A DNA stretch of 64,000 bases. It comes from Nitrospirota bacterium. Lineage in GTDB: Bacteria > Nitrospirota > Nitrospiria > 2-01-FULL-66-17. Below are positions 1-64,000 of this stretch, one piece after another. The translations under genes and the position numbers were made by a program. The notes below the pieces were generated by a model. The model was not told the DNA's origin. It saw only the letters and a list, made by a program, of their open reading frames with translations, and searched no databases. Positions within the stretch are counted from its first letter, which is position 1; each line of letters begins with the position of its first letter. The DNA is taken from positions 1,753 to 65,752 of the forward strand of contig JACQCD010000121.1 in NCBI GenBank assembly GCA_016201825.1, read 5' to 3'.

Positions 1-1978
1 AGAGATCGGCACGGCGGCCGTTGGTCCATGCCTGCCCGATCGCAAACCGCTCGGCGAGAAACGGCAATCCCCCGATGTGATCGAGTTGGGGGTGACTGGC
101 GACGAGGTAGTTGATTTTCCGGATGCCCCGGTTCCACAGCATGGGCGCCACCACCGTGCGTCCCACATCCAGCTCGTGAAAGCGCTTGCCTCCGTCGACG
201 ACCATCACCTCACCCGAAGGGAACCGCACGATGGCCCCGTCACCCTGGCCGACGTCCAGGAAGGTGATGTCCAAGGATGCGTTGGACCCCCAGCGCGGAA
301 CCCCAGCCAGCCAGGGTACGACGAGGAACACGAGGGCGCCGCCCGCGAGCCCCCGCTTCCACGGCGTAAGTCGGCGGTCCAATAGGCCCGCCAGCGCCAT
401 ATAGCCCAGTGCGACCGCCGCCAACGGCGGCGCGGCGACGTAGAGGATCGCAAACGGCCAGGCGGCGAAACTCTCGACCGTCCGCAGGAGCAAGTCGAGC
501 GCGAAGGCGTTCAGCGACGCCAGCGGCAGGGTCGGGGTGTCGCCGATGGCCGCGGCTACGCCGGACACGAGGCCGAGCGGGACCACGAGCACGCCGGCGA
601 GCGGGATGATGACCGAGTTGGAGACGAGACCGACCCAATTGACTTGATTGAAATGATGCGCGACCAGCGGAGCCGTTCCGACGCCGGCGGCGACCGACGT
701 CACGATCAAGAGCGTGATCTTGGAGAAGAGGCGGGTCTTCCAGGTCGGGGGGCGGTCGTCCGGATTCGCGAGGAGCCGAGCCTTCCACCACTCCATCCCG
801 AGGGCGATGCACAGCACCGACAGAAACGAAAGCTGAAACGACACGTCCCGAAGCGCGTGAGGATCCCACGCCAGAATCGCGAGCGCGGCGAGCGCGAGGG
901 CGTTGAAGAGGTCGTCTTGCCGGTGCAGCATCACCGCGAGGAGGTACAGCGCGATCATCAGGAGCGCCCGCAGCGTGGCCACTTGTCCGCCGGCCAGCAG
1001 GGCGTAGAAGGTGACGGGCGCCAGGGTGACCGCGGCGGCCACCTGCGAGGGGGTGACGCGCAGCGTCATTCGCAGCAGCAGGCGTTCCGGAAGACGTAGA
1101 ATCGTCCATCGCGCGCCGACGAAGATGACGAAGGCGATCAGTCCCAGATGCGACCCCGAGATGGAGAGGAGGTGAACCGTCCCGGAGGCCATGAACGAGT
1201 CGCGAAGTTTTGCGGTGAGGTATCCGGTTTCTCCGGTGACCATGGCGAGGAAGATCGGGGCGGTGTCCTCGGGCAGCGAGGCGAGGGCGGCCGCTCGGAT
1301 GCGTTCTCGCCAGAGGTAAATCGGGTCCAAGATCGGCGAGGACCGGTGACCGATCGGCGAGATTCCGCTGGCTTTGAGCGTGCCGACGGCGACGACGTTC
1401 TGCCGTTCCAACCATTCGCCGTAATCGAAGAGCCCCGGGTTGCGGAATCCCCTCGGTGGATGGAAGGCGGCGGTCACTCGCACGATATCTCCATACCGCA
1501 GTCCGTCGAACACCGCGGAAGGGCCGGAGAGTCGGATGTGCCCGGCCAGGGCGCGATCGCCCTGGGAGGTGTGGATCCGGAGGCGTCCCGCGGTGACCGA
1601 CGCCCACTCGGGCATGTGATGGATGGGGGCGTCCAACTCGGCTTCGACGGTGACCGGATCGGCCGTGATCAACCGCGGGTCGGGCGACGGCGGGGGCGTG
1701 GCAAGGGTATAGGCCACGGCGGCGATGAGAACGAGCCATTGCCGAGGGGCGAACACGAGGACGCGGGGGAGGGATCGGCCCGCCACGCGATGGAGCCCCC
1801 ACAGCGCGACCCCGAGCGCCGTCGCGCCGAGGGGGAACAGGTCGGCCAACTCGCCGAGCGCGATGCCGATGACCAGTGCGAGCGCCAGCGGCACGAGAGG
1901 CCGAGACAGCCTGGTGTCGGTCGAAAGCCGCGGCGCGCCTTCAGGCGGGGCGCTCTGCGTCGGGTCCGCCGTCGGCAC
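1..1978 (-). CDS. comEC: DNA internalization competence protein ComEC/Rec2 (3' end runs off the left edge of the window)
   Basis: Not in the ORF track because the frame is open to position 1. My translation of the minus frame gives RLSRPLVPLALALVIGIALG, many TM helices, then ITFLDVGQGDGAIVRFPSGEVMVVDGG and YLVASHPQLDHIGGLPFLAERFAIGQAWTNG (metallo-beta-lactamase domain). Start assigned to in-frame GTG at 1978. The listed 240..1802(-) ORF is a shadow frame. Confidence 0.8.
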   Translation of the reverse strand, partial: MPTADPTQSAPPEGAPRLSTDTRLSRPLVPLALALVIGIALGELADLFPLGATALGVALWGLHRVAGRSLPRVLVFAPRQWLVLIAAVAYTLATPPPSPDPRLITADPVTVEAELDAPIHHMPEWASVTAGRLRIHTSQGDRALAGHIRLSGPSAVFDGLRYGDIVRVTAAFHPPRGFRNPGLFDYGEWLERQNVVAVGTLKASGISPIGHRSSPILDPIYLWRERIRAAALASLPEDTAPIFLAMVTGETGYLTAKLRDSFMASGTVHLLSISGSHLGLIAFVIFVGARWTILRLPERLLLRMTLRVTPSQVAAAVTLAPVTFYALLAGGQVATLRALLMIALYLLAVMLHRQDDLFNALALAALAILAWDPHALRDVSFQLSFLSVLCIALGMEWWKARLLANPDDRPPTWKTRLFSKITLLIVTSVAAGVGTAPLVAHHFNQVNWVGLVSNSVIIPLAGVLVVPLGLVSGVAAAIGDTPTLPLASLNAFALDLLLRTVESFAAWPFAILYVAAPPLAAVALGYMALAGLLDRRLTPWKRGLAGGALVFLVVPWLAGVPRWGSNASLDITFLDVGQGDGAIVRFPSGEVMVVDGGKRFHELDVGRTVVAPMLWNRGIRKINYLVASHPQLDHIGGLPFLAERFAIGQAWTNGRRADL

Positions 1979-1992
1979 TCCGGAACGAGGCC

Positions 1993-2706
1993 TCAGCGGT
2001 TGTGGCAGATCAGGCAGAGGTCGCGGGCAGGGGCTCGGAGGAAGGGGGCGTTGCCGTTGTCGTGCGGGTTGTGGCAACTGTCGCAGTGCATGATCCCGTT
2101 CGACGTTCGCACCATCTGTAGGCTGGCCAGATCGGTGGGCTCAACCCCCGTGGGGATGATCAAGAGGTCGGAGGTCGGGCCGGTCGGAAGGACGAATCCT
2201 TCGTCTCGCAGATCCGGAAGAGACCAATACCGGTACTGGCTGACAATCGGCCGTTCCGCCCTGAACTGTCCGTTGGCCCGCCGTGGGTAGGTCGTGTTGT
2301 ACGGGTGATCGAAACTTTTCGACTGCGGGGACGCGCCCTGGTGAACCTCCAGTCCGAGGACGCCGTCGTGACACCCCAGACACACCGATGACGAGCCGCC
2401 GGGTGCACTCTTGGCGCCTGGAGCACTGGATTCTACCGTGAAGGGGGGGGCGTCTTTCTGCCATAACGGCCCTGTCGTTTCCTCCGGTGTAGTCGTTGAG
2501 AGGACGGTGGCGCCGCCGGCGGCTCGGTACGCAGGACCTTCGGCGTGACAGCCGAAACAGACGTGCTGTCCCGCTGGAGTTTCGGAGGGGCCCAAGAAAT
2601 TGTGCGGGCTGTTGACGACCGCTTGAAACGGCTCCGCGATGGCCGGGCCGCTCCACGCGATTACGAGAATCGCCAGCGTCAGGAGTCCGGGGATTCCCCG
2701 CGTCAT
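1993..2706 (-). CDS. secreted tetraheme c-type cytochrome
   Basis: 237 aa. N-terminal signal-like [17 protein letters not shown]. Four CXXCH motifs counted: CFGCH, CLGCH, CDSCH, CLICH. Start overlaps the glmM stop at 2703-2706. Confidence 0.85.
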
Positions 2707-4082
2707 TCGCCGACCGCTTTCGGCCCTGGTCCGACGGCGCTTCGCAAGGTGTCGGCCAATTCTTCGGCCACCCCCGAGATGACGGTGAAGTCCTCCCCCT
2801 CGACCATCACGCGAACCAGCGGCTCGGTGCCGGAATATCGAACAAGGATTCTTCCTTGGGGGCCCAGCCGACGCTCCAGCGACGACAGGGCGGCCGTGAA
2901 GCCGGGAATGGTCTCGAGATTTTGGCGGTCGGCGACTCGGACGTTCACCAAGACTTGCGGGAGCACGGTCATGCAGGACGCGAGTTCGGACAATCGCTTC
3001 CCGGTCTTTTCCATGATCGCGAGGACCTGCAGGGCCGTAATCAGGCCGTCACCCGTGGTGTTGTAGTCCAGAAAGATGATGTGCCCGGATTGCTCGCCAC
3101 CGAAGACGAAGCCGTCCTTCATCATGCGTTCGAGGACGTATCGGTCACCCACGGCGGTGCGCACGAGGGAGATTCCGGATTGGCGGAGCGCGATTTCGAG
3201 GCCTAGATTGCTCATCACGGTGGCGACGACGGTGTGTCCGGTCAACCGTCCGAGCCGCTCGAGATCCAATGCGCAGAGCGCAAGGATCTGGTCGCCATGG
3301 ACGATCTTGCCCAGCTCATCGCAGAAAATGACCCGGTCGGCGTCGCCGTCGTGCGCGATCCCCAGGTTCGCGTGATGACTCACCACGGCCTTCTGCAAGG
3401 CCTCGGGGTACAACGCGCCGCAATACTGGTTGATGTTGGTCCCGTTCGGGCGGTCGGCGAGGGTGATGACTTCGGCGCCCAGTTCCCGCAACACCATCGG
3501 CGTCACCTTGTACGCGGCGCCGTTGGCGGTGTCGACCACGACCTTGAGGCCGTCGAACTGCATGCCCTTCGGCAGCGTGTTCTTGGTGAACTCGATATAG
3601 CGACCGTCCGCGTCGTCGATCCGGAAGGCCTTGCCGATGTCGCGCGCGGTCGGCCGTTCCTGGTCGATCGCGCCAGAAAAGATCAACTCCTCAATCTCCC
3701 GTTCGACGTCGTCGGGGAGTTTGAGGCCCTCGTGCGAAAAGAACTTGATCCCGTTGTCCTCGAAGGGGTTGTGCGAGGCGGAAATGACGACGCCGGCGTC
3801 GGCACGAAGGCTTTTGGTCAGAAACGCGATGGCCGGTGTCGGCATCGGACCCACCAGCAGCACGTCAACGCCCATCGAGCAGATGCCGGCGGTGAGCGCG
3901 CTCTCGATCATATAGCCCGAGAGCCGGGTGTCTTTCCCGATCACGAAACGGTGGTGGCCGGCTCGATGCTTCTTGAAGAGGTAGGCCGCCGCCCGGCCCA
4001 ATTTCATGGCGGTCTCGGCGGTGACCGGTTCGATATTTGCGGTGCCCCGGACCCCGTCGGTGCCGAATAGGCGGCGCTCCAT
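2703..4082 (-). CDS. glmM: phosphoglucosamine mutase
   Basis: [16 protein letters not shown]... and [16 protein letters not shown] (phospho-Ser motif). GGAG lies 8 nt upstream of the ATG at 4082. The 148 upstream codons of ORF 2703..4526 are Arg-rich and overlap the next gene, so they are not counted. Confidence 0.93.
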
Positions 4083-4132
4083 GCGCAGTCTCCACAGAAC
4101 GCCACTCATCTTAGCAGGCTTATCCCCCCTTT

Positions 4133-5017
4133 TCAACCGAAGCCGAGCGCGGCCGTGCCGGCGAGCGTGACCGCGACCCCGCCCCACTCCTTGCGGCTCA
4201 AGCGTTCGTGGAGCACGTGTCGGGCAATCACGATCGTGACGAGGGGATAGGCCGAGGCGATCGGCGCCGCAACGCTCGCGGGCACGGTGTGGAGGGCGAA
4301 GCCGTATGAGAAAAACGCGACGAGATCGAGGACCGCGGCCGGGACGATGAAGGCCCACAGCGCCGGGGGCCAGCGGGGGGGAGACGATTCGGTCCGGGGA
4401 ATCGCCCCCCGCCAGGCGAACCAGGCGGACATCGCGAGCAGGATCTCCACTCTGAGCAGGGCGATCGGCGCAAAGCCCCCCATTTCCTTCACAAGCGGAA
4501 GGAGAAGCGCCGTGCCGGATCCCCACGCGAGCATCGTGGCCACGCCGGCCAGGACGCCGCGCCGTCGCCCGACCGCGCCGAGGTCGTGCACGGCCCTGGT
4601 ATCGATCAGCATGATGGCGAGGCCGGTCAGCGTGAGGGCGATACCGCCGAGCCTCGATGCCGAGACCTTCTCTCCGAAGAGCACGAGGCCGGCCGAAACG
4701 GGGATCAGCGCGCCGGCGCTACTGATCGGACTGACCAGCGACACGGCCCCCACGCGGAGGCCGTAGAAGAACGAGAGATACCCCACGCCGAAGGCCGCGG
4801 CGGCAAGGGTGATCCACGCCAGGGAGGCGGGGTTCGGTGGCGGGGGGGCAACCACCGCCCAGGCGACGAGCAGCAGGGGGAGCCCGGCTCCTTGAATGCC
4901 CAACAGGGTTCGGGTTTCGCCAATGCGACGCGTGACATGGGCCGCCAAGTAATCGGCGGCTCCCCACGCCGCGCTGGTCGCGAAGGCGCACGCGAGACCG
5001 AGGCTGGTCGGATCCAC
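4133..5017 (-). CDS. EamA/DMT-family transporter
   Basis: Highly hydrophobic multi-TM sequence with two similar halves (…[11 protein letters not shown]…, …[13 protein letters not shown]…). Start moved to in-frame GTG at 5017 because the upstream 64 codons are Arg/Trp-rich. Confidence 0.7.
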
Positions 5018-5039
5018 TATCGTCGCCGCGCGGGCGCTG

Positions 5040-5777
5040 CTACACTCGGGAGAGAGCGCACGCCTGCGCCACACCGTCACGGTAGGCAATCCACAGCTCC
5101 AGCGACCGCTCCAGCGCGTGGACAACCCTCTGCTGGGCCTCGGCGGTCGACGCGTGGTCGAGCACCATCTTCCATGCGTCTTGGCGGTGAAGGCCTTCCA
5201 CCGCCCCATGGGCGCGGATGAGGTCGAGGTAGCGGGGTGCGACGCCGTGATACTTCACCAGGGGATGGTTGGCGATCTTTTTCTCGACGTCGGGCTCGTC
5301 CCGCGATGTGCCGTTCAGGACCGCGCGTTCGTGGACGCTTCCCTCGACGAAGATCGTGGTTACGGCCGCGCCTTCGATCCAGGATCCTCCGGTCGTGATG
5401 TGGTCGAGCCAGCGTCGGTAGGCCGCGCTCTCGGGCAGGAGCGAGACGTGTTCGAAGTCGGCCGGAGCATACCCGACCCCCTCCATCAAGTAGAGAAACA
5501 GGTCGGGGTGCGAGCGTCCACGCGTGAGGCCTCCGGTTTCTTCTTCATAGAGGTTTTCCGCCAACGCTCTGCGGACGCTGATCGGTGGATTCTTGCCGTG
5601 AACGCGGGAGAGCAGAACCGGAAAGTCCCGGACGTACACGGCGTACTCTTGTTGGAAGTGGACCTTGAGTTGAGCCGGGGTGATCTTCCCCCCGGCGAAC
5701 CACGTCCAGGCCCAGTGATCTTTCCGGTCCATGATGGTGAACAGGCGCTCTCGAAACGCCTCGCGTGACTCGGTCAT
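5040..5777 (-). CDS. heme-oxygenase-fold PqqC/TenA/CADD-like iron-dependent redox protein
   Basis: MTESREAFRERLFTIMDRKDHWAW…FQQEYAVYVRDFP…ENLYEEETGG…SHPDLFL, typical of the PqqC/CADD family. Start taken at the ATG at 5777. Confidence 0.6.
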   Translation of the reverse strand: MTESREAFRERLFTIMDRKDHWAWTWFAGGKITPAQLKVHFQQEYAVYVRDFPVLLSRVHGKNPPISVRRALAENLYEEETGGLTRGRSHPDLFLYLMEGVGYAPADFEHVSLLPESAAYRRWLDHITTGGSWIEGAAVTTIFVEGSVHERAVLNGTSRDEPDVEKKIANHPLVKYHGVAPRYLDLIRAHGAVEGLHRQDAWKMVLDHASTAEAQQRVVHALERSLELWIAYRDGVAQACALSRV

Positions 5778-5965
5778 CGTCGGTGTGCTCCACGTGATTA
5801 AGCGAGGAGCATTGTAGCACAAGGCTCTCTCAGAAAAAGAGGCGGGAACCGGCCGCGCCGGGTTTCAACACACCGCCGCCCGTGCTCTCACAAACCGAGA
5901 CGGCGAGCGCCAGCTTGGCGGGGCTTTTCCGCTTGTTGGCAGATGTCGAAATTGCATACGGGCTG

Positions 5966-5995
5966 TTGACAAAGCTTCGGCACGCGGCTTACAAT
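5966..5995 (+). promoter_or_regulatory. sigma70-type promoter TTGACA-N18-TACAAT; the -10 ends 5 nt before the ATG at 6001 (leaderless transcript implied)
   Basis: TTGACA at 5966-5971 and TACAAT at 5990-5995, read directly. No Shine-Dalgarno sequence can fit between the -10 and the ATG. Confidence 0.55.
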
Positions 5996-6000
5996 CCGCC

Positions 6001-6339
6001 ATGCAGATTGGGATTCTGTTGACTACGAGTCCCGACCACGAAAATTCGTATCTCGTGGGGAGGCTCTCCGAGGCGTGGCTCAAGCAAGGGCATCAGGTTG
6101 AATTGTTTCTGATGGGTGAGGGTGTGTACAATGGGATGGCTGTCCACTCGCCCAGGCGACCGTATGCCGTGCTGCCCACCTTGCTCGGCTTGGGGGTGAA
6201 GGTCTCCGTGTGTGGCGTGACGGCGGAGGCCCGGGGGCTGGCGGAGAGCAACCTTTATCCCGGCATCGAGATCGCCAGTCAGTATGAGTTGTCCAAGATC
6301 GTGGACCGGTCTGATCGCTTCTTGACGTTTGGCGACTGA
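6001..6339 (+). CDS. DsrE/TusD-like sulfur-relay protein
   Basis: 112 aa. MQIGILLTTSP… and …KVSVCGVTAEARGL (TusD/DsrE-type Cys context). Confidence 0.75.
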   Translation: MQIGILLTTSPDHENSYLVGRLSEAWLKQGHQVELFLMGEGVYNGMAVHSPRRPYAVLPTLLGLGVKVSVCGVTAEARGLAESNLYPGIEIASQYELSKIVDRSDRFLTFGD

Positions 6340-6341
6340 TC

Positions 6342-6686
6342 GTGAAAGCCGTGGTAGTGGCCGTCCGTAGCAGCCCGATGACGACGACCCATGTTCATGA
6401 GGCGCTTCGCATGGCGTTGGGTTTGACCCTGTCAAACCACGAAGTGACCGTGGCGTATGTGGGGGACGGCGCGGCCGCCGCGCTCCATCTGGATGGGCCT
6501 ACGGTGCAGCGTCCCGCGCTGACAGAGTCGATCGAGCTCCTCGATGCGTGCCGAATCCGGGAGATGGTCGAACTGGATGCCCTGCCTGCTCAGTGTCGAG
6601 CGAAGGTGCGATCCCGGGTTGAGTCGTGTTCTCGCTCCGGCCTGGTCGATCTTCTGATGAAGGCCGATGTGGTGATGACATGGTAG
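6342..6686 (+). CDS. DsrF/TusC-like sulfur-relay protein
   Basis: 114 aa. MKAVVVAVRSSP…EALRMALGL… Size and position (2 nt after the DsrE-like gene) match the middle subunit of DsrEFH/TusBCD. Confidence 0.65.
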   Translation: MKAVVVAVRSSPMTTTHVHEALRMALGLTLSNHEVTVAYVGDGAAAALHLDGPTVQRPALTESIELLDACRIREMVELDALPAQCRAKVRSRVESCSRSGLVDLLMKADVVMTW

Positions 6687-6943
6687 CGGGAGGTGCCTTG
6701 CACATAATCAGGAAACGAGATGATGCGTTCGCGGCGGCGGTGATTGCCGAACAGCGTCGCAAGGGGCCGGTGGGTGTGGTGTTGGTTCAGGATGGGATCC
6801 TTGCAGACGTGTCGCCGTCGGTTGACGTGTATGTGAATGGTGAGGATGCGGCGGCGCGGGGAGTGGACACGCCGTACCGCCGGGTGGGCTATGAGGAAAT
6901 TGCTCGCTTCGTGGCGGATGCATCGAGCGTGATGGTGTGGTAG
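6680..6943 (+). CDS. DsrH/TusB-like sulfur-relay protein
   Basis: 87 aa from the ATG at 6680, which overlaps the previous stop. …LHIIRKRDD…VLVQDGI…. Confidence 0.6.
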   Translation: MVAGGALHIIRKRDDAFAAAVIAEQRRKGPVGVVLVQDGILADVSPSVDVYVNGEDAAARGVDTPYRRVGYEEIARFVADASSVMVW

Positions 6944-6954
6944 GAGAATAAGGC

Positions 6955-7197
6955 ATGGCGATTGGGTATACCGTCGACGAGCGTCTGGATTGTAAAGGTC
7001 TGAATTGCCCGCTTCCCGTGATCAAAACGAAAAAGGCGCTTGAAAAACTGGCGGTAGGGCAGGTCCTGGAGATGGTTGCGACCGATCCTGGTTCCAAGTC
7101 AGATATGGCGGCCTGGTCGAAGAGCACGGGGCATGAGTTGCTCGAGACGAAAGAGGAACCAGGGCTGTTTATGTTTTACGTGCGCAAAACGAAGTGA
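6955..7197 (+). CDS. tusA: TusA/SirA-family sulfurtransferase
   Basis: 80 aa. LDCKGLNCPLPVIKTKKAL contains the CPxP active-site motif. Confidence 0.85.
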   Translation: MAIGYTVDERLDCKGLNCPLPVIKTKKALEKLAVGQVLEMVATDPGSKSDMAAWSKSTGHELLETKEEPGLFMFYVRKTK

Positions 7198-7247
7198 TCG
7201 GTCTCCTCGGGATTCGGCGCTGGATGGGAGAGGTGAAGGAGTAGCGT

Positions 7248-7847
7248 ATGGCGGTGACCACACAAGAACTCGATCAGATGGTGGCGGCGAAAGTGAAGGA
7301 ATTGGCGGAACATCGTCTGGAGCAGATGGTCCGCGAGCAGGTGCGGGCGGTCTTGGATGCCGAGGCCCAAAAATCCGCTCGGCCGAAACGGGTGGCGATC
7401 GTGTCGTCCAAAGGAACGCTCGACGCTGGGTATCCCCCCCTGATCCTCGCGACGACCGCCGCCGCGCTCGATATGGAGGTCGGAGTCTTCTTCACGTTTT
7501 TCGGGCTCCACATCCTGAAGAAAAAAGGTCTGGATAATTTGAAGTTCGTGCCAGTGGCGAACCCGGCGATGCCGATGCCAATGCCCAACTTGTTAGGGGC
7601 GTTGCCCGGGATGACCGGGTTGGCGACCCTGATGATGAAGCAGACGATCAAGCAGAAGAACATTGCGTCGATTCCCGAGCTGATGGATGTCGCAAAAGAA
7701 AGCGGGGTCAAGCTCTGGCCGTGCCAGATGACGATGGACATGATGGACATCAAACGGGAAGACCTTATCGACGGGCTGGAAGAACCGGTGGGCGCCGCCA
7801 CCTTTTTGGAGTTTGCTTCCCACGCTGATATCACCCTGTATGTGTAA
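7248..7847 (+). CDS. DsrE/DsrF-like family protein (DsrE2/YrkE-like, COG2210-type)
   Basis: 199 aa. N-terminal coiled segment, then KRVAIVSSKGTLD…LWPCQMTMDMMDI, the conserved Cys context of this family. Confidence 0.7.
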   Translation: MAVTTQELDQMVAAKVKELAEHRLEQMVREQVRAVLDAEAQKSARPKRVAIVSSKGTLDAGYPPLILATTAAALDMEVGVFFTFFGLHILKKKGLDNLKFVPVANPAMPMPMPNLLGALPGMTGLATLMMKQTIKQKNIASIPELMDVAKESGVKLWPCQMTMDMMDIKREDLIDGLEEPVGAATFLEFASHADITLYV

Positions 7848-7868
7848 ATGGGGTGATCAGGGCGTTGT

Positions 7869-7893
7869 AAGGGCACCCACCCTGGGTGCCCTT
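7869..7893 (+). terminator. perfect 11-bp hairpin after the sulfur-relay operon (weak U tract)
   Basis: AAGGGCACCCA-CCC-TGGGTGCCCTT, 22 nt after the stop at 7845-7847. It is followed by CGCATGCG rather than a T run. Confidence 0.45.
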
Positions 7894-8015
7894 CGCATGC
7901 GTCGGCATGCCCTATGTTGCGGATCAAGGGTAGGGGGGCAGAGTCGCATTCCAGTCCCGGGTCGGAAGGGCGACCTTCCGCTGTACACAGCACGCTCGCC
8001 AAGGAGGAGACACTG

Positions 8016-8198
8016 ATGTCCGATATGATGGTGGTATCGTCCAAGATCAAGAAATTTGTGCGGGAGAAAGCGGGTTTTAATACGTCGGCTGAAACGCTCG
8101 AAGCGTTGAGCCAGCGGGTTGAGCGGCTCTGCGCCGAGGCCATTGAGCGGGCGCGGGCCGATGGCCGTAAAACAGTGAAGGCGAGGGACGTCGTCTGA
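8016..8198 (+). CDS. bacterial histone-fold protein (DUF1931 / Aquifex Aq_328-like)
   Basis: 60 aa from the ATG at 8016, preceded by AAGGAGGAG. MSDMMVVSSKIKKFVREKAGFNTSAETLEALSQRVERLCAEAIERARADGRKTVKARDVV. Confidence 0.6.
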   Translation: MSDMMVVSSKIKKFVREKAGFNTSAETLEALSQRVERLCAEAIERARADGRKTVKARDVV

Positions 8199-8241
8199 TC
8201 GAGCCGTCCCGGCGAGACCTCATCGGGCGATCAAAAATCGT

Positions 8242-8270
8242 TTGACACGCTGGAACGGGGTGCGTATAAT
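8242..8270 (+). promoter_or_regulatory. perfect consensus sigma70 promoter TTGACA-N17-TATAAT for rho, with a 17-nt palindrome over the -10
   Basis: TTGACA at 8242-8247 and TATAAT at 8265-8270. The palindrome GTGCGTAT-A-ATACGCAC spans 8260-8276. The leader to the rho ATG is about 225 nt. Confidence 0.65.
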
Positions 8271-8500
8271 ACGCACCGTCTGTTGTGTCTTTCCAAATTC
8301 TCGATCCCCAAACTAAATCGTTAACGTGGTGACAGTCGGCAACTCCCCAGCGCGCGTTGTGAACATCAGCGATCATCGCTAGATATCGTGAACCTGACGC
8401 GCTTCGAGTATCCATTCATCAAGACACCGTCCCGTCGGACTGTTCGTCTGTCGGGACTCGTATGCGACCCTGCATTACGGTACGTCGGGTAGGAGGACCC

Positions 8501-9754
8501 ATGAATCTGACCGAACTCAAGGAAAAAGCGATTGGGGATTTGAACGAGATTGCCAGAGAGCTGAAGATCGAAGGGGCGAGTAATCTGCGAAAACAGGAGT
8601 TGATTTTTGCGATCCTTCAGGCCCAGTCCGAGAAAAACGGAACCATTTATGGGGAAGGCGTGCTGGAAACGCTGCAGGACGGTTTCGGGTTCCTCCGGTC
8701 CCCCGATTATAACTATCTGCCCGGCCCTGACGACATCTATATTTCCCCCTCCCAGATTCGGCGCTTTAACCTCAGAACCGGCGACGTGGTCTCCGGCCAG
8801 GTGAGGCCTCCCAAGGAGGGTGAGCGGTACTTCGCGATGCTCAAGGTCGAAACGATTAATTTCGAAGACCCCGACGTGGCCCGCGACAAGATCCTCTTCG
8901 ACAACCTCACGCCGCTCTATCCGATGGAGAAGATTCGGCTGGAAGCTCCGGGGATGGAGGACTACATGTCGACGCGCGTCATGGAGTTGATCTCGCCGAT
9001 CGGAAAGGGCCAGCGAGGGTTGATCGTCGCGTCGCCTCGAACCGGCAAGACGGTGTTGTTGCAGAATATCGCCAAGGCCATCATGAAGAACCACCCCGAG
9101 ATCGTGCTGATCGTCCTCTTGATCGACGAGCGGCCGGAGGAGGTGACCGATTGGCAGCGGCAAGTCAAAGCGGAAGTGGTCAGCTCCACGTTTGACGAAC
9201 CGCCCCAGCGTCATGCGCAGGTCGCCGAGATGGTGCTGGAAAAAGCCAAGCGCCTCGTGGAGCACAAACGAGACGTCGTGATACTTCTCGACAGCGTCAC
9301 CCGCCTCGCCCGAGCGTATAACACCATTGCCCCGCCCAGCGGGAAAGTGCTCTCCGGCGGGTTGGACGCCAACGCGCTCCAACGCCCCAAGCGATTTTTC
9401 GGCGCGGCGCGCAATATCGAGAACGGCGGGAGCTTGACGATCATTGCCACGGCGTTGATCGATACCGGGAGCCGGATGGATGACGTTATTTTCGAGGAGT
9501 TCAAGGGCACCGGCAACATGGAGCTCCATTTGGATCGAAAGCTCGCCGACAAACGGATCTTTCCGGCCATCGACTTGAACCTCTCGGGCACTCGGAAAGA
9601 AGAGCTCTTGGTGGAGCGGGAGGATCTGAACAAGATGTGGATCCTGCGGAAGGTCCTGAGCCCGCTAAGCACCGTCGAAAGCATGGAGTTTCTGCTCGAC
9701 AAAATCCGCGGGACGAAGACGAATCGCGAGTTTTTGGAGTCGATGAACAAGTAA
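8501..9754 (+). CDS. rho: transcription termination factor Rho
   Basis: [25 protein letters not shown]…, Walker [17 protein letters not shown] upstream of the ATG at 8501. Confidence 0.96.
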
Positions 9755-9859
9755 GTTTCCCTGCTTGACTTTCCGCGGCATTTCCTTTCTAATCACCCCG
9801 TCCGCCTTCTTCCGTATACGGTGGGCACAGCCTTCCGGGTGATGTCTGAGTAGAATCGA

Positions 9860-11332
9860 TTGACGGCCGTGACACGAAACAGCCAGATCATTGTCGTGGG
9901 CGCCGGCGTTTCTGGGCTCGCCACGGCGTATGCGTTGGTTCGCCAGGGATGTCGGGTACTGGTTTTGGAACAGGCGCCTCGTGTCGGCGGTTGTATCCGG
10001 AGCGAGCGAACCCCCGAAGGCTATCTGATCGAGCATGGCCCGAACAGCCTGCTCAACCTTAACCCGGAGGTGGCTCGGCTGTGCCGGGAACTGGGCCTCG
10101 ATAGCGACCGCGTTGACCAGCAGCCCGCCTCGCGGCGTCGATATCTCGTCAAGGGGCGCACGCTCGTTCCGGTTCCGTCGCGGGCGTATCAGTTCCCGTT
10201 GACGCCCTTGTGGAGTCCTTGGGGCAAGCTTCGAGCGTTGGCCGAACCGTTGATCCCCTCCGCCCCTCCCGGTGGCGACGAAAGCGTCGCGGCGTTCGTG
10301 CGACGGCGCTTGGGGACGGAAATGCTGGATTACGCCGTCGAGCCGTTTGTCGCCGGCCTCTTCGCGGGCGACCCGGAACACCTGTCGATGGCGAGTAGTT
10401 TCCCCCAATTGGTCGCGTTGGAGCGGACCTACGGAAGCATCGTGGGCGGCCTCATCCGTTCGCGGTGGGGACGCCGATCGCGTGCCCCGATCCGGGTGTT
10501 TTCGTTCCGGGGTGGCGTCGGGCAATTGCCCGACGCGTTGTCCCGCTGTTTGGGTGACCGGGTCCAAACCGGCGCGCGGGTCAACGCGATCCGGCATGAG
10601 TCCCGCAATGGGACGCCGCGCTTTACCGTCGAGGCCGAGGTGCGCGGGGTTGTTCAGACCTTTGCTGCAGATCGTTTGGTGGTCGCGACTCCGGCGGATG
10701 TGGCGGCCCGCCTCCTTCAGACGCTTTCACCTCTCTTGGCCGACCAGTTGGAGCAGATCCCTTACGCGCCGGTGGGGCTCGTCCATCTTGGGATGGCCCG
10801 ATCCGCCTGCACCCGCCTTCCGAACGGTTCGGGCTGTCTCGTTCCCAAGCGGGAACGGCTCCCGCTCTTGGGGTCGTTGTGGAGTTCCAACGTCTACCCC
10901 GAGCGGGCTCCCGAAGGTCGGGTCTTACTCACGAATTACGTGGGGGGCGTGAGAGATTCGGACGCGTTGAAGTGGAGCGATGACGAGTTGGTGGCATTGG
11001 TCGTCGACGCGCTCCGTCCCCTGGTCGGTTTGACCGGTCGTCCGGAGTTCGTCCGCGTGCTGCGCCACCCCCGAGCGATTCCGCAGTATCTCTTGGGCCA
11101 CGCGGACCGCGTCGCGCGGCTCGACCACTTGTTGAAGCCGCTCGCCGGTCTGTCCTTGGCCGGAAACTATCTTCAGGGGGTGTCGGTCCGCGACTGCCTC
11201 ACACAGGGGATGTTGTTAGCGGGGCGCATTGCGAATGGCTTGCCGAATGGCGAGGCTGGCCGGAAGTCATCCGGTTCTGGCGGCCACCCTGTCGAGTCCG
11301 CGGCACAATACTCCCCCCACTATTCTTCTTGA
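9860..11332 (+). CDS. hemY: protoporphyrinogen/coproporphyrinogen oxidase (HemY type, FAD-dependent)
   Basis: 490 aa. N-terminal Rossmann IIVVGAGVSGLATAY…VLEQAPRVGG. The start is TTG at 9860 or GTG at 9869. Confidence 0.8.
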   Translation: MTAVTRNSQIIVVGAGVSGLATAYALVRQGCRVLVLEQAPRVGGCIRSERTPEGYLIEHGPNSLLNLNPEVARLCRELGLDSDRVDQQPASRRRYLVKGRTLVPVPSRAYQFPLTPLWSPWGKLRALAEPLIPSAPPGGDESVAAFVRRRLGTEMLDYAVEPFVAGLFAGDPEHLSMASSFPQLVALERTYGSIVGGLIRSRWGRRSRAPIRVFSFRGGVGQLPDALSRCLGDRVQTGARVNAIRHESRNGTPRFTVEAEVRGVVQTFAADRLVVATPADVAARLLQTLSPLLADQLEQIPYAPVGLVHLGMARSACTRLPNGSGCLVPKRERLPLLGSLWSSNVYPERAPEGRVLLTNYVGGVRDSDALKWSDDELVALVVDALRPLVGLTGRPEFVRVLRHPRAIPQYLLGHADRVARLDHLLKPLAGLSLAGNYLQGVSVRDCLTQGMLLAGRIANGLPNGEAGRKSSGSGGHPVESAAQYSPHYSS

Positions 11333-11358
11333 CAGGGTTTGTCGTTTCGGTTTATAGT
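11329..11358 (+). promoter_or_regulatory. sigma70-type promoter TTGACA-N18-TATAGT
   Basis: TTGACA at 11329-11334 (overlaps the hemY stop) and TATAGT at 11353-11358. It would give a leader of about 240 nt before the ATG at 11607. Confidence 0.5.
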
Positions 11359-11606
11359 CAGCCCCGTTTTTTTGTGACGTCCCGTTCGGGGGACTGTGAA
11401 CTCGGTTCCGTGGATGTTGGGTGAAGGCTGTCCGTGGGTTGGTGGTGTTTCCCGCCGCGTTCGAATGCCCTGTCCTTCGTGTGGACTTCATCGGAATCGA
11501 ACACGCCGTGTGGTCGAGTGAATACCGGGGTCAATGGTTCGTCTGAATGGTGAGGACGAGTCCATCGGAAAGAACGATGGAACAGGCAATCAAAGGGAGG
11601 AGTGGC

Positions 11607-12428
11607 ATGAACGCTCGTAGTCGTGTGGCAGGAGTGGTGTTTGGAGTGGTGGCCTTGGCAACCGCGTCGATGGCCAAGGCGGAGGGGGGGTATACGGAAG
11701 CGCCGGTGGCCGACGGGGGAACCTTGGCTGGCAAGGTGGTGTTTAAGGGGGCGGTGCCTGCGCCGAAAACATTCGACTTTGCCAAATTTCCTAACCCGGG
11801 ATTCTGCGAAAAAACCGATTCGGACGGCAAGGGCCATCGCGTGGTTCAAGAGGTGAAAGTCGGCAAGGACAACGCCTTGAAGGACGTGGTCGTGTACATG
11901 GAGGGCATTGAGAAGGGTAAACCCTTCAAGTTCGGAGGGACCGACGTGAAGGCCAACGGCTGCCGGTTTATGGTTCAGGGGCCCTCCAGCTTTGCGGGCG
12001 TGGTCGTGAAAAAGGCGGAGATTCGCATCGAAAATACGGACGCGGACCCCAGCGATCCCAAGGCGGCGACGGGCGTGCTCCACAACCCCCACGGCTATGA
12101 AGTCGCCGGGGCTAGCAGCAGCACGATCTTCAATCTTCCGCTGCCGGAGAAGGGGCAGGTCATCAAGAAACCGGTGACGCTGCGAAAGAAAGAGAGCGTG
12201 TTTAAGATCGAGTGCGATCAACACAACTTCATGCAGGCGTTCTTCCAGCCGGTCGACAACCCCTACTATGCGATCGTCGACGAGGACGGGACATTCAGCA
12301 TCGACGGTATTCCGCCGGGCACCTACGAGGTCCATGCCTGGCACCCGACGTTGGGTCTCCAGGAGGCCAAGGTGACGATCGCGGCGAAGGGAACGGCCAA
12401 GACCGATTTCGCGTTCGCGGCAAAATAA
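11607..12428 (+). CDS. secreted cupredoxin-like protein with candidate type-1 Cu ligands plus a C-terminal Ig-like (carboxypeptidase-regulatory-like) domain
   Basis: RBS GGGAGGAG upstream of the ATG at 11607. Signal peptide VVFGVVALATASMAKA. LHNPHGYEV … IECDQHNFM gives a C-x2-H-x2-M pattern (nt 12213-12233). The C-terminus DGTFSIDGIPPGTYEVHAW is CarboxypepD_reg-like. Confidence 0.55.
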   Translation: MNARSRVAGVVFGVVALATASMAKAEGGYTEAPVADGGTLAGKVVFKGAVPAPKTFDFAKFPNPGFCEKTDSDGKGHRVVQEVKVGKDNALKDVVVYMEGIEKGKPFKFGGTDVKANGCRFMVQGPSSFAGVVVKKAEIRIENTDADPSDPKAATGVLHNPHGYEVAGASSSTIFNLPLPEKGQVIKKPVTLRKKESVFKIECDQHNFMQAFFQPVDNPYYAIVDEDGTFSIDGIPPGTYEVHAWHPTLGLQEAKVTIAAKGTAKTDFAFAAK

Positions 12429-12486
12429 CAAGACGGCGGACGCGAAGGGTCGGCGTCCGAACGCATAGAGGCAAGACGTAGTTTCT

Positions 12487-12521
12487 GACATGGCGGGGTC
12501 CTTTCCCGCCATGTCCGTTTT
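12487..12521 (+). terminator. rho-independent terminator
   Basis: GACATGGCGGG-GTCCTTT-CCCGCCATGTC (11-bp stem) followed by CGTTTTC. Confidence 0.6.
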
Positions 12522-12552
12522 CACCTTCAGTCCGTAGCAGGGAGCGAGCCAC

Positions 12553-13494
12553 ATGGACGGATCCTCTGGTCCGGGCCCCATCAAAAAGGACGCGCTGTTT
12601 TACGGAATGATTCTGGCGTTCCTGGCGTTTGTGCTGATGCTGGTGTTTTTAGGGTACGCCATGATTCAGTCGCGTGCGTCAAGCCGACTGGCGGCACAGC
12701 TCGTCTCCGAACCCACCGCCGTGGTCCAGACCGAACACTGGGACTACAGCAAATTGCAGGTGGTCAAAGACGAGTTTGGCGCGGGAATGGTGTTGGTGCC
12801 CGCGGGGCCGTTCCTCATGGGCAGTCCTCCCGGCGAAGGGGATCAAGATGAGATACCCCAACGCGGTGTGTACGTCGACGCGTTCCGGATCGATCTCTAC
12901 GAAGTGACCTTCAGGCAATATGCTCCGTTCGTCTCCGCAACGGGAGCCGCGAAGCCCGTCATCCCGGTGCTCCAAGACGATCCCGCGAAGCTGATGGCGC
13001 CCGATCAGCCGGTGGTGGCGGTGTCGTGGACCCAGGCGCGAGATTACTGTCGGTGGCTCGGAAAGCGCCTGCCGACCGAAGCGGAGTGGGAGAAGGCGGC
13101 GCGGGGAGACCGCGGGGCGAAATGGCCATGGGGCCCCGCCTTTGGCCCGGGCCTGGCGAATATTCAGGGCGAAGAGGACGGCTACCGGTACACCGCGCCC
13201 CCAGGCTCATTCCCCGGCGGTCGCAGCGCGTACGGCGTGTACGACATGGCTGGCAACGTGGCTGAATGGGTCGCCGATTGGTACGATCAGACGTACTATC
13301 TTGGCGCGCCATTCGAGTCGCCGACCGGGCCGACCAGCGGCAAGCACCGTGTCTACCGTGGAGGCTCGTGGAACGACGGGCCGTCAGACGTCAGGGCCGC
13401 CAAACGTTTTGCGGCAGCTCCCCATCAAACGAGCGCAGTGATCGGATTTCGGTGCGCCAAGGACGCCACACCGGACAAGGCGGGATCAGAGTAA
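12553..13494 (+). CDS. membrane-anchored FGE-sulfatase-fold (SUMF1/NirV/PvdO-like) protein, paralogue 1
   Basis: N-terminal TM FYGMILAFLAFVLMLVFLGYAMI. MVLVPAGPFLMG…RLPTEAEWEKAARG…YDMAGNVAEW…YRGGSWNDG…IGFRCAKD. No C-x4-C catalytic pair is visible. Confidence 0.8.
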   Translation: MDGSSGPGPIKKDALFYGMILAFLAFVLMLVFLGYAMIQSRASSRLAAQLVSEPTAVVQTEHWDYSKLQVVKDEFGAGMVLVPAGPFLMGSPPGEGDQDEIPQRGVYVDAFRIDLYEVTFRQYAPFVSATGAAKPVIPVLQDDPAKLMAPDQPVVAVSWTQARDYCRWLGKRLPTEAEWEKAARGDRGAKWPWGPAFGPGLANIQGEEDGYRYTAPPGSFPGGRSAYGVYDMAGNVAEWVADWYDQTYYLGAPFESPTGPTSGKHRVYRGGSWNDGPSDVRAAKRFAAAPHQTSAVIGFRCAKDATPDKAGSE

Positions 13495-13611
13495 ATCGAA
13501 ATAGTACAAAATCATAAAGACGGCGATGACCAAGTTGATCACCATGCCCAGCAGCACGATCCAGTCGAAAATCGACCGCTTGCGTGCCGCGTGCTCCTCC
13601 TCGACGTCCAT
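13486..13611 (-). CDS. 41-aa small membrane protein (hypothetical)
   Basis: Below the ORF-track size cut-off. GGAGGTG RBS, then ATG at 13611. MDVEEEHAARKRSIFDWIVLLGMVINLVIAVFMILYYFDLL. The stop overlaps the convergent FGE-like gene's end by 9 nt. Confidence 0.4.
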   Translation of the reverse strand: MDVEEEHAARKRSIFDWIVLLGMVINLVIAVFMILYYFDLL

Positions 13612-13700
13612 GGCACCTCCCAGGTTTTCGCTAGGATGCCAAAACGGGGAAGGCGAGTCAAGCGGGTTTCCTCAGTGCTCAATGTCGCAACGAGTGCCGC

Positions 13701-13730
13701 TTGACTTTGAGGCCGCCCGATTTTTATAAT
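13701..13730 (+). promoter_or_regulatory. sigma70-type promoter TTGACT-N18-TATAAT
   Basis: TTGACT at 13701-13706 and TATAAT at 13725-13730. The short leader carries GGAG before the ATG at 13747. Confidence 0.6.
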
Positions 13731-13746
13731 GCGGCCGGAGTCTACC

Positions 13747-13899
13747 ATGTACGAGTTAGGCATTGGGCATTACCTCTTTTACCCTCTCGCGATTTTTCTC
13801 TTCAGCGCGATCTTTTTCCTGTCCGGTTACCGCGTTGGGCGTCGACGTGAACGCAGTCGGGCGCTGTCGCCGGCCCTGGGCGCGGAGGGCGGACGGTAA
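13747..13899 (+). CDS. 50-aa small membrane protein (first of three paralogous-looking genes)
   Basis: Own translation: MYELGIGHYLFYPLAIFLFSAIFFLSGYRVGRRRERSRALSPALGAEGGR. The stop overlaps the next start (TAATG). Confidence 0.5.
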   Translation: MYELGIGHYLFYPLAIFLFSAIFFLSGYRVGRRRERSRALSPALGAEGGR

Positions 13900-14144
13900 T
13901 GCGGATGCGGTTTTATCTCATCGTCATCTTAGTGCTGGCGTCGGCGGCCATGCTGGTGGATGCCGTACTCGGCAAGCTGTACATCAGGTACATGATCCTC
14001 TTCTCCGGGGCGGTGTTCCTGTGGGGGATGGCGGTCGGCCAGCGATCCGAGCAGGCGTGGATCCGCCGGCGGGATAGGTTGGCTCGGCGGGGGACGGGGG
14101 CCGCTCCGCGCCGCGCGCGAATGACGGAGGAGGTTACGAAGTGA
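13899..14144 (+). CDS. 81-aa small membrane protein (second of three)
   Basis: ORF track. MRMRFYLIVILVLASAAMLVDAV…ILFSGAVFLWGMAVGQRSEQAWIRRRDRLARRG. Two hydrophobic helices and an Arg-rich tail. Confidence 0.55.
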   Translation: MRMRFYLIVILVLASAAMLVDAVLGKLYIRYMILFSGAVFLWGMAVGQRSEQAWIRRRDRLARRGTGAAPRRARMTEEVTK

Positions 14145-14359
14145 AGCACTTGTTCTACGCGTTTTATGTGTCGTTCTACGCGGGCGCGATGTTTGTGGCG
14201 GGATTGTTTTTCGGGCAATTCATGGAGAGGCGGTGGGCTGCTCGGGAGGCAGCGGAAGCCGTTGACGCGGCCATGGCCGGGCCGATCGCAGACAACGAGC
14301 TCGTCTTAGAGGAGGCGCCGATCGTTCTGTCCGGCAACTCGCACCGTCCTTCCCGCTGA
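14141..14359 (+). CDS. 72-aa small membrane protein (third of three)
   Basis: ORF track. The GTG start overlaps the previous stop (GTGA). MKHLFYAFYVSFYAGAMFVAGLFFGQFMERRWAAREAAEA…. Confidence 0.5.
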   Translation: MKHLFYAFYVSFYAGAMFVAGLFFGQFMERRWAAREAAEAVDAAMAGPIADNELVLEEAPIVLSGNSHRPSR

Positions 14360-14440
14360 TCGTTGGCCCTCCGCCAGACCGCCTGATCCCGGCGCAGTCG
14401 ATCCCGCCGGCTCGTTCTCCATAAAGTAGGTGTATGCGGT

Positions 14441-15463
14441 ATGAGTCGTCTCTTGAAGTGGCTCTATCTGGCCGTGGTGTTCGCCATCGTCGCCATCCTC
14501 CAAGTCGGTATCTCCCGAACGGGGCGGGTCCCAGGCAGCGCTGATCGCGAAGAGGGATATACCTCCTTGGCGACGAAGATCAAGCAGGCCGAAGAGGGGA
14601 TGAAAAAGGCCGAGGCTCAACTCGCCGCCGTGACGATCGATCCTGAATACGATCGGATGGTCACGATTCCGGCGGGATCCTTCCAGCTTGGAGACCGCGA
14701 CGGCGGAGCGATCGAGCAGCCGGAACGCGCCGTGTTTTTATCCTCCTACCGCATCGACGTGTACGAGACGACGTTTGCGCACTATTACGCCTTCATGGCC
14801 GCCACGGGGCATCGCAAACCGCGACTGGCGGGGTATCTCGGGGTCGAAAGTCGGGACCTGCCGCTCCTCATGAATCCGTTCAACCCGGCGGTGGGCGTGT
14901 CGTGGGACGATGCGATGGCGTATTGCGTGTGGAAGGGCAAGCGTCTTCCCAGCGAAGCGGAATGGGAGCGTGCGGCCAAAGGGACGGGGCCTCGATCGTG
15001 GCCGTGGGGCGATGAAGCCGATCCGCGCTTCGCCAATTTCGTTGGAGCTGAGGATGGCTTCAGATACAGCGCCCCGGTCGGGGCGTTCCGTCAGGATAAG
15101 AGCCCCGAGGGCGCCTATGACATGGCGGGCAACGCGATGGAGTGGACCGCGGATTGGTTCGACGAGCGCTACTACGCCGTCTTGCCGGCTCGGGATCCTC
15201 CCGGTCCTCCCAACGGCCAAGAGCGGGTGATTCGAGGAGCGTCGTGGAACGATTCGATCCAGCGTGGACAGACCACGACCCGTTTCAAAATGGATCCGAC
15301 GTTCCGGGACGTGACGATCGGTTTCCGCTGCGCTCAATCCATCACCCCTGTCCGCCATGCCGAACCCCCTCCGAGAGCCGCCGTCGCCCCGGAAAATTTT
15401 TTGCTTGACACCCGTTTTGGGCTTTCCTATAATGCCGCTGTCCTTTCTCAGAAATACTCGTAG
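14441..15463 (+). CDS. membrane-anchored FGE-sulfatase-fold (SUMF1/NirV/PvdO-like) protein, paralogue 2
   Basis: N-terminal anchor WLYLAVVFAIVAILQVGI. MVTIPAGSFQLG…RLPSEAEWERAAKG…YDMAGNAMEW…IRGASWNDS…IGFRCAQS. No C-x4-C pair. Confidence 0.8.
   Translation: MSRLLKWLYLAVVFAIVAILQVGISRTGRVPGSADREEGYTSLATKIKQAEEGMKKAEAQLAAVTIDPEYDRMVTIPAGSFQLGDRDGGAIEQPERAVFLSSYRIDVYETTFAHYYAFMAATGHRKPRLAGYLGVESRDLPLLMNPFNPAVGVSWDDAMAYCVWKGKRLPSEAEWERAAKGTGPRSWPWGDEADPRFANFVGAEDGFRYSAPVGAFRQDKSPEGAYDMAGNAMEWTADWFDERYYAVLPARDPPGPPNGQERVIRGASWNDSIQRGQTTTRFKMDPTFRDVTIGFRCAQSITPVRHAEPPPRAAVAPENFLLDTRFGLSYNAAVLSQKYS
15405..15433 (+). promoter_or_regulatory. perfect consensus sigma70 promoter TTGACA-N17-TATAAT for the bd-like oxidase operon
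   Basis: TTGACA at 15405-15410 and TATAAT at 15428-15433. It lies inside the last codons of the upstream FGE-like ORF. Confidence 0.65.
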
Positions 15464-15485
15464 GGACTTCCTGGAGGGTTGTTGC

Positions 15486-15626
15486 ATGGAGAAAAAAGGG
15501 CATTCCGAAGAAGGCAAAGGCAGCCGCGCCGGCGCGGTCGTCTACATCGTTGTCGCGATCCTGTCCGTCTTTTTCTTCTATTGGTTCGGGAACATCGGCG
15601 CCTCCGGCGGTTACGGGGCGCATTGA
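15486..15626 (+). CDS. 46-aa single-TM micro-protein preceding the oxidase
   Basis: RBS CTGGAGGG. MEKKGHSEEGKGSRAGAVVYIVVAILSVFFFYWFGNIGASGGYGAH (internal start of ORF 15357..15626). Confidence 0.5.
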   Translation: MEKKGHSEEGKGSRAGAVVYIVVAILSVFFFYWFGNIGASGGYGAH

Positions 15627-15660
15627 CGGCTTAAGTCCATATCGAAAGGGCCTCTCGATT

Positions 15661-15780
15661 ATGAAGACGGTATTGATGTTGGCAGTCGCGATCACGGCGT
15701 GGTTTTTCTACTTCCAGGTCATCGACTGGTTTTTTATGAAGATCCAGGGGTTGAACTACTTTACGTTTCTGACACTGTAA
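15661..15780 (+). CDS. 39-aa single-TM micro-protein preceding the oxidase
   Basis: MKTVLMLAVAITAWFFYFQVIDWFFMKIQGLNYFTFLTL (internal start of ORF 15550..15780). Confidence 0.45.
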   Translation: MKTVLMLAVAITAWFFYFQVIDWFFMKIQGLNYFTFLTL

Positions 15781-15924
15781 CGACGTCGTTTGCTCCTGCC
15801 TAATCCCTGGGGCGGTGCGACGTTCTTGCTCAGGGGGTGTGTCCCACGGGGTGAGCTATTTCCTGATCGTTTCAGTTCGGCGGGGCGAGGGATCCTGCCC
15901 GGTCGGCTAAAAGAGGAGAAAGCC

Positions 15925-17856
15925 ATGAAGCTGATGAAAGCGGTGGGGAACGGGAAGAGGGGTTGGTCCCTCGTCATACTTGGCGTCATGGCGGCGCTGC
16001 TGCTCCTTCCCGTGGTTGTGGCGCTCGCGCCCGCGACGTCGCTTGCGGCAGACGAGGCCCCGGCCCAGGTTCAGAAAGGGAAGGACGTCTATTTTAAGAC
16101 CGAGGGAATCGTCTCTGGCCCCCCGGCTCCGCAGACGACAGCGAAAGATTATCCCTCCTACGATCTGCCGTATCCTCTGAGCGAAAGCCGCGTTATTGTC
16201 TGGACGATCGCCCAACAGCATCTCTACTTTGGGAGTTTCGTCCTTGCGGTGCCGATTTTTTGTATGATCATCGAGCTGGTCGGGATCATGTCGAAGGACC
16301 GGACCGTCGGAAAGCGCTACGACGATTTGGCGCACGACTTCGTTCGGATCTCCCTCACCGCCTATTCGGTGACCGCGATCCTGGGCGGTCTGTTGCTTTT
16401 CACGTTCATCACGCTGTACCCGGTGTTTTTCACCTACCTGACCTCGCTCTTTAAACCGTTTATGCACATTTACGCGTTGCTGTTTCTCGCCGAAAGCGGC
16501 ACCCTCTACATCTATTACTACGGGTGGGACCGCATGAACGACGGCGGATTTCTGAAATGGATTCACGCGACGCTGGGCATCTTGCTCAACGTCTTTGGTA
16601 GCACGCTCATGATGCTGGCCAATTCGTGGAGCAGCTTCATGATGTCGCCGGCCGGGGTGGATGAGAAGGGGCAGTACCTGGGCAACCTGGTTCATCTGCT
16701 GCATAACGCCCTCTGGAACCCCCTGAACGTGCACCGCATCATCGGCAACATGGTGTTTGGCGGTGGGATCGTGGTCGCGTACGCGGCGTACAAGTTCCTC
16801 TCCGCGAAGACCGAGCAGGAAAAAGCGTACTACGATTGGATGGGATACATCGCGATGTTTCTCGCGGTGGCGTCGCTCATCCCGTTGCCGTTTGCCGGCT
16901 ATTGGCTGATGCGTGAGGTCTACGCCTATCGTCAGCAGATGGGGATCACGCTGATGGGCGGTTTGCTGGCGTGGCTCTTCATCATTCAGGCGGTGTTGAT
17001 CGGGGCGTTGTTCTTCACCGTCAACTACTACCTCTTTAACGGCATGGGGCGTATGCGAGGTTCCGAGCCCTACCGCAAATACATCAAGTACATCCTCTTT
17101 TTGACCACCGCGGCCTTTCTCGTTTGGCTGACGCCTCACACCCTCGTGATGCGGGCGGCCGAGCTCAAGGCGATCGGCGGTCAGCAACACCCCGTGATCG
17201 GGAACTTCGGCGTGATGTCCGCGAAGAATGGTGCGGTCAACACCATGTTGATGACCACGATCATCTCCTTCATTCTGTACCAGCGCAGCAATAAGATCAT
17301 CGCCGTCCCCTGGGCCGCGTGGGGGAACGCCGCGATGATCGGGATGTTTGCCGTCGCCCTCGTCAATAACTGGTGGCTGGCCATCATGGGCTACTTCATT
17401 CCGGCGAACATCCGTGTCGGCTTATCCGTGCCCCAGGTGGTCGGGACCCTAACGTGCCTTTTCGTGGGGCTGGCTATCAACACCGCCATGATGCGTGGGG
17501 CAAAACTCACCGGACCGATCGAGTGGGGTAAGATTTCAGTCAGATCCCAATACGGGCTGTTCGCCTTAGGCGTGTCGTTTACCTGGCTCATGGCGCTCAT
17601 GGGGTACATCCGCTCCTCGGTTCGGCTCTTCTGGCACGCCATGGAGGTTTTTAGGGACAACTCTCCCTGGGCGTTTACTCATGCCATAGGGTTTGCGGCG
17701 AACGTGATGTCCTTCAACGTGCTGATCTTTTGGATCTTCACGCTCTTTGTCTTCTGGCTTGGCGAATTTTCGTCACATAAGACCGTACCGTCGATGGTCG
17801 ATGAGCGCCAACCTGTCGGACTTGGGCGGCCTGTTGTTGCGGGTGGATCGAAGTAG
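15925..17856 (+). CDS. cytochrome bd-like oxidase, CydA-like subunit (no cydB partner in the operon)
   Basis: RBS AGAGGAGAAAG upstream of the ATG at 15925. 643 aa, very hydrophobic. CydA-like stretches IAQQHLYFGSFVLAVPIF, LAESGTLYIYYYGWD, MMLANSWSSFMMSPAG. Extra N-terminal signal/anchor and extra C-terminal TM helices. Confidence 0.8.
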   Translation: MKLMKAVGNGKRGWSLVILGVMAALLLLPVVVALAPATSLAADEAPAQVQKGKDVYFKTEGIVSGPPAPQTTAKDYPSYDLPYPLSESRVIVWTIAQQHLYFGSFVLAVPIFCMIIELVGIMSKDRTVGKRYDDLAHDFVRISLTAYSVTAILGGLLLFTFITLYPVFFTYLTSLFKPFMHIYALLFLAESGTLYIYYYGWDRMNDGGFLKWIHATLGILLNVFGSTLMMLANSWSSFMMSPAGVDEKGQYLGNLVHLLHNALWNPLNVHRIIGNMVFGGGIVVAYAAYKFLSAKTEQEKAYYDWMGYIAMFLAVASLIPLPFAGYWLMREVYAYRQQMGITLMGGLLAWLFIIQAVLIGALFFTVNYYLFNGMGRMRGSEPYRKYIKYILFLTTAAFLVWLTPHTLVMRAAELKAIGGQQHPVIGNFGVMSAKNGAVNTMLMTTIISFILYQRSNKIIAVPWAAWGNAAMIGMFAVALVNNWWLAIMGYFIPANIRVGLSVPQVVGTLTCLFVGLAINTAMMRGAKLTGPIEWGKISVRSQYGLFALGVSFTWLMALMGYIRSSVRLFWHAMEVFRDNSPWAFTHAIGFAANVMSFNVLIFWIFTLFVFWLGEFSSHKTVPSMVDERQPVGLGRPVVAGGSK

Positions 17857-17924
17857 GGCGGTTCGTTTAGCGGTCAGCCCCTTCCCACTCGGGGCCGACT
17901 CTCTCAGGGATTAGGAGAACAACG

Positions 17925-19175
17925 GTGATTCCAGGAAAAGTCGGTTTGGCCGTCGGCACTGTCGCAGGTATCGCCTTCATTCGGTGGGCCACGTCTGGAG
18001 GGGGGACATTAAACCTGGCGTTGGCCCTTTTACTTACGGCGGTTTTCATCATGTGGTTGGGCTATATGATTCCCCCTGCCCGGATGATTTTGGTGAGCGT
18101 TGGGTTCTTTACGCTGATGAGCGGAATCTTCGCCAGCTACTCCAACTGGCTGCCCCAAGTTCGCGGCGAGGTGCCGGTCGTGGTCGTCGAGAAGGGCGGC
18201 GGAACCAAACCGGAAGACATGCCGGCCGACAAGTTGGCGGAGAAAGGGGCGGCGATTATCTTCGCTGATCCCGGCGCCCTCGAGGGCCAGGGGAAGGGTC
18301 AGTGTCCTCTTTGTCATGGTTTTAAAAAAGGTGCGCTCAGTGAACGTGCGCCAAACCTATCGGGGATTCCGCAACGCGCCGCCGAGCGGGTTAAGGATCC
18401 GCGATACCTAAAGCCGGATTCAGTCCAGACCGAATCCTTTTCGGGAAGTGGACGCGCAACCACCGCAGTCGAATACATCGCCGAATCTCACTCCTGTCCA
18501 AACTGTTTCATCGTTGCGGGCTATGGGGTTAAAGGGAGCAACGACCGCGAAAGTCCGATGCCAGTAATTTATAAGCCGCCGATCGAGCTGTCGATCGACG
18601 AACTGATCGCGGTGGATACATGGCTGTTCTATCGAGAGGGTGGCGATGTCCCGCCCGCTTCGGAGATTCGTGCCGCATACGAAAAATTCATCCCTGCGGC
18701 TGATCGTAAGGAGGCGCCCAAAGTAGAGGCTCCTGCGGCGCCAGGACCGGTGATTGCGATGGGCACGGATACGCCGGAGGATATGATCAAGAAGATGGGG
18801 TGTGGCGCTTGCCACACCATCCCGACCACGGCAAACAAATTCGGAGCCATCGGTCCGGTGCTGATCGAGAAAACGAATGCGCCGAAGCGAATCTCCTCGC
18901 CGGAATATCAGGCTCGGGTCAAGGCCGGGAAGGCTCACGCGACGACTCCCAAGCAGTACATCATCGAATCGATTATGAACCCGAGTGCGTTCATCGTGCC
19001 GGCCTTTGTGAATAAAGGGAACCCCGACGTGTCGATAATGCCTCCGGATTTCTCGAAGAAATTTACCTACGAGGCCGTGGAGAAGTTGGCGGACTTCCTT
19101 CTTTCCATTGACGCCGCTGCGGCCTCAAAAGACGGGATCAAGATCGACAAAGACGGTAGGAAGGCGGCCGGTTAG
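17925..19175 (+). CDS. membrane-anchored diheme c-type cytochrome
   Basis: 416 aa. About 3 N-terminal TM helices. CPLCH and CGACH motifs. RBS AGGAGA before the GTG at 17925. Confidence 0.8.
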   Translation: MIPGKVGLAVGTVAGIAFIRWATSGGGTLNLALALLLTAVFIMWLGYMIPPARMILVSVGFFTLMSGIFASYSNWLPQVRGEVPVVVVEKGGGTKPEDMPADKLAEKGAAIIFADPGALEGQGKGQCPLCHGFKKGALSERAPNLSGIPQRAAERVKDPRYLKPDSVQTESFSGSGRATTAVEYIAESHSCPNCFIVAGYGVKGSNDRESPMPVIYKPPIELSIDELIAVDTWLFYREGGDVPPASEIRAAYEKFIPAADRKEAPKVEAPAAPGPVIAMGTDTPEDMIKKMGCGACHTIPTTANKFGAIGPVLIEKTNAPKRISSPEYQARVKAGKAHATTPKQYIIESIMNPSAFIVPAFVNKGNPDVSIMPPDFSKKFTYEAVEKLADFLLSIDAAAASKDGIKIDKDGRKAAG

Positions 19176-19262
19176 CGCGTGGAGCTCATGGCGGGGGAAA
19201 GCCTCGGCGACCCCTCGCTACTGTAGCGGTCTTTTTTAACCTCTCTTCTGGAGGAGACTACG

Positions 19263-20195
19263 TTGGGTAAGATATGGATTCCCGGCATGATGCCGATCGA
19301 GCTCCTGCTCATCCTCGCCACGACATTTTTCGTCTTCGTTGGGGTCGGATGGCTTTTGAAAACGCAGAATCGCAGCATCCCCAAGTTTGGCCAAGCGATT
19401 CTGATTTGGCTCACGGCCTTCGTCATCCTGAAGTTCGTGCTCTATCCGCCGATTCCCTCGGCCCTCATGAAGACCTACATGGGGTTGATCACCCTTGTGC
19501 TGTTCTTGCTGGTTTCGGCCGACGAGGAGTCGTGGACCGATTTCAAACGTCCGATCTTGAAGACCCTCGCGGGGGAGACTCCCGGGTATCGCGGGGTGCG
19601 GACGATCACGTTGGTGGCGCTTCCTCTGTTAGCTGGAATGGGGACCTATAACAATATCGTGCCGAAGTTTGAGGAGCCGATTGAACTTCGGACCGTCCAC
19701 CCCGCGCCGCCGGCTGCGGTGAAAGTCCACGACCTCAAGGGTGGCGACAAGACGTTCACGCTTCAGACCGCACAGAACCCGTTCCGCGTAGACGAGGATG
19801 GCCAGTACTCCCGTGATGTTCAGCAGAAGCATGTCAACGATAACCCGTTCGATCCCAATGCGTCCAAGTACATGCAGTACGTGCGTGAAGGGGGGGCGAT
19901 CTTCTTCCAGAACTGCCACTTCTGTCACGGCGATAATTTGGACGGGCGGGGGATGTTTGCTTTTGCGTTCAATCCGATCCCGGCGAATTTTTCTGATCCG
20001 GGTACGATCGCCCAGCTTCAAGAGACCTTTGTGTTCTGGCGGGTATCGAAGGGAGGCCCCGGGTTGCCGAGGGAGGGATTTCCCTGGGCGTCGGCGATGC
20101 CGCCGTGGGAGCAACACCTCACCACCGATGAAATGTGGAAGGCGATTCTTTTTGAATACTGGCACACCGGGTTCTATCCGCGAACTTGGGATTGA
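19263..20195 (+). CDS. membrane-anchored monoheme c-type cytochrome
   Basis: 310 aa. Several N-terminal TM helices. Single CHFCH motif in a class-I-like C-terminal domain. RBS GGAGGAG before the TTG at 19263. Confidence 0.75.
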   Translation: MGKIWIPGMMPIELLLILATTFFVFVGVGWLLKTQNRSIPKFGQAILIWLTAFVILKFVLYPPIPSALMKTYMGLITLVLFLLVSADEESWTDFKRPILKTLAGETPGYRGVRTITLVALPLLAGMGTYNNIVPKFEEPIELRTVHPAPPAAVKVHDLKGGDKTFTLQTAQNPFRVDEDGQYSRDVQQKHVNDNPFDPNASKYMQYVREGGAIFFQNCHFCHGDNLDGRGMFAFAFNPIPANFSDPGTIAQLQETFVFWRVSKGGPGLPREGFPWASAMPPWEQHLTTDEMWKAILFEYWHTGFYPRTWD

Positions 20196-20234
20196 TCAAC
20201 GCGTGATCAGGTCTCTTTAAGGGGGAGCTCGACA

Positions 20235-21905
20235 ATGAAGGGGATTGTCAGTGTAGGTCGATGGGGCAAGATACTCCTCGCAGGGGGGTTGGTGGTCACA
20301 GTTCTGGGCGTGTCTGTGGTGTTCACGACCGCTCAAACCGGCAAAGCGCCGGAGGCACCGAAAGCTCAGATGCCCGGCAAAGCAAGCCCCGAGGATCTGG
20401 CTGCGGGGAAGGCGATTTACTTCCGCAAATGCGTGTGGTGCCACGGTCCCGAAGGGGCCGGGGATGGCCCGGCAGCCGATCGTCTGTGGCCCCGTCCCCG
20501 GAACTTTACTCAGGGCACGTTTAAGATCCGCCACACGGCAAGCGGCGAGCTCCCTCTGCTCGATGATTTATTTCTGACCGTGACCAATGGATTACCTGGA
20601 TCGGCAATGCCTTCATGGGAAGGGATTTTGTCCGACAAACAGCGTCACCAGGTGGTTGAGTTTGTCCGGACCGAACTCGTAAAGGACCGCGATTTCACCG
20701 ACAAGGAAAACGAAACATTTACCCCGATCAGCTTCGGGAAACAAGTTGCGACCTCGAAAGAAAGTATCGAACGAGGTCGAGAAGTATATATGAACAAGGG
20801 GAAGTGCGTCGAGTGTCACGGTCCGGACGCGCGAGGGGACGGGAACGCGACGCAAAAAGACGAGTGGGGGTTCCCGATTCGTCCCGCCGATCTCCACAAG
20901 TGCTGGAACTTCCGCGGCAACCGCCGTGATCCCTACAATCCCACAAACATCTTTCGCGAAGTGTCGACGGGGCTGAACGGGACCCCCATGCCGTCATTTG
21001 CCGAAGCGTTGAGTTCTGATCAGCGTTGGGATGTCGCCAACTTTGTCATTTCGCTCTGTCCCAAGAAAAACATCGATCCGTTGACCACCAAGCCCAACAA
21101 TGACTTCGTGATCAAGGCGACGTTCGTCAAGGGCGAACTTCCGACGAGTCCCGATGATGCCGTCTGGAAAGATGTCTCCGCGGCCTACGTTGGCCTCGGG
21201 TCCCAGATCATGCACAAACCGAGGAATTTCGTTCGGCTGGTGGACGACGTGTGGGTTCGTTCCCTCTATAACGACAAGCAGGTGATGTACCTTTTAGAGT
21301 GGGACGATCGGACCAAGAGCCTGGGAACGCCGGAGGCAGTCGCGCAGACGGCTGATTTTAAGGAGACCCCACCCGCCGGGGAGCCGATCGCGATGCGGCA
21401 ATATCCCGTGTTCAACGACGCGGTGGCGATCCAGTTCCCCTCCCACTGGGAGACCCTGAGTGCTCCCGAGAAACCGCGTTTCGTCTTCGGTGACGCGAAG
21501 AACTCGGTCGACGTCTGGAAGTGGGAAGCCGACGGTTCCACGAAGCTCTATACCGGCCAGGGTTTCGATAAGCTGGAAGTAAGAGCGGGAGACTCGGTGA
21601 AGACGCCGTTCGTGGGCTTCAAGGACGGGGTGTGGCGGGTCATGTTTACGCGCACTCTGACCACGGATGACAAGGAACACGACGTCCAGTTCACCACCGG
21701 CAAGTACATTCCGACATCCTTCTTCGTGTGGGATGGCAACAACGGGGACCATGGGTTAAAAATGTCGATCTCAACCTGGTATTACACGATTCTCCTGCCC
21801 CCCGTGCCGAAGAAGGCCTACATCTATCCGGTGTTCGCCGCGATCTTTGTCATCGGCTTGCAGTTCTGGATGGTGTCGAAATTCAAGAAAGGGTCCAAGA
21901 AGTAG
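20235..21905 (+). CDS. diheme cytochrome c fused to an EB_dh (ethylbenzene-dehydrogenase gamma / DOMON-like heme-b) domain with a C-terminal TM anchor
   Basis: 556 aa. CVWCH and CVECH. Then …VRSLYNDKQVMYLLEWDD…AVAIQFPSH…VDVWKWEADG… (EB_dh-like). C-terminal helix IYPVFAAIFVIGLQFWMV. Confidence 0.75.
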   Translation: MKGIVSVGRWGKILLAGGLVVTVLGVSVVFTTAQTGKAPEAPKAQMPGKASPEDLAAGKAIYFRKCVWCHGPEGAGDGPAADRLWPRPRNFTQGTFKIRHTASGELPLLDDLFLTVTNGLPGSAMPSWEGILSDKQRHQVVEFVRTELVKDRDFTDKENETFTPISFGKQVATSKESIERGREVYMNKGKCVECHGPDARGDGNATQKDEWGFPIRPADLHKCWNFRGNRRDPYNPTNIFREVSTGLNGTPMPSFAEALSSDQRWDVANFVISLCPKKNIDPLTTKPNNDFVIKATFVKGELPTSPDDAVWKDVSAAYVGLGSQIMHKPRNFVRLVDDVWVRSLYNDKQVMYLLEWDDRTKSLGTPEAVAQTADFKETPPAGEPIAMRQYPVFNDAVAIQFPSHWETLSAPEKPRFVFGDAKNSVDVWKWEADGSTKLYTGQGFDKLEVRAGDSVKTPFVGFKDGVWRVMFTRTLTTDDKEHDVQFTTGKYIPTSFFVWDGNNGDHGLKMSISTWYYTILLPPVPKKAYIYPVFAAIFVIGLQFWMVSKFKKGSKK

Positions 21906-21932
21906 ATCTGAGGGTCGTTGAATCAGGACCGA

Positions 21933-21968
21933 AGAGGCCCCGCGGGAACGCGGGGCCTCTGTCTTTTT
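21933..21968 (+). terminator. strong rho-independent terminator ending the oxidase operon
   Basis: AGAGGCCCCGCG-GGAA-CGCGGGGCCTCT (12-bp perfect stem) followed by GTCTTTTT. Confidence 0.85.
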
Positions 21969-21988
21969 AACGGCCGCGCCGCGCGGGC

Positions 21989-22879
21989 GTGATGAGAGTT
22001 GGCTGTAAGAGGGGAGCGCGAGAGAAGAGCCCGGTGGGACAAAAGTCTGAAATTTTATTCTTACTCCTCGGGCAGCTTTCTGTGGGGGGTATCGTCCTGC
22101 TCGCGGTGATTTCGGGCCGCCAACTTGGCCTGAGCTTTTTCCGCTTGAACGGTCTGATCTTCTTTCTGCTCATGGGCGCGGCGATCCCGGGCATTCCTGT
22201 GCCCGAATCGGTGGCGGCCGCTGGATCCGCGAGCGAAGTGGCGAGGATTTTTCTCGGCACCTGGCCCGGGCTGACCATTACCTTGACCCTCGCGTACTCG
22301 ATCAGTCTCTTTGCCTACGTCGTGACCTTCTGGGTCAAGCAAGAGACCCAGGCCACTCGGTGGTTGTTCGCGGCCGCGGTGTTCGGAATTGGCTTGGTCG
22401 TGGCCAGCGCCGAGTCGTATGCCCAACGGATGTCGGACGGCCTCATCGCATCCCTGATTCCGATGAACTTCCTCCTCTCGACGTTGGTTCTGGGGTCGGC
22501 GATGCTGGGGATGTTGCTCGGGCATCGATACCTGACCAACCCCCACCTCCCGCTTTCCCATCTCAATTTTCTGGCGTGGATCTTTTTCATCGCGGTGATT
22601 CTGCAGGGGACGATGACGGTGGTGAGCTTTCTCCTTGGAGGCGACTGGGCGGTGATCGGGGCGGCCCTTCGCCTGGAGAGTTTTCTGGGGTTGTTCTTCT
22701 GGATTCGTGTGGTGATCGGCATCGCCGTGCCGCTGGCGCTGGCGGCCATGATCCTCAACACCATCCGCTATCGCGCCAATATGTCGGCGACGGGCCTCCT
22801 GTACATTGCCGTGCTCATGGTCATGGCCGGGGAGGCTTTTTCGCGGTATCTCTTGCTCTCGGACGCGATTCTGCTGTAA
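21989..22879 (+). CDS. polytopic membrane protein (about 8 TM), possibly an NrfD/DmsC-like anchor
   Basis: 296 aa. Eight hydrophobic segments by eye. The C-terminus …MVMAGEAFSRYLLL resembles the C-terminal helix of NrfD/DmsC-type anchors. The family call is tentative. Confidence 0.55.
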   Translation: MMRVGCKRGAREKSPVGQKSEILFLLLGQLSVGGIVLLAVISGRQLGLSFFRLNGLIFFLLMGAAIPGIPVPESVAAAGSASEVARIFLGTWPGLTITLTLAYSISLFAYVVTFWVKQETQATRWLFAAAVFGIGLVVASAESYAQRMSDGLIASLIPMNFLLSTLVLGSAMLGMLLGHRYLTNPHLPLSHLNFLAWIFFIAVILQGTMTVVSFLLGGDWAVIGAALRLESFLGLFFWIRVVIGIAVPLALAAMILNTIRYRANMSATGLLYIAVLMVMAGEAFSRYLLLSDAILL

Positions 22880-22929
22880 ACGGCTCTTGCGTCGACCGCG
22901 ACCGGGGAGCCAGTTCGGGGACACCTCCC

Positions 22930-23640
22930 GTGCCCAAATCGTCTTTTCGTACGACCGTCGAGTCGATCGACGTCCTCACGCCGACCGTGAAGGTCTTCCG
23001 CCTCCGGTTTGATCCGGGAGCGGCATTCGATTTCGTGGCCGGCCAGTATGTGATGGTCGATATTCCCCACGGCGATGCGGTCGTGCAGAAGGCGTATTCG
23101 ATCGCGTCCTCTCCGTCGGAACCGGGGACGATCGATCTGTGCATCAAGCTCGTTGAAGGGGGATACGCCTCGACCTATTTCCATCAATCCGTCCACGAGG
23201 GAACCGTGCTGACCGTCTACGAAGCGCAGGGCACGTTCGTCGATCGTGGCGCTCCGCGCGAGCGGGCGTACGTCGCCTCGGGTACGGGTATCGCCCCGAT
23301 TCGCAGCATGATCCGCCGGCTCTACGAGAGGAAGGGATTCGACGAACCGATGTGGCTCTTTTTCGGGGTTCGGTACGAGGACGAGATCTTGTACGAGGAG
23401 GAGTGGCGACGCCTGGCCGCCGAGCACCCCACCTTTCGCTTCATGCCGACCGTCAGTCGGCCGAAGACGTGGGCCGGGGACGTCGGATGGGTGCAGGACC
23501 TCCTGCGCAGGTACCTCACGGCTCCCGAACAGAAGGAAGCCTACGTGTGCGGCGTGGTGCCGATGGTCAAGGCGGTCAAGCCTCTCCTCATCGAATTGGG
23601 CGTGCCGCGCGCGCAGATCCACACCGAAAAATACACGTAA
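22930..23640 (+). CDS. FNR-like FAD/NAD(P)H oxidoreductase (FAD_binding_6 + NAD_binding_1 type)
   Basis: KAYSIASSP (RxYS-type FAD motif) and ASGTGIAPIRSM (NAD(P)H motif). GTG at 22930 is the only start candidate downstream of the membrane gene. The upstream part of ORF 22360..23640 is a shadow frame. Confidence 0.8.
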   Translation: MPKSSFRTTVESIDVLTPTVKVFRLRFDPGAAFDFVAGQYVMVDIPHGDAVVQKAYSIASSPSEPGTIDLCIKLVEGGYASTYFHQSVHEGTVLTVYEAQGTFVDRGAPRERAYVASGTGIAPIRSMIRRLYERKGFDEPMWLFFGVRYEDEILYEEEWRRLAAEHPTFRFMPTVSRPKTWAGDVGWVQDLLRRYLTAPEQKEAYVCGVVPMVKAVKPLLIELGVPRAQIHTEKYT

Positions 23641-23811
23641 CGCCCGCCGACGAGCACGGCGGCTCCGTTGCTGCGCCACCTGCTGGGAACGCTACCGCGG
23701 CATTGACATTCCGCGCCCTCTCGGGCGCGGTGCAGGTTTGACTCGTTCGATCGACTTGTGCTACAAATCGGCCGACGACCTCCCGTTCGGGGCGCTGCCG
23801 CCGGAGTCACC

Positions 23812-24564
23812 ATGTCGGGTCATTCGAAGTGGGCCACCACCAAACATAAGAAGGCCGCCGCCGACTCCAAACGGGGCAAGGCCTTCACGAAGTTGATCAA
23901 GGAAATCACCGTCGCGGCGCGGATGGGCGGCGGCGATCCGGACGGCAACCCTCGCCTCCGCTTGGCGATCCTCAAATCCAAAGAACAGAATATGCCCGCC
24001 GACAATATCAAGCGGGCGGTCATGAAAGGGACCGGCGAGTTGCCCGGCGTCTCGTACGAGGAAATCCTGTACGAAGGGTACGGTCCCGGCGGCACGGCGA
24101 TGCTCGTGGAAATCATGACCGACAACAAGAATCGGACGGTCGCCGAGATCCGTCACATTTTCTCCAAGCACGGCGGGCATATGGGCGAGGCCGGCTGCGT
24201 CGGGTGGATGTTCCACAAGACCGGTGACATCCTCGTCGAAAAGAGTAAGGCGGACGAAGAGACGCTGATGGCGCTCGCGCTCGACGCGGGCGCCGATGAC
24301 ATGAAGAGCGATGATCCCGAACAGTATGAAATTCTCACGGCGCCGGGCGAGTTGGAGCGGGTGAAGAAGGCCCTGGAGGCCAAGGGGATCCCCCTCGCGT
24401 TCGCCGAAGCAACCCAAATTCCACAAACCTACGTGAAGCTCGAGGGCAAGGACGCCGAGCAGATGCTCAAATTGATGGAAGCCCTCGAGGACCACGATGA
24501 CGTACAGAAGGTCCACGCGAATTTCGACATCGCTCAAGACGTGATGGAAAAGGTACTCGGGTAA
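23812..24564 (+). CDS. yebC: YebC/PmpR-family DNA-binding regulator
   Basis: [32 protein letters not shown]…. Confidence 0.93.
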
Positions 24565-24703
24565 CCGCGCCGTTCCACGGTGGTTCGCGTAGGACTCGGG
24601 GATGGAGCCCTACGTTGTGCCCAAGACCCCAAGGTCAAGAGTGTCTCGCAGCCTCGGGGCGGATACGTTGCGCTTAGCAAGCTCGGGAGGGAGGGAACCA
24701 GCC

Positions 24704-25222
24704 ATGCGCGTCTTGGGGATCGATCCCGGTCTGGTGGCGACGGGATACGGCGTCGTGGAGTCCGAACGAGGCGACCTTCGTCATATTGCATCCGGCACCA
24801 TTACCATTCCCGCCTCGCGCCCCTTGTCGGCGCGCCTGAGGATGCTGTACGACTCTCTCGGTGAGATCTGCAGCCGGTATGATCCCGCCGAGGTCGCGGT
24901 CGAAAATACCTTCCTCGCCAAGAACGTCGCGGTGGCGCTCAAGCTGGGCCAGGCGAGGGGGATCGCGCTGTTGGTGGCCGAACTGGCCCAACTCCCGATT
25001 TCGGAGTATGCCCCCACCGAGATCAAGATCGCCGTCACCGGGTTCGGCGGAGCGGCGAAGGAGCAGGTTCAACTGATGGTCGGTCGCCTCCTGCGTCTTT
25101 CCGTGGAAACCACGACGCACCACGCGACCGACGCGCTCGCCGCCGCGATCTGCCACCTCCACTCGGGGCCGTGGCGCCGTATCGTGGCGAGGCCGCGCGA
25201 GGTCGCGAGTCGGACGCTATGA
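24704..25222 (+). CDS. ruvC: Holliday junction resolvase RuvC
   Basis: MRVLGIDPGLVATGYGVVE… RBS GGGAGGGA. Confidence 0.93.
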   Translation: MRVLGIDPGLVATGYGVVESERGDLRHIASGTITIPASRPLSARLRMLYDSLGEICSRYDPAEVAVENTFLAKNVAVALKLGQARGIALLVAELAQLPISEYAPTEIKIAVTGFGGAAKEQVQLMVGRLLRLSVETTTHHATDALAAAICHLHSGPWRRIVARPREVASRTL

Positions 25223-25830
25223 TCGCGGCTCTGAGCGGGACGCTCGTCAGCAAAACCCCGCAGTCGCTGGTGGTCGACGTCCACGGCGTGGGGTACGAGC
25301 TCTTCACCTCGCTGCAGACCTACTACCGCCTTCCCGAACCCAAGGAAACCGTCCACGTTCACGTTCACACTCACGTGCGCGAGGATGCGCTTCACCTCTA
25401 CGGATTTCTCGCCAAGGAGGAAAAGACCGCCTTCCTGCTCCTGCTCTCGGTGTCCGGGGTGGGGCCAAGATCGGCGCTCGGGTTGCTGTCGGGACTCACG
25501 GTCCGGGAATTGGCGTCGGCGATCTGTTCCGGCGACGCGAAGCGGCTTTGCGCCGTTCCCGGGGTCGGGAATAAGACCGCGGCGCGGTTGATCCTCGAGC
25601 TCCAGGAAAAAGCCGGGGCGCTGGCCTCGTCGGATCCGCCGACTCAGGGGCCGCGCGAGGCCGGGTCCGAGGTGATGGATGACGCCCTGTCGGCGCTGGT
25701 CAACCTGGGATATCATCCCGCGGCGGCGAAAGACACGCTCCGCCGGATCGCGCAGTCGACGCCGCCCGGGCGAGTGTTGACCGTCGAGGAACTCTTGCGC
25801 GAGTCGCTCCGGAGCGTGTCGCGATCGTGA
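25219..25830 (+). CDS. ruvA: Holliday junction branch migration protein RuvA
   Basis: [28 protein letters not shown]… The ATG overlaps the ruvC stop. Confidence 0.93.
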
Positions 25831-26891
25831 CGCCCCCTCCCATCGAACCGGACGATTTGGCGTCGATCGCGTCGCGGTCGGCCGTGTCGACCCATGCCGG
25901 CGAAGACGAGCGCGGCTACGAAACCAGCCTGCGTCCGCTCTCGCTGGACGAGTATGTCGGCCAGGAGACGATCAAGGCCAATCTGCGCGTGTACATCGAG
26001 GCGGCGCGGCGGCGCGGCGAGGTCCTCGACCACGTCATCTTCTACGGCCCGCCCGGCTTGGGCAAGACCACGCTCGCCCACATCATCGCGAAAGAGCTCG
26101 GCGTCCACATCAAGGCGACATCCGGCCCCGCGCTCGAGCACGCCGGAGACCTGGCCGCGATCCTCAGCAACCTCGGTCCCCGCGACGTGTTCTTCATCGA
26201 CGAGATTCACCGCTTGCATCCCGCGATCGAGGAAGTCCTGTATCCCGCCATGGAGGACTTCCAGCTCGACATCATCATCGGGCAGGGCCCCTCGGCCCGG
26301 ACGATCAAGCTCGACCTTCCGCCGTTCACCCTGGTGGGTGCGACCACACGCGCCGGCCTCTTGACGTCGCCGCTGCGGGAGCGCTTCGGGGTCATCAGCC
26401 GGCTCGAATACTACCAGCCCGCCGAGCTGGAGCGGATCATCCTGCGATCCGCGCGCCTGCTCAAGGTCCCCATCGAACCGGCCGGCGCCGCCGAGATCGC
26501 GCGCCGGGCCCGCGGCACCCCCCGCATCGCCAACCGCCTCTTGCGCCGCGTGCGGGATTTTGCGGAGGTCAAGGGCGAGGGCGTGATCACACCCGAGGCC
26601 GCGCACAACGCGCTGGGCATGATGGAGATCGACGCCCAGGGCTTTGACGTGATGGACCGCCGACTGCTGACCGCGATCATCGACAAATTCGGCGGCGGCC
26701 CGGTGGGCGTCGACACGCTGGCCTCCGCGATCGGCGAGGAAAAGGAAACCATCGAAGACGTCTACGAACCCTTCCTCTTACAGGGCGGCTACCTCGATCG
26801 TACGCCTCGCGGCCGCCTCGCGACCCCCCTCGCATACCAGCACCTCAATCGTCCGCTGCCGAACAGCGCTGATCAAAAACCGCTGTGGTAG
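25827..26891 (+). CDS. ruvB: Holliday junction branch migration helicase RuvB
   Basis: [13 protein letters not shown]…[13 protein letters not shown]…FIDEIHRL…. Confidence 0.96.
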
Positions 26892-26941
26892 ACGTGACAA
26901 AACCTGCTGACTTAAACCCAGTTGTGTGAGATCATTTTACG

Positions 26942-27247
26942 GTGAAGCAACAGTTCCAGTATCAATTTGAGTGGGACCCAGCAAAAGCCCGTCAGAATGC
27001 CAAAAGACACGGAGTTCCCTTTGAACGTGCGGCGACAGTGTTCCTTGATCCAGACGCCTTGTCCGAATTTGATGAGGAACACAGTCGGGGAGAAGATCGG
27101 TGGATTACCTTGGGGGTAGATCGGACAGGAATCCTCTTGGTTGTCTGTCATACGTATCGTGAGGAGAGGCAATCCAGTGCTCGGATACGGGTGATCTCCG
27201 CGCGCAAGGCCACCAGACCTGAAGCCGGCCAGTATAGGAGGAAATAA
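26942..27247 (+). CDS. brnT: BrnT-family (DUF497) toxin
   Basis: FEWDPAKARQNAKRHGVPFERAATVFLDP…IRVISARKATRPEAGQY. Confidence 0.8.
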   Translation: MKQQFQYQFEWDPAKARQNAKRHGVPFERAATVFLDPDALSEFDEEHSRGEDRWITLGVDRTGILLVVCHTYREERQSSARIRVISARKATRPEAGQYRRK

Positions 27248-27250
27248 CCG

Positions 27251-27451
27251 ATGAAACGAGAATACGACTTTTCAAAGGCCGTGAGGGGGAAATTTTACCG
27301 CAAGGGAGCGATGGTACGGTTACCCATTTATCTGGGTTCTAAGCTGCAGAACCAGGTGGAACGCATTGCACGGAAAAAGGGCAAAGAGCTGGAAGACGTC
27401 GTGAATGCACTCGTGAAGAAGGAAGTGGAGTTGCTGGAGGAATTCACCTGA
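27251..27451 (+). CDS. brnA: BrnA-like antitoxin (RHH/CopG-like)
   Basis: 66 aa starting 4 nt after brnT. MKREYDFSKAVRGKFY…VRLPIYLGSKLQNQVERIARKKG…. Confidence 0.6.
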   Translation: MKREYDFSKAVRGKFYRKGAMVRLPIYLGSKLQNQVERIARKKGKELEDVVNALVKKEVELLEEFT

Positions 27452-27843
27452 GACAGAAATGGTATCAGACACCTTTTTACAACCTCGTCACCATTCTTGA
27501 TCACGACGAGAGTAATTGGCTCTACGGAAGACTCAGATTATCCGTAGGCTGACGTCGTAATAAAAGACGGCAGAGATGCCAGCTAATACATGCTATGTGT
27601 TCGGTGGGCGCGATCTGCCCGAGTTGTTCCGCGCGTGGGAACCCGCGCTCCGTTAGACGCTGAGCGTGTGGATGCCATCAGGAAGGGGCGAGACGCCGTG
27701 AGAGACGGACCTTCGAGCATGGGCGTCGAAGCGGCTCGCTTCGGAAACGATGTCGCTCGCCGCCGACAAGACCAACGGCGTTGCTGAAGCCGAAAGCGCG
27801 ACGCTATCGTTCAACAGTAACTTCCCAAGTCGGGGCCAAGAGG

Positions 27844-28677
27844 ATGCTCACCAAAGAGACGTGTGTCCAGAAATACGAGCAGTGCAAGCTCATCAAGAAC
27901 GGCGGCATTCCGGAGTACCGCGAGTTCTTGAAGTACGCAGGCATTGACAGACGTCAACTCGGAAAGCTCTTTGGATCGTCAGCGTACTCGAAACTTCAGG
28001 ACGCCGCTGGCGACGCTCCAAATAAACTGCAATTGGAACGCACGCCACTCTCGACGATCATGCAGCAATACGGCAGCCTCGTCACAGAACTCGGCGTTGT
28101 GCCAGCGTATGCCGAATGGGACCATCGAGGCCTGAAGCCCACAGAGAGTGGGCTGCGTGCAAAACCTCACAACATGAAATGGTCCGATCTCCCAACAAAA
28201 TTTGTGGAATGGGTGACGACGAACAGGGTCTCCGGATTCGAGAGAGCGATTGAAATTATCACGGCGTCCGATCGGACGCCCGCCAAAAGGACATCGGACA
28301 GCGATGGAGATTTTTCTAGACTGATCAAAGATGTCAGAACGTGGACGCCTGCCCGACGAAGAAACAACGAATCCGAGTACAAGATCGAGCTGCGCAAACA
28401 CCTGGAGTCTCTGAATCACGAACTGAATGAGGAGTATGGCGAGAGCAAGTACGATTTGCTTGTTCGACGAAAATACGCAATCGAGGTCAAGAAGGACCCA
28501 GATCTTGCCGAATATGATCGCCTCTTCGGGCAGCTCGCGAGGCATCTCCAGCACCAGTGCAAAGTGATCGTCCTGATACTCGAGGCCACAAGAAAAGACA
28601 AATATGACAATTTCACCGCGCTTGTCGACAAGTACCTCAATGTCGACGAAAACTCGGTCGTGGTAATTAAGAAATGA
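27844..28677 (+). CDS. two HEAR-like (homing-endonuclease-associated) repeats fused to a C-terminal PD-(D/E)xK-type nuclease-like domain
   Basis: Repeats …YEQCKLIKNGGIPEYREF…LFGSSAYSKLQDAAG and …YGSLVTELGVVPAYAEWD… C-terminus ESEYKIELRKHLE…YDLLVRRKYAIEVKKD (E…D…ExK). Start at the ATG at 27844 after AAGAGG. Confidence 0.5.
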   Translation: MLTKETCVQKYEQCKLIKNGGIPEYREFLKYAGIDRRQLGKLFGSSAYSKLQDAAGDAPNKLQLERTPLSTIMQQYGSLVTELGVVPAYAEWDHRGLKPTESGLRAKPHNMKWSDLPTKFVEWVTTNRVSGFERAIEIITASDRTPAKRTSDSDGDFSRLIKDVRTWTPARRRNNESEYKIELRKHLESLNHELNEEYGESKYDLLVRRKYAIEVKKDPDLAEYDRLFGQLARHLQHQCKVIVLILEATRKDKYDNFTALVDKYLNVDENSVVVIKK

Positions 28678-28833
28678 ACCCACAGGCGCCGTGTCAAAGG
28701 GCCAAGGACCCCCTACCAAGTCTACCCCGTCGTTCAAGCCAACCGGCCTCCGGCGTCGTGTTCCACGCGCCGTCTCCCGGCCGTCCGGCTTAACTTTGCG
28801 TTAGATGACAAAACCAATTGACCGAGGTTTCAA

Positions 28834-29388
28834 ATGACATGGAGTAATCTCGCGAGTATAGGTCCGCGCAAGTTCGTCTGCGGCTTCTGTGGGAACGTGG
28901 TTGCATCAGCGCTGGGATGGTATACGAACGTCCAACCGCAGGCCTTCGTTTACGTCTGTCCCAACTGTGATCGCCCCACCCTGTTCGGCGATCGTGGACA
29001 GATCCCAGGTGTAGTCCCTGGCAATGAGGTAAGCCATCTTCCTCAAGACATCGAATCCCTCTATCGAGAGGCCCGGTCGTGCGTTTCTGTTAGTTCTCAC
29101 ACTTCAGCAGTTCTGACGTGCCGCAAGCTATTGATGAACATCGCGGTTGCACAGGGGGCTAAAGAGGGGGAGTCATTCGTCTCCTACGTTGAGTACCTGG
29201 CTAACGCCGGCTTCGTTCCGCCAAATGGTCGCGGCTGGGTGGACCACATCCGCAGCAAGGGCAATGAGGCTAACCACGAGATCAAGCTCATGGGGCAGGC
29301 CGACGCCGAAGAGCTCATCGCCTTCGTCGAGATGCTACTCAAGTTCATCTATGAATTCCCGAGCAAGGTGCCGGCCAAGACAACGTGA
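28834..29388 (+). CDS. Zn-ribbon + DUF4145 domain protein
   Basis: CGFCGN…CPNCDR (4-Cys ribbon), then LYREARSCVSVSSHTSAVLTCRKLLMN…VDHIRSKGNEANHE…AEELIAFVEMLLKFIY, typical of DUF4145. Confidence 0.7.
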   Translation: MTWSNLASIGPRKFVCGFCGNVVASALGWYTNVQPQAFVYVCPNCDRPTLFGDRGQIPGVVPGNEVSHLPQDIESLYREARSCVSVSSHTSAVLTCRKLLMNIAVAQGAKEGESFVSYVEYLANAGFVPPNGRGWVDHIRSKGNEANHEIKLMGQADAEELIAFVEMLLKFIYEFPSKVPAKTT

Positions 29389-29502
29389 GTGAACGATCGG
29401 GCACATCGGTAACAGAATAGTCCGGGGACATGGGTTACAGTTGGCGCTTCGGTCTCCATAAGCATCTTCGATTCGCATGTGTTGTTTGAGCAACAGCCCG
29501 AG

Positions 29503-29551
29503 CTTTTAGGGGCCGAAGTACGCGGATCGGAACCCCCGTCATCGGTTTTTT
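29503..29551 (+). terminator. possible terminator (imperfect GC hairpin plus T6)
   Basis: GGGGCCGA…TCGGAACCCC then CCGTCATCGG followed by TTTTTT at 29546-29551. Confidence 0.3.
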
Positions 29552-29673
29552 CGACTCACCGCGTCAGGTTCTCGCTCTTAACCCGTCTGTAGCTGGTCGC
29601 TGCGCGGTGCCTCTCCGACGTGCCGCTGCTCACTGCGCGCTCGATCGCGAAGCGGGTGATGCGTGGTGCAGGA

Positions 29674-29702
29674 TTGCAAAAGCCATTGAAATGCTTTATG
29701 AT
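29674..29702 (+). promoter_or_regulatory. sigma70-type promoter TTGCAA-N17-TATGAT for the pheA supraoperon
   Basis: TTGCAA at 29674-29679 and TATGAT at 29697-29702, about 50 nt upstream of the pheA ATG. Confidence 0.5.
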
Positions 29703-29752
29703 GTGGCATTTCTGGCGGACTCGGACGCATCGGCAATAGATGATCTTTCGGG

Positions 29753-30832
29753 ATGTTTGGCATGGATAAGGCGCTACAGATCCTCCGCGACCGCATCGAT
29801 GAGATCGACGACACGATTCTTGGTCTGTTGAATCGTCGGGCGTCGATCGTCACCGAAGTGGGGCAGATTAAGAAGCGGGAGCAGGCTCAGGTGCATGCGC
29901 CTCGACGCGAACAGGAAATTCTCGAGCGCCTCGAGAAGCAAAATCCCGGGCCCTTTCCCAACGAGGCGGTGCGGGCCGTGTTTCGCGAAATCATGTCGGC
30001 GTCGCTCGCGCTCGAAGGGCCGCTCAAGGTCGCGTATTTGGGCCCGCCGGGGACCTTCACCCACGTCGCGTGCTTGAAACAGTTCGGAACGTCGGCGTCG
30101 GCCGTGGCGGTGAACAGCGTCAAGGACGTCTTTAACGAGGTGGAACGCGGACGGGCCGATTACGGCGTGGTGCCGATCGAGAATTCGACCGAAGGCGTCG
30201 TGGCCCATACCCTCGACCTGTTCGTCGACTCGCCGCTGAAGATCACCGGGGAAATCCTGCAAGAGGTCTCGCACCATTTGCTCTCGCGAACCGGCGTGCT
30301 CGAGAACGTGAAGCGGATCTACTCGCATCCCCAGCCGGTGGCGCAGTGCCGAGCCTGGCTGGAGCGGCACGTGCCGGACGTCCCGATTATCGAGGTGTAC
30401 AGCACCGCGCGCGCCGCCGAGCTGTGCCGCGACGAACCGGAGGCGGCGGCGATCGCGTCCGATCTGGCGGCGCGTCTCTACGGGCTGACCTTCGTGGAGA
30501 AAAAGATCGAGGACAACCCCTCGAACTCCACCCGGTTTCTCATCATCGCCCGGACGGCGCCGGAACGCACCGGCCGGGATAAGACCTCGGTGATGTTCTC
30601 GATCAAGGATCGAGTCGGCGCGCTATACGAGATGCTCAAGCCGTTTGCCGAACAGAAGCTGAATCTGTCCAAGATCGAATCGCGGCCCTCGAAGCGCAAG
30701 GCATGGGAGTACCTGTTCTACGTGGATATCGAAGGGCACCTCGATGACCACCCGGTGAAGGCCGCGCTGGAGGCCCTGCGCCCCCAGTGCCAGGTGCTCA
30801 AGGTCCTCGGTTCATATCCAACGGCTGAATGA
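29753..30832 (+). CDS. pheA: bifunctional chorismate mutase / prephenate dehydratase (P-protein)
   Basis: LRDRIDEIDDTILGLLNRRA (chorismate mutase), VAYLGPPGTFTH (prephenate dehydratase), and a C-terminal ACT domain. ATG at 29753 or 29762. Confidence 0.92.
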   Translation: MFGMDKALQILRDRIDEIDDTILGLLNRRASIVTEVGQIKKREQAQVHAPRREQEILERLEKQNPGPFPNEAVRAVFREIMSASLALEGPLKVAYLGPPGTFTHVACLKQFGTSASAVAVNSVKDVFNEVERGRADYGVVPIENSTEGVVAHTLDLFVDSPLKITGEILQEVSHHLLSRTGVLENVKRIYSHPQPVAQCRAWLERHVPDVPIIEVYSTARAAELCRDEPEAAAIASDLAARLYGLTFVEKKIEDNPSNSTRFLIIARTAPERTGRDKTSVMFSIKDRVGALYEMLKPFAEQKLNLSKIESRPSKRKAWEYLFYVDIEGHLDDHPVKAALEALRPQCQVLKVLGSYPTAE

Positions 30833-30839
30833 GGGGTCG

Positions 30840-31937
30840 ATGTCCGGTGGCGCCATGAGATACCGCGTGCGACCCGAGATTCTTGGGATCGCCCCCTATG
30901 TTCCCGGCAAACCGATCGAAGAGGTCGAGCGCGAATTCGGCATCAGCGGGGCGGTGAAGCTGGCGTCGAACGAAAATCCGCTCGGCCCTTCGCCGGCGGC
31001 GCTGGAGGCGGTGCGGGGAGTGCTCGGCGGCCTGCATCGCTACCCGGACGGCGGCGGAACGATGCTGCGCGAGACGATTGCGGCGCGACTGAAGGTGGCG
31101 GCCAAGCGGGTGATCCTGGGCAACGGGTCGGACGAAGTCGTCGATCTGCTGGCCAAGGCGCTCCTGACCGTCGGCGACGAGGCCATCATGGCGACTCCGA
31201 CGTTCGGAGTGTACCGGATCGTCGTCCTGGCCAATCAAGGCCGTCCGATCGAGGTGCCGCTCCGAGCGGGGCGGCACGATCTGGACGCGATGGTGGGCGC
31301 GGTGACGCCCCGGACTCGCTTGCTCTTCGTGTGCAATCCCAACAGCCCGACCGGGACGGCGATGACCCGAAACGAGGTGACGGCGATGCTGGAGCGGCTG
31401 CCCGAGCAGGTCGTGGTGGTGTGCGACCACGCCTACGAAGACTACGCCGTCTCCGCCGATTTTCCTCAGACCGCGGCGCTGCTCGAAAGCGGAAGGCCGG
31501 TGGTGGTGCTACGGACGTTTTCCAAGATCTATGGATTGGCGGGGCTCCGGATCGGATACGGGGTGGGGCCCGCGGACCTCGTCGGGATGCTCAACCGCAT
31601 CCGCCTTCCGTTCAACGCCAGCACGGTGGCCCAGGCCGCGGCGATCGCCGCGCTGGGGGATGAGGCGCACGTTCGGGCGAGCCGGATGGTCAATGCGGCC
31701 GGCAAGACGTATCTGACCCAGGGGTTTGCGAGGTTGGGGCTGGCGTGGTACCCCACCGAGGCGAATTTCGTGTATGTGGATGTCGGTCGGGACGGCCGGG
31801 ACGTATTCGAGCGGCTGCTGCACCACGGCGTGATCGTTCGCCATCTGGATGGGACGTGGCTGCGGATCACGATCGGGCTTCCCGAGGAGAACCAACGGTG
31901 TCTCTCGGCTCTCGAGAGAGTATTGGCGGACGGCTGA
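30840..31937 (+). CDS. hisC: histidinol-phosphate / aromatic aminotransferase
   Basis: YVPGKPIEEV…KLASNENPLGPSP…TFSKIYGLAGLRIGY. Confidence 0.88.
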   Translation: MSGGAMRYRVRPEILGIAPYVPGKPIEEVEREFGISGAVKLASNENPLGPSPAALEAVRGVLGGLHRYPDGGGTMLRETIAARLKVAAKRVILGNGSDEVVDLLAKALLTVGDEAIMATPTFGVYRIVVLANQGRPIEVPLRAGRHDLDAMVGAVTPRTRLLFVCNPNSPTGTAMTRNEVTAMLERLPEQVVVVCDHAYEDYAVSADFPQTAALLESGRPVVVLRTFSKIYGLAGLRIGYGVGPADLVGMLNRIRLPFNASTVAQAAAIAALGDEAHVRASRMVNAAGKTYLTQGFARLGLAWYPTEANFVYVDVGRDGRDVFERLLHHGVIVRHLDGTWLRITIGLPEENQRCLSALERVLADG

Positions 31938-32006
31938 CCGAGAGGCCGGGCGGATAGGCAAAGGCTCCCGGCGACGCGATCGCACGGAGCGATGAAGGAG
32001 TCGTGC

Positions 32007-33023
32007 ATGATCATTATTTTGAAACCGGAGGCCACGCAGGCGGAAATCGACCACCTGACGCAAAAAATCAAGGAACACGGCTTGACGCCGCACCTCTCGG
32101 CCGGTCAAGAGCGTCGGTTGATCGGCGTGATCGGTGATGAGCGGGCCATCCAGAACATGCCGCTGTCCATCTTTCCGGGGGTCGAGAGCGTCCTGCCGGT
32201 GCTGGCGCCGTACAAGCTGGTCAGCCGCGAATTTAAGCGCGAGAACTCGGTGATCCCGCTGGGCGACGGGGTGACGATCGGCGGCAAACAGGTGCCGGTC
32301 ATGGCGGGACCGTGCGCGGTCGAGACGCAGGCCCAGGTGCTCGGCATCGCGAAGGCCGTCCGGTCCGCGGGTGCGCGCTTGCTTCGTGGGGGCGCGTTCA
32401 AACCCCGCACGTCGCCGTACGCCTTTCAGGGATTGGGTGAGGAGGGGTTGCAGTACCTCGCCGAGGCGAAGAAGATCACAGGGTTGCCCGTGATCACCGA
32501 GGTCGTCGACCCCCGCGACATCGAACTGGTCGCGCAGTACGCGGACGTGCTGCAGATCGGCGCGCGCAACATGCAGAATTTCCGGCTTCTCACCGAGGTC
32601 GGCAAATACCATAAGCCCGTGCTGCTCAAGCGGGGCCTCTCCGCCACGATCAAGGAGTTTCTCCTGTCGGCCGAGTACATCATGTCGGGGGGCAATCACC
32701 GCGTGATTCTCTGCGAGCGCGGCATTCGGACGTTCGAGACCATGACGCGCAACACCTTGGATCTCGCGGCGGTGCCCTTGATCAAGGGGTTGTCGCACTT
32801 GCCGGTCGTGGTGGATCCCAGCCATGCCACCGGCCGGTGGGACCTGGTGGCTCCGATGGCGCTGGCGGCGGTGGCGGCGGGGGCCGACGGGCTCTTGATC
32901 GAAGTGCACGGGAATCCCGAGGAAGCCTTGTCCGACGGTGAGGAATCACTCAAGCCAGCCAAGTTCGCGGCCATGATGACCGAGCTCCGCAAGGTCGCAA
33001 CCGCCGTGGGCCGGGAGATTTGA
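32007..33023 (+). CDS. aroF: 3-deoxy-7-phosphoheptulonate (DAHP) synthase, type I-beta with N-terminal regulatory domain
   Basis: [17 protein letters not shown]…MAGPCAVE…[13 protein letters not shown]…VDPSH. An alternative ATG lies at 31992. Confidence 0.88.
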
Positions 33024-33066
33024 CATACCCGGTCCGGCGCTAGTCCGGCGGCTGGCCGTCGTCGGC

Positions 33067-33891
33067 GTGGGCCTGATCGGCGGCTCTCTGGCATGGGGCG
33101 TCAAGCGGCGCGGGTTGGCGCGGGAGGTCGTGGGCGTGGACCGCGACCCGACGTCGTTACGACGCGCGATCGACGCGGGAATGATCGATGCGTCGGCGGG
33201 GTTGGAGGCCGCGGTCCGCGGCGCCGATCTCGTGGTCTTGGCGGTTCCGGTCGGAGCGTTGGCCGGGCTGGCCGATGAGCTGGCTCCGTGGCTCGCTCCG
33301 GAGACCGTGGTGACGGACGTAGGGAGCGTGAAGCTCCCGGTCGTCGAACGCCTCGGGTCGGTGATTCACCGATTTGTCGGCGGGCACCCGATGGCCGGCG
33401 GCGAGCAGTCGGGCGCGGCGGCGGCGGTCCCCGATTTGTTCGACGGCACACAGTGTGTGCTGACCCCCACGGCGCAAACCGATCCGAAGGCGCTCGAGGC
33501 GGTGGAGCGATTGTGGAAGGGGCTGGGCGCGACTATCGTTCGGATGGACGCCGCGCGACACGACGAGGTCGTGGCGGCGGTCAGCCATTTGCCGCATCTG
33601 GCCGCGTACGCCTTGGTCAGCGCGGTCGCGGCCGCCGATCCGACCGGCGAGGCGCTTGCGTTTGCCGCGGGGGGATTTCGCGATATGACGCGGATCGCCG
33701 CGAGCTCACCCGAGATGTGGCGGGACATCTGCTTGATGAATCGCGACCCGCTGCTCGGCATGTTGGATCGGTATGACGAGGCGGTCGGCCGGTTGCGGGA
33801 ATTAGTCGGCCGGGGGGACGGCCAGGGGCTGTTGAACGAATTCGCCCGCGCGCGTTCGGTGCGCCGGGGACTTCGCGAGGGCTCGGGATGA
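33067..33891 (+). CDS. tyrA: prephenate dehydrogenase
   Basis: GLIGGSLA…GGHPMAG…SHLPHLAA. The annotated GTG start truncates the GxGxxG motif; see findings. Confidence 0.85.
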
Positions 33892-35186
33892 CGACGGCCG
33901 TGGTGAGCCCAGGCCGCGCGCTCCAGGGACGCCTCGCGGTGCCGGGTGACAAGTCGGTCAGCCATCGCGCCGTCATCCTCGGGGGCCTCGCGCGCGGGGA
34001 GACCGTGGTCCGCGGATTCCTGGCGTCGGACGATTGCCTGAGAACGGTTGCGGCGTTCCGCGCGATGGGACGCACCGTCGATGAAGTGACCGCGGCGGGG
34101 CGTCCCACGCTCCGCATCCGGGGCGATGGAGCCGCGGGACTGCGCGAACCGGGCGACGTGCTGGACTGCGGAAACTCGGGCACGACGATTCGCCTCTTGG
34201 CCGGCCTGCTGGCGGGGCGGCCGATGTTTTCGGTGTTGACCGGGGACGCGTCCCTTCGGCGGCGTCCGATGGCGCGGGTGGTTGACCCCTTGAGGACGAT
34301 GGGCGCCCAGATTGCCGGGCGCGAGGAGGGACGATACGCCCCCCTGGCCATCATGGGCCGTCGGTTGAAGGGCGGGACCGTCCGCCTCTCGATCGCCAGC
34401 GCGCAGGTCAAGTCGGCGCTGCTCTTGGCGGGGCTCTCGGCCGAGGGACGGACGACGGTGACGGAGCCCCAGTGCTCGCGCGACCACACCGAACGGATGC
34501 TCCGCGCATTCGGCGCTGCGGTGTCGGTGGACGGCGCGACGGTGTCGGTGTCCGGGCCGTCGGAATTGGCCGCGACCGAGGTGGAGGTGCCGGGGGATCT
34601 GTCGTCCGCCGCGTTTTTCATTGCGGCCGCGCTGATGGTGCCCGGATCGGAGGTCGTCATCGAGCGCGTGGGGGTGAACCCGACCCGAACCGGATTCCTC
34701 GACGTGCTCCGCGCCATGGGCGCGTCGGTCGTCGTCGAAGGCGCGCGGGAGGTGTCGGGTGAGCCGGTGGCCGATCTGATCGTGCGCGCCGGCCCGCTGC
34801 GCGGGACGGTGATTCGGGGCGAGTTGATCCCGCGCACGATCGACGAAATCCCGGTCCTGTGCGTGCTGGCGGCCCTCGCGGAGGGAGAAACCGTGATCGA
34901 AGGGGCGGAGGAGCTGCGGGTGAAGGAGAGCGATCGGATCGCGGTCATGGCCGAAGAACTGGGGCGGTTGGGGGTGACGGTCGAGGAGCGGCCCGCGGGG
35001 ATGCGGATCGTCGGGCCGCAGAAACCGGTGGGCGCGGAATGTGACAGCCACGGCGATCATCGAGTGGCGATGGCACTGGCGGTGGCCGCCCTGACCGCAA
35101 AGGGCCCGACGACCATCCGCGACGTGGAGTGCGTGGGCACCTCATTCCCGGGATTTTTCGAATTGTTGGAAGCGGTCCGACGGTGA
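33888..35186 (+). CDS. aroA: 3-phosphoshikimate 1-carboxyvinyltransferase (EPSP synthase)
   Basis: VPGDKSVSHRAVILGGLA…LDCGNSGTTIRLLAGLLAG…. Confidence 0.95.
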   Translation: MTTAVVSPGRALQGRLAVPGDKSVSHRAVILGGLARGETVVRGFLASDDCLRTVAAFRAMGRTVDEVTAAGRPTLRIRGDGAAGLREPGDVLDCGNSGTTIRLLAGLLAGRPMFSVLTGDASLRRRPMARVVDPLRTMGAQIAGREEGRYAPLAIMGRRLKGGTVRLSIASAQVKSALLLAGLSAEGRTTVTEPQCSRDHTERMLRAFGAAVSVDGATVSVSGPSELAATEVEVPGDLSSAAFFIAAALMVPGSEVVIERVGVNPTRTGFLDVLRAMGASVVVEGAREVSGEPVADLIVRAGPLRGTVIRGELIPRTIDEIPVLCVLAALAEGETVIEGAEELRVKESDRIAVMAEELGRLGVTVEERPAGMRIVGPQKPVGAECDSHGDHRVAMALAVAALTAKGPTTIRDVECVGTSFPGFFELLEAVRR

Positions 35187-35872
35187 TGGCGCGCGAGTTG
35201 ATCGTCGCGATTGACGGGCCTTCGGCCTCCGGGAAAAGCAGCGCCGGCACGCTCGTCGCGCGGCGCCTCGGCTATCTCTACGTGGAGAGCGGCGCCTTTT
35301 ATCGCGCGCTGGGGTGGAAGGTCCGCGCGTGCGGGGTCGATCCGGCGGACGACGCCGCGCTGCAGAAACTCTCCGAGACGACCGTAATAGACGTGGTGCG
35401 GACGTCCAACGGCGCCAAAATTTTGGTGGATCAGCGCGACGTGACCGACGACCTTCGGACGCCCGAGATGAGCCGGATCGCGGCGCAGATCGCGTCGAAC
35501 CCGCTCGTCCGCGAGCCGATGCTGAAGATCCAGCGCGCGATGGCCAATACCGGCGGGGTGGTGATGGAGGGGCGGGATATCGGCACCGTCGTCTTCCCCC
35601 AGGCCGACGTGAAATTCTATCTGGACGCCGATCCCGGCGTGCGGGGGAAACGGCGGTACCAGGAGCTGGCGGCCAAAGGGTTGCCGGTCGACTTGCAGAC
35701 CACCATTGAGGAGATCATGGCCCGGGACCGCAAAGACATGAACCGCACGGTTGCGCCGTTGCGGAAAGCGGACGACGCGATCGCGATCGACTCCACGGGC
35801 TTGACCTTGGATGAGGTGGTCGATAGAATGGTGGTCGCCGTAGAACGGCGACGAACCGCGATCACGCGGTAG
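35186..35872 (+). CDS. cmk: cytidylate kinase
   Basis: MARELIVAIDGPSASGKSS… The ATG overlaps the aroA stop (TGATG). Confidence 0.92.
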   Translation: MARELIVAIDGPSASGKSSAGTLVARRLGYLYVESGAFYRALGWKVRACGVDPADDAALQKLSETTVIDVVRTSNGAKILVDQRDVTDDLRTPEMSRIAAQIASNPLVREPMLKIQRAMANTGGVVMEGRDIGTVVFPQADVKFYLDADPGVRGKRRYQELAAKGLPVDLQTTIEEIMARDRKDMNRTVAPLRKADDAIAIDSTGLTLDEVVDRMVVAVERRRTAITR

Positions 35873-35876
35873 CGCG

Positions 35877-36539
35877 GTGTTGTACGAGATCGCGTACCCG
35901 GTGGTGTCGGTGGTGGCCCGCTGGTGTTGCTCTCTGGAGGTCGTGGGGCGCGAGAAGGTCCCGACCGGGGGCGGAGTAATCGTCGCCGCCAACCACGTCA
36001 GCTACCTGGATATTCCCATTGTGGGGTGTGCCCTCGCCAGGCGCGCGGACTTTCTGGCGAAGGCCGAGTTGTTTCGGACCCCGGTCGTCGGCTGGCTCTT
36101 CCGGCGGTTGGGCGGGGTGCCGATTCGGCGAGGGGGGCTTGATCGGGCCGCGCTCGCCGAGGTGCAGCGGCGTCTGGCCCAGGGACGGCTGGTGGTGATG
36201 TACCCCGAGGGCACGCGCAGCCCGGACGAACGGTTGCAGGACGCCAAGCCGGGGATCGGGATGTTGGTCGCGCGCACCGGGGTCCCGGTCGTACCGGCAT
36301 ACGTGGCGGGAACGGGCGAGGCCTGGCCGCCCGGCGCACGGTGGTTGCGTTGCCGGCCGATCACCGTGATCTTCGGCGAGCCGATGACGTGGGGCGGTCC
36401 ACAGGCAGAGTGGGAAGAGAACGACGTGACGAAACGACGATACCAACGAATCAGCGACGAGATCATGTCGAGCATCGCCGCGTTGCAGCGACAGGCGCGC
36501 ACGAGGCGGATTACTCACCCTTCACCGCAGTTGAACTAG
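35877..36539 (+). CDS. plsC: 1-acyl-sn-glycerol-3-phosphate acyltransferase
   Basis: VAANHVSYLDIP (HxxxxD motif) and YPEGTRS. Confidence 0.85.
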   Translation: MLYEIAYPVVSVVARWCCSLEVVGREKVPTGGGVIVAANHVSYLDIPIVGCALARRADFLAKAELFRTPVVGWLFRRLGGVPIRRGGLDRAALAEVQRRLAQGRLVVMYPEGTRSPDERLQDAKPGIGMLVARTGVPVVPAYVAGTGEAWPPGARWLRCRPITVIFGEPMTWGGPQAEWEENDVTKRRYQRISDEIMSSIAALQRQARTRRITHPSPQLN

Positions 36540-36554
36540 AGAGGAACTACGCGC

Positions 36555-38222
36555 ATGGCCATCACGCAATCGGAAACCGAGTCGGTCAGAAAACCCTTCC
36601 AAAAAGGCACCGAATTGACGGAGATGGAGTTGATGTATGCCGAGACCTTCAAGCAATTGGAGGAAGGCAGCATCGTGGAGGGGACCGTTGTGGCCGTCCA
36701 GGCCGAGGGCGTGGTCGTCGATATCGGGTATAAATCGGAGGGCATCGTGCCCCGCGAGGAGTTCGCTCCCGAGGAGCTGAACGCCGTGAAGGTCGGCGAC
36801 CGGTTCCTGGTCTACTTGGAGGAGCGGGAAGACAGCGACGGCAACATGATCCTCTCCAAGGAAAAGGCCGACCGGATGAAGATCTGGGGGGATCTCGAAC
36901 GGATCTCCGAAAAGGGCGAGGTGATCGAAGGCAAGGTCCTCAATAAGATCAAGGGCGGCATGATGGTCGACATCGGGATCAAGGCATTCTTGCCGGGGTC
37001 GCAGATCGACTTGCGGCCGGTGCGGGATCTCGATTCGCTGATCGGTAAGACCTACCAGATGAAGATCATCAAGATGAATCACCGACGCAGCAACGTGGTC
37101 GTCTCGCGCCGCGTGGTGCTCGAGGAGAATCGCGACCGGCGCAAACAGCAGGCGATGGCCACCCTCCAAGAGGGCCAGATCATCGACGGGCAGGTCAAGA
37201 ACATCACCGATTACGGCGCGTTCATCGACCTGGGCGGCATCGACGGCCTCCTCCACATCACCGATATGTCGTGGGGCCGGGTGGCCCATCCCTCGGAGCT
37301 GTTCATGGTGGGCGACCGGGTCAAGGTCATGATTCTCAAATATGACCGTGAGACCGGCCGCATTTCGCTGGGCGTGAAGCAGCTCAAGCCCGATCCGTGG
37401 CAGCAGGTCGAGCAGAAATACGCGGTCGGCTCGCGCGTGCGCGGCAAGGTGGTGAGCCTGGTGGACTACGGCGCGTTCGTGGAGCTGGAGCCCGGCATCG
37501 AGGGGCTCGTCCACATCTCCGAGATGACGTGGTCGCACGAGATCAAGCACCCCTCAAAATTGGTGGCGGTCGGCGACCAAGTCGAGGCCCAGGTGCTCAA
37601 CGTCGAGCGCAAGGGCCGCAAGATTTCGCTCGGCATGAAGCAGGTCGCGGCCAACCCGTGGGAAGTGGTCGAGGCCAAGTATCCGGTGGGCTCGATCATC
37701 GAGGGGAAGGTGAAGAGCCTCACCGAGTTCGGCGTGTTCGTCGGGCTCGACGAAGGGATCGACGGCCTGATCCACGTGTCGGACCTGTCCTGGACCAAAC
37801 GCGTGACGCATCCGGGCGACCTCTTCAAGAAGGGCCAGGCGGTGAAGGCGGTCGTGCTCCGAGTGGACAAGGACAAGGAGCGGCTGTCGCTGGGCTTCAA
37901 GCAATTGACCCCCGATCCGTGGGAGACCGACATCCCGAAACGCTATCAGGTCGGCCAGGACGTGAACGGGAAAGTCGTGAAGATCACCGATTTCGGGGCC
38001 TTCGTGGAGTGTGAAGACGGCGTGGAAGGGCTGATTCACATGAGCGAGATGAACCTCGAAGGGCAGAAGATCGAGGAGCGCTACAAGGTGGGAGACGAGG
38101 TCACGGCTCGCGTCATCCGCGTGGATTCCGGCGAGCGCAAGATCGCCCTCAGCATTCGCGAACAGGTTGGAGACTGGGGGTTGCCCGAGGGTGATGAGCA
38201 GCATGCTCCGAAAAAGCGGTAG
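36555..38222 (+). CDS. rpsA: 30S ribosomal protein S1
   Basis: 555 aa with repeated S1 domains (…GTVVAVQAEGVVVDIGYKSEG…, …ITDYGAFIDLGGIDGLLHI…). Confidence 0.96.
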   Translation: MAITQSETESVRKPFQKGTELTEMELMYAETFKQLEEGSIVEGTVVAVQAEGVVVDIGYKSEGIVPREEFAPEELNAVKVGDRFLVYLEEREDSDGNMILSKEKADRMKIWGDLERISEKGEVIEGKVLNKIKGGMMVDIGIKAFLPGSQIDLRPVRDLDSLIGKTYQMKIIKMNHRRSNVVVSRRVVLEENRDRRKQQAMATLQEGQIIDGQVKNITDYGAFIDLGGIDGLLHITDMSWGRVAHPSELFMVGDRVKVMILKYDRETGRISLGVKQLKPDPWQQVEQKYAVGSRVRGKVVSLVDYGAFVELEPGIEGLVHISEMTWSHEIKHPSKLVAVGDQVEAQVLNVERKGRKISLGMKQVAANPWEVVEAKYPVGSIIEGKVKSLTEFGVFVGLDEGIDGLIHVSDLSWTKRVTHPGDLFKKGQAVKAVVLRVDKDKERLSLGFKQLTPDPWETDIPKRYQVGQDVNGKVVKITDFGAFVECEDGVEGLIHMSEMNLEGQKIEERYKVGDEVTARVIRVDSGERKIALSIREQVGDWGLPEGDEQHAPKKR

Positions 38223-38264
38223 GGGGCGGAATCCCGTGCGTCGTGGGGTAGGGGGCATTCGCTG

Positions 38265-39149
38265 ATGGCGCGTCGTCCGCTCGTGACGGGATTGCTGCTG
38301 TTCCTCGTGCTCGCGGTGGCCTTCTTCCTCGGGACGTACCTCACCGCGTGGTTTATGGAGCGTCCGCCGTCGGGTTCCGACCAGATCGCCTTGGTCCGTA
38401 TCGAAGGGGTGATTCTCAGCGCCGACGAGCCGGTCGAGCAGCTTCGGACGTTCGCCGAGAATCCGGCGATCAAAGCCATCCTGATTCGGATCGACAGCCC
38501 GGGAGGCGCCGTGGTGCCCTCCCAGGAAATTTACGACGAGGTCAAGAAGATCCGCGCCGAGGGCAAGCAAAAGGTCGTCGTGTCGATGGGGACGGTCGCC
38601 GCGTCCGGAGGGTATTACATCGCGGCCGCGTCGGACAAGATCGTGGCCAACCCCGGAACGCTCACCGGCAGCATCGGCGTTATCATGGAGCTCCCCAACT
38701 TCGAAGGGCTCATGAAGAAAATCGGCGTGGAAGCCACGGTGATCAAGAGCGGGGCGCACAAGGACTTAGTCTCGCCGTTCCGCGCGATGGGCCAGGAGGA
38801 GCGCCAAATCCTCCAGCGGGTGATGGACGACGTGCACGATCAGTTCATTCAAGCGGTTTCCGACGGACGCGGCCTCGAGAAGGCGGCCGTGACCGCGATC
38901 GCCGACGGCCAGGTGTTCACCGGACGGCAAGCGAAGGAGAAGGGCCTGGTCGACGAGATCGGGAGCTTCGAGGACGCGATCAAGCTCACCGGTGAGCTGG
39001 CCGGCATCGTCGGCCGGCCGTCGGTCGTGGAGCCGAAGCGGCCCTTCTCGCTGTCGGAATGGCTCAAGTCGGAATTCCAAGGACAGATCGGGGCCTGGGC
39101 GAACCCCGCGCCGAGCATCCGCCTCAACTACCTCTGGACGTGGGGATAG
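38265..39149 (+). CDS. sppA: signal peptide peptidase SppA (36K type)
   Basis: IALVRIEGVI…IDSPGG…MGTVAASGGYYIA…. Confidence 0.88.
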   Translation: MARRPLVTGLLLFLVLAVAFFLGTYLTAWFMERPPSGSDQIALVRIEGVILSADEPVEQLRTFAENPAIKAILIRIDSPGGAVVPSQEIYDEVKKIRAEGKQKVVVSMGTVAASGGYYIAAASDKIVANPGTLTGSIGVIMELPNFEGLMKKIGVEATVIKSGAHKDLVSPFRAMGQEERQILQRVMDDVHDQFIQAVSDGRGLEKAAVTAIADGQVFTGRQAKEKGLVDEIGSFEDAIKLTGELAGIVGRPSVVEPKRPFSLSEWLKSEFQGQIGAWANPAPSIRLNYLWTWG

Positions 39150-39153
39150 GACG

Positions 39154-39432
39154 ATGACCAAGGCTGAGTTGATCGAAGAGGTGGCGGGCAAGGTCAAAGG
39201 CCTGACGAAGCGGCAGACCGAGATCATCATCAACGCGATCCTGGACGGCGTCAAAGAGACGCTGGCGCGTGGCGACAAAATCGAGATCCGGGGATTCGGC
39301 AGCTTTCGCCTCCGCAACCGTCGCACTCGCGAAGGCCGCAACCCCAAGACCGGAATGACCGTCCAAGTGCCCGCCAAACACGTGCCGTTCTTCAAAGCCG
39401 GCAAAGAATTAAAGGAATTGGTCGACCGCTAA
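39154..39432 (+). CDS. ihfB: integration host factor beta-like (HU/IHF family)
   Basis: MTKAELIEEVAGK…IEIRGFGSFRLRNRRTREGRNPKTG…VPFFKAGKELKELV. Confidence 0.88.
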   Translation: MTKAELIEEVAGKVKGLTKRQTEIIINAILDGVKETLARGDKIEIRGFGSFRLRNRRTREGRNPKTGMTVQVPAKHVPFFKAGKELKELVDR

Positions 39433-39546
39433 GCCGATCGTCGACGAGGCCGACGGTTTCCCCGCGGTCCTCGTGCGTTCCGTAATTCCCCCCGCCATGC
39501 CCGGGGCCAGGCCAGACAACTGGACGACCTACGTCTTGCGTGTCGG

Positions 39547-39993
39547 CTAGTCCTGCACGAGCAAGATAAAATCGCGATTAAGGTAGGCGACCGTGCGGGA
39601 TTGAAAGAGCGGCAGGAACCGAAGCGACTGGTTGAAATAATCCCGTACCCGTGTTGATGCCTCCGGGAGGTTGACGAAGATCGCGCCGCGGAGTTCGCCG
39701 TGGGTCGTCGTCACCCGGACCGCGTAGCGCTTGCCCAAGGTGACGAGATCGTCCCGTTCGCGATCGGCCGGCAGCGTCACCGACACGATATGGGCTCGAT
39801 GGAGGAGTAGCACCCCCTTCTCGGTCTTGACCGGGATGAAGGCCGCCTCCTCGTTGAGTAATTCGCCGACGCGCTGAGGGCCGAGGTGGTGCGGATCGCA
39901 CAGGCCGACGAACACGTCGCCGCGGATCTCGCGCCCGTCGGAGAGGACGAGCCGGGCGTGCCGGAGGGCCTTCTGAATCCGGCGCTCATCCAT
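39547..39993 (-). CDS. hypothetical protein built from two copies of a roughly 60-aa module, translationally coupled to pilT
   Basis: 148 aa. The start overlaps the pilT stop by 8 nt. Repeat: …GREIRGDVFVGL…RVGELLN…FIPV…LLHRAHIVSV versus …GELRGAIFVNL…RVRDYFN…FLPL…YLNRDFILLV. Confidence 0.6.
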   Translation of the reverse strand: MDERRIQKALRHARLVLSDGREIRGDVFVGLCDPHHLGPQRVGELLNEEAAFIPVKTEKGVLLLHRAHIVSVTLPADRERDDLVTLGKRYAVRVTTTHGELRGAIFVNLPEASTRVRDYFNQSLRFLPLFQSRTVAYLNRDFILLVQD

Positions 39994-41056
39994 TCGCGGC
40001 CTTCAACGCCGGTTGGGCGAAGAGCGCCTTGTTCACCGCGAACTTCTGCGCCTCTTCGATCGTCACCTTCTTTGCGACGACCAGGGCTTGGATCGCCTGA
40101 TCCATGAGCTGCATGCCCTCGGCCTTGCCGGTCTGGATGACCGACGGAATCTGAAACGTCTTTCCCTCGCGGATGAGGTTGGACACCGCGACCGTCACCG
40201 CGAGAATCTCCAGCGCCGCGCAGCGCTTGCCGTCCACGGTCTTGAGCAAATTCTGGGCGATCACGCCCTTGAGCGATTCGGCGAGCATCGCACGGATCTG
40301 CTCCTGCTGGCCGGTGGGGAAGACGTTGATGATGCGGTCCACCGTCTTGGCGGCGCTGCTGGTATGCAGGGTGCCGAACACGAGGTGGCCGGTCTCCGCC
40401 GCCGTGATCGCGAGCTCGATCGTCTCCAGATCGCGCATCTCGCCGACCAAGATGATGTCCGGGTCCTCGCGCAGAGCGGCCCGCAGGGCCGAGGCGAAGG
40501 ACCGCGTGTGTCGTCCCACCTCGCGCTGGTTGATCAGGCTCTTCTGACTGGTGTGGACGAACTCGATGGGGTCCTCCACGGTCAGGATGTGCGCCTGCTC
40601 GGTCTTGTTGATGTGATCGATGAGCGCCGCGAGCGTCGTGGATTTGCCGCTCCCGGTCGCGCCCGTGACCACGATCAGGCCCTTCTTGTACGTGGTAAAC
40701 CGAAGGACGGTGGGCGGCAGCCCCAGTTGCTCGACCGTCAAGATCTGGGTCGGAATCAAGCGAAACACCGCGCTCATCCCCAGCCGGCCGCAGAACACGT
40801 TGGCGCGGAACCGCGCGGCCAGCGCGGGGACCTCGTACGCGAAGTCGATATCGTGGGTCTCCTCGAATTGTTTTTGCTGCTCGGGGCTCATCATTTCAAC
40901 GAGCAACGCCTGGTTCTGGGCGTGAGTCAACTTCTGGGGGAGCAACGGGACCAAGTCTCCCGTGACCCGCATGAGCGGTGGATTGTCGGGCGAGAGGTGG
41001 AGGTCGGATCCTTTCTTGTCGCGGAGTACTCGAAACAACTCGTCGATGCGCGCCAT
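39986..41056 (-). CDS. pilT: type IV pilus retraction ATPase PilT
   Basis: SDLHLSPDNPPLMRV…VTGATGSGKSTTLAA…ILVGEMRDLETI…TGHLVFGTLHT. Confidence 0.92.
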   Translation of the reverse strand: MARIDELFRVLRDKKGSDLHLSPDNPPLMRVTGDLVPLLPQKLTHAQNQALLVEMMSPEQQKQFEETHDIDFAYEVPALAARFRANVFCGRLGMSAVFRLIPTQILTVEQLGLPPTVLRFTTYKKGLIVVTGATGSGKSTTLAALIDHINKTEQAHILTVEDPIEFVHTSQKSLINQREVGRHTRSFASALRAALREDPDIILVGEMRDLETIELAITAAETGHLVFGTLHTSSAAKTVDRIINVFPTGQQEQIRAMLAESLKGVIAQNLLKTVDGKRCAALEILAVTVAVSNLIREGKTFQIPSVIQTGKAEGMQLMDQAIQALVVAKKVTIEEAQKFAVNKALFAQPALKAANG

Positions 41057-41224
41057 ACGGACCCTCGGGCTGGACTGGACATCGTAAATGTAGCAGATGA
41101 TGACGAATCTGATGAGGGGTGAGAAACAACGAAACGGGCAGTGGCAAAGTGAGACCTGGTCCTACGAGGTCGGGACCACTCAGACGAGTGGCGAACGACG
41201 CCCGAGGTCTCATTGCCACGCGTC

Positions 41225-42028
41225 CTATTCTCCCACCTGCACCAGCAGCCCGCGCCGCCGGGCCACGCGGAACATCCAGAGGAACACGGCGATCCCGCCC
41301 GCCAGGTAGAGCACGTTGAGCCCCACCGCGTTCCACAAGAGGCCGGCGTCGAAGCGCTGCTCCAGCATCACGACGCGCATGCCTTCGAAGACGTGGGCGG
41401 CCGGCGTGGCCAGGGCGACGGGGCGCAGCCACGGCGGAAGGACGGAGACCGGGTAGAAGACAGCCGCGACCGGTTGGAAGAGGAAGATCACCGCCCACGC
41501 GAGGCTCTCCGCCCCTTGGCCGAAACGTAGAATCATCGCGGACACCACGAGGCCGATGGCCCACCCCATGACCAGCAGATTGCAAAAGAACGCGACCAGG
41601 GCGAGTCCCATGCTAAAGAGGTTGTAGTGGTACAGGGCCAGCGCCAGCGCGGTCATGAACGTGGCCGTGACCACGGTGCGGATGAGTCCCACGATCACCT
41701 GGCCGATCATGAATTCGAGCGGCGTGAGGGGACTGACGAAGAGGTTGGCGAGGTTGCGTGACCAGACCTCCTCGAGAAACGCCAGCGAGACCCCGATCTG
41801 AGCCCTGAACAGGATATCCCAGAGAATGAGAGCGCCGAGGAAGAGCGCGACGACGTTGGGCAGGCCGGGGCCCAGGTCGCGCAGGTACAGGGTCAAAAAT
41901 CCCCACACGAGCAATTCCATCGCCGGCCAGTAGACCAGCTCGACCACCCGGGTCCACGAACTGCGGTAAAGGTAGTAGTGCCGCAGCACGAGCGCGAAGA
42001 CCCGCGAGGCGCTTCCCGCGCGTCTCAT
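41225..42028 (-). CDS. ABC-2 type transporter permease
   Basis: MRRAGSASRVFALVLRHYYLYRSSW…, 6 TM. The ATG at 42028 overlaps the ATPase stop (ATGA). Confidence 0.85.
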   Translation of the reverse strand: MRRAGSASRVFALVLRHYYLYRSSWTRVVELVYWPAMELLVWGFLTLYLRDLGPGLPNVVALFLGALILWDILFRAQIGVSLAFLEEVWSRNLANLFVSPLTPLEFMIGQVIVGLIRTVVTATFMTALALALYHYNLFSMGLALVAFFCNLLVMGWAIGLVVSAMILRFGQGAESLAWAVIFLFQPVAAVFYPVSVLPPWLRPVALATPAAHVFEGMRVVMLEQRFDAGLLWNAVGLNVLYLAGGIAVFLWMFRVARRRGLLVQVGE

Positions 42029-42783
42029 GAGCCGCGCTCCGATCCCGTGGAGAGAGGGCCGGACCTGGCGATGTCCAGGAAGACGTCCTCCAACGTCGCG
42101 CGCCCGTAACGACGAAGCAGGGCGGCTGGAGCGCCCTCGGCCACGGCTTGCCCCTGCTTGAGCACGATCACGCGGTCGCACAGCCGCTCCACCTCGGGCA
42201 TGTTGTGCGAGCTAATGAGCAGGGCCGCTCCGGTCCGCGTGCGGTAGGCGGCCAGCCAGCTCCGCACCTTGTCGGCGACATCGGGGTCGAGGCTCGCGGT
42301 GGGCTCGTCCAAGAGCAGCAATTCTGGATCGTTGATCAAGGCCTTGGCCAGGGCGACGCGCGTTTTCTGTCCGGAGGAGAGGTTGCCGTACCGCGTGTCC
42401 AACAGGTTGGTGATCTCCAAGTGGTCGCACAGGGCGGCGATCCGCTCGGCGAGCTTGGGCACGCCGTACAGGCGTCCGTACACGGTGAGGTTCTGCCGCA
42501 CGGTCAGCCGATGCGGCAGGTCCACGTATGGCGACGAGAAGTTCACCCGCGAGAGCGTTGCGTGCCGCGCTCGAGCGACATCGAGGCCGAAAAGAGTGAT
42601 CCGCCCCACAGTGGGGGTGACCAGATCGAGGAGCATGGCGATCGTGGTGGTCTTGCCCGCGCCGTTCGCGCCCAAGAGGCCGAGGATTTCGTTCCGGTGC
42701 AGGGTGAACGAGAGATCCCGTACCGCCCACGCGTGGTGAAATCGCTTGCTCACGCGCTCGACCCGCACGATCTCTTCATTCAT
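42025..42783 (-). CDS. ABC transporter ATP-binding protein
   Basis: GLLGANGAGKTTT (Walker A), LSSGQKTRVALA (signature), LLLLDEPTASLD (Walker B). Confidence 0.92.
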   Translation of the reverse strand: MNEEIVRVERVSKRFHHAWAVRDLSFTLHRNEILGLLGANGAGKTTTIAMLLDLVTPTVGRITLFGLDVARARHATLSRVNFSSPYVDLPHRLTVRQNLTVYGRLYGVPKLAERIAALCDHLEITNLLDTRYGNLSSGQKTRVALAKALINDPELLLLDEPTASLDPDVADKVRSWLAAYRTRTGAALLISSHNMPEVERLCDRVIVLKQGQAVAEGAPAALLRRYGRATLEDVFLDIARSGPLSTGSERGS

Positions 42784-42966
42784 CGAAGGCAAGCAACAAT
42801 CATCTCAAGCACGGCGGACCTCGGTCGGGAGCGTGGCGGGGTGTATCCGAGTGAGTGCTGTGTTGTAGCAAAGGGGCCGCCCGGGGTCAAGTCGCGCGGC
42901 GGCGAGACTCCGATTGCGTGCTCGGGTGGTGATGCGCTATATATGTGGCTCCTTGGGAGGTCGACG

Positions 42967-44034
42967 ATGAAACTGTGGAGGAGGGGATCCCTGGTTGTGG
43001 CCGTGATCGGATTGTTCTGCGCAGACGCCATCGGCGCGCCGCCGGATCCGGATGAAGCCATCAACATTCGGGTCTACAGCGGGGCTCGCGACAGCGTCGT
43101 CAACATCACCAACGTCGCGATCGACTACGACATCTTCTTCGAACCGTACGCCAGCGCGTCGACGGGGTCGGGCGTGGTGATCGACACGCAGGGCCACATC
43201 GTCACCAATAACCACGTGGTCGAGAAGGCGTCGCAGCTCGAAGTGACGCTGGCCGATGAGAGCAAGTGGCCGGCGAAGGTGGTGGGAACCGACCCCTCCA
43301 CCGATCTCGCGGTCATCCTCATCAAGGCGCCGGCCGATCGACTCCACCCGCTCCCCTTCGGCGACTCGATCGATCTCAAGGTCGGTCAAAAAGTGCTCGC
43401 GATCGGCAACCCGTTCGGGCTCGAACAATCGCTCACTACCGGCATCGTCAGCTCGATCCGCCGCTATCTCAAGATCAACGAGATCGAGATGGAACGCGTG
43501 ATCCAGACCGACGCGGCCATCAACCCTGGCAATTCCGGCGGGCCCCTCTTGGACAGCGACGGACGGCTGATCGGGATCAACACCGCGATTTTCAGCCCCT
43601 CCGGCGGGAACGTGGGGATCGGCTTCGCGGTCCCGGTGGACACGGTCAAGCGCGTGGCCAAGGAACTGGTGGAGAAGGGATACGTCTCGTACGCGTGGTT
43701 GGGCGTGGAAATGCAAACGCTGATTCCCGGCTACGCCGAAGCCCTCCACCTCCCGATTGATCGCGGTGTCATGATCGGCCGCATCGTCCGCAAAGGACCG
43801 GGGGATCAAGCCGGTCTGCGCGGGGGCTCTGCCCGGGTCATCGTGGGCAACACCCGCCTGATCGTCGGCGGCGACGTCATCGTCGAGGCCGACGGCCAGG
43901 CCATTGCGTCGTCGGAAGAACTCCAGCGGATCTTGCGCGGGAAGAAGCCTGGGGACACGGTACGATTCACGGTGGTGCGAGACGGCAAACGAACGACGCT
44001 GTCGGTGACGCTTGGCGAGCGTCCGGTGGGGTGA
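42967..44034 (+). CDS. htrA: HtrA/DegP-family serine protease with PDZ domain
   Basis: RBS GGGAGG. …TNNHVV…DLAVI…GNSGGPLLD… The upstream part of ORF 42148..44034 is antisense to the ABC gene. Confidence 0.9.
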   Translation: MKLWRRGSLVVAVIGLFCADAIGAPPDPDEAINIRVYSGARDSVVNITNVAIDYDIFFEPYASASTGSGVVIDTQGHIVTNNHVVEKASQLEVTLADESKWPAKVVGTDPSTDLAVILIKAPADRLHPLPFGDSIDLKVGQKVLAIGNPFGLEQSLTTGIVSSIRRYLKINEIEMERVIQTDAAINPGNSGGPLLDSDGRLIGINTAIFSPSGGNVGIGFAVPVDTVKRVAKELVEKGYVSYAWLGVEMQTLIPGYAEALHLPIDRGVMIGRIVRKGPGDQAGLRGGSARVIVGNTRLIVGGDVIVEADGQAIASSEELQRILRGKKPGDTVRFTVVRDGKRTTLSVTLGERPVG

Positions 44035-44037
44035 CCC

Positions 44038-44433
44038 ATGCACATCACACACAACCCCGGGTTCCTCAAGCTGGTCGAGGGGGCCAAACAGCGCATCCGC
44101 GAGTGTTCGATCGCCGAGGTGAAGGCGAGACTGGATCGCGGAGAGACCTTCCACTTTATCGACATCCGAGAGGACCGCGAGGTGGCCAAGGACTTTGCCG
44201 CCGGCGCGCGGCACCTCGGCCGCGGTGTTCTGGAACGCGATATCGAAGAGATCATCCCGGAGAAGCACGCCGAGATCGTCCTCTACTGCGGCGGTGGGTT
44301 TCGCTCCGCGCTGTCCGCGGACAGCTTGCAGCAGATGGGCTACACCAACGTGAAGTCCATGTCCGGCGGGATCCGGGCCTGGCGCGAGGCGGGGTATCCA
44401 GTGGTGCGGGACGAGAAGCGACGCGATCGCTAG
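44038..44433 (+). CDS. rhodanese-domain sulfurtransferase
   Basis: 131 aa. Active-site loop LYCGGGFRS. Confidence 0.85.
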   Translation: MHITHNPGFLKLVEGAKQRIRECSIAEVKARLDRGETFHFIDIREDREVAKDFAAGARHLGRGVLERDIEEIIPEKHAEIVLYCGGGFRSALSADSLQQMGYTNVKSMSGGIRAWREAGYPVVRDEKRRDR

Positions 44434-44659
44434 GAGCCCGTCCCGGGATGGCCATCTGCCGCGTTACACGGTGATAAGGTGGCTCGGCAGTTTGGGTTCG
44501 GCTATTCGGGCGTGAGTCGGCGGGTGGCGGCGGTCGAGGCGAGGCTCCGAAGGGAGCCTCAATGGTGCACCAGAGGGAGGATTCTCCTGAATGCCAAATT
44601 CAAGACGTGAACCCGGCTGGTTTGCACGTTTTCGGATTCTGAATATTTCCCGTAAGAGC

Positions 44660-45613
44660 ATGACGACGGGAAAACATTCTGGAGACAGAGGCGTAACTTG
44701 TCTTGCCGTACTTACACTGGGGACAATGATTTTGTCCTTGGGAGGCTGCGGAGCAGTCATTCCGGCAATCGGGGGGGAACACTTCCTGTATCGAAACCCC
44801 GACTATGGTTTTTCGATCACGCTTCCTCGTGGGTGGCAGCGAGACGAGCTGTTGTCGGCAGGGCTTACGGAAGGCGTGCGTCGTGAGCAAAAAGATGCAA
44901 TCGGCGTGGCCTTCTCGGACCCACGGCAAGCTGAACCGGGGAGGTTCTTTCTCGCTATCGAATTTCTCGCGCCGGATCTTCGCGGGCAAACAGAAGCCTG
45001 GCGGAGCGAGCGACTAAGGGAAGTCCGCCGGGAGGTGGAGGGCCATCCAGGTGACCACTTGTACAAGTCTTCTGAGGTAACGATCTCCGGGCATCCCGGA
45101 ATCCAATTTGTGGTATGTACCGCCGCTGATGGTCCGCAGGGTTGTCAGTTTTCCCGGCACATCACCGAACTTTTTACGCCTCAGGCTCTGATCAAAATTA
45201 GCTTCAACATTTTCAGCGGAACCCACCCCCAATATGCGAAATTGATTGAAGGGGTGCTCGCTACCGGTCGTGTAGAGTCTGTCCCGCGCCCCCTCCCAAC
45301 GCCACAATGTGTGAAGCGAGATGTTGAAGTAGTCGAAGATCAATGGGATCCAGGGGCAACCTTGGGCGGGAAAACTGATGTGAAGTGGAAGGTGGTTTTA
45401 AGAAACCTTACACCCTACCGGTGTTCAGTTACTGTGGGATATCAGTTGCTTGACGAGAGTAACCATCTGATATTTGAGGACCAGGATCCGGTTCCTCAGT
45501 CTATCGAGCCTCGAGAAAGTAACACATTTGAGACGCTTACCTCTGGGAGAATCAAGACGGAGCTTATACCCAAGGTGGCCTCTAGCCGAGTGGTCATAGT
45601 GAAGATTGAGTAA
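44660..45613 (+). CDS. hypothetical lipoprotein (low-GC gene)
   Basis: Lipobox ILSLGGC after MTTGKHSGDRGVTCLAVLTLGTM. No recognisable domain. Line 45181 hand-counts to 27/60 G+C. Confidence 0.6.
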   Translation: MTTGKHSGDRGVTCLAVLTLGTMILSLGGCGAVIPAIGGEHFLYRNPDYGFSITLPRGWQRDELLSAGLTEGVRREQKDAIGVAFSDPRQAEPGRFFLAIEFLAPDLRGQTEAWRSERLREVRREVEGHPGDHLYKSSEVTISGHPGIQFVVCTAADGPQGCQFSRHITELFTPQALIKISFNIFSGTHPQYAKLIEGVLATGRVESVPRPLPTPQCVKRDVEVVEDQWDPGATLGGKTDVKWKVVLRNLTPYRCSVTVGYQLLDESNHLIFEDQDPVPQSIEPRESNTFETLTSGRIKTELIPKVASSRVVIVKIE

Positions 45614-45772
45614 GGATGAAGACAACAGAGACAGTTCAACGTCACCCCGGCTGGTCGTAGGATACTCCGCAGGATCGGCGCTCTAAAGAACAGCGCGATC
45701 ACATTCGGGATCGCGTGACTACATCCTTGAGGTAGTCTGGAATCCCCTCAGCAGCCATTCCATCGTCGACGG

Positions 45773-46963
45773 TCATGTCAAGCCTGCGAGCGCCGCGATG
45801 AGCCGTCCCAGCGCCGGTCTTGAGGTCTCGGGGTCCGAGACCATGCTGAGGACGAGGTGTGTGGGGTCGAGGTCGTAGAAAAATCCGGGATGGACGAGGC
45901 AGCCGGTTGACCGCAGGAGGTGGAGCGCGAGGTCTTCGTCATCGGATGAGACCGGAGACGTGACTCGAACCGCGACGTAGAACCCTCCGAGTGGCGGCAC
46001 GAAGCGCAGCGTGGGGGCACCGGCCAGGGCCTGGAGCGTCGCATCCCGTCGGCGAGCGATCTCTGATCGGTATTCCCTCAAGAAGGCCTGCCCTTCCCTG
46101 AAGATCCCGGGCACGGCGGCTTGGACGATCTCGTTCACGGGCAGAAAGGCGTCCGACAGGGCTTCGAGCGCGGTCAGCACGGGTGCGACCAGGGCCTCGT
46201 CCCCGGACAGGGCCATCCAGCCGAGTTTGATGCCGGGCAAGGCGAAGAGTTTGGAGAAGCCATTCAGCGTGATCACCAACGGAGCACGCGTCTCGGCGGG
46301 TCTGGGCAGGGCGTCCATCCCCCAAAGAAATTCTCCGAAGACCTCGTCGACGATGATCGGCAACGCATGGCGTGAGGCGATCTCGGCGATGGTGGCGAGC
46401 TCGGCCGCCGACGCGACCGCCCCCGTCGGGTGGTGGGGTGAGACGAGGACGATCGCGCGCGTGCGAGGAGTGATCCGGGCTTCGAGATCGGCCAGTTCGA
46501 TCGCCCAGTCGCGCGATTCATCGAGCCGATAGGTGGTCACGCGCACGCCGGCCACCCGCGCGATCTCGTCGAAGAGCGGGTACGAGGGTCGGGGCGTGAG
46601 AATCTCGTCCCCCGGATCGCACAAGGCCGAAAACGCGTACCAGTACGCCAAGCTGGTTCCCGGAGTGAGGATGATCCGGTTGGTGGGAATGGCCAGGCCG
46701 TGCGAGCGGTAATACGCGCTGATCGCTTCACGCGCCTCCGGCTGCCCCAACGGATGCGGATGGTAGACGCGGGCCGCGCGCGTGGCATCGAGCAGGACAC
46801 GCTCCAAGGCCGCTTGGGGGTACCGGATGCCTTGTTCCGTCACGTTGCCGGAGATGAGATCGACCACCGGTTCGCCGCGGGCGAGTCGCGCGTCACGCTC
46901 GCGGTAGAGTCGATTGGTCTGAACCTGAAAGGTCGCGGCCAACCGGGAAAGCGGCGCGGTCAC
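45773..46963 (-). CDS. class I/II PLP-dependent aminotransferase
   Basis: 396 aa. …TPGTSLAYW…PHHPTGAV…NGFSKLFALPGIKLGW (PLP-Lys context). Confidence 0.85.
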   Translation of the reverse strand: MTAPLSRLAATFQVQTNRLYRERDARLARGEPVVDLISGNVTEQGIRYPQAALERVLLDATRAARVYHPHPLGQPEAREAISAYYRSHGLAIPTNRIILTPGTSLAYWYAFSALCDPGDEILTPRPSYPLFDEIARVAGVRVTTYRLDESRDWAIELADLEARITPRTRAIVLVSPHHPTGAVASAAELATIAEIASRHALPIIVDEVFGEFLWGMDALPRPAETRAPLVITLNGFSKLFALPGIKLGWMALSGDEALVAPVLTALEALSDAFLPVNEIVQAAVPGIFREGQAFLREYRSEIARRRDATLQALAGAPTLRFVPPLGGFYVAVRVTSPVSSDDEDLALHLLRSTGCLVHPGFFYDLDPTHLVLSMVSDPETSRPALGRLIAALAGLT

Positions 46964-46966
46964 AGC

Positions 46967-47968
46967 TCAATCATAGAAGTTTCTCGCCCACGCGTGGCTC
47001 TTTGCGCGTTCCATGTCGTCGGCTGACAACGGCGGCCCTAGCGAATAGCGGCAGTTGGCCTCGACGTGCTCGCGACGCCGCATTCCGGGAATGACGGTCG
47101 ACACCGAGGGCTCGCTCAGGACGCGGTGGCTCAAGACAAATTGCAGGGCCGCGTGCGCCAGCGACTCGATCCCGTCGCCCACCAGGAACTTCAGCGCCTC
47201 GGCCCGCCGCACGGTGTCCCCAAGCCGCTCGCCCTTGAAGTATTCGCGCCGCCAATCCCCTCGCGGGAAGACCGTATCCCCGCGAAGTATCCCGGTCAGG
47301 CCGCCTTCGTCAAAGGGGCACCGGGCGATGATACCGACGTGGTGCTCCTGCGCGAGTGGGAAGAGCCGCGTGGCCGGGCTCTGATCGAAGAGGTTGAAGA
47401 TGACCTGGAGCGCATCGACCCATCCCGAGCGGACCAGGTCGAGGGCGTCGTCGGGCTCGTGGTCATTCAGCGAGACGCCGAGGTAGCGGATCTTCCCGGC
47501 CAGTTGCAGATCGCGAAGCGTATCGATCCACTCGGTCTCGGCCAGCCAGGCGGGTGACCAGACGTGGAGCTGCTGAAGGTCGAGGAAGTCGCAGTCCAAG
47601 TTCCGGAGGCTTTTCTCGGTGCAGGTGATGATCCAGTCCTTGGGGAAGACCTCGCGGATCGGCGCGTCATGCCGGGCCGGCCACTCGCGGTTCTTCGGCG
47701 GGATCTTGGTCGCGATTGTGACGGTGCGCCGAAGGCCCTCGTCGCGGACCGTTTCGGCGATCAGCCGCTCACTGTGGCCGTCGCCGTAGGCGAGCGCCGT
47801 ATCGAAGAACGTGACCCCGAGCTGGAGCGCGTTTTTCAGGGCCGACTTCGCCACGGCGTCGTCCGGATTCCCCCACAGACCCCCGCCGATGCCCCACGCG
47901 CCGAACCCGAGTTCGGAGACTGTGAGGCCCGTGCGTCCGAGCGTCCGGCTGCGAATACGCGTGGTCAC
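46967..47968 (-). CDS. aldo/keto reductase
   Basis: RTLGRTGLTVSELGFGAWGIGG…FFDTALAYGDGHSE…. Confidence 0.9.
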   Translation of the reverse strand: MTTRIRSRTLGRTGLTVSELGFGAWGIGGGLWGNPDDAVAKSALKNALQLGVTFFDTALAYGDGHSERLIAETVRDEGLRRTVTIATKIPPKNREWPARHDAPIREVFPKDWIITCTEKSLRNLDCDFLDLQQLHVWSPAWLAETEWIDTLRDLQLAGKIRYLGVSLNDHEPDDALDLVRSGWVDALQVIFNLFDQSPATRLFPLAQEHHVGIIARCPFDEGGLTGILRGDTVFPRGDWRREYFKGERLGDTVRRAEALKFLVGDGIESLAHAALQFVLSHRVLSEPSVSTVIPGMRRREHVEANCRYSLGPPLSADDMERAKSHAWARNFYD

Positions 47969-48063
47969 ACGGGCAGAATATCAGGCCGGGCTGAGAGGGG
48001 TCAATCGACGACCGCGGCGTCGACGCGCTGGTCGAGCGGGCGTGGCTGTGATAGCATGGCGGC

Positions 48064-48303
48064 ATGGCGAACGTGCAAATCTACACGACCGATTACTGCC
48101 ATTACTGCCGCGTCGCGAAGTCCTTGTTGGATGAGCAGGGCATTCCGTACGAGGAGATCAATATCTCGAAGACGCCGGAGATGCGCGATGTCCTGGTCGA
48201 GAAGACCGGGGAATGGACGGTGCCGCAGATCTTCGTCAACGGCGAGTACATCGGCCAGGACGATGAGCTACGCGAATGGCTTACATCCGGCCGCCTGAAG
48301 TAG
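48064..48303 (+). CDS. grxC: glutaredoxin (GrxC-like, CHYC active site)
   Basis: VQIYTTDYCHYCRVAKSLLD…TVPQIFVNGEYIGQDD. Confidence 0.85.
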   Translation: MANVQIYTTDYCHYCRVAKSLLDEQGIPYEEINISKTPEMRDVLVEKTGEWTVPQIFVNGEYIGQDDELREWLTSGRLK

Positions 48304-48316
48304 AGCCTCCCCTGTC

Positions 48317-48994
48317 GTGACGCGCTCCGCCCCGACCGACCCTCCGATCGAAATCGAAACGGCGCCGCAACCGACGGCGAGCGTGATCTGGCTGCACGGG
48401 CTGGGCGCCGACGGCCACGATTTCGAGCCGATCGTGCCGGAGCTGCGGTTGCCGCGCGAGCTGGCCGTGCGGTTCATCTTTCCCCACGCTCCGCACCGCC
48501 CCGTGACGATCAACGGCGGCTCCGTGATGCGCGCGTGGTACGACATCCGCACGGCCGAGTTCGTGCGGCGGGAGGACGAGGCGGGTATCCGCGAGTCCGA
48601 GCAGGTTGTCCGAGCGTTGATCGCCCGTGAGCAGGCGCGCGGGATCCCGTGTCGGCGCATCGTCCTCGCGGGGTTCTCCCAGGGCGGCGCGATCGCGCTG
48701 CACACCGGTGTGCGGTATCCCGAAGGCCTTGCCGGGCTCATGGCGCTTTCAACCTATCTGCCGCTGGCCGACCTGTTCAGCGCCGAGGCGCATCCCGCCA
48801 ACACGGCCGTTCCCGTCTTCATGGCCCATGGCGTCGAAGATCCCCTCATCCCGCTCGAACGCGGCCAGGAGTCCGCCAATCTGCTCAAGCGCGCGGGGGC
48901 CGACGTGGAGTGGCGAACCTATGAGATGGGGCACTCGGTGTGCCTCGATGAAATCGCCGACGTGGCCGCCTGGTTGATCCGCACGCTGCGGTAA
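48317..48994 (+). CDS. alpha/beta-hydrolase carboxylesterase/phospholipase
   Basis: VIWLHGLGADG…LAGFSQGGA (GxSxG)…MAHGVEDPLIP. Confidence 0.82.
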   Translation: MTRSAPTDPPIEIETAPQPTASVIWLHGLGADGHDFEPIVPELRLPRELAVRFIFPHAPHRPVTINGGSVMRAWYDIRTAEFVRREDEAGIRESEQVVRALIAREQARGIPCRRIVLAGFSQGGAIALHTGVRYPEGLAGLMALSTYLPLADLFSAEAHPANTAVPVFMAHGVEDPLIPLERGQESANLLKRAGADVEWRTYEMGHSVCLDEIADVAAWLIRTLR

Positions 48995-49029
48995 CCCGCT
49001 CTTCCCCGCCGGAATCATCTGCCGCCCCG

Positions 49030-49058
49030 TTGCCCTTGGAGGGCAAACCATATATGAT
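49030..49058 (+). promoter_or_regulatory. candidate promoter TTGCCC-N17-TATGAT for the seven-gene cytochrome operon
   Basis: TTGCCC at 49030-49035 and TATGAT at 49053-49058. The -35 overlaps a 6-bp hairpin (TTGCCC/GGGCAA), so this is ambiguous with a terminator for the esterase gene. Confidence 0.35.
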
Positions 49059-49190
49059 GGGCCGGTTTGACGGCTGGCCGATCGCGCCATGCTACCGCGA
49101 CGGGATATCAACGGGGCGCGCGAGCGCTCCCGGTGTGTCAGGTCGCGTGTCACCCCGCCGGTTCTCGGCGGGTTTCGCGACGGTGGAGGG

Positions 49191-51575
49191 ATGTCAATCA
49201 TGGCTCGCCATCGGTTGGACGTGGTCATCGCGGGGGCGGGCCCGGCCGGTTTGAGTGCGGCCGGCCACGCCCAGGCCAACGGCGTGTCTTACGTCCTGCT
49301 TGAGAAGACCGACCACCTCGCCGATACCGTCTTTAGCTACCAGAAACGCAAACACGTCATGTCCGAGCCGGGGCTCATCCCGCTTCGGGGGCCGCTGGCG
49401 TTTGAGGCGGGCACGCGTGAGTCCATCCTCGACGGGTGGAACCGGTTCGCGACGCAGGGCCGGTTGAACGTGTGTTACAGCCAACCCGTCACCGGGATCG
49501 TGTCACGCGACGGCGGATTCCTGGTCAACACCCCGACCGATGAGTACGAAGCGGGGAAGGTGATCCTGTCGATCGGCACGCAAGGCAACCCCCGCAAGCT
49601 CGGCGCGCCGGGCGAAGACCTCCCGCACATCACGAGCCGTCTCATCGACCCGGATGCGTTTGCCGATCAGGACATCGTGGTGGTCGGCGGCGGCGACGCG
49701 GCGATCGAGGTCGCCGTGGCGCTGTGCGAAAAGAATCGGGTCAGCATGGTGGTACGAACGCCCGAGTTCATCCGTGTGAAGGAGGCGCTCGAGCGCGAGG
49801 TGCTGGGCCGGGAGCGGGCCGGCCAGATGAAGATTTTTTACAACTCGGCGGTGAAGCGGGTCGAGCCCGGCTCGATCGAGCTCAAGACGCCGGACCGCGA
49901 CGTGGTCGTGCCGGCCGCCCACGTGATTCTCAAGATCGGCACGCAGCCGCCGCGGGCGTTCTTGGAAACCCTCGGGGTGCGGTTCCCCTCGGCGGATCGC
50001 GAAGCCCAGCCCGTCCTCAATCAGTATTACGAGTCGAGCGTGCCGGGGTTGTTCCTCATCGGCGCCGTCAGCGGGCGGCCGCTGATCAAGCTCGGCATCA
50101 ACCAGGGGTACGAGGTCATCGAGCACCTGTTGGGGCGGCCCGTCGAGCCGGCCGACGAGGACCTGCTCAAGGCCAAGCTGCCGTTCCTCCGCGGAACGGC
50201 GCGGGAGCGCATTCGCCGCGCGGCGAACGGGGTGCCGATCCTGGCCGCCGCGGACGACGAGTCGCTGCGCGAGGTGTTCCTCGCCGCCACCGTGCGGTCC
50301 TGCCGCCACGGCGAGGTGATTTTTCGGCAGAACGACTACACCGACAGCTTCCTCGCGATCCTCGACGGCCCGGTCGACATCTCCGTGGCCGCGGACGACG
50401 GCGCCGCGCGCCGGGTGGCCACGTTGTCGGCGGGGAGCTTCTTCGGCGAAATGAGCCTGATTTCCGGGCGCCGGCGGTCGGCCACGGCCACGTCGGTGGG
50501 CGAGACCCGGCTTCTCGAGATCCCGCGCAAGCCGATGCTCAAATTGGTCTACACCTCGCCCGCGGTGAGCGAGATTCTCAACCGCACGTACCTGATTCGC
50601 GCGTTTCAGAGCTATCTATTTCCTCAGGCGACCGACAACGAGTTGCGCGATCTGGCCATGACGGCGGTGGCACAGAAGCTCGAGAAGAACACGGCGGTGT
50701 TCCGCGAGGGGGAGCCGGGCGACGCGTTCTACCTGATTCGCAGCGGGATGGTGAAGATCGCCAAGGCGTCGGGCGTGAAGGAGCTGGTGTTGGCGTACCT
50801 TCCGGCGGGGCAGTACTTCGGTGAGATGGCGCTGCTCTCGGGCGAGCCGCGCAGCGCGACGGTCACGGCGATTTTCCCCACCGAGCTGATCCGCCTCGGC
50901 AAAGACGACTTCTTGCGGTTCTTGGAGGCCCGCCGCGAGTTGAAGGAGCGGATCGCGCGCGAGGCCGAGCGGCGCCGGTTGGCGACGCTCGAGGCCCAGG
51001 CGGGGACCGAGGGAGGCGGCGTGCTGGGCGAGTTGATCCGCGAGGAGGTCGTGATCGGGACCGACGTCCTTTTGATCGACGAGCATCGGTGTGTACGCTG
51101 CAACAATTGCGTCAAAGCCTGCGAGGGCGTCCACGAGGACGGTCAGGCGCGCCTCTCCCTGACCGGGACCACGTTCTACAACCTCCTGGTCCCGAACTCG
51201 TGCCGCCACTGCGAGAACCCGCTGTGCATGACCGACTGTCCCCCCGACGCGATCGCGCGCGACCCGCGCGGGGAGGTGTACATCAAGAACAACTGCATCG
51301 GGTGCGGCAACTGTGCGAAGAATTGTCCCTACGGCAACATCTTCATGGTCCATCCCAAGGCTCAGCACGGAATCCTGGGCTGGCTCAAGGCCCTCTGGCC
51401 GGGGGCCGGTGAAGAATCGGGACGATCGGTCGCCGTGAAGTGCGACCTGTGCCGGGACATCGCGGGCGGGCCGGCGTGTGTGCGGAGCTGCCCCACCGGC
51501 GCCGCGATCCGGCTCAAGCCCGAGGAATCCCGGCGGCAGATCGAGCGCCTTGTCGCGCGCGGGAGCGGCGCCTGA
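49191..51575 (+). CDS. fusion protein: TrxR-type FAD/NAD(P)H oxidoreductase (no CxxC) + two cyclic-nucleotide-binding domains + 4x[4Fe-4S] ferredoxin module
   Basis: RBS GGAGGG. VVIAGAGPAGLSAA and VVVGGGDAAIEVA. Two cNMP motifs FFGEMSLISGRRRSATA and YFGEMALLSGEPRSATV. Cys clusters CVRCNNCVKAC, CRHCENPLCMTDCP, CIGCGNCAKNCP, CDLCRD…CVRSCP. No signal peptide. Confidence 0.82.
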   Translation: MSIMARHRLDVVIAGAGPAGLSAAGHAQANGVSYVLLEKTDHLADTVFSYQKRKHVMSEPGLIPLRGPLAFEAGTRESILDGWNRFATQGRLNVCYSQPVTGIVSRDGGFLVNTPTDEYEAGKVILSIGTQGNPRKLGAPGEDLPHITSRLIDPDAFADQDIVVVGGGDAAIEVAVALCEKNRVSMVVRTPEFIRVKEALEREVLGRERAGQMKIFYNSAVKRVEPGSIELKTPDRDVVVPAAHVILKIGTQPPRAFLETLGVRFPSADREAQPVLNQYYESSVPGLFLIGAVSGRPLIKLGINQGYEVIEHLLGRPVEPADEDLLKAKLPFLRGTARERIRRAANGVPILAAADDESLREVFLAATVRSCRHGEVIFRQNDYTDSFLAILDGPVDISVAADDGAARRVATLSAGSFFGEMSLISGRRRSATATSVGETRLLEIPRKPMLKLVYTSPAVSEILNRTYLIRAFQSYLFPQATDNELRDLAMTAVAQKLEKNTAVFREGEPGDAFYLIRSGMVKIAKASGVKELVLAYLPAGQYFGEMALLSGEPRSATVTAIFPTELIRLGKDDFLRFLEARRELKERIAREAERRRLATLEAQAGTEGGGVLGELIREEVVIGTDVLLIDEHRCVRCNNCVKACEGVHEDGQARLSLTGTTFYNLLVPNSCRHCENPLCMTDCPPDAIARDPRGEVYIKNNCIGCGNCAKNCPYGNIFMVHPKAQHGILGWLKALWPGAGEESGRSVAVKCDLCRDIAGGPACVRSCPTGAAIRLKPEESRRQIERLVARGSGA

Positions 51576-52408
51576 TGTTGTTGGCCACGCCCCTGAGCGC
51601 GCGGTGGCGCCGCATATCCTGGTGGCTGCTCGTCCTGCTGACGGCGGCGTATGTGTGGGCCGCCTATCCGGACGCCGCGCACGGAGGATCCCGAGTCGGC
51701 ATCGCGTACGGGATCATCGGCTCGGCGCTCATCCTGCTCCTCCTCGCGTTCGGGATTCGCAAGCGGCGGTATCGAAGCCGGCTCGGCCGCGTCGAATCGT
51801 GGCTGCAGTCCCACGTCTACCTCGGCCTCCTCGTGGTGGTCGTCATTCTGCTGCACTCCGGCTTTCGCTTCCACGACCTGATCGCCGTGACGGCGTTCGC
51901 GCTTCTGGGCGTGGTCGTGGCGAGCGGCGTGGTCGGCGCCGTCGCGTACACGCTCGTGCCGGCGTGGCTGACCGAGGCCGAGAGCAACCTCACGCCGCAG
52001 CAGATCTCCGACCGGCTCAACCAGCTCGCCCAGTCGATGGGACGTCTGGCGTCGGGGAAGTCCGCCCCGTTCCGCGCGACCTGCACGCGCCTGCTCCGCG
52101 CGGAGCGGCCGGGCTGGTTTGCGGGGTGGCGCGTCGTCTGGTCCCGCGGCGCCGGTTCGCCGACGGGCGAGCTGGGCGGCGCGTGGCAGGCGCTTCGCGA
52201 CCAGGTCGGGCTCGAGGAGCGGGGAGATTTTGACGCGCTGCTCGTGCTGTCGCGCCAGCGACAGGACCTGCACCGGCGGTTGATCGCCCGGCAGCGGTAC
52301 AAGAACCTGATCGAGGCGTGGTTATACCTCCACGTCCCGCTGTCCGTTGCGATGCTCGTGGCCATTGCGGCGCACGTCACGGCGTTCTTCTACTACGTGG
52401 CGCCGTAG
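51575..52408 (+). CDS. 5-TM membrane protein with two H-x13-H pairs (candidate di-heme b transmembrane electron carrier)
   Basis: The ATG overlaps the previous stop (TGATG). H80/H94 in TM3 (SHVYLGLLVVVVILLHS, nt 51812 and 51854). H253/H267 in TM5 (LHVPLSVAMLVAIAAHV, nt 52331 and 52373). The Arg-rich loops fit positive-inside topology. Confidence 0.7.
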   Translation: MLLATPLSARWRRISWWLLVLLTAAYVWAAYPDAAHGGSRVGIAYGIIGSALILLLLAFGIRKRRYRSRLGRVESWLQSHVYLGLLVVVVILLHSGFRFHDLIAVTAFALLGVVVASGVVGAVAYTLVPAWLTEAESNLTPQQISDRLNQLAQSMGRLASGKSAPFRATCTRLLRAERPGWFAGWRVVWSRGAGSPTGELGGAWQALRDQVGLEERGDFDALLVLSRQRQDLHRRLIARQRYKNLIEAWLYLHVPLSVAMLVAIAAHVTAFFYYVAP

Positions 52409-52416
52409 GGTCCGAC

Positions 52417-54084
52417 GTGGCCTATCGCCTCATCAGACACGCCGACGGCCGGATCGAAACCACCGAGGTGGCGGGACCGGCGCTACGGATCGGCCGAGGC
52501 ACCAATGCCGACCTGCGGTTCGACGACACGGCGGTGGCGCTCGAACACGCCCGCATCGAACAGACCGACGGCGGGTTCCTGCTGACCGATCTGGGCGGCG
52601 TCACGGGCTGCTACGTCAACGGATCACGGGTCACGTCGACGCGCTTGGCCGGAGGGGACCGAATCGAGATCGGTCCGTTTCTGATCGACGTCACGCTGCC
52701 CCGAGGACCGGGCGAGTCGGTGGCGCTCGATGTCCGGCCGGTGGCCGGGGCGAGGGCGGCGCGCGGGGCGATCGATGCCAAGCCGATCGATTATGCCAAG
52801 GCCTACGCGCTCAACCGATGGTTTGCGAACAAGCCCCTCTTGACGCTGGTCGCGACGGCGGGGCTCGGCGCGTTGTTGAGCGGGATTCTGTGGGCGGGGA
52901 AGACCGAACTGTTCCGACCGGGCTCGGTCACGGTCGCCCATGCGCTTTTCACCAATCAGTGCGAGCGCTGCCACACGGCGTGGACCGGCGTCTCCGAGAA
53001 GGCGTGCCGGGGCTGCCACGTCCCGGCGGTCCACCACGACGACCAGGCCGATGCCCCGTCGTGTCTGGCCTGCCACGCCGAGCATCGCGGCCAAGCGGCG
53101 CTGGCCGGCGTGGCGACGCGAGACTGCGTCGCCTGCCACCGCCAGCTCCAGACCAAGGATCATTCGCCGCTTTCGTTCGCGGATCGGACCACCGACTTCG
53201 CGACCGATCATCCCGAGTTCGCGATCACCCGGGTCGTCAATGGGAAGAAGGAGCGCGTGCGATTGGACGTGCCCGGCGCGCGTCGCGCCGACGCCGCTTC
53301 GATCAAGCTCAATCACAAGGTCCATCTCAAGCCGGCTCTCAAAGGGCCCAAGGGCCCCGTCCAACTCGCGTGCCGCGACTGCCATCTTCCGGCCGAGGAC
53401 GGCGCGCGCATGGCGCCGGTGACGTACCAGGAGCGGTGCAAGGGATGCCATGAGCTGGGGTTCGACCCCCGCTTTCCAGACCGCGTCGTCCCGCACGTGC
53501 CCCCGGCCGACGTGCGCGCGTACCTCGTGGCGGAGTATACCGAGAACGCGGGCGCTTTAGTGTCGAAAGGCGGGGGGGCGGATCGGCTCGCGGGGCCGCG
53601 GTTTCCGGGGCCCGCGCGCTCGCCGTCGCTGGAGTGGGTGATGGAGCAGGTCGCCGTCGACGAGCGCCACCTGTACACCTCCGCGTGCCCCGAGTGCCAT
53701 GCGGTGCGCGCGGACGCGCGGCCGGTTCCCGAGATTGAGCCGACGCGGGTCCCCTCGTCGTGGCTGTCGCACGCGCGGTTCGCGCACCGCTCGCACGCCC
53801 AGTTGGAGTGCGGCGCCTGCCACGAAAACGTGGAGAAGAGCGCCGACACGAGCGACGTCCTGCTCCCGGGGATCGAGATCTGCCGCCGGTGCCACCGCGC
53901 GGCCGATCCGACGCCGAGGCTGCAGGCAGATCGGGCGAGCATCGACTGCGTCGCGTGTCATCGCTACCACGACGGGCCGGCCAAACCGGGGCCTGAGGGC
54001 TCGTTCACCATCCGGCGTTTGCTGGACGGAGTGGACCCCGGACGACGGGAACCGCGTCCCATGTCCGAAGGGCCTCAGACATGA
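52417..54084 (+). CDS. FHA domain - TM helix - decaheme c-type cytochrome
   Basis: GTG at 52417. FHA-like LRIGRGTNADLRFDD…HARIE…FLLTDLGG…YVNGSRV…GDRIEIG. TM LLTLVATAGLGALLSGILWAG. Ten CXXCH motifs (CERCH, CRGCH, CLACH, CVACH, CRDCH, CKGCH, CPECH, CGACH, CRRCH, CVACH). Confidence 0.82.
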   Translation: MAYRLIRHADGRIETTEVAGPALRIGRGTNADLRFDDTAVALEHARIEQTDGGFLLTDLGGVTGCYVNGSRVTSTRLAGGDRIEIGPFLIDVTLPRGPGESVALDVRPVAGARAARGAIDAKPIDYAKAYALNRWFANKPLLTLVATAGLGALLSGILWAGKTELFRPGSVTVAHALFTNQCERCHTAWTGVSEKACRGCHVPAVHHDDQADAPSCLACHAEHRGQAALAGVATRDCVACHRQLQTKDHSPLSFADRTTDFATDHPEFAITRVVNGKKERVRLDVPGARRADAASIKLNHKVHLKPALKGPKGPVQLACRDCHLPAEDGARMAPVTYQERCKGCHELGFDPRFPDRVVPHVPPADVRAYLVAEYTENAGALVSKGGGADRLAGPRFPGPARSPSLEWVMEQVAVDERHLYTSACPECHAVRADARPVPEIEPTRVPSSWLSHARFAHRSHAQLECGACHENVEKSADTSDVLLPGIEICRRCHRAADPTPRLQADRASIDCVACHRYHDGPAKPGPEGSFTIRRLLDGVDPGRREPRPMSEGPQT

Positions 54085-55619
54085 AACACTCGCCGCGAAC
54101 GTCAACCGGGAACGTGTCCGCTCTCGCGCGGATGGGGTTGCTTGCGGCGCTGGCGTTCGTCGCCGGCTGCGGCGGCGGGACGAGTGTTGATCAGAGCCTG
54201 ATCTGCGACGGGTCCGGCGCGCCGCTGTCGGCCGCCGAGGTCTCGGGCATCGTGACAAACGCCGCCTCGGCAATCGACGCGCCCGCCATGACGGTCGCCG
54301 TCGTGGACCGGAACGGGAACGTCCTCGCCGTGTATCGGCAGCCGGGCGCTTCGGCCGCGAACGACGACCTGGCCGTGTCGCTCGCGCGCACCGCCGCGTT
54401 CTTCAGCAACAACCAGGCGCCGCTCTCCTCCCGCACCGTGCGATTCATCAGCGGGATCCACTTCCCGCCGGGGATCAGCTTCACCCCTCCCGCCGCGCTG
54501 TACGGGATCGAGAATACCAATCGCGGCTGCGAACTGAACGTCACGTTCAACCCCGGCAAGGCGGTGCCGCCGGCCAAGTCGGTGGCCGGCGGGTCCTGCA
54601 ACAGCACCGACCGCAGCGGGTGCGGACGGGGGATCACGACGGGCAAGGCCGATCTCGCCGACAGCGACCCCGCGGCGGTGAACCCCGGCGGCGTGCCGCT
54701 GTTCCGCGGGTGCACGGTGGTGGGCGGCGTCGGCGTGGCCGGCGCGCCCGGCGCCCACGCCGAGTTCGCCGCGCTCGCGGGGGCCTCGGCGTTCCCGCCG
54801 AGTATCGCGCCACCCGGCATCGTGGTGATCGACGGCGTGCGCCTGCCGTTTGTCGAGCAGACCACCCAGCCGTCGGGCACGACCGCCGGGAGCGCGGCGG
54901 GCGCGTTCGTCGTCGGGCCGGTGGCCGGCGCCGGCGTCCCGGAGGGGTATCTGGCGGGGCCCGTCGCGGGGTCGCGGTTGTCGGCGGCCGAGGTGGATCG
55001 GATCGTCCAACAATCGGTCCAGACCGCCGACCGCACGCGGGCTGCAATCCGCCTCCCGATCGGCCTGCGCACGCGGATGGCGATCGCCGTCGGCGACGTG
55101 GACGGAACGATCCTCGCGCTGTACCGGATGCCAGACAGCACGGTGTTTTCCATCGATGTGGCCGTGGCCAAGGCGCGTAACGTCGTCTACTTCAGCGGGC
55201 CCGATCCCAATGCGGCGGCCGACCTCCCGGGCGTGCCCGCGGGCACGGCCGTCACCAACCGGACGATCAGCTTTGGCAGCCAACCCTTGTTCCCTCCGGG
55301 TATCGACGGCGGCAGCGGTGTCGGCCCGTTCTTCAGTCTGTTTCAGAACGATACGGCTGCGGCGTGCTCGCAGGGGAGCCAGGCGGTGAACGCCAACCAG
55401 AGCGGGATCGTCTTCTTCCCCGGGAGCCTGCCGCTGTACGCGAACGGCATCCTCGCCGGCGGCTTGGGGATCAGCGGCGACGGCGTGGAGCAGGACGACT
55501 ACGTGTCCGCGGGGGGCGCGACGGGCTTCGAATCCCCGGAAGGCATTCGAGCCGACGGCGTCTCGATCCGGGGCGTGCGCCTGCCGTTTCTGAAGTTCCC
55601 TCGGAACCCGGAGGGGTGA
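54081..55619 (+). CDS. lipoprotein with two GlcG/HbpS-like (DUF336, heme-binding/'heme-degrading') domains
   Basis: Lipobox LAFVAGC. Both halves show LSAAEV…(I/A)VAVVD/AIAVGDVDG…LAVYR/LALYRM…A(R/K)(T/A)…FFS/YFS and GG(V/L)PL(F/Y)…GG(V/L)G(V/I)(A/S)G. The ATG overlaps the previous stop. Confidence 0.7.
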   Translation: MKHSPRTSTGNVSALARMGLLAALAFVAGCGGGTSVDQSLICDGSGAPLSAAEVSGIVTNAASAIDAPAMTVAVVDRNGNVLAVYRQPGASAANDDLAVSLARTAAFFSNNQAPLSSRTVRFISGIHFPPGISFTPPAALYGIENTNRGCELNVTFNPGKAVPPAKSVAGGSCNSTDRSGCGRGITTGKADLADSDPAAVNPGGVPLFRGCTVVGGVGVAGAPGAHAEFAALAGASAFPPSIAPPGIVVIDGVRLPFVEQTTQPSGTTAGSAAGAFVVGPVAGAGVPEGYLAGPVAGSRLSAAEVDRIVQQSVQTADRTRAAIRLPIGLRTRMAIAVGDVDGTILALYRMPDSTVFSIDVAVAKARNVVYFSGPDPNAAADLPGVPAGTAVTNRTISFGSQPLFPPGIDGGSGVGPFFSLFQNDTAAACSQGSQAVNANQSGIVFFPGSLPLYANGILAGGLGISGDGVEQDDYVSAGGATGFESPEGIRADGVSIRGVRLPFLKFPRNPEG

Positions 55620-57367
55620 TGCGCGCGACGCGTCGGTGGTCCGGGGTCTTGATGGTTGGCGCATTCGTGGGACTCCTCGGCCTCGTCCCGGGGCCCGACT
55701 CAGCGGGGGCCGCCGAGGGCGACGAGGGAGAAGAGCGGCTGCCGCGACGGCCGCTCGCGCCCGTCACCGAGCCGCGCGAGCCCCTGCTCCCGCAAGAGAT
55801 GCCGGACGGCCGAGGCTTCGTGCCGCTTCCCGACCGGTGGACGATCGCGCCGCCGCCGTACGAGCTGAACGTGAAGGGGCATTGGTGGGATCCGTACAAC
55901 CAGAACCTTCTCAAGGGCGATCGGCCGATGTGGGGTCAGGACACGTTCCTCAACCTGACGCTGGCGTCGGAGACCCTCGCGGAGTACCGCGCCGTGCCGA
56001 CGCCCGGCGGCGTGAGCGCCGAGCGCGCGGGGAGCGCGGCGTTGTTTGGCGCGCGCGAGCAGGGGGCGTTCAGTCAGAACCTGATCGTGTCGGCCGACCT
56101 GTTCAAGGGCGACACGGCGTTTCGGCCGTTCGACTGGCGGGTCAAGGGCACCGTGATCGCCAACCTGAATTTCTTCGACGTCCGGGAACGGGGGATCGTC
56201 AACGTCGACGTGCGCGAGGGCGTGAACCGCCGGGATGGATTCTTTGCGCTGCAAGAGTTCTTTGTCGAGGCCAAGTACAAGGACCGCAGCCCCAACTACG
56301 ATTTCGTGTCGGTCCGGGCCGGCCTCCAGCCGTTTTCGAGCGACTTCCGGGGTTTCGTGTTCACGGACACGAACCTGGGCGTGCGCCTCTTCGGCAACGC
56401 CGAGTCCAACCGCGACCAGTATAACCTCGCGTTCTTCGACCAGCGAGAGAAAGAGACTAATAGCGGCTTGAACCGCTTCGAGCGTCGCGGCCAAGAGGTG
56501 TTCGTGGGCAACGTCTACCGCCAGGACTTCCTGGTGCCGGGCTATACCGCGCAGGTGAGCGCGCACTACCTGCTCGACGAGGAGAGCCTGCACTTCGACG
56601 AGAACGGCTTTCTGGCCCGGCCGGACGCCGTCGGTGTGTTCAAACCCCACGAGATCCGGGCCGCGTACTACGGGTGGGCGGGATCAGGGCACGCGGGGCG
56701 CGTCAACGTCGAGCACGCCGCGTACTACGTCGTGGGCGAGGACCGGCGCAACCCGATCGCCGGGCGCGAGGTCGATATCCGAGCCGGGATGGCGGCGCTG
56801 GAAGTGTCGTACGATCACGACTGGTTCCGGCCCAAGGTCTCATACTTCTACGCCTCCGGCGACGGCAACCCGACCGACGATACCGCTCGGGGGTTCGACG
56901 CGATCTTCGACAACCCGGCGTTCGCGGGCGGACCGTTCAGCTTTTGGAACCGACTTGGCCTCCGCCTGGCGGGCACCGGCGTGGCGCTGGTCAACCGCGG
57001 GAGCGTGCTGCCCGACCTTCGCAGCAGCAAGGAGGAAGGGCAGCCCAACTTCGTCAACCCCGGCATTCATCTCGTCAGCGCGGGTGTCGATGTGGATGTC
57101 ACGCCGAAACTCAAAGGCGTCCTCAACGCCAACTACCTGCGGTTCGACCAGACCGAGGCGCTCGAGTTCCTGCTCTTTCAGGCACCGATCCACAAGGACA
57201 TCGGGTGGGACCTCGGCGCCGGCTTGCGGTATCGGCCGTTGTTGAGCAATAACATCGTGATCCTCGCCGGCGTCGCGGCGTTCATTCCCGGCGAAGGATT
57301 CAAGGACATCTACGAATCGGGCCGCGTGTTGCAGATGGCGTTCACCACGGCGACGCTGGTGTTCTAG
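55619..57367 (+). CDS. outer-membrane beta-barrel (porin-like) protein
   Basis: Signal peptide GVLMVGAFVGLLGLVPGPDSAGA. Alternating beta-strand pattern with many aromatic girdle residues. The C-terminus …TTATLVF ends in Phe. The ATG overlaps the previous stop (TGATG). Confidence 0.72.
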   Translation: MRATRRWSGVLMVGAFVGLLGLVPGPDSAGAAEGDEGEERLPRRPLAPVTEPREPLLPQEMPDGRGFVPLPDRWTIAPPPYELNVKGHWWDPYNQNLLKGDRPMWGQDTFLNLTLASETLAEYRAVPTPGGVSAERAGSAALFGAREQGAFSQNLIVSADLFKGDTAFRPFDWRVKGTVIANLNFFDVRERGIVNVDVREGVNRRDGFFALQEFFVEAKYKDRSPNYDFVSVRAGLQPFSSDFRGFVFTDTNLGVRLFGNAESNRDQYNLAFFDQREKETNSGLNRFERRGQEVFVGNVYRQDFLVPGYTAQVSAHYLLDEESLHFDENGFLARPDAVGVFKPHEIRAAYYGWAGSGHAGRVNVEHAAYYVVGEDRRNPIAGREVDIRAGMAALEVSYDHDWFRPKVSYFYASGDGNPTDDTARGFDAIFDNPAFAGGPFSFWNRLGLRLAGTGVALVNRGSVLPDLRSSKEEGQPNFVNPGIHLVSAGVDVDVTPKLKGVLNANYLRFDQTEALEFLLFQAPIHKDIGWDLGAGLRYRPLLSNNIVILAGVAAFIPGEGFKDIYESGRVLQMAFTTATLVF

Positions 57368-57388
57368 CGCGCAGCCTCGGAGGATCGG

Positions 57389-60300
57389 ATGCGTGACGGT
57401 GACATGAAGACGCGATCGTGGCGGCCGACCTTGACGATCGTCCTGGTCCTCGCCCTGACCGCGGTGGGAGCGTCCCGTTTGTTCTCCGGGGAGCCCTCGA
57501 AAGACCTTCCCGACCTTCACCGGCAACCGGAGACGCTGGCCGACGAGAAGAGCGAGGGGTGTCGGGGATGCCACGAGGGGATCGAGCCGATGCACGCGTC
57601 CCCCGCCGTGAAGCTCGCCTGCGTCGACTGCCACGGCGGAAACGGCGACGCCAAGATCGCGACCGGCGTGGAGCGCGGCTCCGACGAGTACGAGGGCGTC
57701 AAGCGGCAGGCGCACGTTGCGCCCCGGTTCCCCGCGCGGTGGGCGGGGCCTGACGGGCGCTACCGCGCGGCCAACCCCGAGGGCAGCTACACGCTGCTGT
57801 TGGACGAGTCGCCCGAATTCGTGCGCTTCGTCAACCCGGGGGATCTTCGTGTGGCCGTGGAGACGTGTGGGCGCTGTCACGACGACGAGGTCGCGGCCGT
57901 CCGGCGGAGCACGATGACGACGTCGGCGATCTTCTGGGGCGCCGCGGGATACGCGAACGGGATCGTGTCGCCCAAGCGCTCGATCTTCGGCGAGGGCTAC
58001 GGTCGCGACGGCACGCCGCAACTGATCCGTCCCGCCGCGCCGCCCACCGCGGAGGAGAAGCGCAAGGGCGCGTTGCCGTTCCTGGTGCCGCTGCCTCGCT
58101 GGGAGATCATCCAGCCCGGCGATAACTTCCGGGCCTTCGAGGACGGCGGTCTGCTGCAACCGTCGGCCTTCCCCGAGATCGGCAATCCCAACCCACTCGA
58201 CGAACCCGGCAAGCCCGACATCCGCTTGAGCAGTCGCGGCCTCGGCACAGGCCTGCGGGTGAGCATCCCGGTCCTCAACATCCACAAGACGCGGCTGAAC
58301 GACCCGCACCTCTCGTTCCTCGGGACCAACGACCACCCGGGGGACTACCGCTCCAGCGGCTGTACCGCGTGCCACGTCGTCTACGCCAACGACCGCGACC
58401 CTGCGCACTCGGGGCCCTATGCCGAGTTCGGCCACCTGGGCCGCAGCGCGACCGACGACCCCACGATCTCCAAGAACGAATCGGGCCACCCCATCCGCCA
58501 CCGACTCACCCGCGCCGTGCCGTCCAGCCAGTGCATGACCTGCCACATGCACCAGCCGAACTCGTTTATCAATACGTATTACGGGTATAACCTGTGGGAC
58601 TACGAGACCGACGGCGGGTTCCTGTGGCCCGCGAAGCAGCAGTACCCCACCGAAGCCGATCGGCGCCTGATCCTCGACTCCAACCCCGACGGCGCGTCGG
58701 TGCGCGGGCTCTGGTCGGACCCCGCCTTCCTCGCGCGGGTGAGCGAGCTCAATCCCAAGCTGCAGCAGACCCAGTTCGCGGACTACCACGGACACGGCTG
58801 GATCTTCCGCGCCGTGTACAAGCGAGACCGCAAGGGCAATTTGTTGGACGCGGAGGACAAGCCGGTCGCGTTCGAGGACCCCAAGCGCTTCGAGAAGGCG
58901 GTTCACCTCGCGGACATTCATATGGAGAAGGGCATGCACTGCGTGGACTGCCACTTCACGGTGGACAGCCACGGCAACGGTACGCTCTACGGCGAGTACG
59001 GTCACGCCATCGAGATCGCCTGTGAGGATTGTCATGGCACGACCAGGGTGCGGGCCACGCTCCGGACGTCGGGCCCAGCGTCGCCCGCGGGCGGCACCGA
59101 TCTGCTCATCAAGACCACGCCGTTCGGCCGCCCGCAGTTCGCGTGGCGCGAGGGCAAGCTGTTCCAGCGCTCGATGCTGAAGCGGGATCTGGAGTGGGAG
59201 GTTGTCCAGGTGCTCGACTCGATCACGCCGGGCAACGCCCACTACAGCGAGAAGTCCCGCCTGGCGAAGACGATCCAGCGGGACGGAAAAACGTGGGGCC
59301 GCGGCGACGTCGACGACGCGTCGCTCGCCCACTCCAACCAGAAGATGACGTGCTACGCGTGTCATTCGTCGTGGATGACGTCATGTTTTGGCTGCCACCT
59401 GCCGCAGCAGGCGAACCAAAAATCCGACAAGCACCACTTCGAGAGCGGCACGACCCGGCAGTACAGCTCGTACGACATGCAGGTGGTGCGGGACGACGTC
59501 TTCATGCTCGGGATCAACGGGACGGTGGAAGGGCACAAGGTCGCGCCCGTCCGGTCGTCCAGCGCCGTGATGCTCAGCTCGACCAACCTGAACCGGCAGC
59601 GGTTCTACATCCAGCAGCCCACGATCTCCGCTCCGGGATTCAACGGCCAGGCGTTCAACCCCCACGTGCCGCACACCGTGCGCGCGCGCGAAACCAAAGG
59701 GTGCGCCGACTGCCACGTCTCCGCGCAGAACGACAACAATGCGTGGATGGCGCAACTCCTCCTGCTGGGGACCAAGTTCGTCAACTTCATGGGCCGCTTC
59801 GCGTGGGTCGCGGAAGGGGAGGCGGGCCTCGAAGCCGTCGGGGTCACCGAGTGGGAGGAGCCGCAGGCCGTGCTCGGGAGTTTTCTGCACCGCCTGGCCT
59901 ACCCTGACGCGTGGGCCGACCACCAAAAGCGCCGCCTCGAATTATCCGAAGCCCACCACCACGAGGGGGGCGGGGAGGCTCGGAGCCTGGTCAAGCGCGG
60001 GGAGTACCTCTATGCTGCGCTCGGACCCAAGGGCTTCGAGGTCTTCGACGTCGCGAACGTGGACAACAAGGACGCCTCCGAACGGATCGTGACGGCTCCG
60101 GTGTCGCCGCTCGGCCAGCGCACGTACGTCCGCACCTCGTATGCGACGGCCGTGGCGCTGCCGACGAACATGCCGATCGCGCCCTACCGAAAAGGGCTCC
60201 CGGAGAACGAGGAACAGGCGTGGCACCCGCTCTACCACTACGCCTACGTGACCGATCGCGACGAGGGGCTGATCGTCGTCAACGTGGACACGTTGGCCGA

Positions 60301-61156
60301 CCGGGACCCCACGAACAACTTCCTCGAGCGCGCCGCCACGTTCAACCCCGACGGTGAACTGAACGGCGCCCGCAACCTGGCGATCGCGGGGCGGTACGTG
60401 TACGTGGCCTGCGAGCGGGGCTTGGCCGTGGTGGACATCGATGATCCGCTGCACCCGCGCATCGCCGCGCGGCTGCACGACGTCGCTCGGCCCACGTCGG
60501 TGGCGATCCAGTTCCGGTACGCGTTCATGACCGACGCCGAGGGACTCACGGTGGCGGACGTCACCGACCCCCGCGCGCCGCGGGTGGTCGCGCGCCTGCC
60601 GATCGCCGAGGCCAAGAGCGTCTACGTGTCGCGCACCTACGCCTACGTGGCGGCCGGCCGGACGGGCCTGGTGATCGTCGACGTCGAGCGGCCCGATCGG
60701 CCGCGGATCGACCAGGTCTACACGGCCGACGGGCGGATCGCCGACGCGCGCGACGTGAAGGTCGCCTCGACGAACGCGAGCCTGTTCGCGTACGTCGCCG
60801 ACGGTGCGGGTGGACTCAAGGTCATCCAGCTCACGTCGCCCGAGACCATGCCGGGGTATCTCGGGTTCAGCCCGCGGCCGGAGCCGCGGTTGATCGCCAC
60901 GCGCCGCACGCACGGCCCGGCGCTCGCCGTGGCCGAAGGGCTGGACCGCGACCGCGCCGTGGACGAGAGCGGCCATCAAATCGCCGTGTTCAACCGGATC
61001 GGGGCGCGGCCGTTCCGGTCGGACGAGATGCAGCGCTTGTATCTGAAGGATGGCCGTCTGTACCAGGTCGAGAATACGCCGCCCGCGGCGCCCCAGGAAC
61101 CGCCGAAGGCGGACCGCAAGGGGCGGGCGGGATTGCCAACAAGGGGCGAACGATGA
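57389..61156 (+). CDS. 1255-aa secreted decaheme c-type cytochrome fused to a C-terminal LVIVD-repeat beta-propeller
   Basis: RBS GGAGGA. Signal TLTIVLVLALTAVGA. Ten CXXCH motifs between nt ~57560 and ~59716. Six LVIVD-like repeats at nt ~60000-60845 (GFEVFDVA, GLIVVNVD, GLAVVDID, GLTVADVT, GLVIVDVE, GLKVIQLT). Confidence 0.82.
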   Translation: MRDGDMKTRSWRPTLTIVLVLALTAVGASRLFSGEPSKDLPDLHRQPETLADEKSEGCRGCHEGIEPMHASPAVKLACVDCHGGNGDAKIATGVERGSDEYEGVKRQAHVAPRFPARWAGPDGRYRAANPEGSYTLLLDESPEFVRFVNPGDLRVAVETCGRCHDDEVAAVRRSTMTTSAIFWGAAGYANGIVSPKRSIFGEGYGRDGTPQLIRPAAPPTAEEKRKGALPFLVPLPRWEIIQPGDNFRAFEDGGLLQPSAFPEIGNPNPLDEPGKPDIRLSSRGLGTGLRVSIPVLNIHKTRLNDPHLSFLGTNDHPGDYRSSGCTACHVVYANDRDPAHSGPYAEFGHLGRSATDDPTISKNESGHPIRHRLTRAVPSSQCMTCHMHQPNSFINTYYGYNLWDYETDGGFLWPAKQQYPTEADRRLILDSNPDGASVRGLWSDPAFLARVSELNPKLQQTQFADYHGHGWIFRAVYKRDRKGNLLDAEDKPVAFEDPKRFEKAVHLADIHMEKGMHCVDCHFTVDSHGNGTLYGEYGHAIEIACEDCHGTTRVRATLRTSGPASPAGGTDLLIKTTPFGRPQFAWREGKLFQRSMLKRDLEWEVVQVLDSITPGNAHYSEKSRLAKTIQRDGKTWGRGDVDDASLAHSNQKMTCYACHSSWMTSCFGCHLPQQANQKSDKHHFESGTTRQYSSYDMQVVRDDVFMLGINGTVEGHKVAPVRSSSAVMLSSTNLNRQRFYIQQPTISAPGFNGQAFNPHVPHTVRARETKGCADCHVSAQNDNNAWMAQLLLLGTKFVNFMGRFAWVAEGEAGLEAVGVTEWEEPQAVLGSFLHRLAYPDAWADHQKRRLELSEAHHHEGGGEARSLVKRGEYLYAALGPKGFEVFDVANVDNKDASERIVTAPVSPLGQRTYVRTSYATAVALPTNMPIAPYRKGLPENEEQAWHPLYHYAYVTDRDEGLIVVNVDTLADRDPTNNFLERAATFNPDGELNGARNLAIAGRYVYVACERGLAVVDIDDPLHPRIAARLHDVARPTSVAIQFRYAFMTDAEGLTVADVTDPRAPRVVARLPIAEAKSVYVSRTYAYVAAGRTGLVIVDVERPDRPRIDQVYTADGRIADARDVKVASTNASLFAYVADGAGGLKVIQLTSPETMPGYLGFSPRPEPRLIATRRTHGPALAVAEGLDRDRAVDESGHQIAVFNRIGARPFRSDEMQRLYLKDGRLYQVENTPPAAPQEPPKADRKGRAGLPTRGER

Positions 61157-62523
61157 TGCACAACAGACGAGTCAGGTGGGGGGTGGCGGCGATGGTCGCA
61201 TGCGCGGCGGCGCTGGCGTCTATGGGTCTCGGTCCCGCTCGGGCCGCGGACAATCCGGCGCCGAGCGCCAACGAGAAGCCGCGCCCCGGCCAATACCTGG
61301 GCGCGCCCTCGTGCGCGTCCAGCCACTGCCACGGAAGCGCGCAGCCGCGAACGGCGTACGACGTGCGGCAGAACGAGTACCTCATCTGGCTCAAGCAGGA
61401 CAAGCACACCAAGACCTACAGCGTCCTCTCGAACGCCCTTTCGAAGCGCATCGCCAAGAACATGAAATTGAAGCGGCCGCCGCAAGAGGAGGCGCGGTGC
61501 CTGGACTGTCACGGCCTTGCCGTGGCCGAGGAGCTTCAGGCTCGCCCCGTGGACCTCGCCGACGGGATCTCGTGCGAGGGCTGCCACGGACCGGCCGGAG
61601 GATGGCTGGCGGGGCACACCGAGGAGGGATGGACGCACCAGCGCTCGGTCGAGGCCGGCATGACCGATTTGCGCGATCTCGTGACGCGGACGGAGGTGTG
61701 CTTGGGGTGTCACCTCGGCAAGACCGGCACCGGGGTGGACCACGAGCTGCTCGCGGCCGGCCATCCTGATCTCGTATTCGAGTTGGTCAACTTCAGCGCA
61801 GCGATGCCGGCGCACTGGACGCCGGTGTCCCGGAAGAAAGCCCGCGCGGACCGCCCCGATCGCAACACCGCGCGCGCATGGGCGGTGGGGCAGGTGGTGC
61901 AGTTCCGCGAATCGATGCACCTGACCGCGCGCCGCGCCCAGTCGGGCCGGTGGCCGGACTTCGCCGAGATGGAGTGCACCTCCTGCCACCACGCGCTCAA
62001 CGGCGGCAAGGAGCGGCAGCTCCGGGGGTATTCGCTGGCGGCCGGGCTTCCGGGTACCAGCCCCGCGCGCGTCGCCGTCTTCCGCCACGTGCTCGACACG
62101 TTCTCGCCGGACGACCGCGGTCCGCTGCTCGTGAGCGTGGACCGACTTGCGGCCTCGATCTCGCGCCTGTTTACGCCGCACGAGACGGTGGCGGTCCAGG
62201 CGAACGTGCTCGGGGACGAGACGCGCGGGGTGTTGGACCGGGTCGGGTCCACGGAGATCGACGACGCCTTGACCCGCGTGATGCTGCTGCGGGTGGCCGG
62301 CGACGGAGTCTTTTTGAACAGAGCCGACTTGAGGTCGGCGAAGCAGGTGGCGCTGGCGATCAACGCGCTGGCCGGCGCGCTGGCCGAACACGATCCCAAG
62401 TGGGCCCGCCCGGAGGTCGCGAAGACGATCGACGCGCTGTACGACGACGTCTCCGGCAAAGGTGACTATGACCCACAACGGTTCGTCAAGCACCTCGCGG
62501 CGTTTCGGCGATCGGTGAAGTGA
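61153..62523 (+). CDS. secreted multiheme cytochrome (c554-like N-terminal half, helical C-terminal half)
   Basis: Signal AAMVACAAALASMGLGPARA. CLDCH, CEGCH, CLGCH, CTSCH plus an atypical SCASSHCH (CX4CH) where family members normally carry the first CXXCH. The ATG overlaps the previous stop. Confidence 0.75.
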   Translation: MMHNRRVRWGVAAMVACAAALASMGLGPARAADNPAPSANEKPRPGQYLGAPSCASSHCHGSAQPRTAYDVRQNEYLIWLKQDKHTKTYSVLSNALSKRIAKNMKLKRPPQEEARCLDCHGLAVAEELQARPVDLADGISCEGCHGPAGGWLAGHTEEGWTHQRSVEAGMTDLRDLVTRTEVCLGCHLGKTGTGVDHELLAAGHPDLVFELVNFSAAMPAHWTPVSRKKARADRPDRNTARAWAVGQVVQFRESMHLTARRAQSGRWPDFAEMECTSCHHALNGGKERQLRGYSLAAGLPGTSPARVAVFRHVLDTFSPDDRGPLLVSVDRLAASISRLFTPHETVAVQANVLGDETRGVLDRVGSTEIDDALTRVMLLRVAGDGVFLNRADLRSAKQVALAINALAGALAEHDPKWARPEVAKTIDALYDDVSGKGDYDPQRFVKHLAAFRRSVK

Positions 62524-62560
62524 CGAGGTCGGGGGAACAGGGTTCGTGCGTTGCGGTGCC

Positions 62561-63328
62561 CTACACCTGAAACGTCGCCCCGTCTTCTAAGATGGTCAGG
62601 TTCGTGACCGGAAGTTTCCCCAACTCCCGCCGGATTGCCGCGCGGTACCGCGGCTTCACGTGGTAGACGTAGACGGGGAGGTTCGGCCGTCCCAGCTTGG
62701 CGAACTCGTCGGCTAGCAGCGCAGGCGTGAGGTGTTTGGTCTGTGCGGCGAGACCTTTCAGCGCGTTGGGGAACGAGGTCTCGATCATGGCGGCCTTCAG
62801 GTCGGGTGTGGCGGCCGCCGCCTTCCAGAGGTGATCCGTCCGGTACGTATCCCCGCTGTAGAGGAGCGAGCCTCGCCGATCACGGATCAAGAAACCCGCG
62901 CACGGGACGGTGTGGTTGACGGCGAACGCGCGGACCCGGAGGTCGTCGAGTTGAATCGCCGTGCCTTCGTCGATCGCCTCGAGCCGAAAGAGCGGATGGG
63001 TCGGCGTGGGGATCTTGGTGAAGTCGGGCCAGAGGCGGTCGTTGAAGACGTGGCGTTTCAGTTCGTCGATCACCTTCTTCAGGCTGACGATCACGATCGA
63101 CTGTGGCACGCCGTTCTCGATCAGATTCTCGGACAGGAGGGGGAGGCTCTTGATGTGATCCATGTGGATGTGCGACACGAGGACGTAGCGGATCTTCCGC
63201 TGCTCCGCGATCGTCAGCGCCGAGCAGACCGTGCCCGCGTCCACGAGGACCGATCGGTTGATCAGAAAGCCGGAGGTGCCGCACTCGCCCAGCTCCGCGC
63301 CGTGGCACCCCAAGACCCTCACCCTCAT
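62561..63328 (-). CDS. class-II 3',5'-cyclic-nucleotide phosphodiesterase (MBL fold, CpdP-like)
   Basis: MRVRVLGCHG…YVLVSHIHMDHIKSLPLLSE (HxHxDH signature region). Start at the ATG at 63328. The upstream part of ORF 62561..63730 is a shadow frame. Confidence 0.75.
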   Translation of the reverse strand: MRVRVLGCHGAELGECGTSGFLINRSVLVDAGTVCSALTIAEQRKIRYVLVSHIHMDHIKSLPLLSENLIENGVPQSIVIVSLKKVIDELKRHVFNDRLWPDFTKIPTPTHPLFRLEAIDEGTAIQLDDLRVRAFAVNHTVPCAGFLIRDRRGSLLYSGDTYRTDHLWKAAAATPDLKAAMIETSFPNALKGLAAQTKHLTPALLADEFAKLGRPNLPVYVYHVKPRYRAAIRRELGKLPVTNLTILEDGATFQV

Positions 63329-64000
63329 GCGCGCTCCTTTTTGAGTCCCGTGACCTCGTAGACCCGCACGGTCTTGGCCCGTCCCTTGACCGCCAGCTCG
63401 CCCAGATCTTTGAACGCCGCGCGGCCGATCTTCTTGGGCGCTTTGCGGCGATCCGGGTGCCGGATCAGCGCGGTCCGGGCGCGGCGTTCGTCGACCGGCA
63501 CTTCGCGGGCCTCGACCAAGTGCTCGATCGCCCGGTACGTGGAGTCGGTGATGAGGATGCCCGCGTTGTGTTGTCTGGTCAGCGACTCCACGCGCGCGCC
63601 GAGATTGACGTTGTCGCCGATCAGCGTGTAGTCCATCTTCTTGCCCTCGGCGCCCATGTTGCCCACGACCATCTCGCCGGTGTTGATCCCGATCCCCGCA
63701 TCCAGCGGCTCGCGCCCCTCGGCGCGCCACTTCGCCTGCAGCTCGGCGAGCCGGTGTCGCATGTGCAACGCGCAGCGGACAGCCAGCTCGGCGTGGTTGG
63801 GTTGGTCGATGGGCGCGCCCCAGAATACCATGATCGCGTCGCCCACGAACTTGTCCAGGGTCCCGTTCCAGTGGAAGATCACATCGGTCATCGCCTGGAG
63901 ATATTCGTTGAGGGCGGCGACGACCTCCTCCGGCTGGTGGGCCTCGGAGAACGCCGTGAAGCCGCGCACGTCGGAGAAGAGCACCGTCAGCTCCTTACGC
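63325..64000 (-). CDS. class III adenylate/guanylate cyclase catalytic domain (5' end beyond the right edge of the window)
   Basis: …TVLFSDVRGFTAFSE…LDKFVGDAIMVFWGAP…GINTGEMVVGNMG…DYTLIGDNVNLGARVES. The stop overlaps the phosphodiesterase start (ATGA). Confidence 0.85.
   Translation of the reverse strand, partial: RKELTVLFSDVRGFTAFSEAHQPEEVVAALNEYLQAMTDVIFHWNGTLDKFVGDAIMVFWGAPIDQPNHAELAVRCALHMRHRLAELQAKWRAEGREPLDAGIGINTGEMVVGNMGAEGKKMDYTLIGDNVNLGARVESLTRQHNAGILITDSTYRAIEHLVEAREVPVDERRARTALIRHPDRRKAPKKIGRAAFKDLGELAVKGRAKTVRVYEVTGLKKERA

Follow-up and report, generated by a model that had tools for sequence, protein, structure and literature searches.

What would bring an NAD(P)H flavoprotein, two cyclic-nucleotide-binding (cNMP) domains and four [4Fe-4S] clusters together in one cytoplasmic polypeptide, and to which partner would such a protein pass its electrons? 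The question is raised by gene A (49191..51575, + strand) of a 64,000-nucleotide window of Nitrospirota DNA (contig JACQCD010000121.1), which encodes all of these parts in an open reading frame extending from 49089 to 51575. Read from 49191, the product has 794 residues; an alternative start at 49200, which is better placed behind the Shine-Dalgarno sequence GGTGGAGGG, yields 791 and is the start of the identical NCBI protein P0001 (791 aa). Pfam and NCBIfam domain searches bear out the architecture proposed in an earlier, sequence-only reading of this DNA (flavoprotein, cNMP tandem, FeS module), and a hydropathy scan without signal peptide or membrane helix agrees with the cytoplasmic location that had been assigned to it. 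The same reading had allowed for a mis-assembly or frameshift fusion of separate genes; the chance of such an artefact is negligible, as the architecture is uninterrupted in more than 1,300 clusters of full-length homologues from independent assemblies and is retained in full down to 31% identity, and relatives are present in 369 GTDB species genomes. These relatives, all uncultured among the names seen, belong to Thermoanaerobaculia and further Acidobacteriota or come from MAGs that carry the labels Nitrospirae, Nitrospira and Ca. Troglogloeales; a full-text literature search returned no publications on the fusion or its operon.

The N-terminal module (aa 8-335; 49212..50195, +) is YpdA/TrxR-like; it has a pair of dinucleotide-binding domains, one for FAD and one for NAD(P)H, and lacks a redox cysteine. 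Pyr_redox_3 (Pfam) covers aa 12-291 with an E-value of 2e-37, and the two dinucleotide-binding motifs recognized earlier, AGAGPAG and GGGDAA, are confirmed at aa 14-20 and 166-171; an invariant arginine after the second Rossmann strand favors NADPH. The absence of a redox-active CxxC, on which the assignment to the ferredoxin-NADP reductases (FNRs) of the TrxR type had been founded, survives a check of all cysteine positions: outside the FeS module only C95, C179 and C371 occur, none of them within a CxxC and none conserved in the alignment of 30 homologues (56-64% identity) by which conservation in A was judged, so that the flavin module has no conserved cysteine in this set. The FNR label is imprecise: the TrxR fold without a redox disulfide is there, but YpdA/Bdr is closer. 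The best PDB match by sequence is YpdA/Bdr 7a7b (E 1e-17) and the top Foldseek matches are YpdA (E 2e-23), whereas FNR matches, which rank after both YpdA and TrxR, begin with 3ab1 at E 1e-8 and extend to 6e-5. In the alignment to 7a7b, Cys14 of YpdA (in GGGPCG) falls on Ala19 of A (in AGAGPAG), and the scores of A remain below the cut-offs of both the YpdA/Bdr family TIGR04018 (155 against 340 bits) and the thioredoxin reductase family TIGR01292 (63.6 against 343 bits). A shares its two-domain FAD and NAD(P)H type with YpdA/Bdr (7a7b, 7a76) and low-Mr TrxR, and YpdA likewise lacks a CxxC; it departs from YpdA in the exchange of Cys14 for alanine and in its fusion to cNMP and FeS modules, its likely partner being an FeS chain where YpdA acts on a disulfide. 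In function, the passage of electrons from FAD to FeS in A is most nearly paralleled by the TrxR-type FNRs (B. subtilis YumC 3lzw, C. tepidum FNR 3ab1, B. cereus FNR 6gar), which have the TrxR fold without redox disulfide and exchange electrons singly between NAD(P)H and their FeS partner; these, however, use free ferredoxin where A has its partner fused. In FNRs a C-terminal aromatic residue stacks on the FAD; the C-terminal sub-domain is replaced in A by the linker to the cNMP-binding domains.

At the other end of the protein lies a four-cluster [4Fe-4S] ferredoxin of the HycB/HydN/AegA-N type (aa ~625-780; 51063..51530, +). Fer4_11, Fer4_7 and related Pfam families match aa 627-771 (Fer4_11 with 39.7 bits against a threshold of 26.2), and the cysteines form motifs of the CxxCxxCxxxC(P) type, namely C634/637/640/644, C671/674/679/683, C702/705/708/712 and C751/754/763/767, all 16 of them invariant in the 30 homologues. 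The module had been described as DmsB/NrfC-like; the four cysteine clusters are indeed there, but the nearest relatives are the cytoplasmic four-cluster ferredoxins of the HycB3, HydN and AegA type (HycB3 7qv7 over aa 627-782, E 9e-23; AegA 73 bits, HydN 66 bits), and with 48 bits for NrfC (cut-off 378) and 46 bits for DmsB (cut-off 214) it is the equivalog of neither, all family scores lying below equivalog cut-offs. Since these relatives are cytoplasmic, the location of the module is no anomaly, and the contention that a cytoplasmic module of this kind is unusual has to be given up; it is internal to a cytoplasmic protein and has no N-terminal twin-arginine signal. Modules of the HycB, HydN, AegA-N, FdnH, DmsB and NrfC kind share with A the 16 cysteines in four motifs that make up a 4x[4Fe-4S] wire, and AegA and YgfT also fuse one to an NAD(P)H flavoprotein; in A, however, the FeS module is C-terminal to the flavoprotein, with two cNMP domains in between, and the flavoprotein resembles YpdA rather than GltD. 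With a mean pLDDT of 67, and less than 45 over the FeS module (aa 601-794), the AF2 model of A is unusable for the FAD-FeS distance or a docking surface.

Between the two redox modules, aa ~350-600 (50238..50990, +) form a tandem of CNB-A and CNB-B domains, matched by PF00027 in two stretches with 146.9 bits against a gathering threshold of 27.5 (profile positions 2-88 of 89). The two cNMP-binding cores noticed previously both carry an intact phosphate-binding cassette: aa 417-433 are FFGEMSLISGRRRSATA and aa 542-558 are YFGEMALLSGEPRSATV, reading G419-E420...R429-S-A-T and G544-E545...R554-S-A-T, with G419, E420, R429, G544, E545, R554 and A556 invariant across the 30 homologues. The tandem aligns with PKA-R and PKG as a single stretch in which the cassettes match; this alignment, suggested earlier as a means of telling cAMP from cGMP, does not resolve the preference, because RSAT and RTAT are found in binders of both. 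The paired domains and the FGE...R(S/T/A)AT cassette are thus those of PKA-R and PKG, but there the tandem governs a kinase, whereas in A it is attached to a redox enzyme and lacks an inhibitor or pseudosubstrate segment. A bacterial precedent for a cNMP domain that allosterically controls a fused enzyme is the mycobacterial acetyltransferase Pat (NF058543, matched through its cNMP domain with 74 bits), although Pat combines one cNMP domain with a GNAT domain and has no redox cofactors. It is reasonable to suppose that cNMPs could control how electrons pass from NAD(P)H into the FeS clusters of A; direct switching by cAMP, if true, would make A, to our knowledge and by the literature searched, the first electron-transfer enzyme known to be under direct cyclic-nucleotide control.

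The operon context, missed in the sequence-only reading, gives the main hint of what A does; it was counted over 85 A-related loci with 10-kb flanks. Gene B (51575..52408, +) directly follows A in 83 of them, both exceptions being cut at the locus ends, and wherever the flank is long enough the genes stand in the order A-B-C-D-E-F; L071 and L081 have the A-B pair and are missing C-F. The genes are translationally coupled, with overlapping start and stop codons at A/B (TGATG), C/D (ATGA), D/E and F/G (ATGATG). B is a 277-residue membrane protein of five helices and a putative di-haem b transmembrane electron carrier (alignments A1 and A3, AF2). Its H80/H94 and H253/H267, both spaced H-x13-H and located in two membrane helices, are invariant in alignments of 32 and 40 sequences, and the positive-inside topology together with the five-helix AF2 model (pLDDT 81) places one histidine pair near each membrane face. 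Most members of the B family match the two-haem cytochrome b families Ni_hydr_CYTB, Ferric_reduct and DUF4405 weakly: Ni_hydr_CYTB is hit by 35 of 40 members and Ferric_reduct by 32 of 40, the best family-wide E-values against cytochrome b profiles being 1e-5 and 8e-6, and no match reaches its gathering score. Foldseek against the PDB gave no significant solved fold (best E 0.39, to unrelated helical bundles). Because of the sub-threshold scores and the lack of a solved-fold match, we infer haem binding rather than read it from a family assignment; B is probably a novel five-helix di-haem b membrane protein; if this is true, a family of "hypothetical proteins" would acquire a function, that of a new transmembrane cytochrome b.

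Gene C (52417..54084, +; frame open from 52318; found in 78 of the 85 loci) encodes a protein with a non-canonical FHA domain at its N-terminus, a single membrane helix and ten haem sites of the CxxCH type (Pfam FHA with E 1.5e-14, Cytochrome_C7, CIII); Pfam returned no match in it to a quinol dehydrogenase of the NapC/NirT or CymA type, and PDB sequence matches run through the FHA domain only. Where a canonical phosphothreonine-binding FHA domain has its G-R, S-x-x-H and S-x-N-G residues, AVALEHA and GS-x-TGTYVNG stand throughout the C family; the DUF4388-FHA proteins encoded upstream of A retain SVS-x-x-HA and S-R-NGTFVNG. Gene D (54081..55619, +) is a tandem HbpS-like protein of the DUF336/GlcG type (PF03928 in two stretches) with a lipoprotein-type N-terminus, syntenic in 57 of the 85 loci, the remaining loci being mostly too short to judge. 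Gene E (55619..57367, +; syntenic in 56 of 85) encodes a secreted protein of 582 residues with an N-terminal hydrophobic segment, no cysteine and the C-terminal end TLVF, which is a probable outer-membrane beta-barrel; it has no Pfam match, and among the 120 homologues listed a precomputed Alginate_exp match occurs in two and the Ig-like Big_13 in many. Gene F (57389..61156, +; syntenic in 53 of 85) encodes 1255 residues with ten further CxxCH sites and an LVIVD beta-propeller (Pfam LVIVD, E 2e-24; Cytochrome_C7); comparing the sequences of E and F with the PDB yielded no meaningful match. Gene G (61153..62523, +), present in the five loci whose flank extends far enough, is a cytochrome c554-like protein of 456 residues (Pfam Cytochrome_C554) with four CxxCH and one CxxxxCH, so that the c-haem sites amount to ten in C, ten in F and four to five in G.

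Signalling genes surround this operon. A class-II cAMP phosphodiesterase with metallo-beta-lactamase fold (62561..63328, -; PF02112 PDEase_II, E 4e-12) and the CyaB-like catalytic domain of a class III nucleotidyl cyclase (63325..64000, -; PF00211, E 2e-23), whose frame is open and runs past the window end, are convergent neighbors of the operon and not members of it; the stop of the cyclase overlaps the start of the phosphodiesterase. The best PDB match of the cyclase is CyaB of P. aeruginosa (3r5g, E 1e-35), with which it shares the lysine of DKFVGD and the DYT motif, Cya2 (2w01) having a glutamate instead; this lysine is the sole pointer to cAMP as the ligand of A. A cyclase homologue lies within 10 kb of A in nine of the 85 loci, in several of them directly upstream, and is absent from that range in most; a phosphodiesterase homologue was met in none of the related loci, but their 10-kb flanks mostly stop before the position that the phosphodiesterase has in the window, so that this carries no weight. 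The two neighboring genes and the cyclase homologues of the nine loci lend the idea of cNMP control over A indirect support. In 44 of 72 loci the gene upstream of A is one for an FHA protein, in six one for a Ser/Thr kinase; A itself carries two fused FHA domains in the P0268 lineage.

These considerations suggest, at about even chances, that A is the cytoplasmic electron-input subunit of a conserved, cAMP-gated electron conduit across the envelope. In such a conduit, the YpdA/TrxR-like FAD module would oxidize NAD(P)H and, because it has no redox cysteine, its electrons would leave the flavin one at a time, entering the chain of four [4Fe-4S] clusters in A itself. The chain would reduce B, whose four invariant histidines would hold one haem b near each membrane face; B would hand the electrons to the periplasmic decahaem domain of C, and D, E, F and G would lead them onward to an acceptor in the periplasm or at the cell surface. 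The PKA-R-like tandem between the FAD and FeS modules would act as the gate: with the adjacent CyaB-like cyclase as the source of cAMP and the class-II phosphodiesterase as its sink, cAMP binding would reposition both redox modules and thereby switch transfer from FAD to FeS on or off, with FHA and Ser/Thr-kinase partners as a second layer of control. Tight gating would be needed, because an export of NAD(P)H electrons that bypasses the quinone pool dissipates membrane potential. More tentatively, and with the odds clearly against it, the operon may be a quinone-free electron-export machine of an unrecognized class with a new type of di-haem b membrane protein, in which cAMP switches the flavin-to-FeS step and FHA/phosphothreonine signalling provides a second gate.

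The likeliest rival to this proposal runs through the quinone pool. B could be a cytochrome b of the FdnI/HyaC type working on menaquinone, in which case A-B would be a regulated NAD(P)H:quinone oxidoreductase, or catalyze the reverse reaction, and C-G would be fed by the quinol pool. The 35 of 40 B members that resemble Ni_hydr_CYTB speak for this, since that family comprises quinone-reactive di-haem cytochromes b, as does the pairing of a four-cluster FeS protein with a di-haem b, which recalls FdnH-FdnI and HybA-HybB; yet every one of the Ni_hydr_CYTB matches is sub-threshold and those to the non-quinone Ferric_reduct family are nearly as frequent, only one membrane helix is present in C, where Pfam finds no quinol dehydrogenase of the NapC/NirT or CymA type, and the strict adjacency and coupling of A, B and C suit a direct relay, all of which makes a quinone link unlikely. 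The relay might also run inward, from the multihaem proteins through B and FeS to FAD and NAD(P)+, with a periplasmic or extracellular donor, for example Fe(II), reduced humic substances or a partner cell. All cofactors are reversible in principle, and there are lithotrophs in the groups Nitrospirae, Nitrospira and Ca. Troglogloeales, under which some of the MAGs with relatives are labelled; by established bioenergetics, however, electrons moving from outside to inside would oppose the membrane potential, most such donors would be far more positive than NAD(P)+, and the operon has no energy-coupling subunit, so that inward flow appears improbable.

Two further readings give A another main role. 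The wealth of signalling parts (two cNMP domains, FHA proteins, kinases, GAF/cyclase genes) would suit a protein that mainly senses NAD(P)H/NAD(P)+ or O2 and, with cNMP, tunes the activity or assembly of the cytochrome complex through contacts with FHA partners, but four clusters with 16 invariant cysteines are wire-like as in HycB/HydN and atypical of sensors, Pfam finds no output domain such as HTH, kinase or GGDEF, and the coupling to a four-histidine membrane protein suits electron delivery, leaving a sensory role only a slim chance. That A should work like TrxR or YpdA/Bdr as a thiol-disulfide reductase, with regulatory and FeS parts added on, is scarcely to be expected: its N-terminal module does find its best sequence and structure matches there, and a glutaredoxin gene (48064-48303) lies two genes upstream, but this gene does not recur among the upstream neighbors of A in other loci, and the missing CxxC, the alanine in place of Cys14, the lack of any conserved cysteine in the module and the scores far below cut-offs all point away from thiol chemistry.

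The conduit proposed here for A and its operon would have partial counterparts among known systems. As in NOX/FRE/FRO and MsrQ-type systems, electrons would pass from NAD(P)H over a flavin to two haems b held by histidine pairs on two helices and on to an acceptor across the membrane, and the H-x13-H spacing of B matches the NOX/ferric reductase type; unlike in NOX and FRE, an FeS wire would stand between flavin and haems, the parts are different proteins and multihaem cytochromes follow downstream. With the MtrCAB and Geobacter Pcc conduits the operon shares periplasmic and surface multihaem cytochromes and, with the probable one encoded by E, an outer-membrane protein, and with Listeria Ndh2/EetAB/PplA a dedicated entry on the NAD(P)H side. 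Compared with known EET conduits, it lacks a CymA-, ImcH- or CbcL-type quinol dehydrogenase, electrons would enter through the soluble flavo-FeS protein and the cytochrome b-like B, and it adds FHA, HbpS-like and LVIVD parts as well as the implied control by a second messenger.

If the proposal is true, bacteria would gate an electron-transfer chain post-translationally by a second messenger, beyond the transcriptional control exerted by CRP-type proteins. A ligand-switched module leading from NAD(P)H to cytochromes would also be a useful part for bioelectronic engineering. For the abundant uncultured bacteria of soils and sediments, the operon would be a new route by which to dump reducing power on periplasmic or extracellular acceptors, an export that would bear upon the cycling of iron, manganese and humic substances.

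Gene A lies in an open reading frame at 49089-51575 (+) of the window. The start chosen in the sequence-only reading, at 49191, gives a protein of 794 residues; an identical protein at NCBI (P0001; source, a "Nitrospirae bacterium" MAG; name, "cyclic nucleotide-binding domain-containing protein") starts at 49200 and has 791, with a Shine-Dalgarno sequence, GGTGGAGGG, about 10 nt ahead of this start. Pfam assigns Pyr_redox_3 to residues 12-291 (E = 2e-37), finds cNMP_binding twice (146.9 bits, cut-off 27.5), and assigns 4Fe-4S dicluster families to residues 627-771. Sixteen of the 19 cysteines make up four cluster motifs (residues 634-767); the remaining three (C95, C179, C371) form no CxxC outside the FeS module, and a hydropathy scan finds neither signal peptide nor membrane helix. 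On both points the sequence-only reading was right, and every motif it quoted is found in the protein.

The flavin module is nearest to YpdA/Bdr (PDB 7a7b, E = 1e-17; Foldseek E = 2e-23), next to thioredoxin reductases (TrxR), and behind these to TrxR-type ferredoxin-NADP reductases (FNRs; 3ab1, E = 1e-8; 6gar; 3lzw). Its earlier assignment to the last of these families thus holds for the missing CxxC, but not for the nearest relatives. Since the cysteine of the YpdA motif GGGPCG aligns to alanine in the AGAGPAG of A, and the NCBIfam scores are far under the family cut-offs, the module is, judged by its sequence, a TrxR-superfamily NAD(P)H flavoprotein without thiol chemistry, outside the YpdA and TrxR families and probably also outside that of the TrxR-type FNRs. 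An invariant R189 directly after the second Rossmann strand, placed as in NADPH-using relatives, favors NADPH as the probable substrate. Taken together as one tandem unit, the two cNMP-binding domains can be aligned with those of PKA RI/RII and Plasmodium PKG, and both carry canonical phosphate-binding cassettes. The FeS module, for which the AF2 model of A is unreliable, is nearest to HycB3 of hydrogen-dependent CO2 reductase (7qv7, E = 9e-23), HydN and the N-terminus of AegA; because all three are cytoplasmic, a cytoplasmic module of this kind is not the anomaly that its likeness to DmsB/NrfC had suggested. Membership tests place A in the cNMP-binding domain and four-cluster ferredoxin superfamilies, and outside TrxR, YpdA, NrfC and DmsB.

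Gene A is real and old. Among 5.8 billion proteins searched, homologues form more than 1,300 clusters, of which the best 120 all span the full length (56-64% identity); an exhaustive HMMER search yields 1,185 representatives at E < 1e-30, and the architecture is retained down to 31% identity. With each GTDB species represented by one genome, 369 genomes encode a relative, the best 80 being mostly MAGs of Thermoanaerobaculia or other Acidobacteriota, with one of Ca. Troglogloeales and one of Syntrophobacteraceae. Named members come from MAGs of Nitrospira, Alphaproteobacteria and Pseudomonadales, and all homologues whose names were examined are uncultured and carry generic names only. Across a 30-sequence alignment, all 16 FeS cysteines are invariant, as are G419, E420, R427-R429 and A431-T432-A433 in the first cassette and G544, E545, R554, A556 and T557 in the second; the flavin module has no conserved cysteine. 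Variants also occur: P0252 has the order flavin, Fer4, two cNMP domains, Fer4; P0327 and P0336 have two cNMP domains and Fer4 without a flavin module; and P0362 has Fer4 and flavin without cNMP domains.

The main clue to the function of A is its gene surroundings. Six genes follow on the same strand: B (51575-52408), a 277-residue membrane protein; C (52417-54084), with an FHA domain, one membrane helix and ten CxxCH sites; D (54081-55619), with two HbpS-like domains and a lipoprotein-type N-terminus; E (55619-57367), secreted, without cysteine and ending in ...TLVF; F (57389-61156), with ten CxxCH sites and LVIVD repeats; and G (61153-62523), with four CxxCH sites and one CxxxxCH. The junctions overlap at A/B (TGATG), C/D (ATGA), D/E (GTGATG) and F/G (ATGATG), and the 21-nt gap at E/F contains GGAGGA, which together point to translational coupling. 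When the window proteins were compared by tblastn with 85 fetched loci (10-kb flanks), B was found directly after A in 83, the two exceptions ending before B could appear, C in 78, and D, E and F in 53-57, the remainder being mostly too short to tell; the order of the genes present is identical in all loci. Loci in which C-F are missing or disrupted still have the A-B pair: in L071, unrelated genes lie downstream of B, and in L081, which comes from a MAG of Ca. Troglogloeales (Nitrospirota), B is followed at a distance of about 1.2 kb by the gene of an IS110-family transposase (9353-10264), and C-F were not found in the rest of the locus sequence.

In alignments of 32 and 40 homologues at about 50% identity, B has four invariant histidines in two H-x13-H pairs, H80 and H94 on one helix and H253 and H267 on another. 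Its AF2 model (pLDDT 81) shows five membrane helices, with a helical domain of about 110 residues between helices 4 and 5. From the basic stretches RWRR (N-terminus) and RKRRYRSR (following helix 2), the positive-inside rule predicts H80 and H253 near the cytoplasmic face and H94 and H267 near the periplasmic one. Histidines so placed have the geometry expected for a transmembrane di-haem b, from which we infer that B binds haem. Among the 40 members, Ni_hydr_CYTB (35/40), Ferric_reduct (32/40) and DUF4405 (20/40), which belong to one common Pfam clan of two-haem cytochromes, match weakly and always below threshold; Foldseek finds no related solved fold. The most fitting description of B is a cytochrome b-like, putatively haem-binding family that is either divergent or new.

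E is the best-conserved protein of the operon (59-69% identity), and its family is very large, with at least 7,996 members that reach E <= 1e-5, out of 8,000 candidates scored. Its homologues, many of which begin with an Ig-like Big_13 domain, occur in MAGs of Methylomirabilota, Binatia, Thermodesulfobacteriota and Nitrospirota; D-E-F may thus be a module that also exists without A-B. An Alginate_exp match in two of the 120 E homologues listed weakly suggests an outer-membrane barrel.

Two genes on the opposite strand converge on the operon, one for a class-II cAMP phosphodiesterase (62561-63328, -), the other for a class III cyclase (from 63325 up to the end of the window, -), whose stop overlaps the phosphodiesterase start. 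The stops of G and the phosphodiesterase are 37 nt apart (62523-62561), and a bidirectional terminator shared by the two genes may lie there. The cyclase most resembles Pseudomonas aeruginosa CyaB (E = 1e-35), with which it shares the lysine of DKFVGD, where Cya2 (2w01) has glutamate; as Cya2 is a guanylyl cyclase and this position sets substrate choice, the lysine points to cAMP as the likely product. A cyclase homologue occurs within 10 kb of A in nine of the 85 loci, directly upstream in several. The gene immediately before A, surveyed in 72 loci, encodes an FHA protein in 44, for example at 9080-9994 in L002 (38 of the 44 have DUF4388/PatA_N plus FHA), a Ser/Thr kinase with TPR repeats in six, a GAF protein in four and a cyclase in two. 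These separate DUF4388-FHA proteins retain all phosphothreonine-binding residues, whereas the FHA domain of C (52417-52800) is non-canonical throughout the family (L001-L085), with AVALEHA for SVSRxHA and GS-x-TGTYVNG for S-x-NGTFVNG, and may act as a docking module that does not depend on phosphorylation. One lineage has a flavo-cNMP-FeS protein that begins with two fused, canonical FHA domains (P0268, 1134 residues), a Rosetta-stone link between FHA signalling and the A-type enzyme. Just upstream of A, the window instead has a glutaredoxin of 79 residues (48064-48303, +; active site CHYC) and a carboxylesterase of the Abhydrolase_2 family (48317-48994, +), probably unrelated to the operon, since this pairing is absent among the upstream neighbors found in other loci.

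A housekeeping block at 29753-39149 (+), encoding chorismate mutase/prephenate dehydratase, aminotransferase, DAHP synthase, prephenate dehydrogenase, EPSP synthase, cytidylate kinase, acyltransferase, ribosomal protein S1 and S49 peptidase, places the operon in an ordinary chromosomal context. G+C is 0.55-0.59 at 6001-10000, 16001-22000 and 28001-30000, against 0.63-0.71 elsewhere in the window; these stretches may be islands or simply genes of different composition. Very long open reading frames opposite real genes, for example at 54191-55171 (-) and 56840-59365 (-), including one of 841 residues opposite F, have no family matches and are by-products of high G+C; crude GC3-based gene picking favored one of them over gene D.

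What the analysis shows is the architecture, conservation, synteny and coupling of the operon. From these we propose a chain from NAD(P)H through A and B to the multihaem proteins, gated by cAMP; that B carries haems, which way electrons flow, which ligand binds and which step is gated are our own inferences, and we give the chain as a whole an even chance. NAD(P)H would reduce the FAD of A, which would pass its electrons to the four-cluster wire of the same protein, because the flavin module has no redox disulfide; the wire would reduce the cytoplasmic-side haem of B, the periplasmic-side haem would take over the electrons across the membrane, and from there they would move through the decahaem domain of C to D, E, F, G and an acceptor. 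The tandem cNMP-binding domains, situated between flavin and wire, could shift these two modules against each other upon cAMP binding and in this way gate the transfer.

That A and B form a quinone-linked module is a reading we consider unlikely. The same carriers could also run inward, delivering electrons to NAD(P)+, which appears improbable, and A could be a redox/cNMP sensor, which we hold to be improbable to the same degree. That A is a disulfide reductase is very hard to sustain for a flavoprotein lacking a redox disulfide, and an assembly artefact is next to inconceivable for a fusion that recurs in more than 1,300 clusters, has relatives in 369 species genomes and keeps its architecture down to 31% identity.

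In the proposed cAMP-gated chain from NAD(P)H outward, the step from FAD to wire would have parallels in TrxR-type FNRs acting on ferredoxin and in AegA-type fusions. The operon would work like the porin-cytochrome conduits of extracellular electron transfer, but without a quinol dehydrogenase, and its regulatory logic would be similar to that of the cAMP-regulated acetyltransferase Pat and of PKA regulatory subunits. With NOX/FRE it would share NAD(P)H, flavin, two haems b (putative in A-B) and an outside acceptor; unlike NOX/FRE, A-B consists of unrelated proteins and has an FeS wire between flavin and haems. In the literature searched, we found no description of the A fusion or of the operon: the domain families are already known, their combination and the operon are uncharacterised, and there is a fair chance that they are mechanistically new. 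Sending electrons outward from NAD(P)H without passing through quinone costs membrane potential, and this would account for heavy regulation of such a system.

Follow-up and report, generated by a model that had tools for sequence, protein, structure and literature searches.

A five-helix membrane protein with two H-x13-H pairs as a putative di-heme cytochrome b between a flavo-iron-sulfur protein and multiheme cytochromes c

How might electrons cross the inner membrane at a locus where a small membrane protein is encoded between a cytoplasmic flavo-iron-sulfur protein and a series of multiheme cytochromes c? The question is posed by a gene at 51575..52408 of the window, the 64,000-nt stretch of Nitrospirota DNA analysed here, in which all features discussed lie on the + strand. 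The initial annotation had read its 277-aa product as a five-TM protein of no named family, whose histidines adopt the di-heme b geometry of NOX and ferric reductases. We find this reading supported in silico by histidine conservation, topology and sub-threshold family matches; every refutation it had named that can be tried computationally went in its favor. We describe the protein as a putative di-heme cytochrome b that corresponds to what He et al. (2017; Front Microbiol 8:1584, PMC5566968) called "IMP".

The ATG at 51575 is preceded by GGGAG ~10 nt 5' of it. Two AlphaFold2 models show the five predicted hydrophobic helices, all of them long (residues 6-30, 40-62/65, 73-95, 102-133/135 and the membrane part of 213-274). 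With limits taken from the AF2 model, TM3 (residues 73-95, 51791..51859) runs from inside to outside and carries W76-x3-H80-x13-H94; TM4 (residues 102-127, 51878-51955) carries S117-G118-x-x-G121 (51923..51937), the SGXXG reported in PMC5566968; and TM5 (residues 247-274, 52313..52396), again running from inside to outside, carries W249-x3-H253-x13-H267. Translation places histidines at positions 36, 80, 94, 100, 233, 253 and 267 and confirms the two annotated pairs, each with exactly 13 residues between its members: H80 and H94 (codons 51812-51814 and 51854-51856) in SHVYLGLLVVVVILLHS on TM3, and H253 and H267 (52331-52333 and 52373-52375) in LHVPLSVAMLVAIAAHV on TM5. TM4 and TM5 are separated by a cytoplasmic helical insert (residues 128-246, 51956..52312) of ~119 aa with 16 Arg, 2 Lys and 11 Asp+Glu, so the earlier description of an Arg-rich loop of ~115 aa was right. 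AF2 gives it helices at 141-159, 164-176, 183-189 and 197-210 in addition to the cytoplasmic extensions of TM4 and TM5. Across the family its sequence is poorly conserved and its length is kept (G121 to W249, median 128 residues, range 101-205). The FeS module and/or the FHA domain of the neighbouring proteins described below may dock on its surface.

Two or more H-x13-H pairs occur in 0.7% of 200,000 shuffles of the query sequence; the conservation of the histidines is, as a sequence-based argument, stronger than this chance test. In a set of 138 sequences, made up of the query and of 137 others that each represent a 50%-identity cluster, H80 and H94 each occur in 138/138 and H253 and H267 each in 132/138 (100% and 96%). 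In a second alignment of a related set (112 sequences, mean column identity 24%), H80, H94 and H253 never vary and at least 90% of the sequences retain H267, whereas H36, H100 and H233 are conserved only inside the close subfamily. Around the pairs, W76 (127/138) and G84 (137/138) are kept on TM3, and W249 (133/138) and P255 (129/138) on TM5; on TM4, G118 and G121 are found in 138/138 and position 117 is S in 109 and T in 26. The small residues of SGxxG could make room for a heme. It is very improbable that the protein of this large, unnamed family is no hemoprotein at all, its histidines binding another metal, or the protein working as a PAQR/hemolysin-III-type channel or hydrolase or as a scaffold for the cytochrome and the FeS protein. 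Two His pairs, each 14 positions apart, on parallel helices and with conserved Gly on flanking helices (G42, G46, G84, G118, G121), form a bis-heme signature. The scaffold role is the suggestion of a 2026 preprint (bioRxiv 10.64898/2026.01.22.701106), which also reports no InterPro match; it leaves the 96-100% conservation of four intramembrane histidines unexplained.

For two hemes to be stacked across the membrane, one histidine of each pair should lie near each face, as had been proposed. Family-wide medians of K+R are 3 for the N-terminus, 0 for loop 1, 5 for loop 2, 0 for loop 3, 18 for loop 4 and 0 for the C-terminus. In the natural fusion P0240, TM5 leads directly into five heme-c motifs (CxxCH) and no other TM follows, which places the C-terminus of TM5 in the periplasm and couples it physically to a c-type cytochrome. 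The charge pattern and this fusion together give a predicted N-in/C-out topology, which puts H80 and H253 close to the cytoplasm, and H94 and H267 close to the periplasm. From the motif, its conservation, the topology, remote homology and gene linkage we infer heme binding: H80 and H253 very likely ligate a b heme on the cytoplasmic side, and H94 and H267 one on the periplasmic side, ~20 A apart within a four-helix core of TM2-TM5. This proposed layout is that of bc1 cytochrome b and of the ferric-reductase/NOX domain. Fourteen alpha-helical residues rise ~21 A, in agreement with the distance that separates the two hemes of cytochrome b and of NOX.

That no named family was recognized is borne out, since none of the Pfam and NCBIfam models reaches threshold on the 277-aa protein. 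Below threshold, the query scores 14.6 bits against Ni_hydr_CYTB (cut-off 30.1), with residues 237-273 aligned to model positions 132-164 of 179, and 14.3 bits against Ferric_reduct (cut-off 28); when the loop is deleted in silico, the latter rises to 22 bits, with positions 2-120 of 121 aligned (E=1.8e-4). Among 112 family members, 44 match Ni_hydr_CYTB (best 3.8e-8), 11 DUF4405 and 9 Ferric_reduct, and P0280 passes the Ni_hydr_CYTB gathering cut-off (31.9 vs 30.1 bits). The recurrent remote matches fall on three di-heme b families, the b561-type, DUF4405 and Ferric_reduct families among which the initial annotation had proposed to search, and not on PAQR. HlyIII is matched by two of the 112 members (E ~2e-3) and by one loop-deleted member at 1.1e-5, and JGI automatic names call several members "YqfA, hemolysin III family"; however, the protein has five TM where PAQR has seven. 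The structural half of the proposed search returned nothing useful: Foldseek of the pLDDT-92 model against PDB gave a best E=0.26, with cytochrome b561 (4o6y) at E=2.2 and no solved NOX, STEAP, FdnI or CybB structure retrieved, and this lack of a structural neighbor would also suit a non-heme protein. Profile searches of PDB sequences gave no match in the TM region.

The commonest remote match of the family is therefore Ni_hydr_CYTB, the "prokaryotic cytochrome b561" (PF01292: FdnI, HyaC/HydC, CybB), whose characterised members are quinone-reactive. That more members match it than Ferric_reduct argues for a quinone-coupled cytochrome b, in which the two b hemes would mainly serve exchange with the quinone pool, as in FdnI, HyaC, NarI and CymA-type modules. 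Electrons would then pass between periplasmic multiheme cytochromes and quinol/quinone, with the flavo-FeS protein as an accessory or alternative donor. We consider this possible but rather unlikely. Conserved Y125/P129 and R62-K63-R64 at the cytoplasmic membrane edge could, speculatively, form a quinone pocket; yet no quinone-site motif was identified in the 277-aa protein, and the cofactor chain set out below is complete without quinone. There are likenesses to PF01292: the query TM5 aligns with the last helix of Ni_hydr_CYTB, the last helix of FdnI bears an H-x13-H pair, and PF01292 proteins partner four-cluster ferredoxin subunits, e.g. FdnH and HybA. In contrast, PF01292 proteins have four TM, FdnI distributes its heme ligands 1+1+2 over three helices where we find 2+2 on two, and these enzymes work with a periplasmic FeS partner and with quinone as acceptor, whereas the FeS partner here is cytoplasmic.

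The ferric-reductase superfamily (PF01794: NOX, FRE, bacterial FRD, MsrQ/YedZ, STEAP) offers a parallel to the function that we propose, from an NAD(P)H-flavin donor inside to an acceptor outside. Fre and MsrQ are a two-component, split version of such an NAD(P)H-flavin-to-heme system. As in PF01794, two His pairs lie on TM3 and TM5, the N-terminus is inside, both helices run from inside to outside, and two hemes, one nearer the cytoplasm and one nearer the outer surface, would be bridged between them (PMC3591440). The spacing is 13/13 here and 13/12 in NOX2, where the ligands are H101/H115 on TM3 and H209/H222 on TM5 (PMC3591440). The differences are that five TM are present and not six, so that the C-terminus is outside and a fused FAD/NADPH domain is impossible; that the TM4-TM5 loop, short in PF01794, is a 119-aa helical insert; and that in the donor four [4Fe-4S] clusters would separate the flavin from the heme.

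This donor is the first gene of a tightly spaced, same-strand cluster of seven. The gene at 49089..51575 (likely true start ATG 49191 or 49200, ~791-794 aa) encodes a cytoplasmic flavo-iron-sulfur protein that lacks any recognised signal peptide or TM, and its TGA ends at 51575, the A of the next ATG (TGATG), so that the stop-start overlap noted earlier measures 1 nt. It combines an N-terminal two-dinucleotide-binding flavoprotein (Pyr_redox_3 2.4e-37), two cyclic-nucleotide-binding domains (cNMP_binding 1.9e-43, two stretches) and, at the C-terminus, a ferredoxin module whose four Cys motifs would hold 4x[4Fe-4S] (Fer4_11 and other Fer4 models). In PDB sequences, residues 42-334 match YpdA/Bdr and thioredoxin reductases, 370-645 PKA regulatory subunits, and 661-817 HycB3/HycB4 and formate hydrogenlyase HycB. 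By these matches the flavin domain resembles NADPH-dependent YpdA/TrxR, and the C-terminal module resembles four-cluster electron-wire subunits (HycB3/4, FHL HycB).

On the other side of the membrane protein gene lies that of an FHA-decaheme cytochrome c (52417..54084, 555 aa from GTG 52417; FHA 1.5e-14, with Cytochrome_C7 and Cytochrom_CIII matches in Pfam), whose FHA domain is cytoplasmic and is joined by a single TM at ~residue 141 to a periplasmic domain bearing 10 CxxCH. Next is a lipoprotein with two HbpS-like (GlcG-type) domains (54081..55619; HbpS-like 4.4e-26 in Pfam, two stretches), which overlaps the preceding gene by 4 nt, begins with a lipobox-like LAFVAGC and keeps its position in loci L001/L002 and L088. 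A putative outer-membrane beta-barrel follows (55619..57367, 582 aa from ATG 55619), with a signal-peptide-like N-terminus and the C-terminal end ...TTATLVF; searches of Pfam and PDB gave no match, its sole family match is a weak one to the NCBIfam outer-membrane porin model DESULF_POR1 (E=0.02), and a 600-690-aa homologue occupies the same position in L001, L088 and L089. The last two genes encode a secreted fusion of a decaheme cytochrome c with an LVIVD beta-propeller (57389..61156, 1255 aa, 10 CxxCH, N-terminal signal/TM segment; Pfam LVIVD 2e-24, NCBIfam ExtM 1.4e-24, below cut-off) and, with a 4-nt overlap, a secreted cytochrome c554-like multiheme protein (61153..62523, 456 aa; Pfam Cytochrome_C554 3.6e-9) with a signal peptide, 4 CxxCH and one Cx3CH.

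The first three genes of the cluster stay linked in Acidobacteriota and Proteobacteria. Among 80 species-level genome loci, an ORF with FeS motifs lies immediately upstream in at least 75, and one with 9-10 hemes immediately downstream in 53 (by a crude filter). In five more distant loci, from relatives of ~21-32% identity that include Methylophilaceae and Xanthomonadaceae, the FeS-protein gene is immediately upstream in 5/5 and a multiheme-c gene downstream in 4/5; in the fifth, L084, the contig end cuts the downstream gene. The flavo-FeS homologues measure 785-818 aa, and in distant loci the homologues of the FHA-decaheme protein found 3' of the IMP gene measure 530-592 aa. In the HMM-defined family, wherever the flank is long enough, the FeS gene lies directly upstream, and its stop often overlaps the next start; this speaks against a main role in quinone exchange.

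The di-heme idea itself is not new; it was put forward in print in 2017, likewise on the basis of sequence analysis (PMC5566968), and by its sequence the 51575-52408 product appears to be another member of the family noted then. He et al. proposed two b hemes for a five-TM IMP with two WX3HX13H motifs and SGXXG, the description by which we equate the proteins, and favored a quinone-active cytochrome b (PMC5566968). Their IMPs occur in the putative porin-cytochrome clusters PCC3 and PCC4 and in MHC-IMP-redox-protein triads; those of PCC3 and PCC4 subgroup I are without an FeS partner gene (PMC5566968), which favors the quinone model and calls for another inner-side partner. As in the triads, a pfam13247-type Fe-S gene lies directly upstream here, and the IMP gene adjoins that of a 9-10-heme cytochrome anchored in the membrane, which in Ferrigenium also carries FHA; the redox protein, IMP and cytochrome are 796-805, 308-310 and 544-556 aa there vs ~791-794, 277 and 555 aa here. 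Our FHA-decaheme protein likewise fits the description of the FHA-nonaheme "NHC" in the 2026 preprint. Unlike the published loci, whose hosts are Proteobacteria, this one lies outside that phylum, and its operon adds the HbpS-like lipoprotein, putative barrel and LVIVD decaheme. Neither PMC5566968 nor 10.64898/2026.01.22.701106 offers IMP experiments, and no biochemistry was found in the literature for any family member.

Taken as a whole, the evidence somewhat favors a subunit that carries electrons across the inner membrane as one part of a redox complex of three. With a chance just above even, the cytoplasmic heme would be fed directly by the C-terminal 4x[4Fe-4S] wire of the upstream protein and the periplasmic heme would pass electrons to the FHA-decaheme cytochrome, an export independent of quinone, whose contacts, direction and regulation we infer. 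Electrons would run from NAD(P)H through FAD and FeS to the cytoplasmic heme b, and from the periplasmic heme b through the membrane-anchored FHA-decaheme c on to the products of the lipoprotein, barrel and LVIVD-decaheme genes in this operon. Such a complex would export reducing power from the cytoplasm as NOX does, but in modular form and independently of quinone. Cyclic nucleotide, at the two CNB domains, and phospho-threonine signalling, at the FHA domain, would presumably gate it.

A di-heme b membrane subunit also links cytoplasmic Fe-S to periplasmic multiheme c in TmcABCD, HmcABCDEF and DsrMKJOP of sulfate reducers and in Geobacter CbcL. CbcL is a b-type TM domain fused with a nine-heme c domain, to which the P0240 fusion is comparable. 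Inward electron transport has been proposed for Tmc, Hmc and DsrMKJOP, and the same wire could be reversed here, with extracellular or periplasmic donors reducing the multiheme cytochromes and finally the cytoplasmic FeS/flavin protein and its acceptor. We regard this as unlikely. Although the triad is found in Fe(II)-oxidising Gallionellaceae, electrons moving inward would have to overcome a membrane potential that is negative inside, donors at the level of Fe(II) or heme c could reduce NAD(P)+ (about -320 mV) only in a strongly uphill reaction, the flavin domain is similar to enzymes that oxidise NAD(P)H, and annotation of the operon genes with Pfam and NCBIfam found no energy-coupling subunit. 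The b subunits of Tmc, Hmc and Dsr belong to the NarI/HdrE or HydC type, with HdrD-like CCG proteins as their cytoplasmic partners, whereas the partner here is an NAD(P)H flavoprotein with CNB domains; no sequence relationship to the Tmc, Hmc, Dsr or CbcL b subunits was detected in searches of the 277-aa protein.

Two observations count against export: outward electron flow would dissipate membrane potential, and the triad is present in obligate Fe(II) oxidisers, with no obvious use for exported reducing power. In Ferrigenium straubiae, a triad that appears to be the same three genes is expressed under all tested conditions (bioRxiv 10.64898/2026.01.22.701106).

The gene at window positions 51575-52408 (+) encodes a protein of 277 aa whose histidines lie at positions 36, 80, 94, 100, 233, 253 and 267. 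The initial annotation had described it as a five-transmembrane (5-TM) protein with two H-x13-H pairs, and the translation bears this out: 13 residues separate H80 from H94 and H253 from H267, each pair lying inside a hydrophobic segment, and hydropathy agrees with AlphaFold2 secondary structure on five TMs. Both AlphaFold2 models (pLDDT 81 with 30 input sequences; pLDDT 92 and pTM 0.85 with 112 input sequences) place helices at residues 6-30, 40-62/65, 73-95 and 102-133/135, four short helices in residues 141-210, and a long helix at 213-274 with TM5 as its final portion. The Arg-rich loop expected between TM4 and TM5 measures 119 aa and holds 16 Arg and 2 Lys. The motif W-x3-H-x13-H thus occurs twice, as W76/H80/H94 on TM3 and as W249/H253/H267 on TM5, and TM4 carries SGXXG as S117-G118-V-V-G121. 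Two or more H-x13-H pairs arise in only 0.7% of shuffles of this sequence. The overlap with the upstream gene was also read correctly at the outset, the last base of the upstream TGA being the A of the ATG (TGATG); GGGAG stands ~10 nt 5' of that ATG. The start of the homologues at the MLL.../MFL... position spoke against a longer ORF from GTG at 51440, which was rejected; the ATG, moreover, is the start that overlaps the upstream stop.

A word-indexed search returned 331 relatives, mostly from MAGs of Thermoanaerobaculia/Acidobacteriota, and the four paired His are invariant in the 30 of these that were aligned. A profile search run exhaustively over 1.84 billion representatives of clusters at 50% identity matches 4,513 clusters to the family at E<=1e-3, of which 2,389 also pass E<=1e-10; a search for related loci with family alignment A1 found close relatives of the protein in 563 species-level genomes. 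Conservation was counted over 138 sequences, namely the query and 137 cluster representatives from the profile search. H80 and H94 are each present in all 138 and H253 and H267 each in 132, so that the conservation on which the original di-heme proposal depended was indeed found. The W and H positions of both motifs are kept in 92-100% of the sequences (W76 in 127, W249 in 133), and P255 is kept in 129, G84 in 137, and G118 and G121 each in 138; position 117 is S or T in 135 (98%), and the R62-K63-R64 stretch is also conserved. Mean column identity is 24% in a related family alignment of 112 sequences (A2). This positional conservation therefore defines the family signature as W-x3-H-x13-H (TM3), S-G-x-x-G (TM4) and W-x3-H-x13-H (TM5), with conserved Gly residues on TM2. 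H36, H100 and H233 were considered as further ligands and rejected, being limited to the close subfamily.

K+R medians over the family are 3 at the N-terminus, 0, 5, 0 and 18 in loops 1 to 4, and 0 at the C-terminus. By the positive-inside rule this cleanly places the N-terminus inside and the C-terminus outside, and TM3 and TM5 therefore both run from inside to outside. A natural fusion points the same way. In the relative P0240 (758 aa; locus L083, 751-3027), TM5 is followed by five CxxCH with no further hydrophobic segment, and since attachment of c-type heme takes place in the periplasm, TM5 must end on that side of the membrane. The fused five-heme c-type cytochrome domain has no FHA domain and no extra TM. 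P0240 is a useful topology marker, and the fusion is reminiscent of Geobacter CbcL. The charge pattern and P0240 together put H80 and H253 close to the cytoplasmic side of the membrane and H94 and H267 close to its periplasmic side, as had been assumed from the sequence. The same pairing has been described for NOX2, with H101 and H209 inner and H115 and H222 outer (PMC3591440).

No named family had been recognised for the protein, and it passes no curated threshold in Pfam or NCBIfam. The native sequence reaches 14.6 bits against Ni_hydr_CYTB (PF01292; E=0.028, gathering cut-off 30.1 bits) and 14.3 bits against Ferric_reduct (PF01794, FRD; E=0.045, gathering cut-off 28 bits). When the cytoplasmic insert was removed in silico before the Pfam scan, the protein matched Ferric_reduct positions 2-120 of 121 at E=1.8e-4, with 22 bits against the gathering cut-off of 28, and 20 of the 26 members of the loop-deleted set matched Ni_hydr_CYTB. 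The best Ferric_reduct score among the relatives is 26.4 bits (P0009). Remote homology to the families that the initial annotation had listed for comparison emerged when 112 diverse members were scanned singly against Pfam: 44 matched Ni_hydr_CYTB (counted at E<0.01; best 3.8e-8), 11 matched DUF4405 and 9 matched Ferric_reduct, with every other family matched by at most two members. One relative (P0280) scores above the Ni_hydr_CYTB gathering value (31.9 vs 30.1 bits), and in another (P0028) a single alignment to this model, over positions 15-164, spans TM2 to TM5. We take Ni_hydr_CYTB, DUF4405 and Ferric_reduct to be one clan of two-heme membrane cytochromes. On these profile matches, we conclude that the 5-TM protein is probably a separate branch of the di-heme cytochrome b superfamily for which no model exists, and that it lies outside PF01794 and PF01292 as currently defined.

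Searches with structures and against the PDB returned little. Foldseek runs of both models against the PDB gave a best E of 0.26 and TM-scores of at most 0.36, the method being weak on all-helical membrane bundles; the top matches (E>=0.26) were BAR domains, ABC-transporter helices and designed heme maquettes, and cytochrome b561 (4o6y) matched at E=2.2. PDB sequence searches with the profiles of three family alignments (A1, A2 and the TM-only A3) gave no match for the TM region; what they returned was coiled-coil noise in the loop or nothing whatever. Comparison of the family profile with E. coli MsrQ and YodB by hhalign gave probabilities below 1%, single-sequence templates being too weak for this purpose.

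Automatic names in this family deserve caution. JGI names several members hemolysin III. Among the automatic labels of P0014, P0015, P0017, P0034 and P0312 are 'membrane channel-forming protein YqfA (hemolysin III family)', 'dihydropyrimidine dehydrogenase subunit PreT' and 'predicted ferric reductase'; these labels disagree with one another and are likely to be mistaken. We rejected the Hemolysin III/PAQR (YqfA) name, given five TMs rather than seven and HlyIII matches in only 2 of the 112 members, at ~2e-3; the 5-TM protein itself has no match to Pfam HlyIII. A match to the NCBIfam 'mobilome CxxCx11CxxC protein' (E=0.0059) was dismissed at 16.9 bits against a cut-off of 70, and scans of the protein for CxxCH and Cx3-4CH found no Cys motif.

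FdnI, of the Ni_hydr_CYTB family, is a quinone-reactive four-TM bundle with heme ligands on three helices; our protein, by contrast, spans the membrane five times and keeps its four candidate ligands on just two helices. The ferric-reductase domain differs in another respect: it is a six-TM domain, whereas the protein studied here has five TMs and a periplasmic C-terminus. To judge from the sequence, the four candidate His would be disposed as in that domain, TM3 and TM5 each supplying two, which pair from one helix to the other (PMC3591440). H80, H94, H253 and H267 are most likely the ligands of two b hemes. Four-His conservation, topology and remote matches together support in silico the di-heme-b geometry first proposed, and a scaffold that carries no heme is the less likely account of the same helices. 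The two hemes would be sandwiched between TM3 and TM5, with H80 and H253 as the inner site and H94 and H267 as the outer site; with the Gly-rich faces of TM2 and TM4 added, the core would have four helices.

The di-heme idea is not new, having been published in 2017 (PMC5566968), and the novelty of our finding is modest. [quoted passage not shown] The IMP gene adjoins a multiheme cytochrome c gene, joined in PCC4 subgroup II and in triads by an Fe-S/redox protein gene, which in subgroup II is directly upstream (PMC5566968). Compared by description, the five TMs, both WX3HX13H motifs, SGXXG and the gene neighbours all recur in our protein, and the sizes in the Gallionella triads (redox protein 796-805 aa, IMP 308-310 aa with two HX13H, nine-heme cytochrome 544-556 aa; PMC5566968, Supplementary Table 6) match those of the window triad. 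The gene studied here adds a member to a family already noted, and extends it to a new phylum. In Ferrigenium straubiae, an FHA-nonaheme cytochrome stands beside a five-TM protein and a [4Fe-4S] protein, with expression under all conditions tested; for the TM protein that preprint reports no InterPro match, found no redox motif and left the function open (10.64898/2026.01.22.701106). It appears to be the same protein as ours, and because no redox motif had been found in it, tying the four-His signature to the Ferrigenium-type triad is of immediate practical use. Our literature search found no biochemical study of this large, unnamed and misannotated family, which is without a Pfam, NCBIfam or InterPro model.

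In the window, the 5-TM gene is the second of seven tightly spaced same-strand genes (49089-62523, +). Four junctions are overlaps (1, 4, 1 and 4 nt) and two are gaps (9 and 22 nt), as would fit a single operon with translational coupling. The first gene (49089-51575, +) encodes a cytoplasmic protein of three parts: a YpdA/thioredoxin-reductase-like two-dinucleotide flavin domain, two cyclic-nucleotide-binding (CNB) domains like those of the PKA regulatory subunit, and a C-terminal four-cluster ferredoxin module like HycB3/HycB4 and FHL HycB. The third (52417-54084, +) encodes a cytochrome c with an FHA domain, one TM and ten CxxCH. The first three genes form a linked set. Of 80 loci from species-level genomes, at least 75 have an ORF with FeS motifs directly upstream and, by a crude filter, 53 have a 9-10-heme ORF directly downstream. 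Five distant loci, with relatives at ~21-32% identity and including Methylophilaceae and Xanthomonadaceae, also have the FeS-protein gene directly upstream; a multiheme-c gene follows in four, and in the fifth (L084) the contig end cuts the downstream gene. A Methylophilaceae MAG (L087) has a homologous triad of 818, 276 and 556 aa, and homologues also occur in Sulfuritalea and Sulfurisoma MAGs.

This arrangement bears on how electrons would enter and leave the putative di-heme protein. In the proposed chain they would pass from NAD(P)H to FAD, through four [4Fe-4S] clusters to the inner heme b, and then from the outer heme b through ten c hemes to outer-membrane components. The main rival is that of He et al., a quinone-coupled cytochrome b (PMC5566968). 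The direct chain is the simplest reading because the FeS gene is directly upstream, usually with overlapping stop and start, and because the FeS module is cytoplasmic while the periplasmic cytochrome is anchored alongside. Electrons might also flow inward through the same cofactors; this is less likely, as the thermodynamic balance and a membrane potential negative inside both speak for the outward direction. In NOX, cytosolic loops contact the dehydrogenase domain, and by analogy the conserved polybasic TM2-TM3 loop and the helical TM4-TM5 insert, conserved in length and variable in sequence, are obvious candidate docking surfaces. The proposed chain resembles NOX/FRE and the split Fre+MsrQ system, but would add an FeS wire and a cytochrome c acceptor. 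Long FRD forms carry a C-terminal cytoplasmic FAD/NADPH module, whereas the flavin module of the triad is encoded by a separate upstream gene, belongs to a different family and comes with FeS clusters.

Taking the direct chain further, the triad may be a widespread, unnamed, quinone-independent 'modular bacterial NOX' that passes electrons from cytoplasmic NAD(P)H directly through the inner membrane to a multiheme/outer-membrane conduit under a cyclic-nucleotide and Ser/Thr-phosphorylation switch, and so serves Acidobacteriota and many Proteobacteria as a regulated valve for electron export or as an extracellular reductase; we offer this tentatively, judging it somewhat more likely to be wrong than right. 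If the 5-TM protein is a di-heme wire that connects a cytoplasmic NAD(P)H flavo-FeS enzyme with multiheme cytochromes of the periplasm, it would provide the inner-membrane step that several candidate extracellular-electron-transfer clusters lack, both in soil Acidobacteriota and in iron-oxidising Betaproteobacteria, by a route that need not use the quinone pool. The CNB and FHA domains would give the triad built-in second-messenger control, which few respiratory-type complexes have. Directly after the operon comes a gene for a class-II cAMP phosphodiesterase (62561-63730, -; Pfam PDEase_II, 7.7e-16), and at a distant locus the first gene of the triad is preceded, at ~4.7 kb, by a gene for a CHASE2-guanylate/adenylate cyclase (L085, 1-965, -); with the CNB domains, these neighbours hint at a dedicated cNMP control circuit. 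The phospho-threonine-binding FHA domain of the decaheme cytochrome is cytoplasmic, ahead of its single TM (52417-52900, +); no kinase or phosphatase gene was found among the window ORFs scanned.

The four remaining genes of the cluster encode a lipoprotein with two HbpS-like domains (54081-55619, +), a secreted putative outer-membrane barrel of 582 aa that ends ...LVF and has only a weak porin match (55619-57367, +), a weakly ExtM-like protein of 1255 aa combining a decaheme cytochrome with an LVIVD propeller (57389-61156, +), and a c554-like cytochrome (61153-62523, +). The 1255-aa protein has sub-threshold NCBIfam matches to ExtM (1.4e-24), ExtN and ExtO, which are cytochromes of the Geobacter selenite/tellurite operon, suggesting that its cytochrome part may be distantly related to them. 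Genes for HbpS-like proteins, 600-690-aa proteins and LVIVD-cytochromes are often near the triad in other loci. The tandem HbpS-like (GlcG/DUF336-type) lipoprotein is conserved in the cluster and also present in L001/L002 and L088. FHA appears twice in the domain listing of the L001/L002 decaheme orthologue, and the operon there has a separate PatA_N+FHA protein ahead of it (L001, 6561-7499 and 10831-13119). Small DUF1924 genes flank the L087 triad on both sides (5834-6283, -; 11573-11992, -).

What the first reader, a model, noticed from the sequence alone, without database searches (positions are those of the whole stretch)
52417..54084. Cytoplasmic FHA domain tethered through one TM helix to a periplasmic decaheme cytochrome
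The N-terminal ~95 aa match the FHA pattern (LRIGRG…DLRFDD…HARIE…FLLTDLG…YVNGSRV…GDRIEIG). A single TM helix follows, and then come ten CXXCH motifs. FHA domains are phospho-threonine readers of Ser/Thr-kinase signalling, so physical fusion to a multiheme electron carrier is an unusual signalling/respiration hybrid. By eye the canonical pThr-contacting Ser (VSRxH, here VALEH) and Asn (S/TxNG, here VTGC) appear substituted. The domain may therefore be a degenerate FHA used as a protein-protein adaptor, for example to the upstream flavo-FeS protein.
Basis: partly seen in the sequence, partly recalled or inferred. Interest (0 to 1): 0.75.

Follow-up and report, generated by a model that had tools for sequence, protein, structure and literature searches.

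The report
FHA-anchored decaheme cytochrome in redox operon
This gene really does encode a cytoplasmic FHA domain joined through one membrane helix to a ten-heme periplasmic cytochrome. It belongs to a widespread, uncharacterised three-protein membrane module that probably carries electrons from cytoplasmic NAD(P)H across the inner membrane under cyclic-nucleotide control.

Summary
ORF 52417-54084 (555 aa; NCBI MBI3608625.1, a Nitrospirota MAG) has three parts:
- a true FHA fold (Pfam E=1.3e-14; AF2 pLDDT above 90; Foldseek TM 0.7-0.84 to GarA/OdhI);
- one TM helix;
- ten CXXCH motifs plus exactly ten further invariant His, which implies ten bis-His hemes.

The canonical SxxH Ser is Ala and the NG Asn is Thr in about 80% of roughly 100 homologues, while Arg and His are kept. 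Long-form homologues carry a second, fully canonical FHA at the C-terminus.

The gene sits in a translationally coupled operon. Its core trio is conserved in 78 of 84 related loci across many phyla:
- a cNMP-binding FeS protein;
- a 5-TM protein with two invariant i/i+14 His pairs, which I infer is a di-heme b;
- the TM-anchored decaheme.

FHA occurs only where a TrxR-like flavoprotein (Pyr_redox) module is present. It is absent from 55 loci where a NuoG-like FeS module replaces that domain. At least four natural fusions join FHA, cytochrome and Pyr_redox in one polypeptide.

Best reading: a cNMP-gated transmembrane electron conduit running from NAD(P)H through flavin, FeS and heme b to heme c, with FHA as a non-canonical docking or control module for the flavoprotein.

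The architecture has been noted before (Gallionellaceae 2023; Ferrigenium preprint 2026). Its function is unknown.

The parts
52417..54084 (+). FHA-TM-decaheme cytochrome c gene (555 aa; MBI3608625.1)
52417..52716 (+). Cytoplasmic FHA domain, residues 1-100 (Pfam core 24-86 = 52486-52674). Non-canonical pocket: R27 and H44 are kept; the canonical Ser is A41 and the canonical Asn is T63. G61 and C65 are specific to this protein and its closest relative.
52831..52899 (+). Single TM helix (residues 139-161), acting as an N-in/C-out signal anchor
   Evidence: Topology is fixed by the need for periplasmic heme attachment, and by homologues with a second TM followed by cytoplasmic FHA or Fer4-Pyr_redox domains.
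52960..53970 (+). Periplasmic decaheme domain: ten CXXCH motifs plus ten invariant distal His (H175, 206, 223, 265, 300, 303, 360, 457, 460, 518)
49191..51575 (+). Cytoplasmic partner (794 aa from M35 of the longest ORF). It comprises a TrxR/YpdA-like NAD(P)H flavoprotein domain, two cNMP-binding domains with intact PBC motifs, and a HycB-like ferredoxin domain with four Cys motifs.
51575..52408 (+). 5-TM membrane protein (277 aa; MBI3608624.1). Invariant His pairs H80/H94 and H253/H267 make it an inferred di-heme cytochrome b.
54081..55619 (+). Lipoprotein with two HbpS-like domains (lipobox AFVAGC); its start overlaps the stop of the decaheme gene (ATGA)
55619..57367 (+). 582-aa secreted protein with a signal peptide and a C-terminal ...TLVF; putative outer-membrane beta-barrel
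   Evidence: inference; no Pfam or PDB match
57389..61156 (+). 1255-aa secreted decaheme cytochrome with LVIVD beta-propeller repeats; weak similarity to Geobacter ExtM
61153..62523 (+). 456-aa cytochrome c554-like multiheme protein (4 CXXCH plus 1 variant)
63325..64000 (-). Class III adenylate/guanylate cyclase gene, convergent with the operon. Its N-terminal part lies beyond the window.

Best explanation
The gene encodes the membrane-anchored, periplasm-facing heme-wire subunit of a three-protein inner-membrane redox module.

The components:
1. A cytoplasmic subunit with a TrxR/YpdA-like NAD(P)H-flavin domain, two PKA-R-like cyclic-nucleotide-binding domains and a HycB-like four-cluster ferredoxin domain.
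2. A 5-TM protein with two stacked b hemes, held by His80/His253 on the cytoplasmic side and His94/His267 on the periplasmic side.
3. This protein: a cytoplasmic FHA domain, one TM helix and ten bis-His c hemes.

The most likely electron path is NAD(P)H to FAD, then to the [4Fe-4S] clusters, then to 2 heme b, then to 10 heme c. From there electrons would pass to the co-transcribed lipoprotein, the porin-like protein, the LVIVD decaheme and the c554-like cytochrome. That makes it an outward, cNMP-gated conduit that need not use the quinone pool.

The FHA is a genuine FHA fold whose peptide-binding loops are conserved but non-canonical (Ser to Ala, Asn to Thr). I infer that it acts as a largely phospho-independent, GarA-like docking or control module for the flavoprotein end of the cytoplasmic subunit.

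Shown: the domain identities, the topology logic, the heme and His counts, the operon structure, conservation of the trio, the FHA/Pyr_redox co-occurrence and the fusions.

Inferred: b-heme binding, the electron path and its direction, the FHA partner and phospho-independence.
For: Domain identity and fold are established.

Operon: start and stop codons overlap at four junctions (TGATG, ATGA, GTGATG, ATGATG), and the FHA-decaheme gene follows the membrane-protein gene after an 8-nt gap.

Conservation: the trio is found in 78-79 of 84 related loci from Binatia, Thermoanaerobaculia, Terriglobia, Proteobacteria, Bdellovibrionota, Planctomycetota and Chloroflexota.

Membrane protein:
- Four His are invariant in 52/52 close homologues and in 75-78 of 78 loci of all types.
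- Both pairs have i/i+14 spacing, on parallel in-to-out helices flanking a cytoplasmic insert.
- There are recurrent sub-threshold Pfam hits to the two-heme clan: Ni_hydr_CYTB in 43/52 members, Ferric_reduct in 38/52 and DUF4405 in 25/52.

Cytoplasmic subunit: it resembles YpdA/TrxR, PKA-R and HycB3/4, with intact GxGxxG/A motifs, PBC motifs and Cys motifs.

FHA:
- Pocket substitutions are family-wide. At the Ser position Ala occurs 74 times, Glu 11 and Ser 3. At the Asn position Thr occurs 79 times, Ala 12 and Asn 1. Arg is kept in 95/97 and His in 97/98.
- The C-terminal FHA of 40 long-form homologues is fully canonical.
- FHA co-occurs with Pyr_redox in 17 loci, plus 1 with a divergent FHA-like domain. 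It is absent from all 55 loci where a NuoG-like 2Fe-2S/4Fe-4S module replaces Pyr_redox.
- Single-polypeptide fusions of FHA(x3-5), TM, 6-10 hemes, TM and Pyr_redox (with a Fer4 domain detected in L013) occur in L013, L014, P0281 and P0312.
- The nearest single-FHA relatives (49% identity or more) are all 9-10-heme proteins, apart from one 237-aa entry without CXXCH motifs that is probably a fragment.

Signalling context: cyclases lie next to the cluster in 39/83 loci, including the window.

Precedent (established knowledge): GarA/OdhI FHA domains bind metabolic enzymes without a phospho-ligand.
Against: - No heme-b evidence goes beyond the His pattern. Foldseek, a PDB profile search and hhalign against E. 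coli MsrQ and YodB were all non-significant.
- The FHA/Pyr_redox association rests on only about two independent evolutionary transitions plus the fusions.
- In the fusion proteins Pyr_redox is already covalently tethered, yet several mostly canonical FHAs persist. That argues for regulation rather than simple docking.
- Ser/Thr kinases and an FHA-GAF-cyclase sit directly upstream in L010, and a kinase sits upstream in L013. The phosphate-binding Arg27 is retained. Phospho-dependent binding is therefore not excluded.
- The direction of electron flow is unknown. The Ferrigenium authors favour inward flow from Fe(II) oxidases to quinone.
Confidence: 0.5

Rival explanations
1. Canonical phospho-signalling switch. 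The FHA reads a pThr placed by a Ser/Thr kinase on the flavo-FeS subunit, on the membrane subunit's cytoplasmic insert, or on another protein. In this way it gates assembly or electron flow.
For: FHA is by default a pThr reader. Arg27, His44 and, in most homologues, Ser61 are kept. Long forms and fusions carry fully canonical FHAs. Pkinase-TPR genes lie immediately upstream in L010 and L013, and L010 also has an FHA-GAF-cyclase.
Against: The N-terminal FHA lacks the SxxH Ser and the NG Asn family-wide, and the window protein also lacks Ser61 and Thr65. A kinase motif was found in only 4 of 85 sequences and nowhere in the 64-kb window. The window protein has no canonical second FHA.
Confidence: 0.2
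2. Quinol-linked module. The 5-TM protein is a quinol/quinone-reactive cytochrome b, as in CbcL, HydC or FdnI. The decaheme then exchanges electrons with the quinone pool. The cNMP-flavo-FeS protein is a redox or cNMP sensor or an auxiliary donor rather than the main electron source.
For: The best sub-threshold family for the membrane protein is Ni_hydr_CYTB, whose members are quinone-reactive. The Ferrigenium authors propose a link to quinone. Type C loci replace the NAD(P)H flavoprotein with a NuoG-like FeS module that has no obvious NAD(P)H site.
Against: A cytoplasmic polyferredoxin is strictly conserved and translationally coupled to the b-type subunit in 78/84 loci. Fusions place Pyr_redox (with a Fer4 domain in L013) on the same chain as the cytochrome. 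No quinone-site motif could be identified.
Confidence: 0.2
3. Assembly scaffold. The FHA works like the FHA-like cytoplasmic domains of T3SS SctD (YscD/PrgH) or T7SS EssC. It would oligomerise or recruit cytoplasmic factors to organise a trans-envelope cytochrome machine, with no direct role in redox control.
For: The layout is the same: an FHA-like domain, a single TM and a periplasmic domain. Pfam Yop-YscD_cpl scores 42.6 bits, above its cutoff. Proteobacterial homologues match only this model, and weakly. The operon encodes a putative trans-envelope system.
Against: The FHA model scores higher than YscD_cpl, and the best structural matches are GarA/OdhI, not SctD. FHA is dispensable in 55 type C loci that keep the same downstream envelope genes.
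Confidence: 0.1

Closest known systems
Ferrigenium straubiae 'NHC' nonaheme cytochrome (bioRxiv 10.64898/2026.01.22.701106) and the Gallionellaceae 'Forkhead-associated protein' with 10 CXXCH (PMC10734462)
   Same: Both have a cytosolic FHA, one TM helix and 9-10 periplasmic hemes. Both are encoded next to a 5-TM protein with no annotation and a [4Fe-4S] protein. Function is unknown.
   Different: The host phylum differs (Nitrospirota MAG versus Betaproteobacteria) and so do the flanking genes (nirK and SHP there; HbpS-like, porin-like, LVIVD-MHC and c554-like here). Those papers do not report the His pairs, the Pyr_redox link, the fusions or the non-canonical pocket.
Transmembrane redox complexes of sulfate reducers (TmcABCD, HmcABCDEF)
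   Same: The logic is the same: a periplasmic c3-type multiheme cytochrome, a membrane cytochrome b and a cytoplasmic FeS protein move electrons across the inner membrane. There are weak NCBIfam hits to HmcA and QrcA.
   Different: There is no HdrD-like CCG domain. The cytoplasmic subunit carries flavin and cNMP-binding domains. The cytochrome is TM-anchored and carries an FHA. The subunits are not orthologous.
NOX / ferric-reductase-domain proteins and MsrQ
   Same: A cytoplasmic NAD(P)H-flavin module feeds two stacked b hemes held by two His pairs (about 13 residues apart) on two parallel TM helices.
   Different: Here there are separate polypeptides, five rather than six TM helices, and FeS clusters interposed. 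The acceptor is a decaheme c rather than O2, Fe or MsrP. No significant sequence or fold match was found.
GarA/OdhI (actinobacterial FHA regulators)
   Same: These are the closest FHA domains by both sequence and structure. They are a precedent for an FHA that binds metabolic enzymes directly through its pThr-binding surface without a phospho-ligand.
   Different: GarA is soluble, keeps the canonical Ser/Asn pocket and is switched by its own phosphorylated N-terminus. This FHA is membrane-tethered and lacks those residues.
T3SS SctD (YscD/PrgH) and T7SS EssC
   Same: A cytoplasmic non-phospho-binding FHA-like domain, TM segment(s) and extracytoplasmic domain(s) in a trans-envelope machine.
   Different: The periplasmic domain here is a heme wire rather than ring-building motifs, and there is no secretion-system context.
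CymA/NapC/NirT, CbcL, ImcH, MtrA/DmsE
   Same: These are inner-membrane or periplasmic multiheme entry points to extracellular electron transfer. CymA also has a single TM anchor.
   Different: There are no Pfam or NCBIfam matches to these families. None of them has FHA or a dedicated cNMP-flavo-FeS partner.

Membership tests
FHA domain (Pfam PF00498, SMAD/FHA fold) | Profile match above the gathering threshold | tested here: met
   54.8 bits against a cutoff of 20.7, E=1.3e-14
FHA domain (Pfam PF00498, SMAD/FHA fold) | Beta-sandwich fold superposable on solved FHA domains | tested here: met
   AF2 pLDDT 90-98 over residues 1-110; Foldseek target TM-scores 0.70-0.84 to GarA/OdhI/Rv0020c
Canonical pThr-reading FHA | Conserved Gly-Arg and His (Rad53 G69/R70/H88) | tested here: met
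   G26, R27 and H44 are present; in the family Arg is 95/97 and His 97/98
Canonical pThr-reading FHA | Phosphate-contacting Ser of SxxH (Rad53 S85) | tested here: not met
   A41. In the family: Ala 74, Glu 11, Ser 3
Canonical pThr-reading FHA | Peptide-backbone-contacting Asn of the NG motif (Rad53 N107) | tested here: not met
   T63. In the family: Thr 79, Ala 12, Asn 1
Canonical pThr-reading FHA | Binds pThr peptides | not testable with these tools
   Needs ITC or peptide arrays
Multiheme cytochrome c (c3/c7-like electron-transfer type) | Multiple CXXCH motifs, each with a distal His ligand | tested here: met
   10 CXXCH plus 10 other invariant His in 54 sequences. Cytochrome_C7 scores 43.2 bits against a cutoff of 24.8.
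Multiheme cytochrome c (c3/c7-like electron-transfer type) | Heme domain exported to the periplasm | tested here: met
   A single signal-anchor TM. Homologues have a second TM followed by cytoplasmic FHA or Fer4-Pyr_redox domains, which fixes an in-out-in topology. This is inference from sequence, not experiment.
NapC/NirT/CymA quinol dehydrogenases | Match to the NapC/NirT tetraheme family | tested here: not met
   No such Pfam or NCBIfam hit at E<=0.01
MtrA/DmsE decaheme family | Match to TIGR03508 decahem_SO | tested here: not met
   No hit for this protein
FHA-MHC family noted in Gallionellaceae/Ferrigenium | FHA + 1 TM + 9-10 hemes, next to a 5-TM protein and a 4Fe-4S protein | tested here: met
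   The architecture and neighbours match the description
FHA-MHC family noted in Gallionellaceae/Ferrigenium | Sequence homology to the published proteins | not tested
No Gallionellaceae appear among the best 80 loci.
Two-heme transmembrane cytochrome b clan (for the neighbouring 277-aa protein) | Two His pairs about 13 residues apart on two TM helices | tested here: met
   H80/H94 and H253/H267 are invariant
Two-heme transmembrane cytochrome b clan (for the neighbouring 277-aa protein) | Significant profile or fold similarity to a member family | tested here: inconclusive
   Only sub-threshold Pfam hits. Foldseek, hhalign and the PDB profile search were negative.
Tmc/Hmc transmembrane redox complexes | Cytoplasmic HdrD-like CCG-domain FeS subunit | tested here: not met
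   No CCG domain among the Pfam hits of the cytoplasmic subunit. The resemblance is by analogy only.

The most novel reading that the evidence does not exclude
The trio defines a new, widespread class of inner-membrane entry module for periplasmic or extracellular electron transfer. It would be a NOX-like NAD(P)H:multiheme-cytochrome oxidoreductase that bypasses the quinone pool: flavin, then FeS, then di-heme b, then decaheme c. Second messengers would gate it directly, through cNMP binding to the FeS subunit. In the flavoprotein version a neofunctionalised FHA would add phospho-independent (or atypically phospho-dependent) control of the NAD(P)H input.
Probability: 0.3. Interest if true: 0.8.

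Novelty: new variant of a known kind. Interest (0 to 1): 0.6.

Why it matters
Inner-membrane entry points to extracellular electron transfer are known for only a few model organisms (CymA, ImcH, CbcL). This module is present in abundant, mostly uncultured soil and groundwater lineages, including Acidobacteriota, Binatia, Nitrospirota and the iron-oxidising Gallionellaceae.

If it is a cNMP-gated NAD(P)H-to-cytochrome conduit, three things follow:
- It would be a new route for dumping or importing reducing power.
- It would give a direct mechanistic link between second-messenger signalling and respiration.
- It would be a natural example of an FHA domain repurposed away from pThr reading.

The three architectures (split, fused, FHA-less) provide ready-made controls for experiments.

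Tried and rejected
- A Foldseek search of the membrane-protein model against the PDB found nothing below E=1.
- hhalign of its family profile against E. coli MsrQ and YodB was non-significant. A PDB profile search gave only coiled-coil noise.
- PDB sequence searches with the decaheme domain and with the 582-aa putative barrel found no relatives.
- The first genome scan, with a 54-sequence alignment, failed for lack of a conserved stretch. It was repeated with 14 sequences.
- phmmer of the FHA domain against 1.84 billion representatives was dominated by multi-FHA proteins. Only the single-stretch hits were informative.
- Three look-ups could not extend the window to see the cyclase N-terminus.
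- Literature searches for LVIVD plus multiheme, and for cNMP plus FHA plus EET, found nothing relevant.
- Rfam found no RNA families in the window.
- Rejected ideas:
  - an internal start downstream of the FHA, excluded by aligned homologue N-termini;
  - inverted topology, excluded by the heme-attachment requirement and by in-out-in homologues;
  - membership of the NapC/CymA or MtrA/DmsE families, for which there are no profile hits.
Full report
**1. Observation**

The ORF at 52417-54084 (+) is real and encodes 555 aa. It starts at a GTG 8 nt after the stop of the upstream gene. More than 40 homologues begin at the aligned position (M-x-Y/F...), so the FHA segment is translated and the internal-start refutation fails.

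Evidence for the three parts:
- **FHA.** Pfam FHA scores 54.8 bits (cutoff 20.7, E=1.3e-14) over residues 24-86. A PDB sequence search returns GarA, OdhI, Rv1747 and Rv0020c at about 1e-10. An AlphaFold2 model built on 54 homologues has pLDDT 90-98 for residues 1-110. The top 50 Foldseek PDB matches are all FHA domains, with target TM-scores of 0.70-0.84 for the GarA/OdhI/Rv0020c domains at the top.
- **TM helix.** One helix spans residues 139-161.
- **Hemes.** Ten CXXCH motifs are present, and all 20 Cys after the FHA lie in them. None of 20,000 shuffles gave more than two motifs. Beyond the motif histidines, exactly ten further His are invariant in 54 sequences (H175, 206, 223, 265, 300, 303, 360, 457, 460, 518). 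This fits ten bis-His electron-transfer hemes rather than a catalytic site.

The protein is NCBI MBI3608625.1, 'FHA domain-containing protein', from a Nitrospirota MAG.

**2. The FHA pocket**

Against GarA, VSRRH becomes VALEH and GSLNGT becomes GGVTGC. This is a family property, not a quirk of one protein. Across about 98 N-terminal FHA domains:

| Position | Canonical residue | Family count |
|---|---|---|
| 27 | GR Arg | kept in 95/97 |
| 44 | His | kept in 97/98 |
| 41 | SxxH Ser | Ala 74, Glu 11, Ser 3 |
| 63 | NG Asn | Thr 79, Ala 12, Asn 1 |

The replaced residues and the neighbouring loop residues are themselves strongly conserved. The surface is therefore specialised, not decayed.

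Forty long-form homologues (about 740-790 aa) add a second TM helix and a C-terminal FHA that is fully canonical (IGRD...SK/RRH...GSTNGT). One protein can thus carry both kinds. The window protein has only the non-canonical FHA. It also deviates at two further conserved positions (Ser61 to Gly, Thr65 to Cys). A 94%-identical protein from an independent assembly shares these changes.

A whole-library phmmer search shows that the closest single-FHA relatives (49% identity or more) are all 9-10-heme proteins, apart from one 237-aa entry without CXXCH motifs that is probably a fragment.

**3. Context in the window**

The gene is third in a tightly packed, same-strand operon. Start and stop codons overlap at four junctions, and one junction has an 8-nt gap.

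- **49191-51575.** A 794-aa cytoplasmic protein.
  - Residues 8-294 resemble the YpdA/TrxR-type NAD(P)H flavoproteins.
  - Residues 350-590 resemble the tandem cNMP-binding domains of PKA regulatory subunits.
  - Residues 627-782 resemble the HycB3/HycB4 polyferredoxins.
  - The FAD and NAD(P)H glycine motifs, both phosphate-binding cassettes and the Cys motifs are intact.
- **51575-52408.** A 277-aa protein with five TM helices and a helical cytoplasmic insert.
- **52417-54084.** The FHA-decaheme.
- **54081-55619.** A lipoprotein with two HbpS-like domains.
- **55619-57367.** A secreted 582-aa protein ending in ...TLVF; probably an outer-membrane barrel (inference).
- **57389-61156.** A secreted decaheme with LVIVD propeller repeats and weak similarity to Geobacter ExtM.
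- **61153-62523.** A c554-like multiheme protein.
- **63325 to beyond 64000 (-).** A class III nucleotide cyclase gene converges on the operon and runs off the window.

**4. The membrane protein**

It has no Pfam family above threshold and is annotated as hypothetical. It has 331 detected homologues.

Four His are invariant in 52/52 close relatives and in 75-78 of 78 loci of all types. They form two i/i+14 pairs: H80/H94 in TM3 and H253/H267 in TM5.

The strongly basic TM2-TM3 loop and the long insert before TM5 place both helices running in-to-out. H80 would then pair with H253 near the cytoplasm, and H94 with H267 near the periplasm. This is the classical arrangement for two stacked b hemes in cytochrome b, NOX and FRD proteins (inference plus established knowledge).

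Individual members give recurrent but sub-threshold hits to the two-heme clan: Ni_hydr_CYTB in 43/52, Ferric_reduct in 38/52 and DUF4405 in 25/52. Foldseek, hhalign against E. coli MsrQ and YodB, and a PDB profile search gave nothing significant. The assignment is therefore probable, not proven.

**5. Comparative genomics**

A scan of one genome per species found 136 relatives. The 80 kept are all MAGs: Binatia, Thermoanaerobaculia, Terriglobia/Bryobacterales, Methylomirabilota, Bdellovibrionota, several Alpha- and Gammaproteobacteria, Planctomycetota and Limnocylindria. The trio of cNMP-FeS protein, membrane protein and decaheme is present in 78-79 of 84 loci. The downstream HbpS-like, barrel-like, LVIVD-MHC and c554-like genes are frequent but more mobile.

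Three architectures exist:

| Type | Cytoplasmic protein | Cytochrome gene |
|---|---|---|
| A (window) | Pyr_redox, cNMPx2, Fer4 | FHA, TM, 10 hemes, with or without a further TM and FHA |
| B | cNMPx2, Fer4 | One 1330-1435-aa fusion: FHAx3, TM, 10 hemes, TM, Pyr_redox (a Fer4 domain was detected in L013) |
| C | 2Fe-2S / NuoG-like FeS, cNMPx3, Fer4 | TM, 10 hemes, no FHA |

All three types include the 5-TM membrane protein.

FHA and Pyr_redox occur together in 17 loci, plus one with a divergent FHA-like domain. In the 55 NuoG-type loci neither FHA nor Pyr_redox was detected. No mixed case was found.

Type B is seen in L013 and L014. Two further fusions (P0281, P0312) have 6 hemes. These fusions also fix the topology as in-out-in.

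One caveat applies. A neighbour-joining tree of the heme domain shows only about two independent FHA-state transitions, so the perfect correlation carries limited statistical weight.

**6. Signalling context**

- A cyclase lies within the fetched flanks (up to 10 kb) in 39 of 83 loci (33/63 FHA-less and 6/20 FHA-bearing, including the window). This matches the intact cNMP-binding domains.
- A Ser/Thr-kinase motif is near only 4 of 85 sequences and was not found in the window's 64 kb.
- Where kinases are present they are telling. L010 has FHA-GAF-cyclase and Pkinase-TPR genes directly upstream. L013 has Pkinase-TPR. L003 has a DUF4388-FHA protein.

**7. Mechanism**

I commit to a cNMP-gated transmembrane conduit. 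The path would run from NAD(P)H to FAD, then to the four [4Fe-4S] clusters, then to two b hemes, then to ten c hemes, and on to the envelope cytochromes.

The N-terminal FHA would be a non-canonical, probably phospho-independent docking or control module for the flavoprotein end. This resembles the way GarA/OdhI FHA domains bind enzymes without a phospho-ligand.

- Shown: domains, counts, conservation, co-occurrence and fusions.
- Inferred: heme b, the path, its direction and the FHA partner.

Overall confidence is about 0.5. The main rivals are:
- a true pThr switch (0.2);
- a quinol-linked module in which the b subunit talks to the quinone pool (0.2);
- a T3SS-SctD-like scaffold role (0.1).

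**8. Comparison and novelty**

The architecture is not unrecorded.
- A Gallionellaceae pangenome table lists a 'Forkhead-associated protein' with 10 CXXCH in 27 genomes (PMC10734462).
- A 2026 preprint on Ferrigenium straubiae describes a nonaheme cytochrome with a cytosolic FHA next to a 5-TM protein and a [4Fe-4S] protein. It states that the combination had not been reported before and leaves the function open.

Other literature searches found nothing further.

The closest systems by function are Tmc/Hmc-type transmembrane redox complexes and NOX/FRD proteins. Membership fails for Tmc/Hmc, which need a CCG domain that is absent here. For the two-heme cytochrome b clan (NOX/FRD) the fold and profile tests were inconclusive. 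Membership also fails for NapC/CymA and MtrA/DmsE.

I rate this a new variant of a known kind. It is a new, uncharacterised form of transmembrane FeS, heme b and multiheme c complex. This window adds a Nitrospirota member. The analysis adds four things:
- the di-heme-b inference;
- the three architectures;
- the FHA/Pyr_redox link and the fusions;
- the family-wide non-canonical pocket, contrasted with canonical second FHAs.

Noticed in passing
window 63325-64000 (-): A class III adenylate/guanylate cyclase gene converges on the operon, and its N-terminal part runs off the window. Similar cyclases lie within the fetched flanks (up to 10 kb) of the cluster in 39 of 83 related loci. This matches the two intact cNMP-binding domains of the upstream FeS protein.
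   Followed up: partly
L013 4328-8320; L014 14014-18321; proteins P0281, P0312: Natural single-polypeptide fusions of 1236-1435 aa. Their order is several FHA domains (three by Pfam in L013 and L014), a TM helix, 6-10 hemes, a TM helix and a Pyr_redox_3 flavoprotein (a Fer4 domain was detected in L013). In L013 and L014 an extra FHA-less decaheme paralogue lies next to the fusion.
   Followed up: partly
L010 2721-6526: In a Thermoanaerobaculia MAG, an FHA-GAF-cyclase gene and a Ser/Thr-kinase-TPR gene sit directly upstream of the cluster on the same strand. This suggests a chain from kinase to FHA-cyclase to cNMP to the FeS subunit.
   Followed up: partly
homologues P0063-P0120 (about 740-790 aa), e.g. 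L003 10001-12310: Long forms carry a second TM helix and a fully canonical C-terminal FHA in addition to the non-canonical N-terminal one. L003 also has a DUF4388(PatA_N)-FHA gene upstream.
   Followed up: partly
window 54081-55619: A 512-aa lipoprotein (lipobox AFVAGC) with two HbpS-like (heme-binding/degrading, GlcG-like) domains. It is translationally coupled to the decaheme gene and conserved in 47 of 84 loci. Its role in the conduit is unexplained.
   Followed up: no
window 57389-61156: A 1255-aa secreted decaheme fused to LVIVD beta-propeller repeats. It gives sub-cutoff NCBIfam hits to Geobacter ExtM, ExtN and ExtO (selenite/tellurite-reduction operon cytochromes).
   Followed up: no
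window 1-30000: G+C is lower and more variable (0.55-0.64 in most 2-kb windows) than in the operon (0.66-0.71). Few ORFs with high GC3 were found between about 5 and 22 kb.
   Followed up: no
window 55364 vs 55619; 49089 vs 49191; 51440 vs 51575: The longest-ORF starts overlap upstream genes. Homologue lengths and the NCBI record support the downstream starts, which give start-stop overlaps of 1-4 nt typical of translational coupling.
   Followed up: yes
window 39547-41056 (-): A T2SSE/PilT-like ATPase gene next to a DUF6812 gene. It is unrelated to the finding.
   Followed up: no
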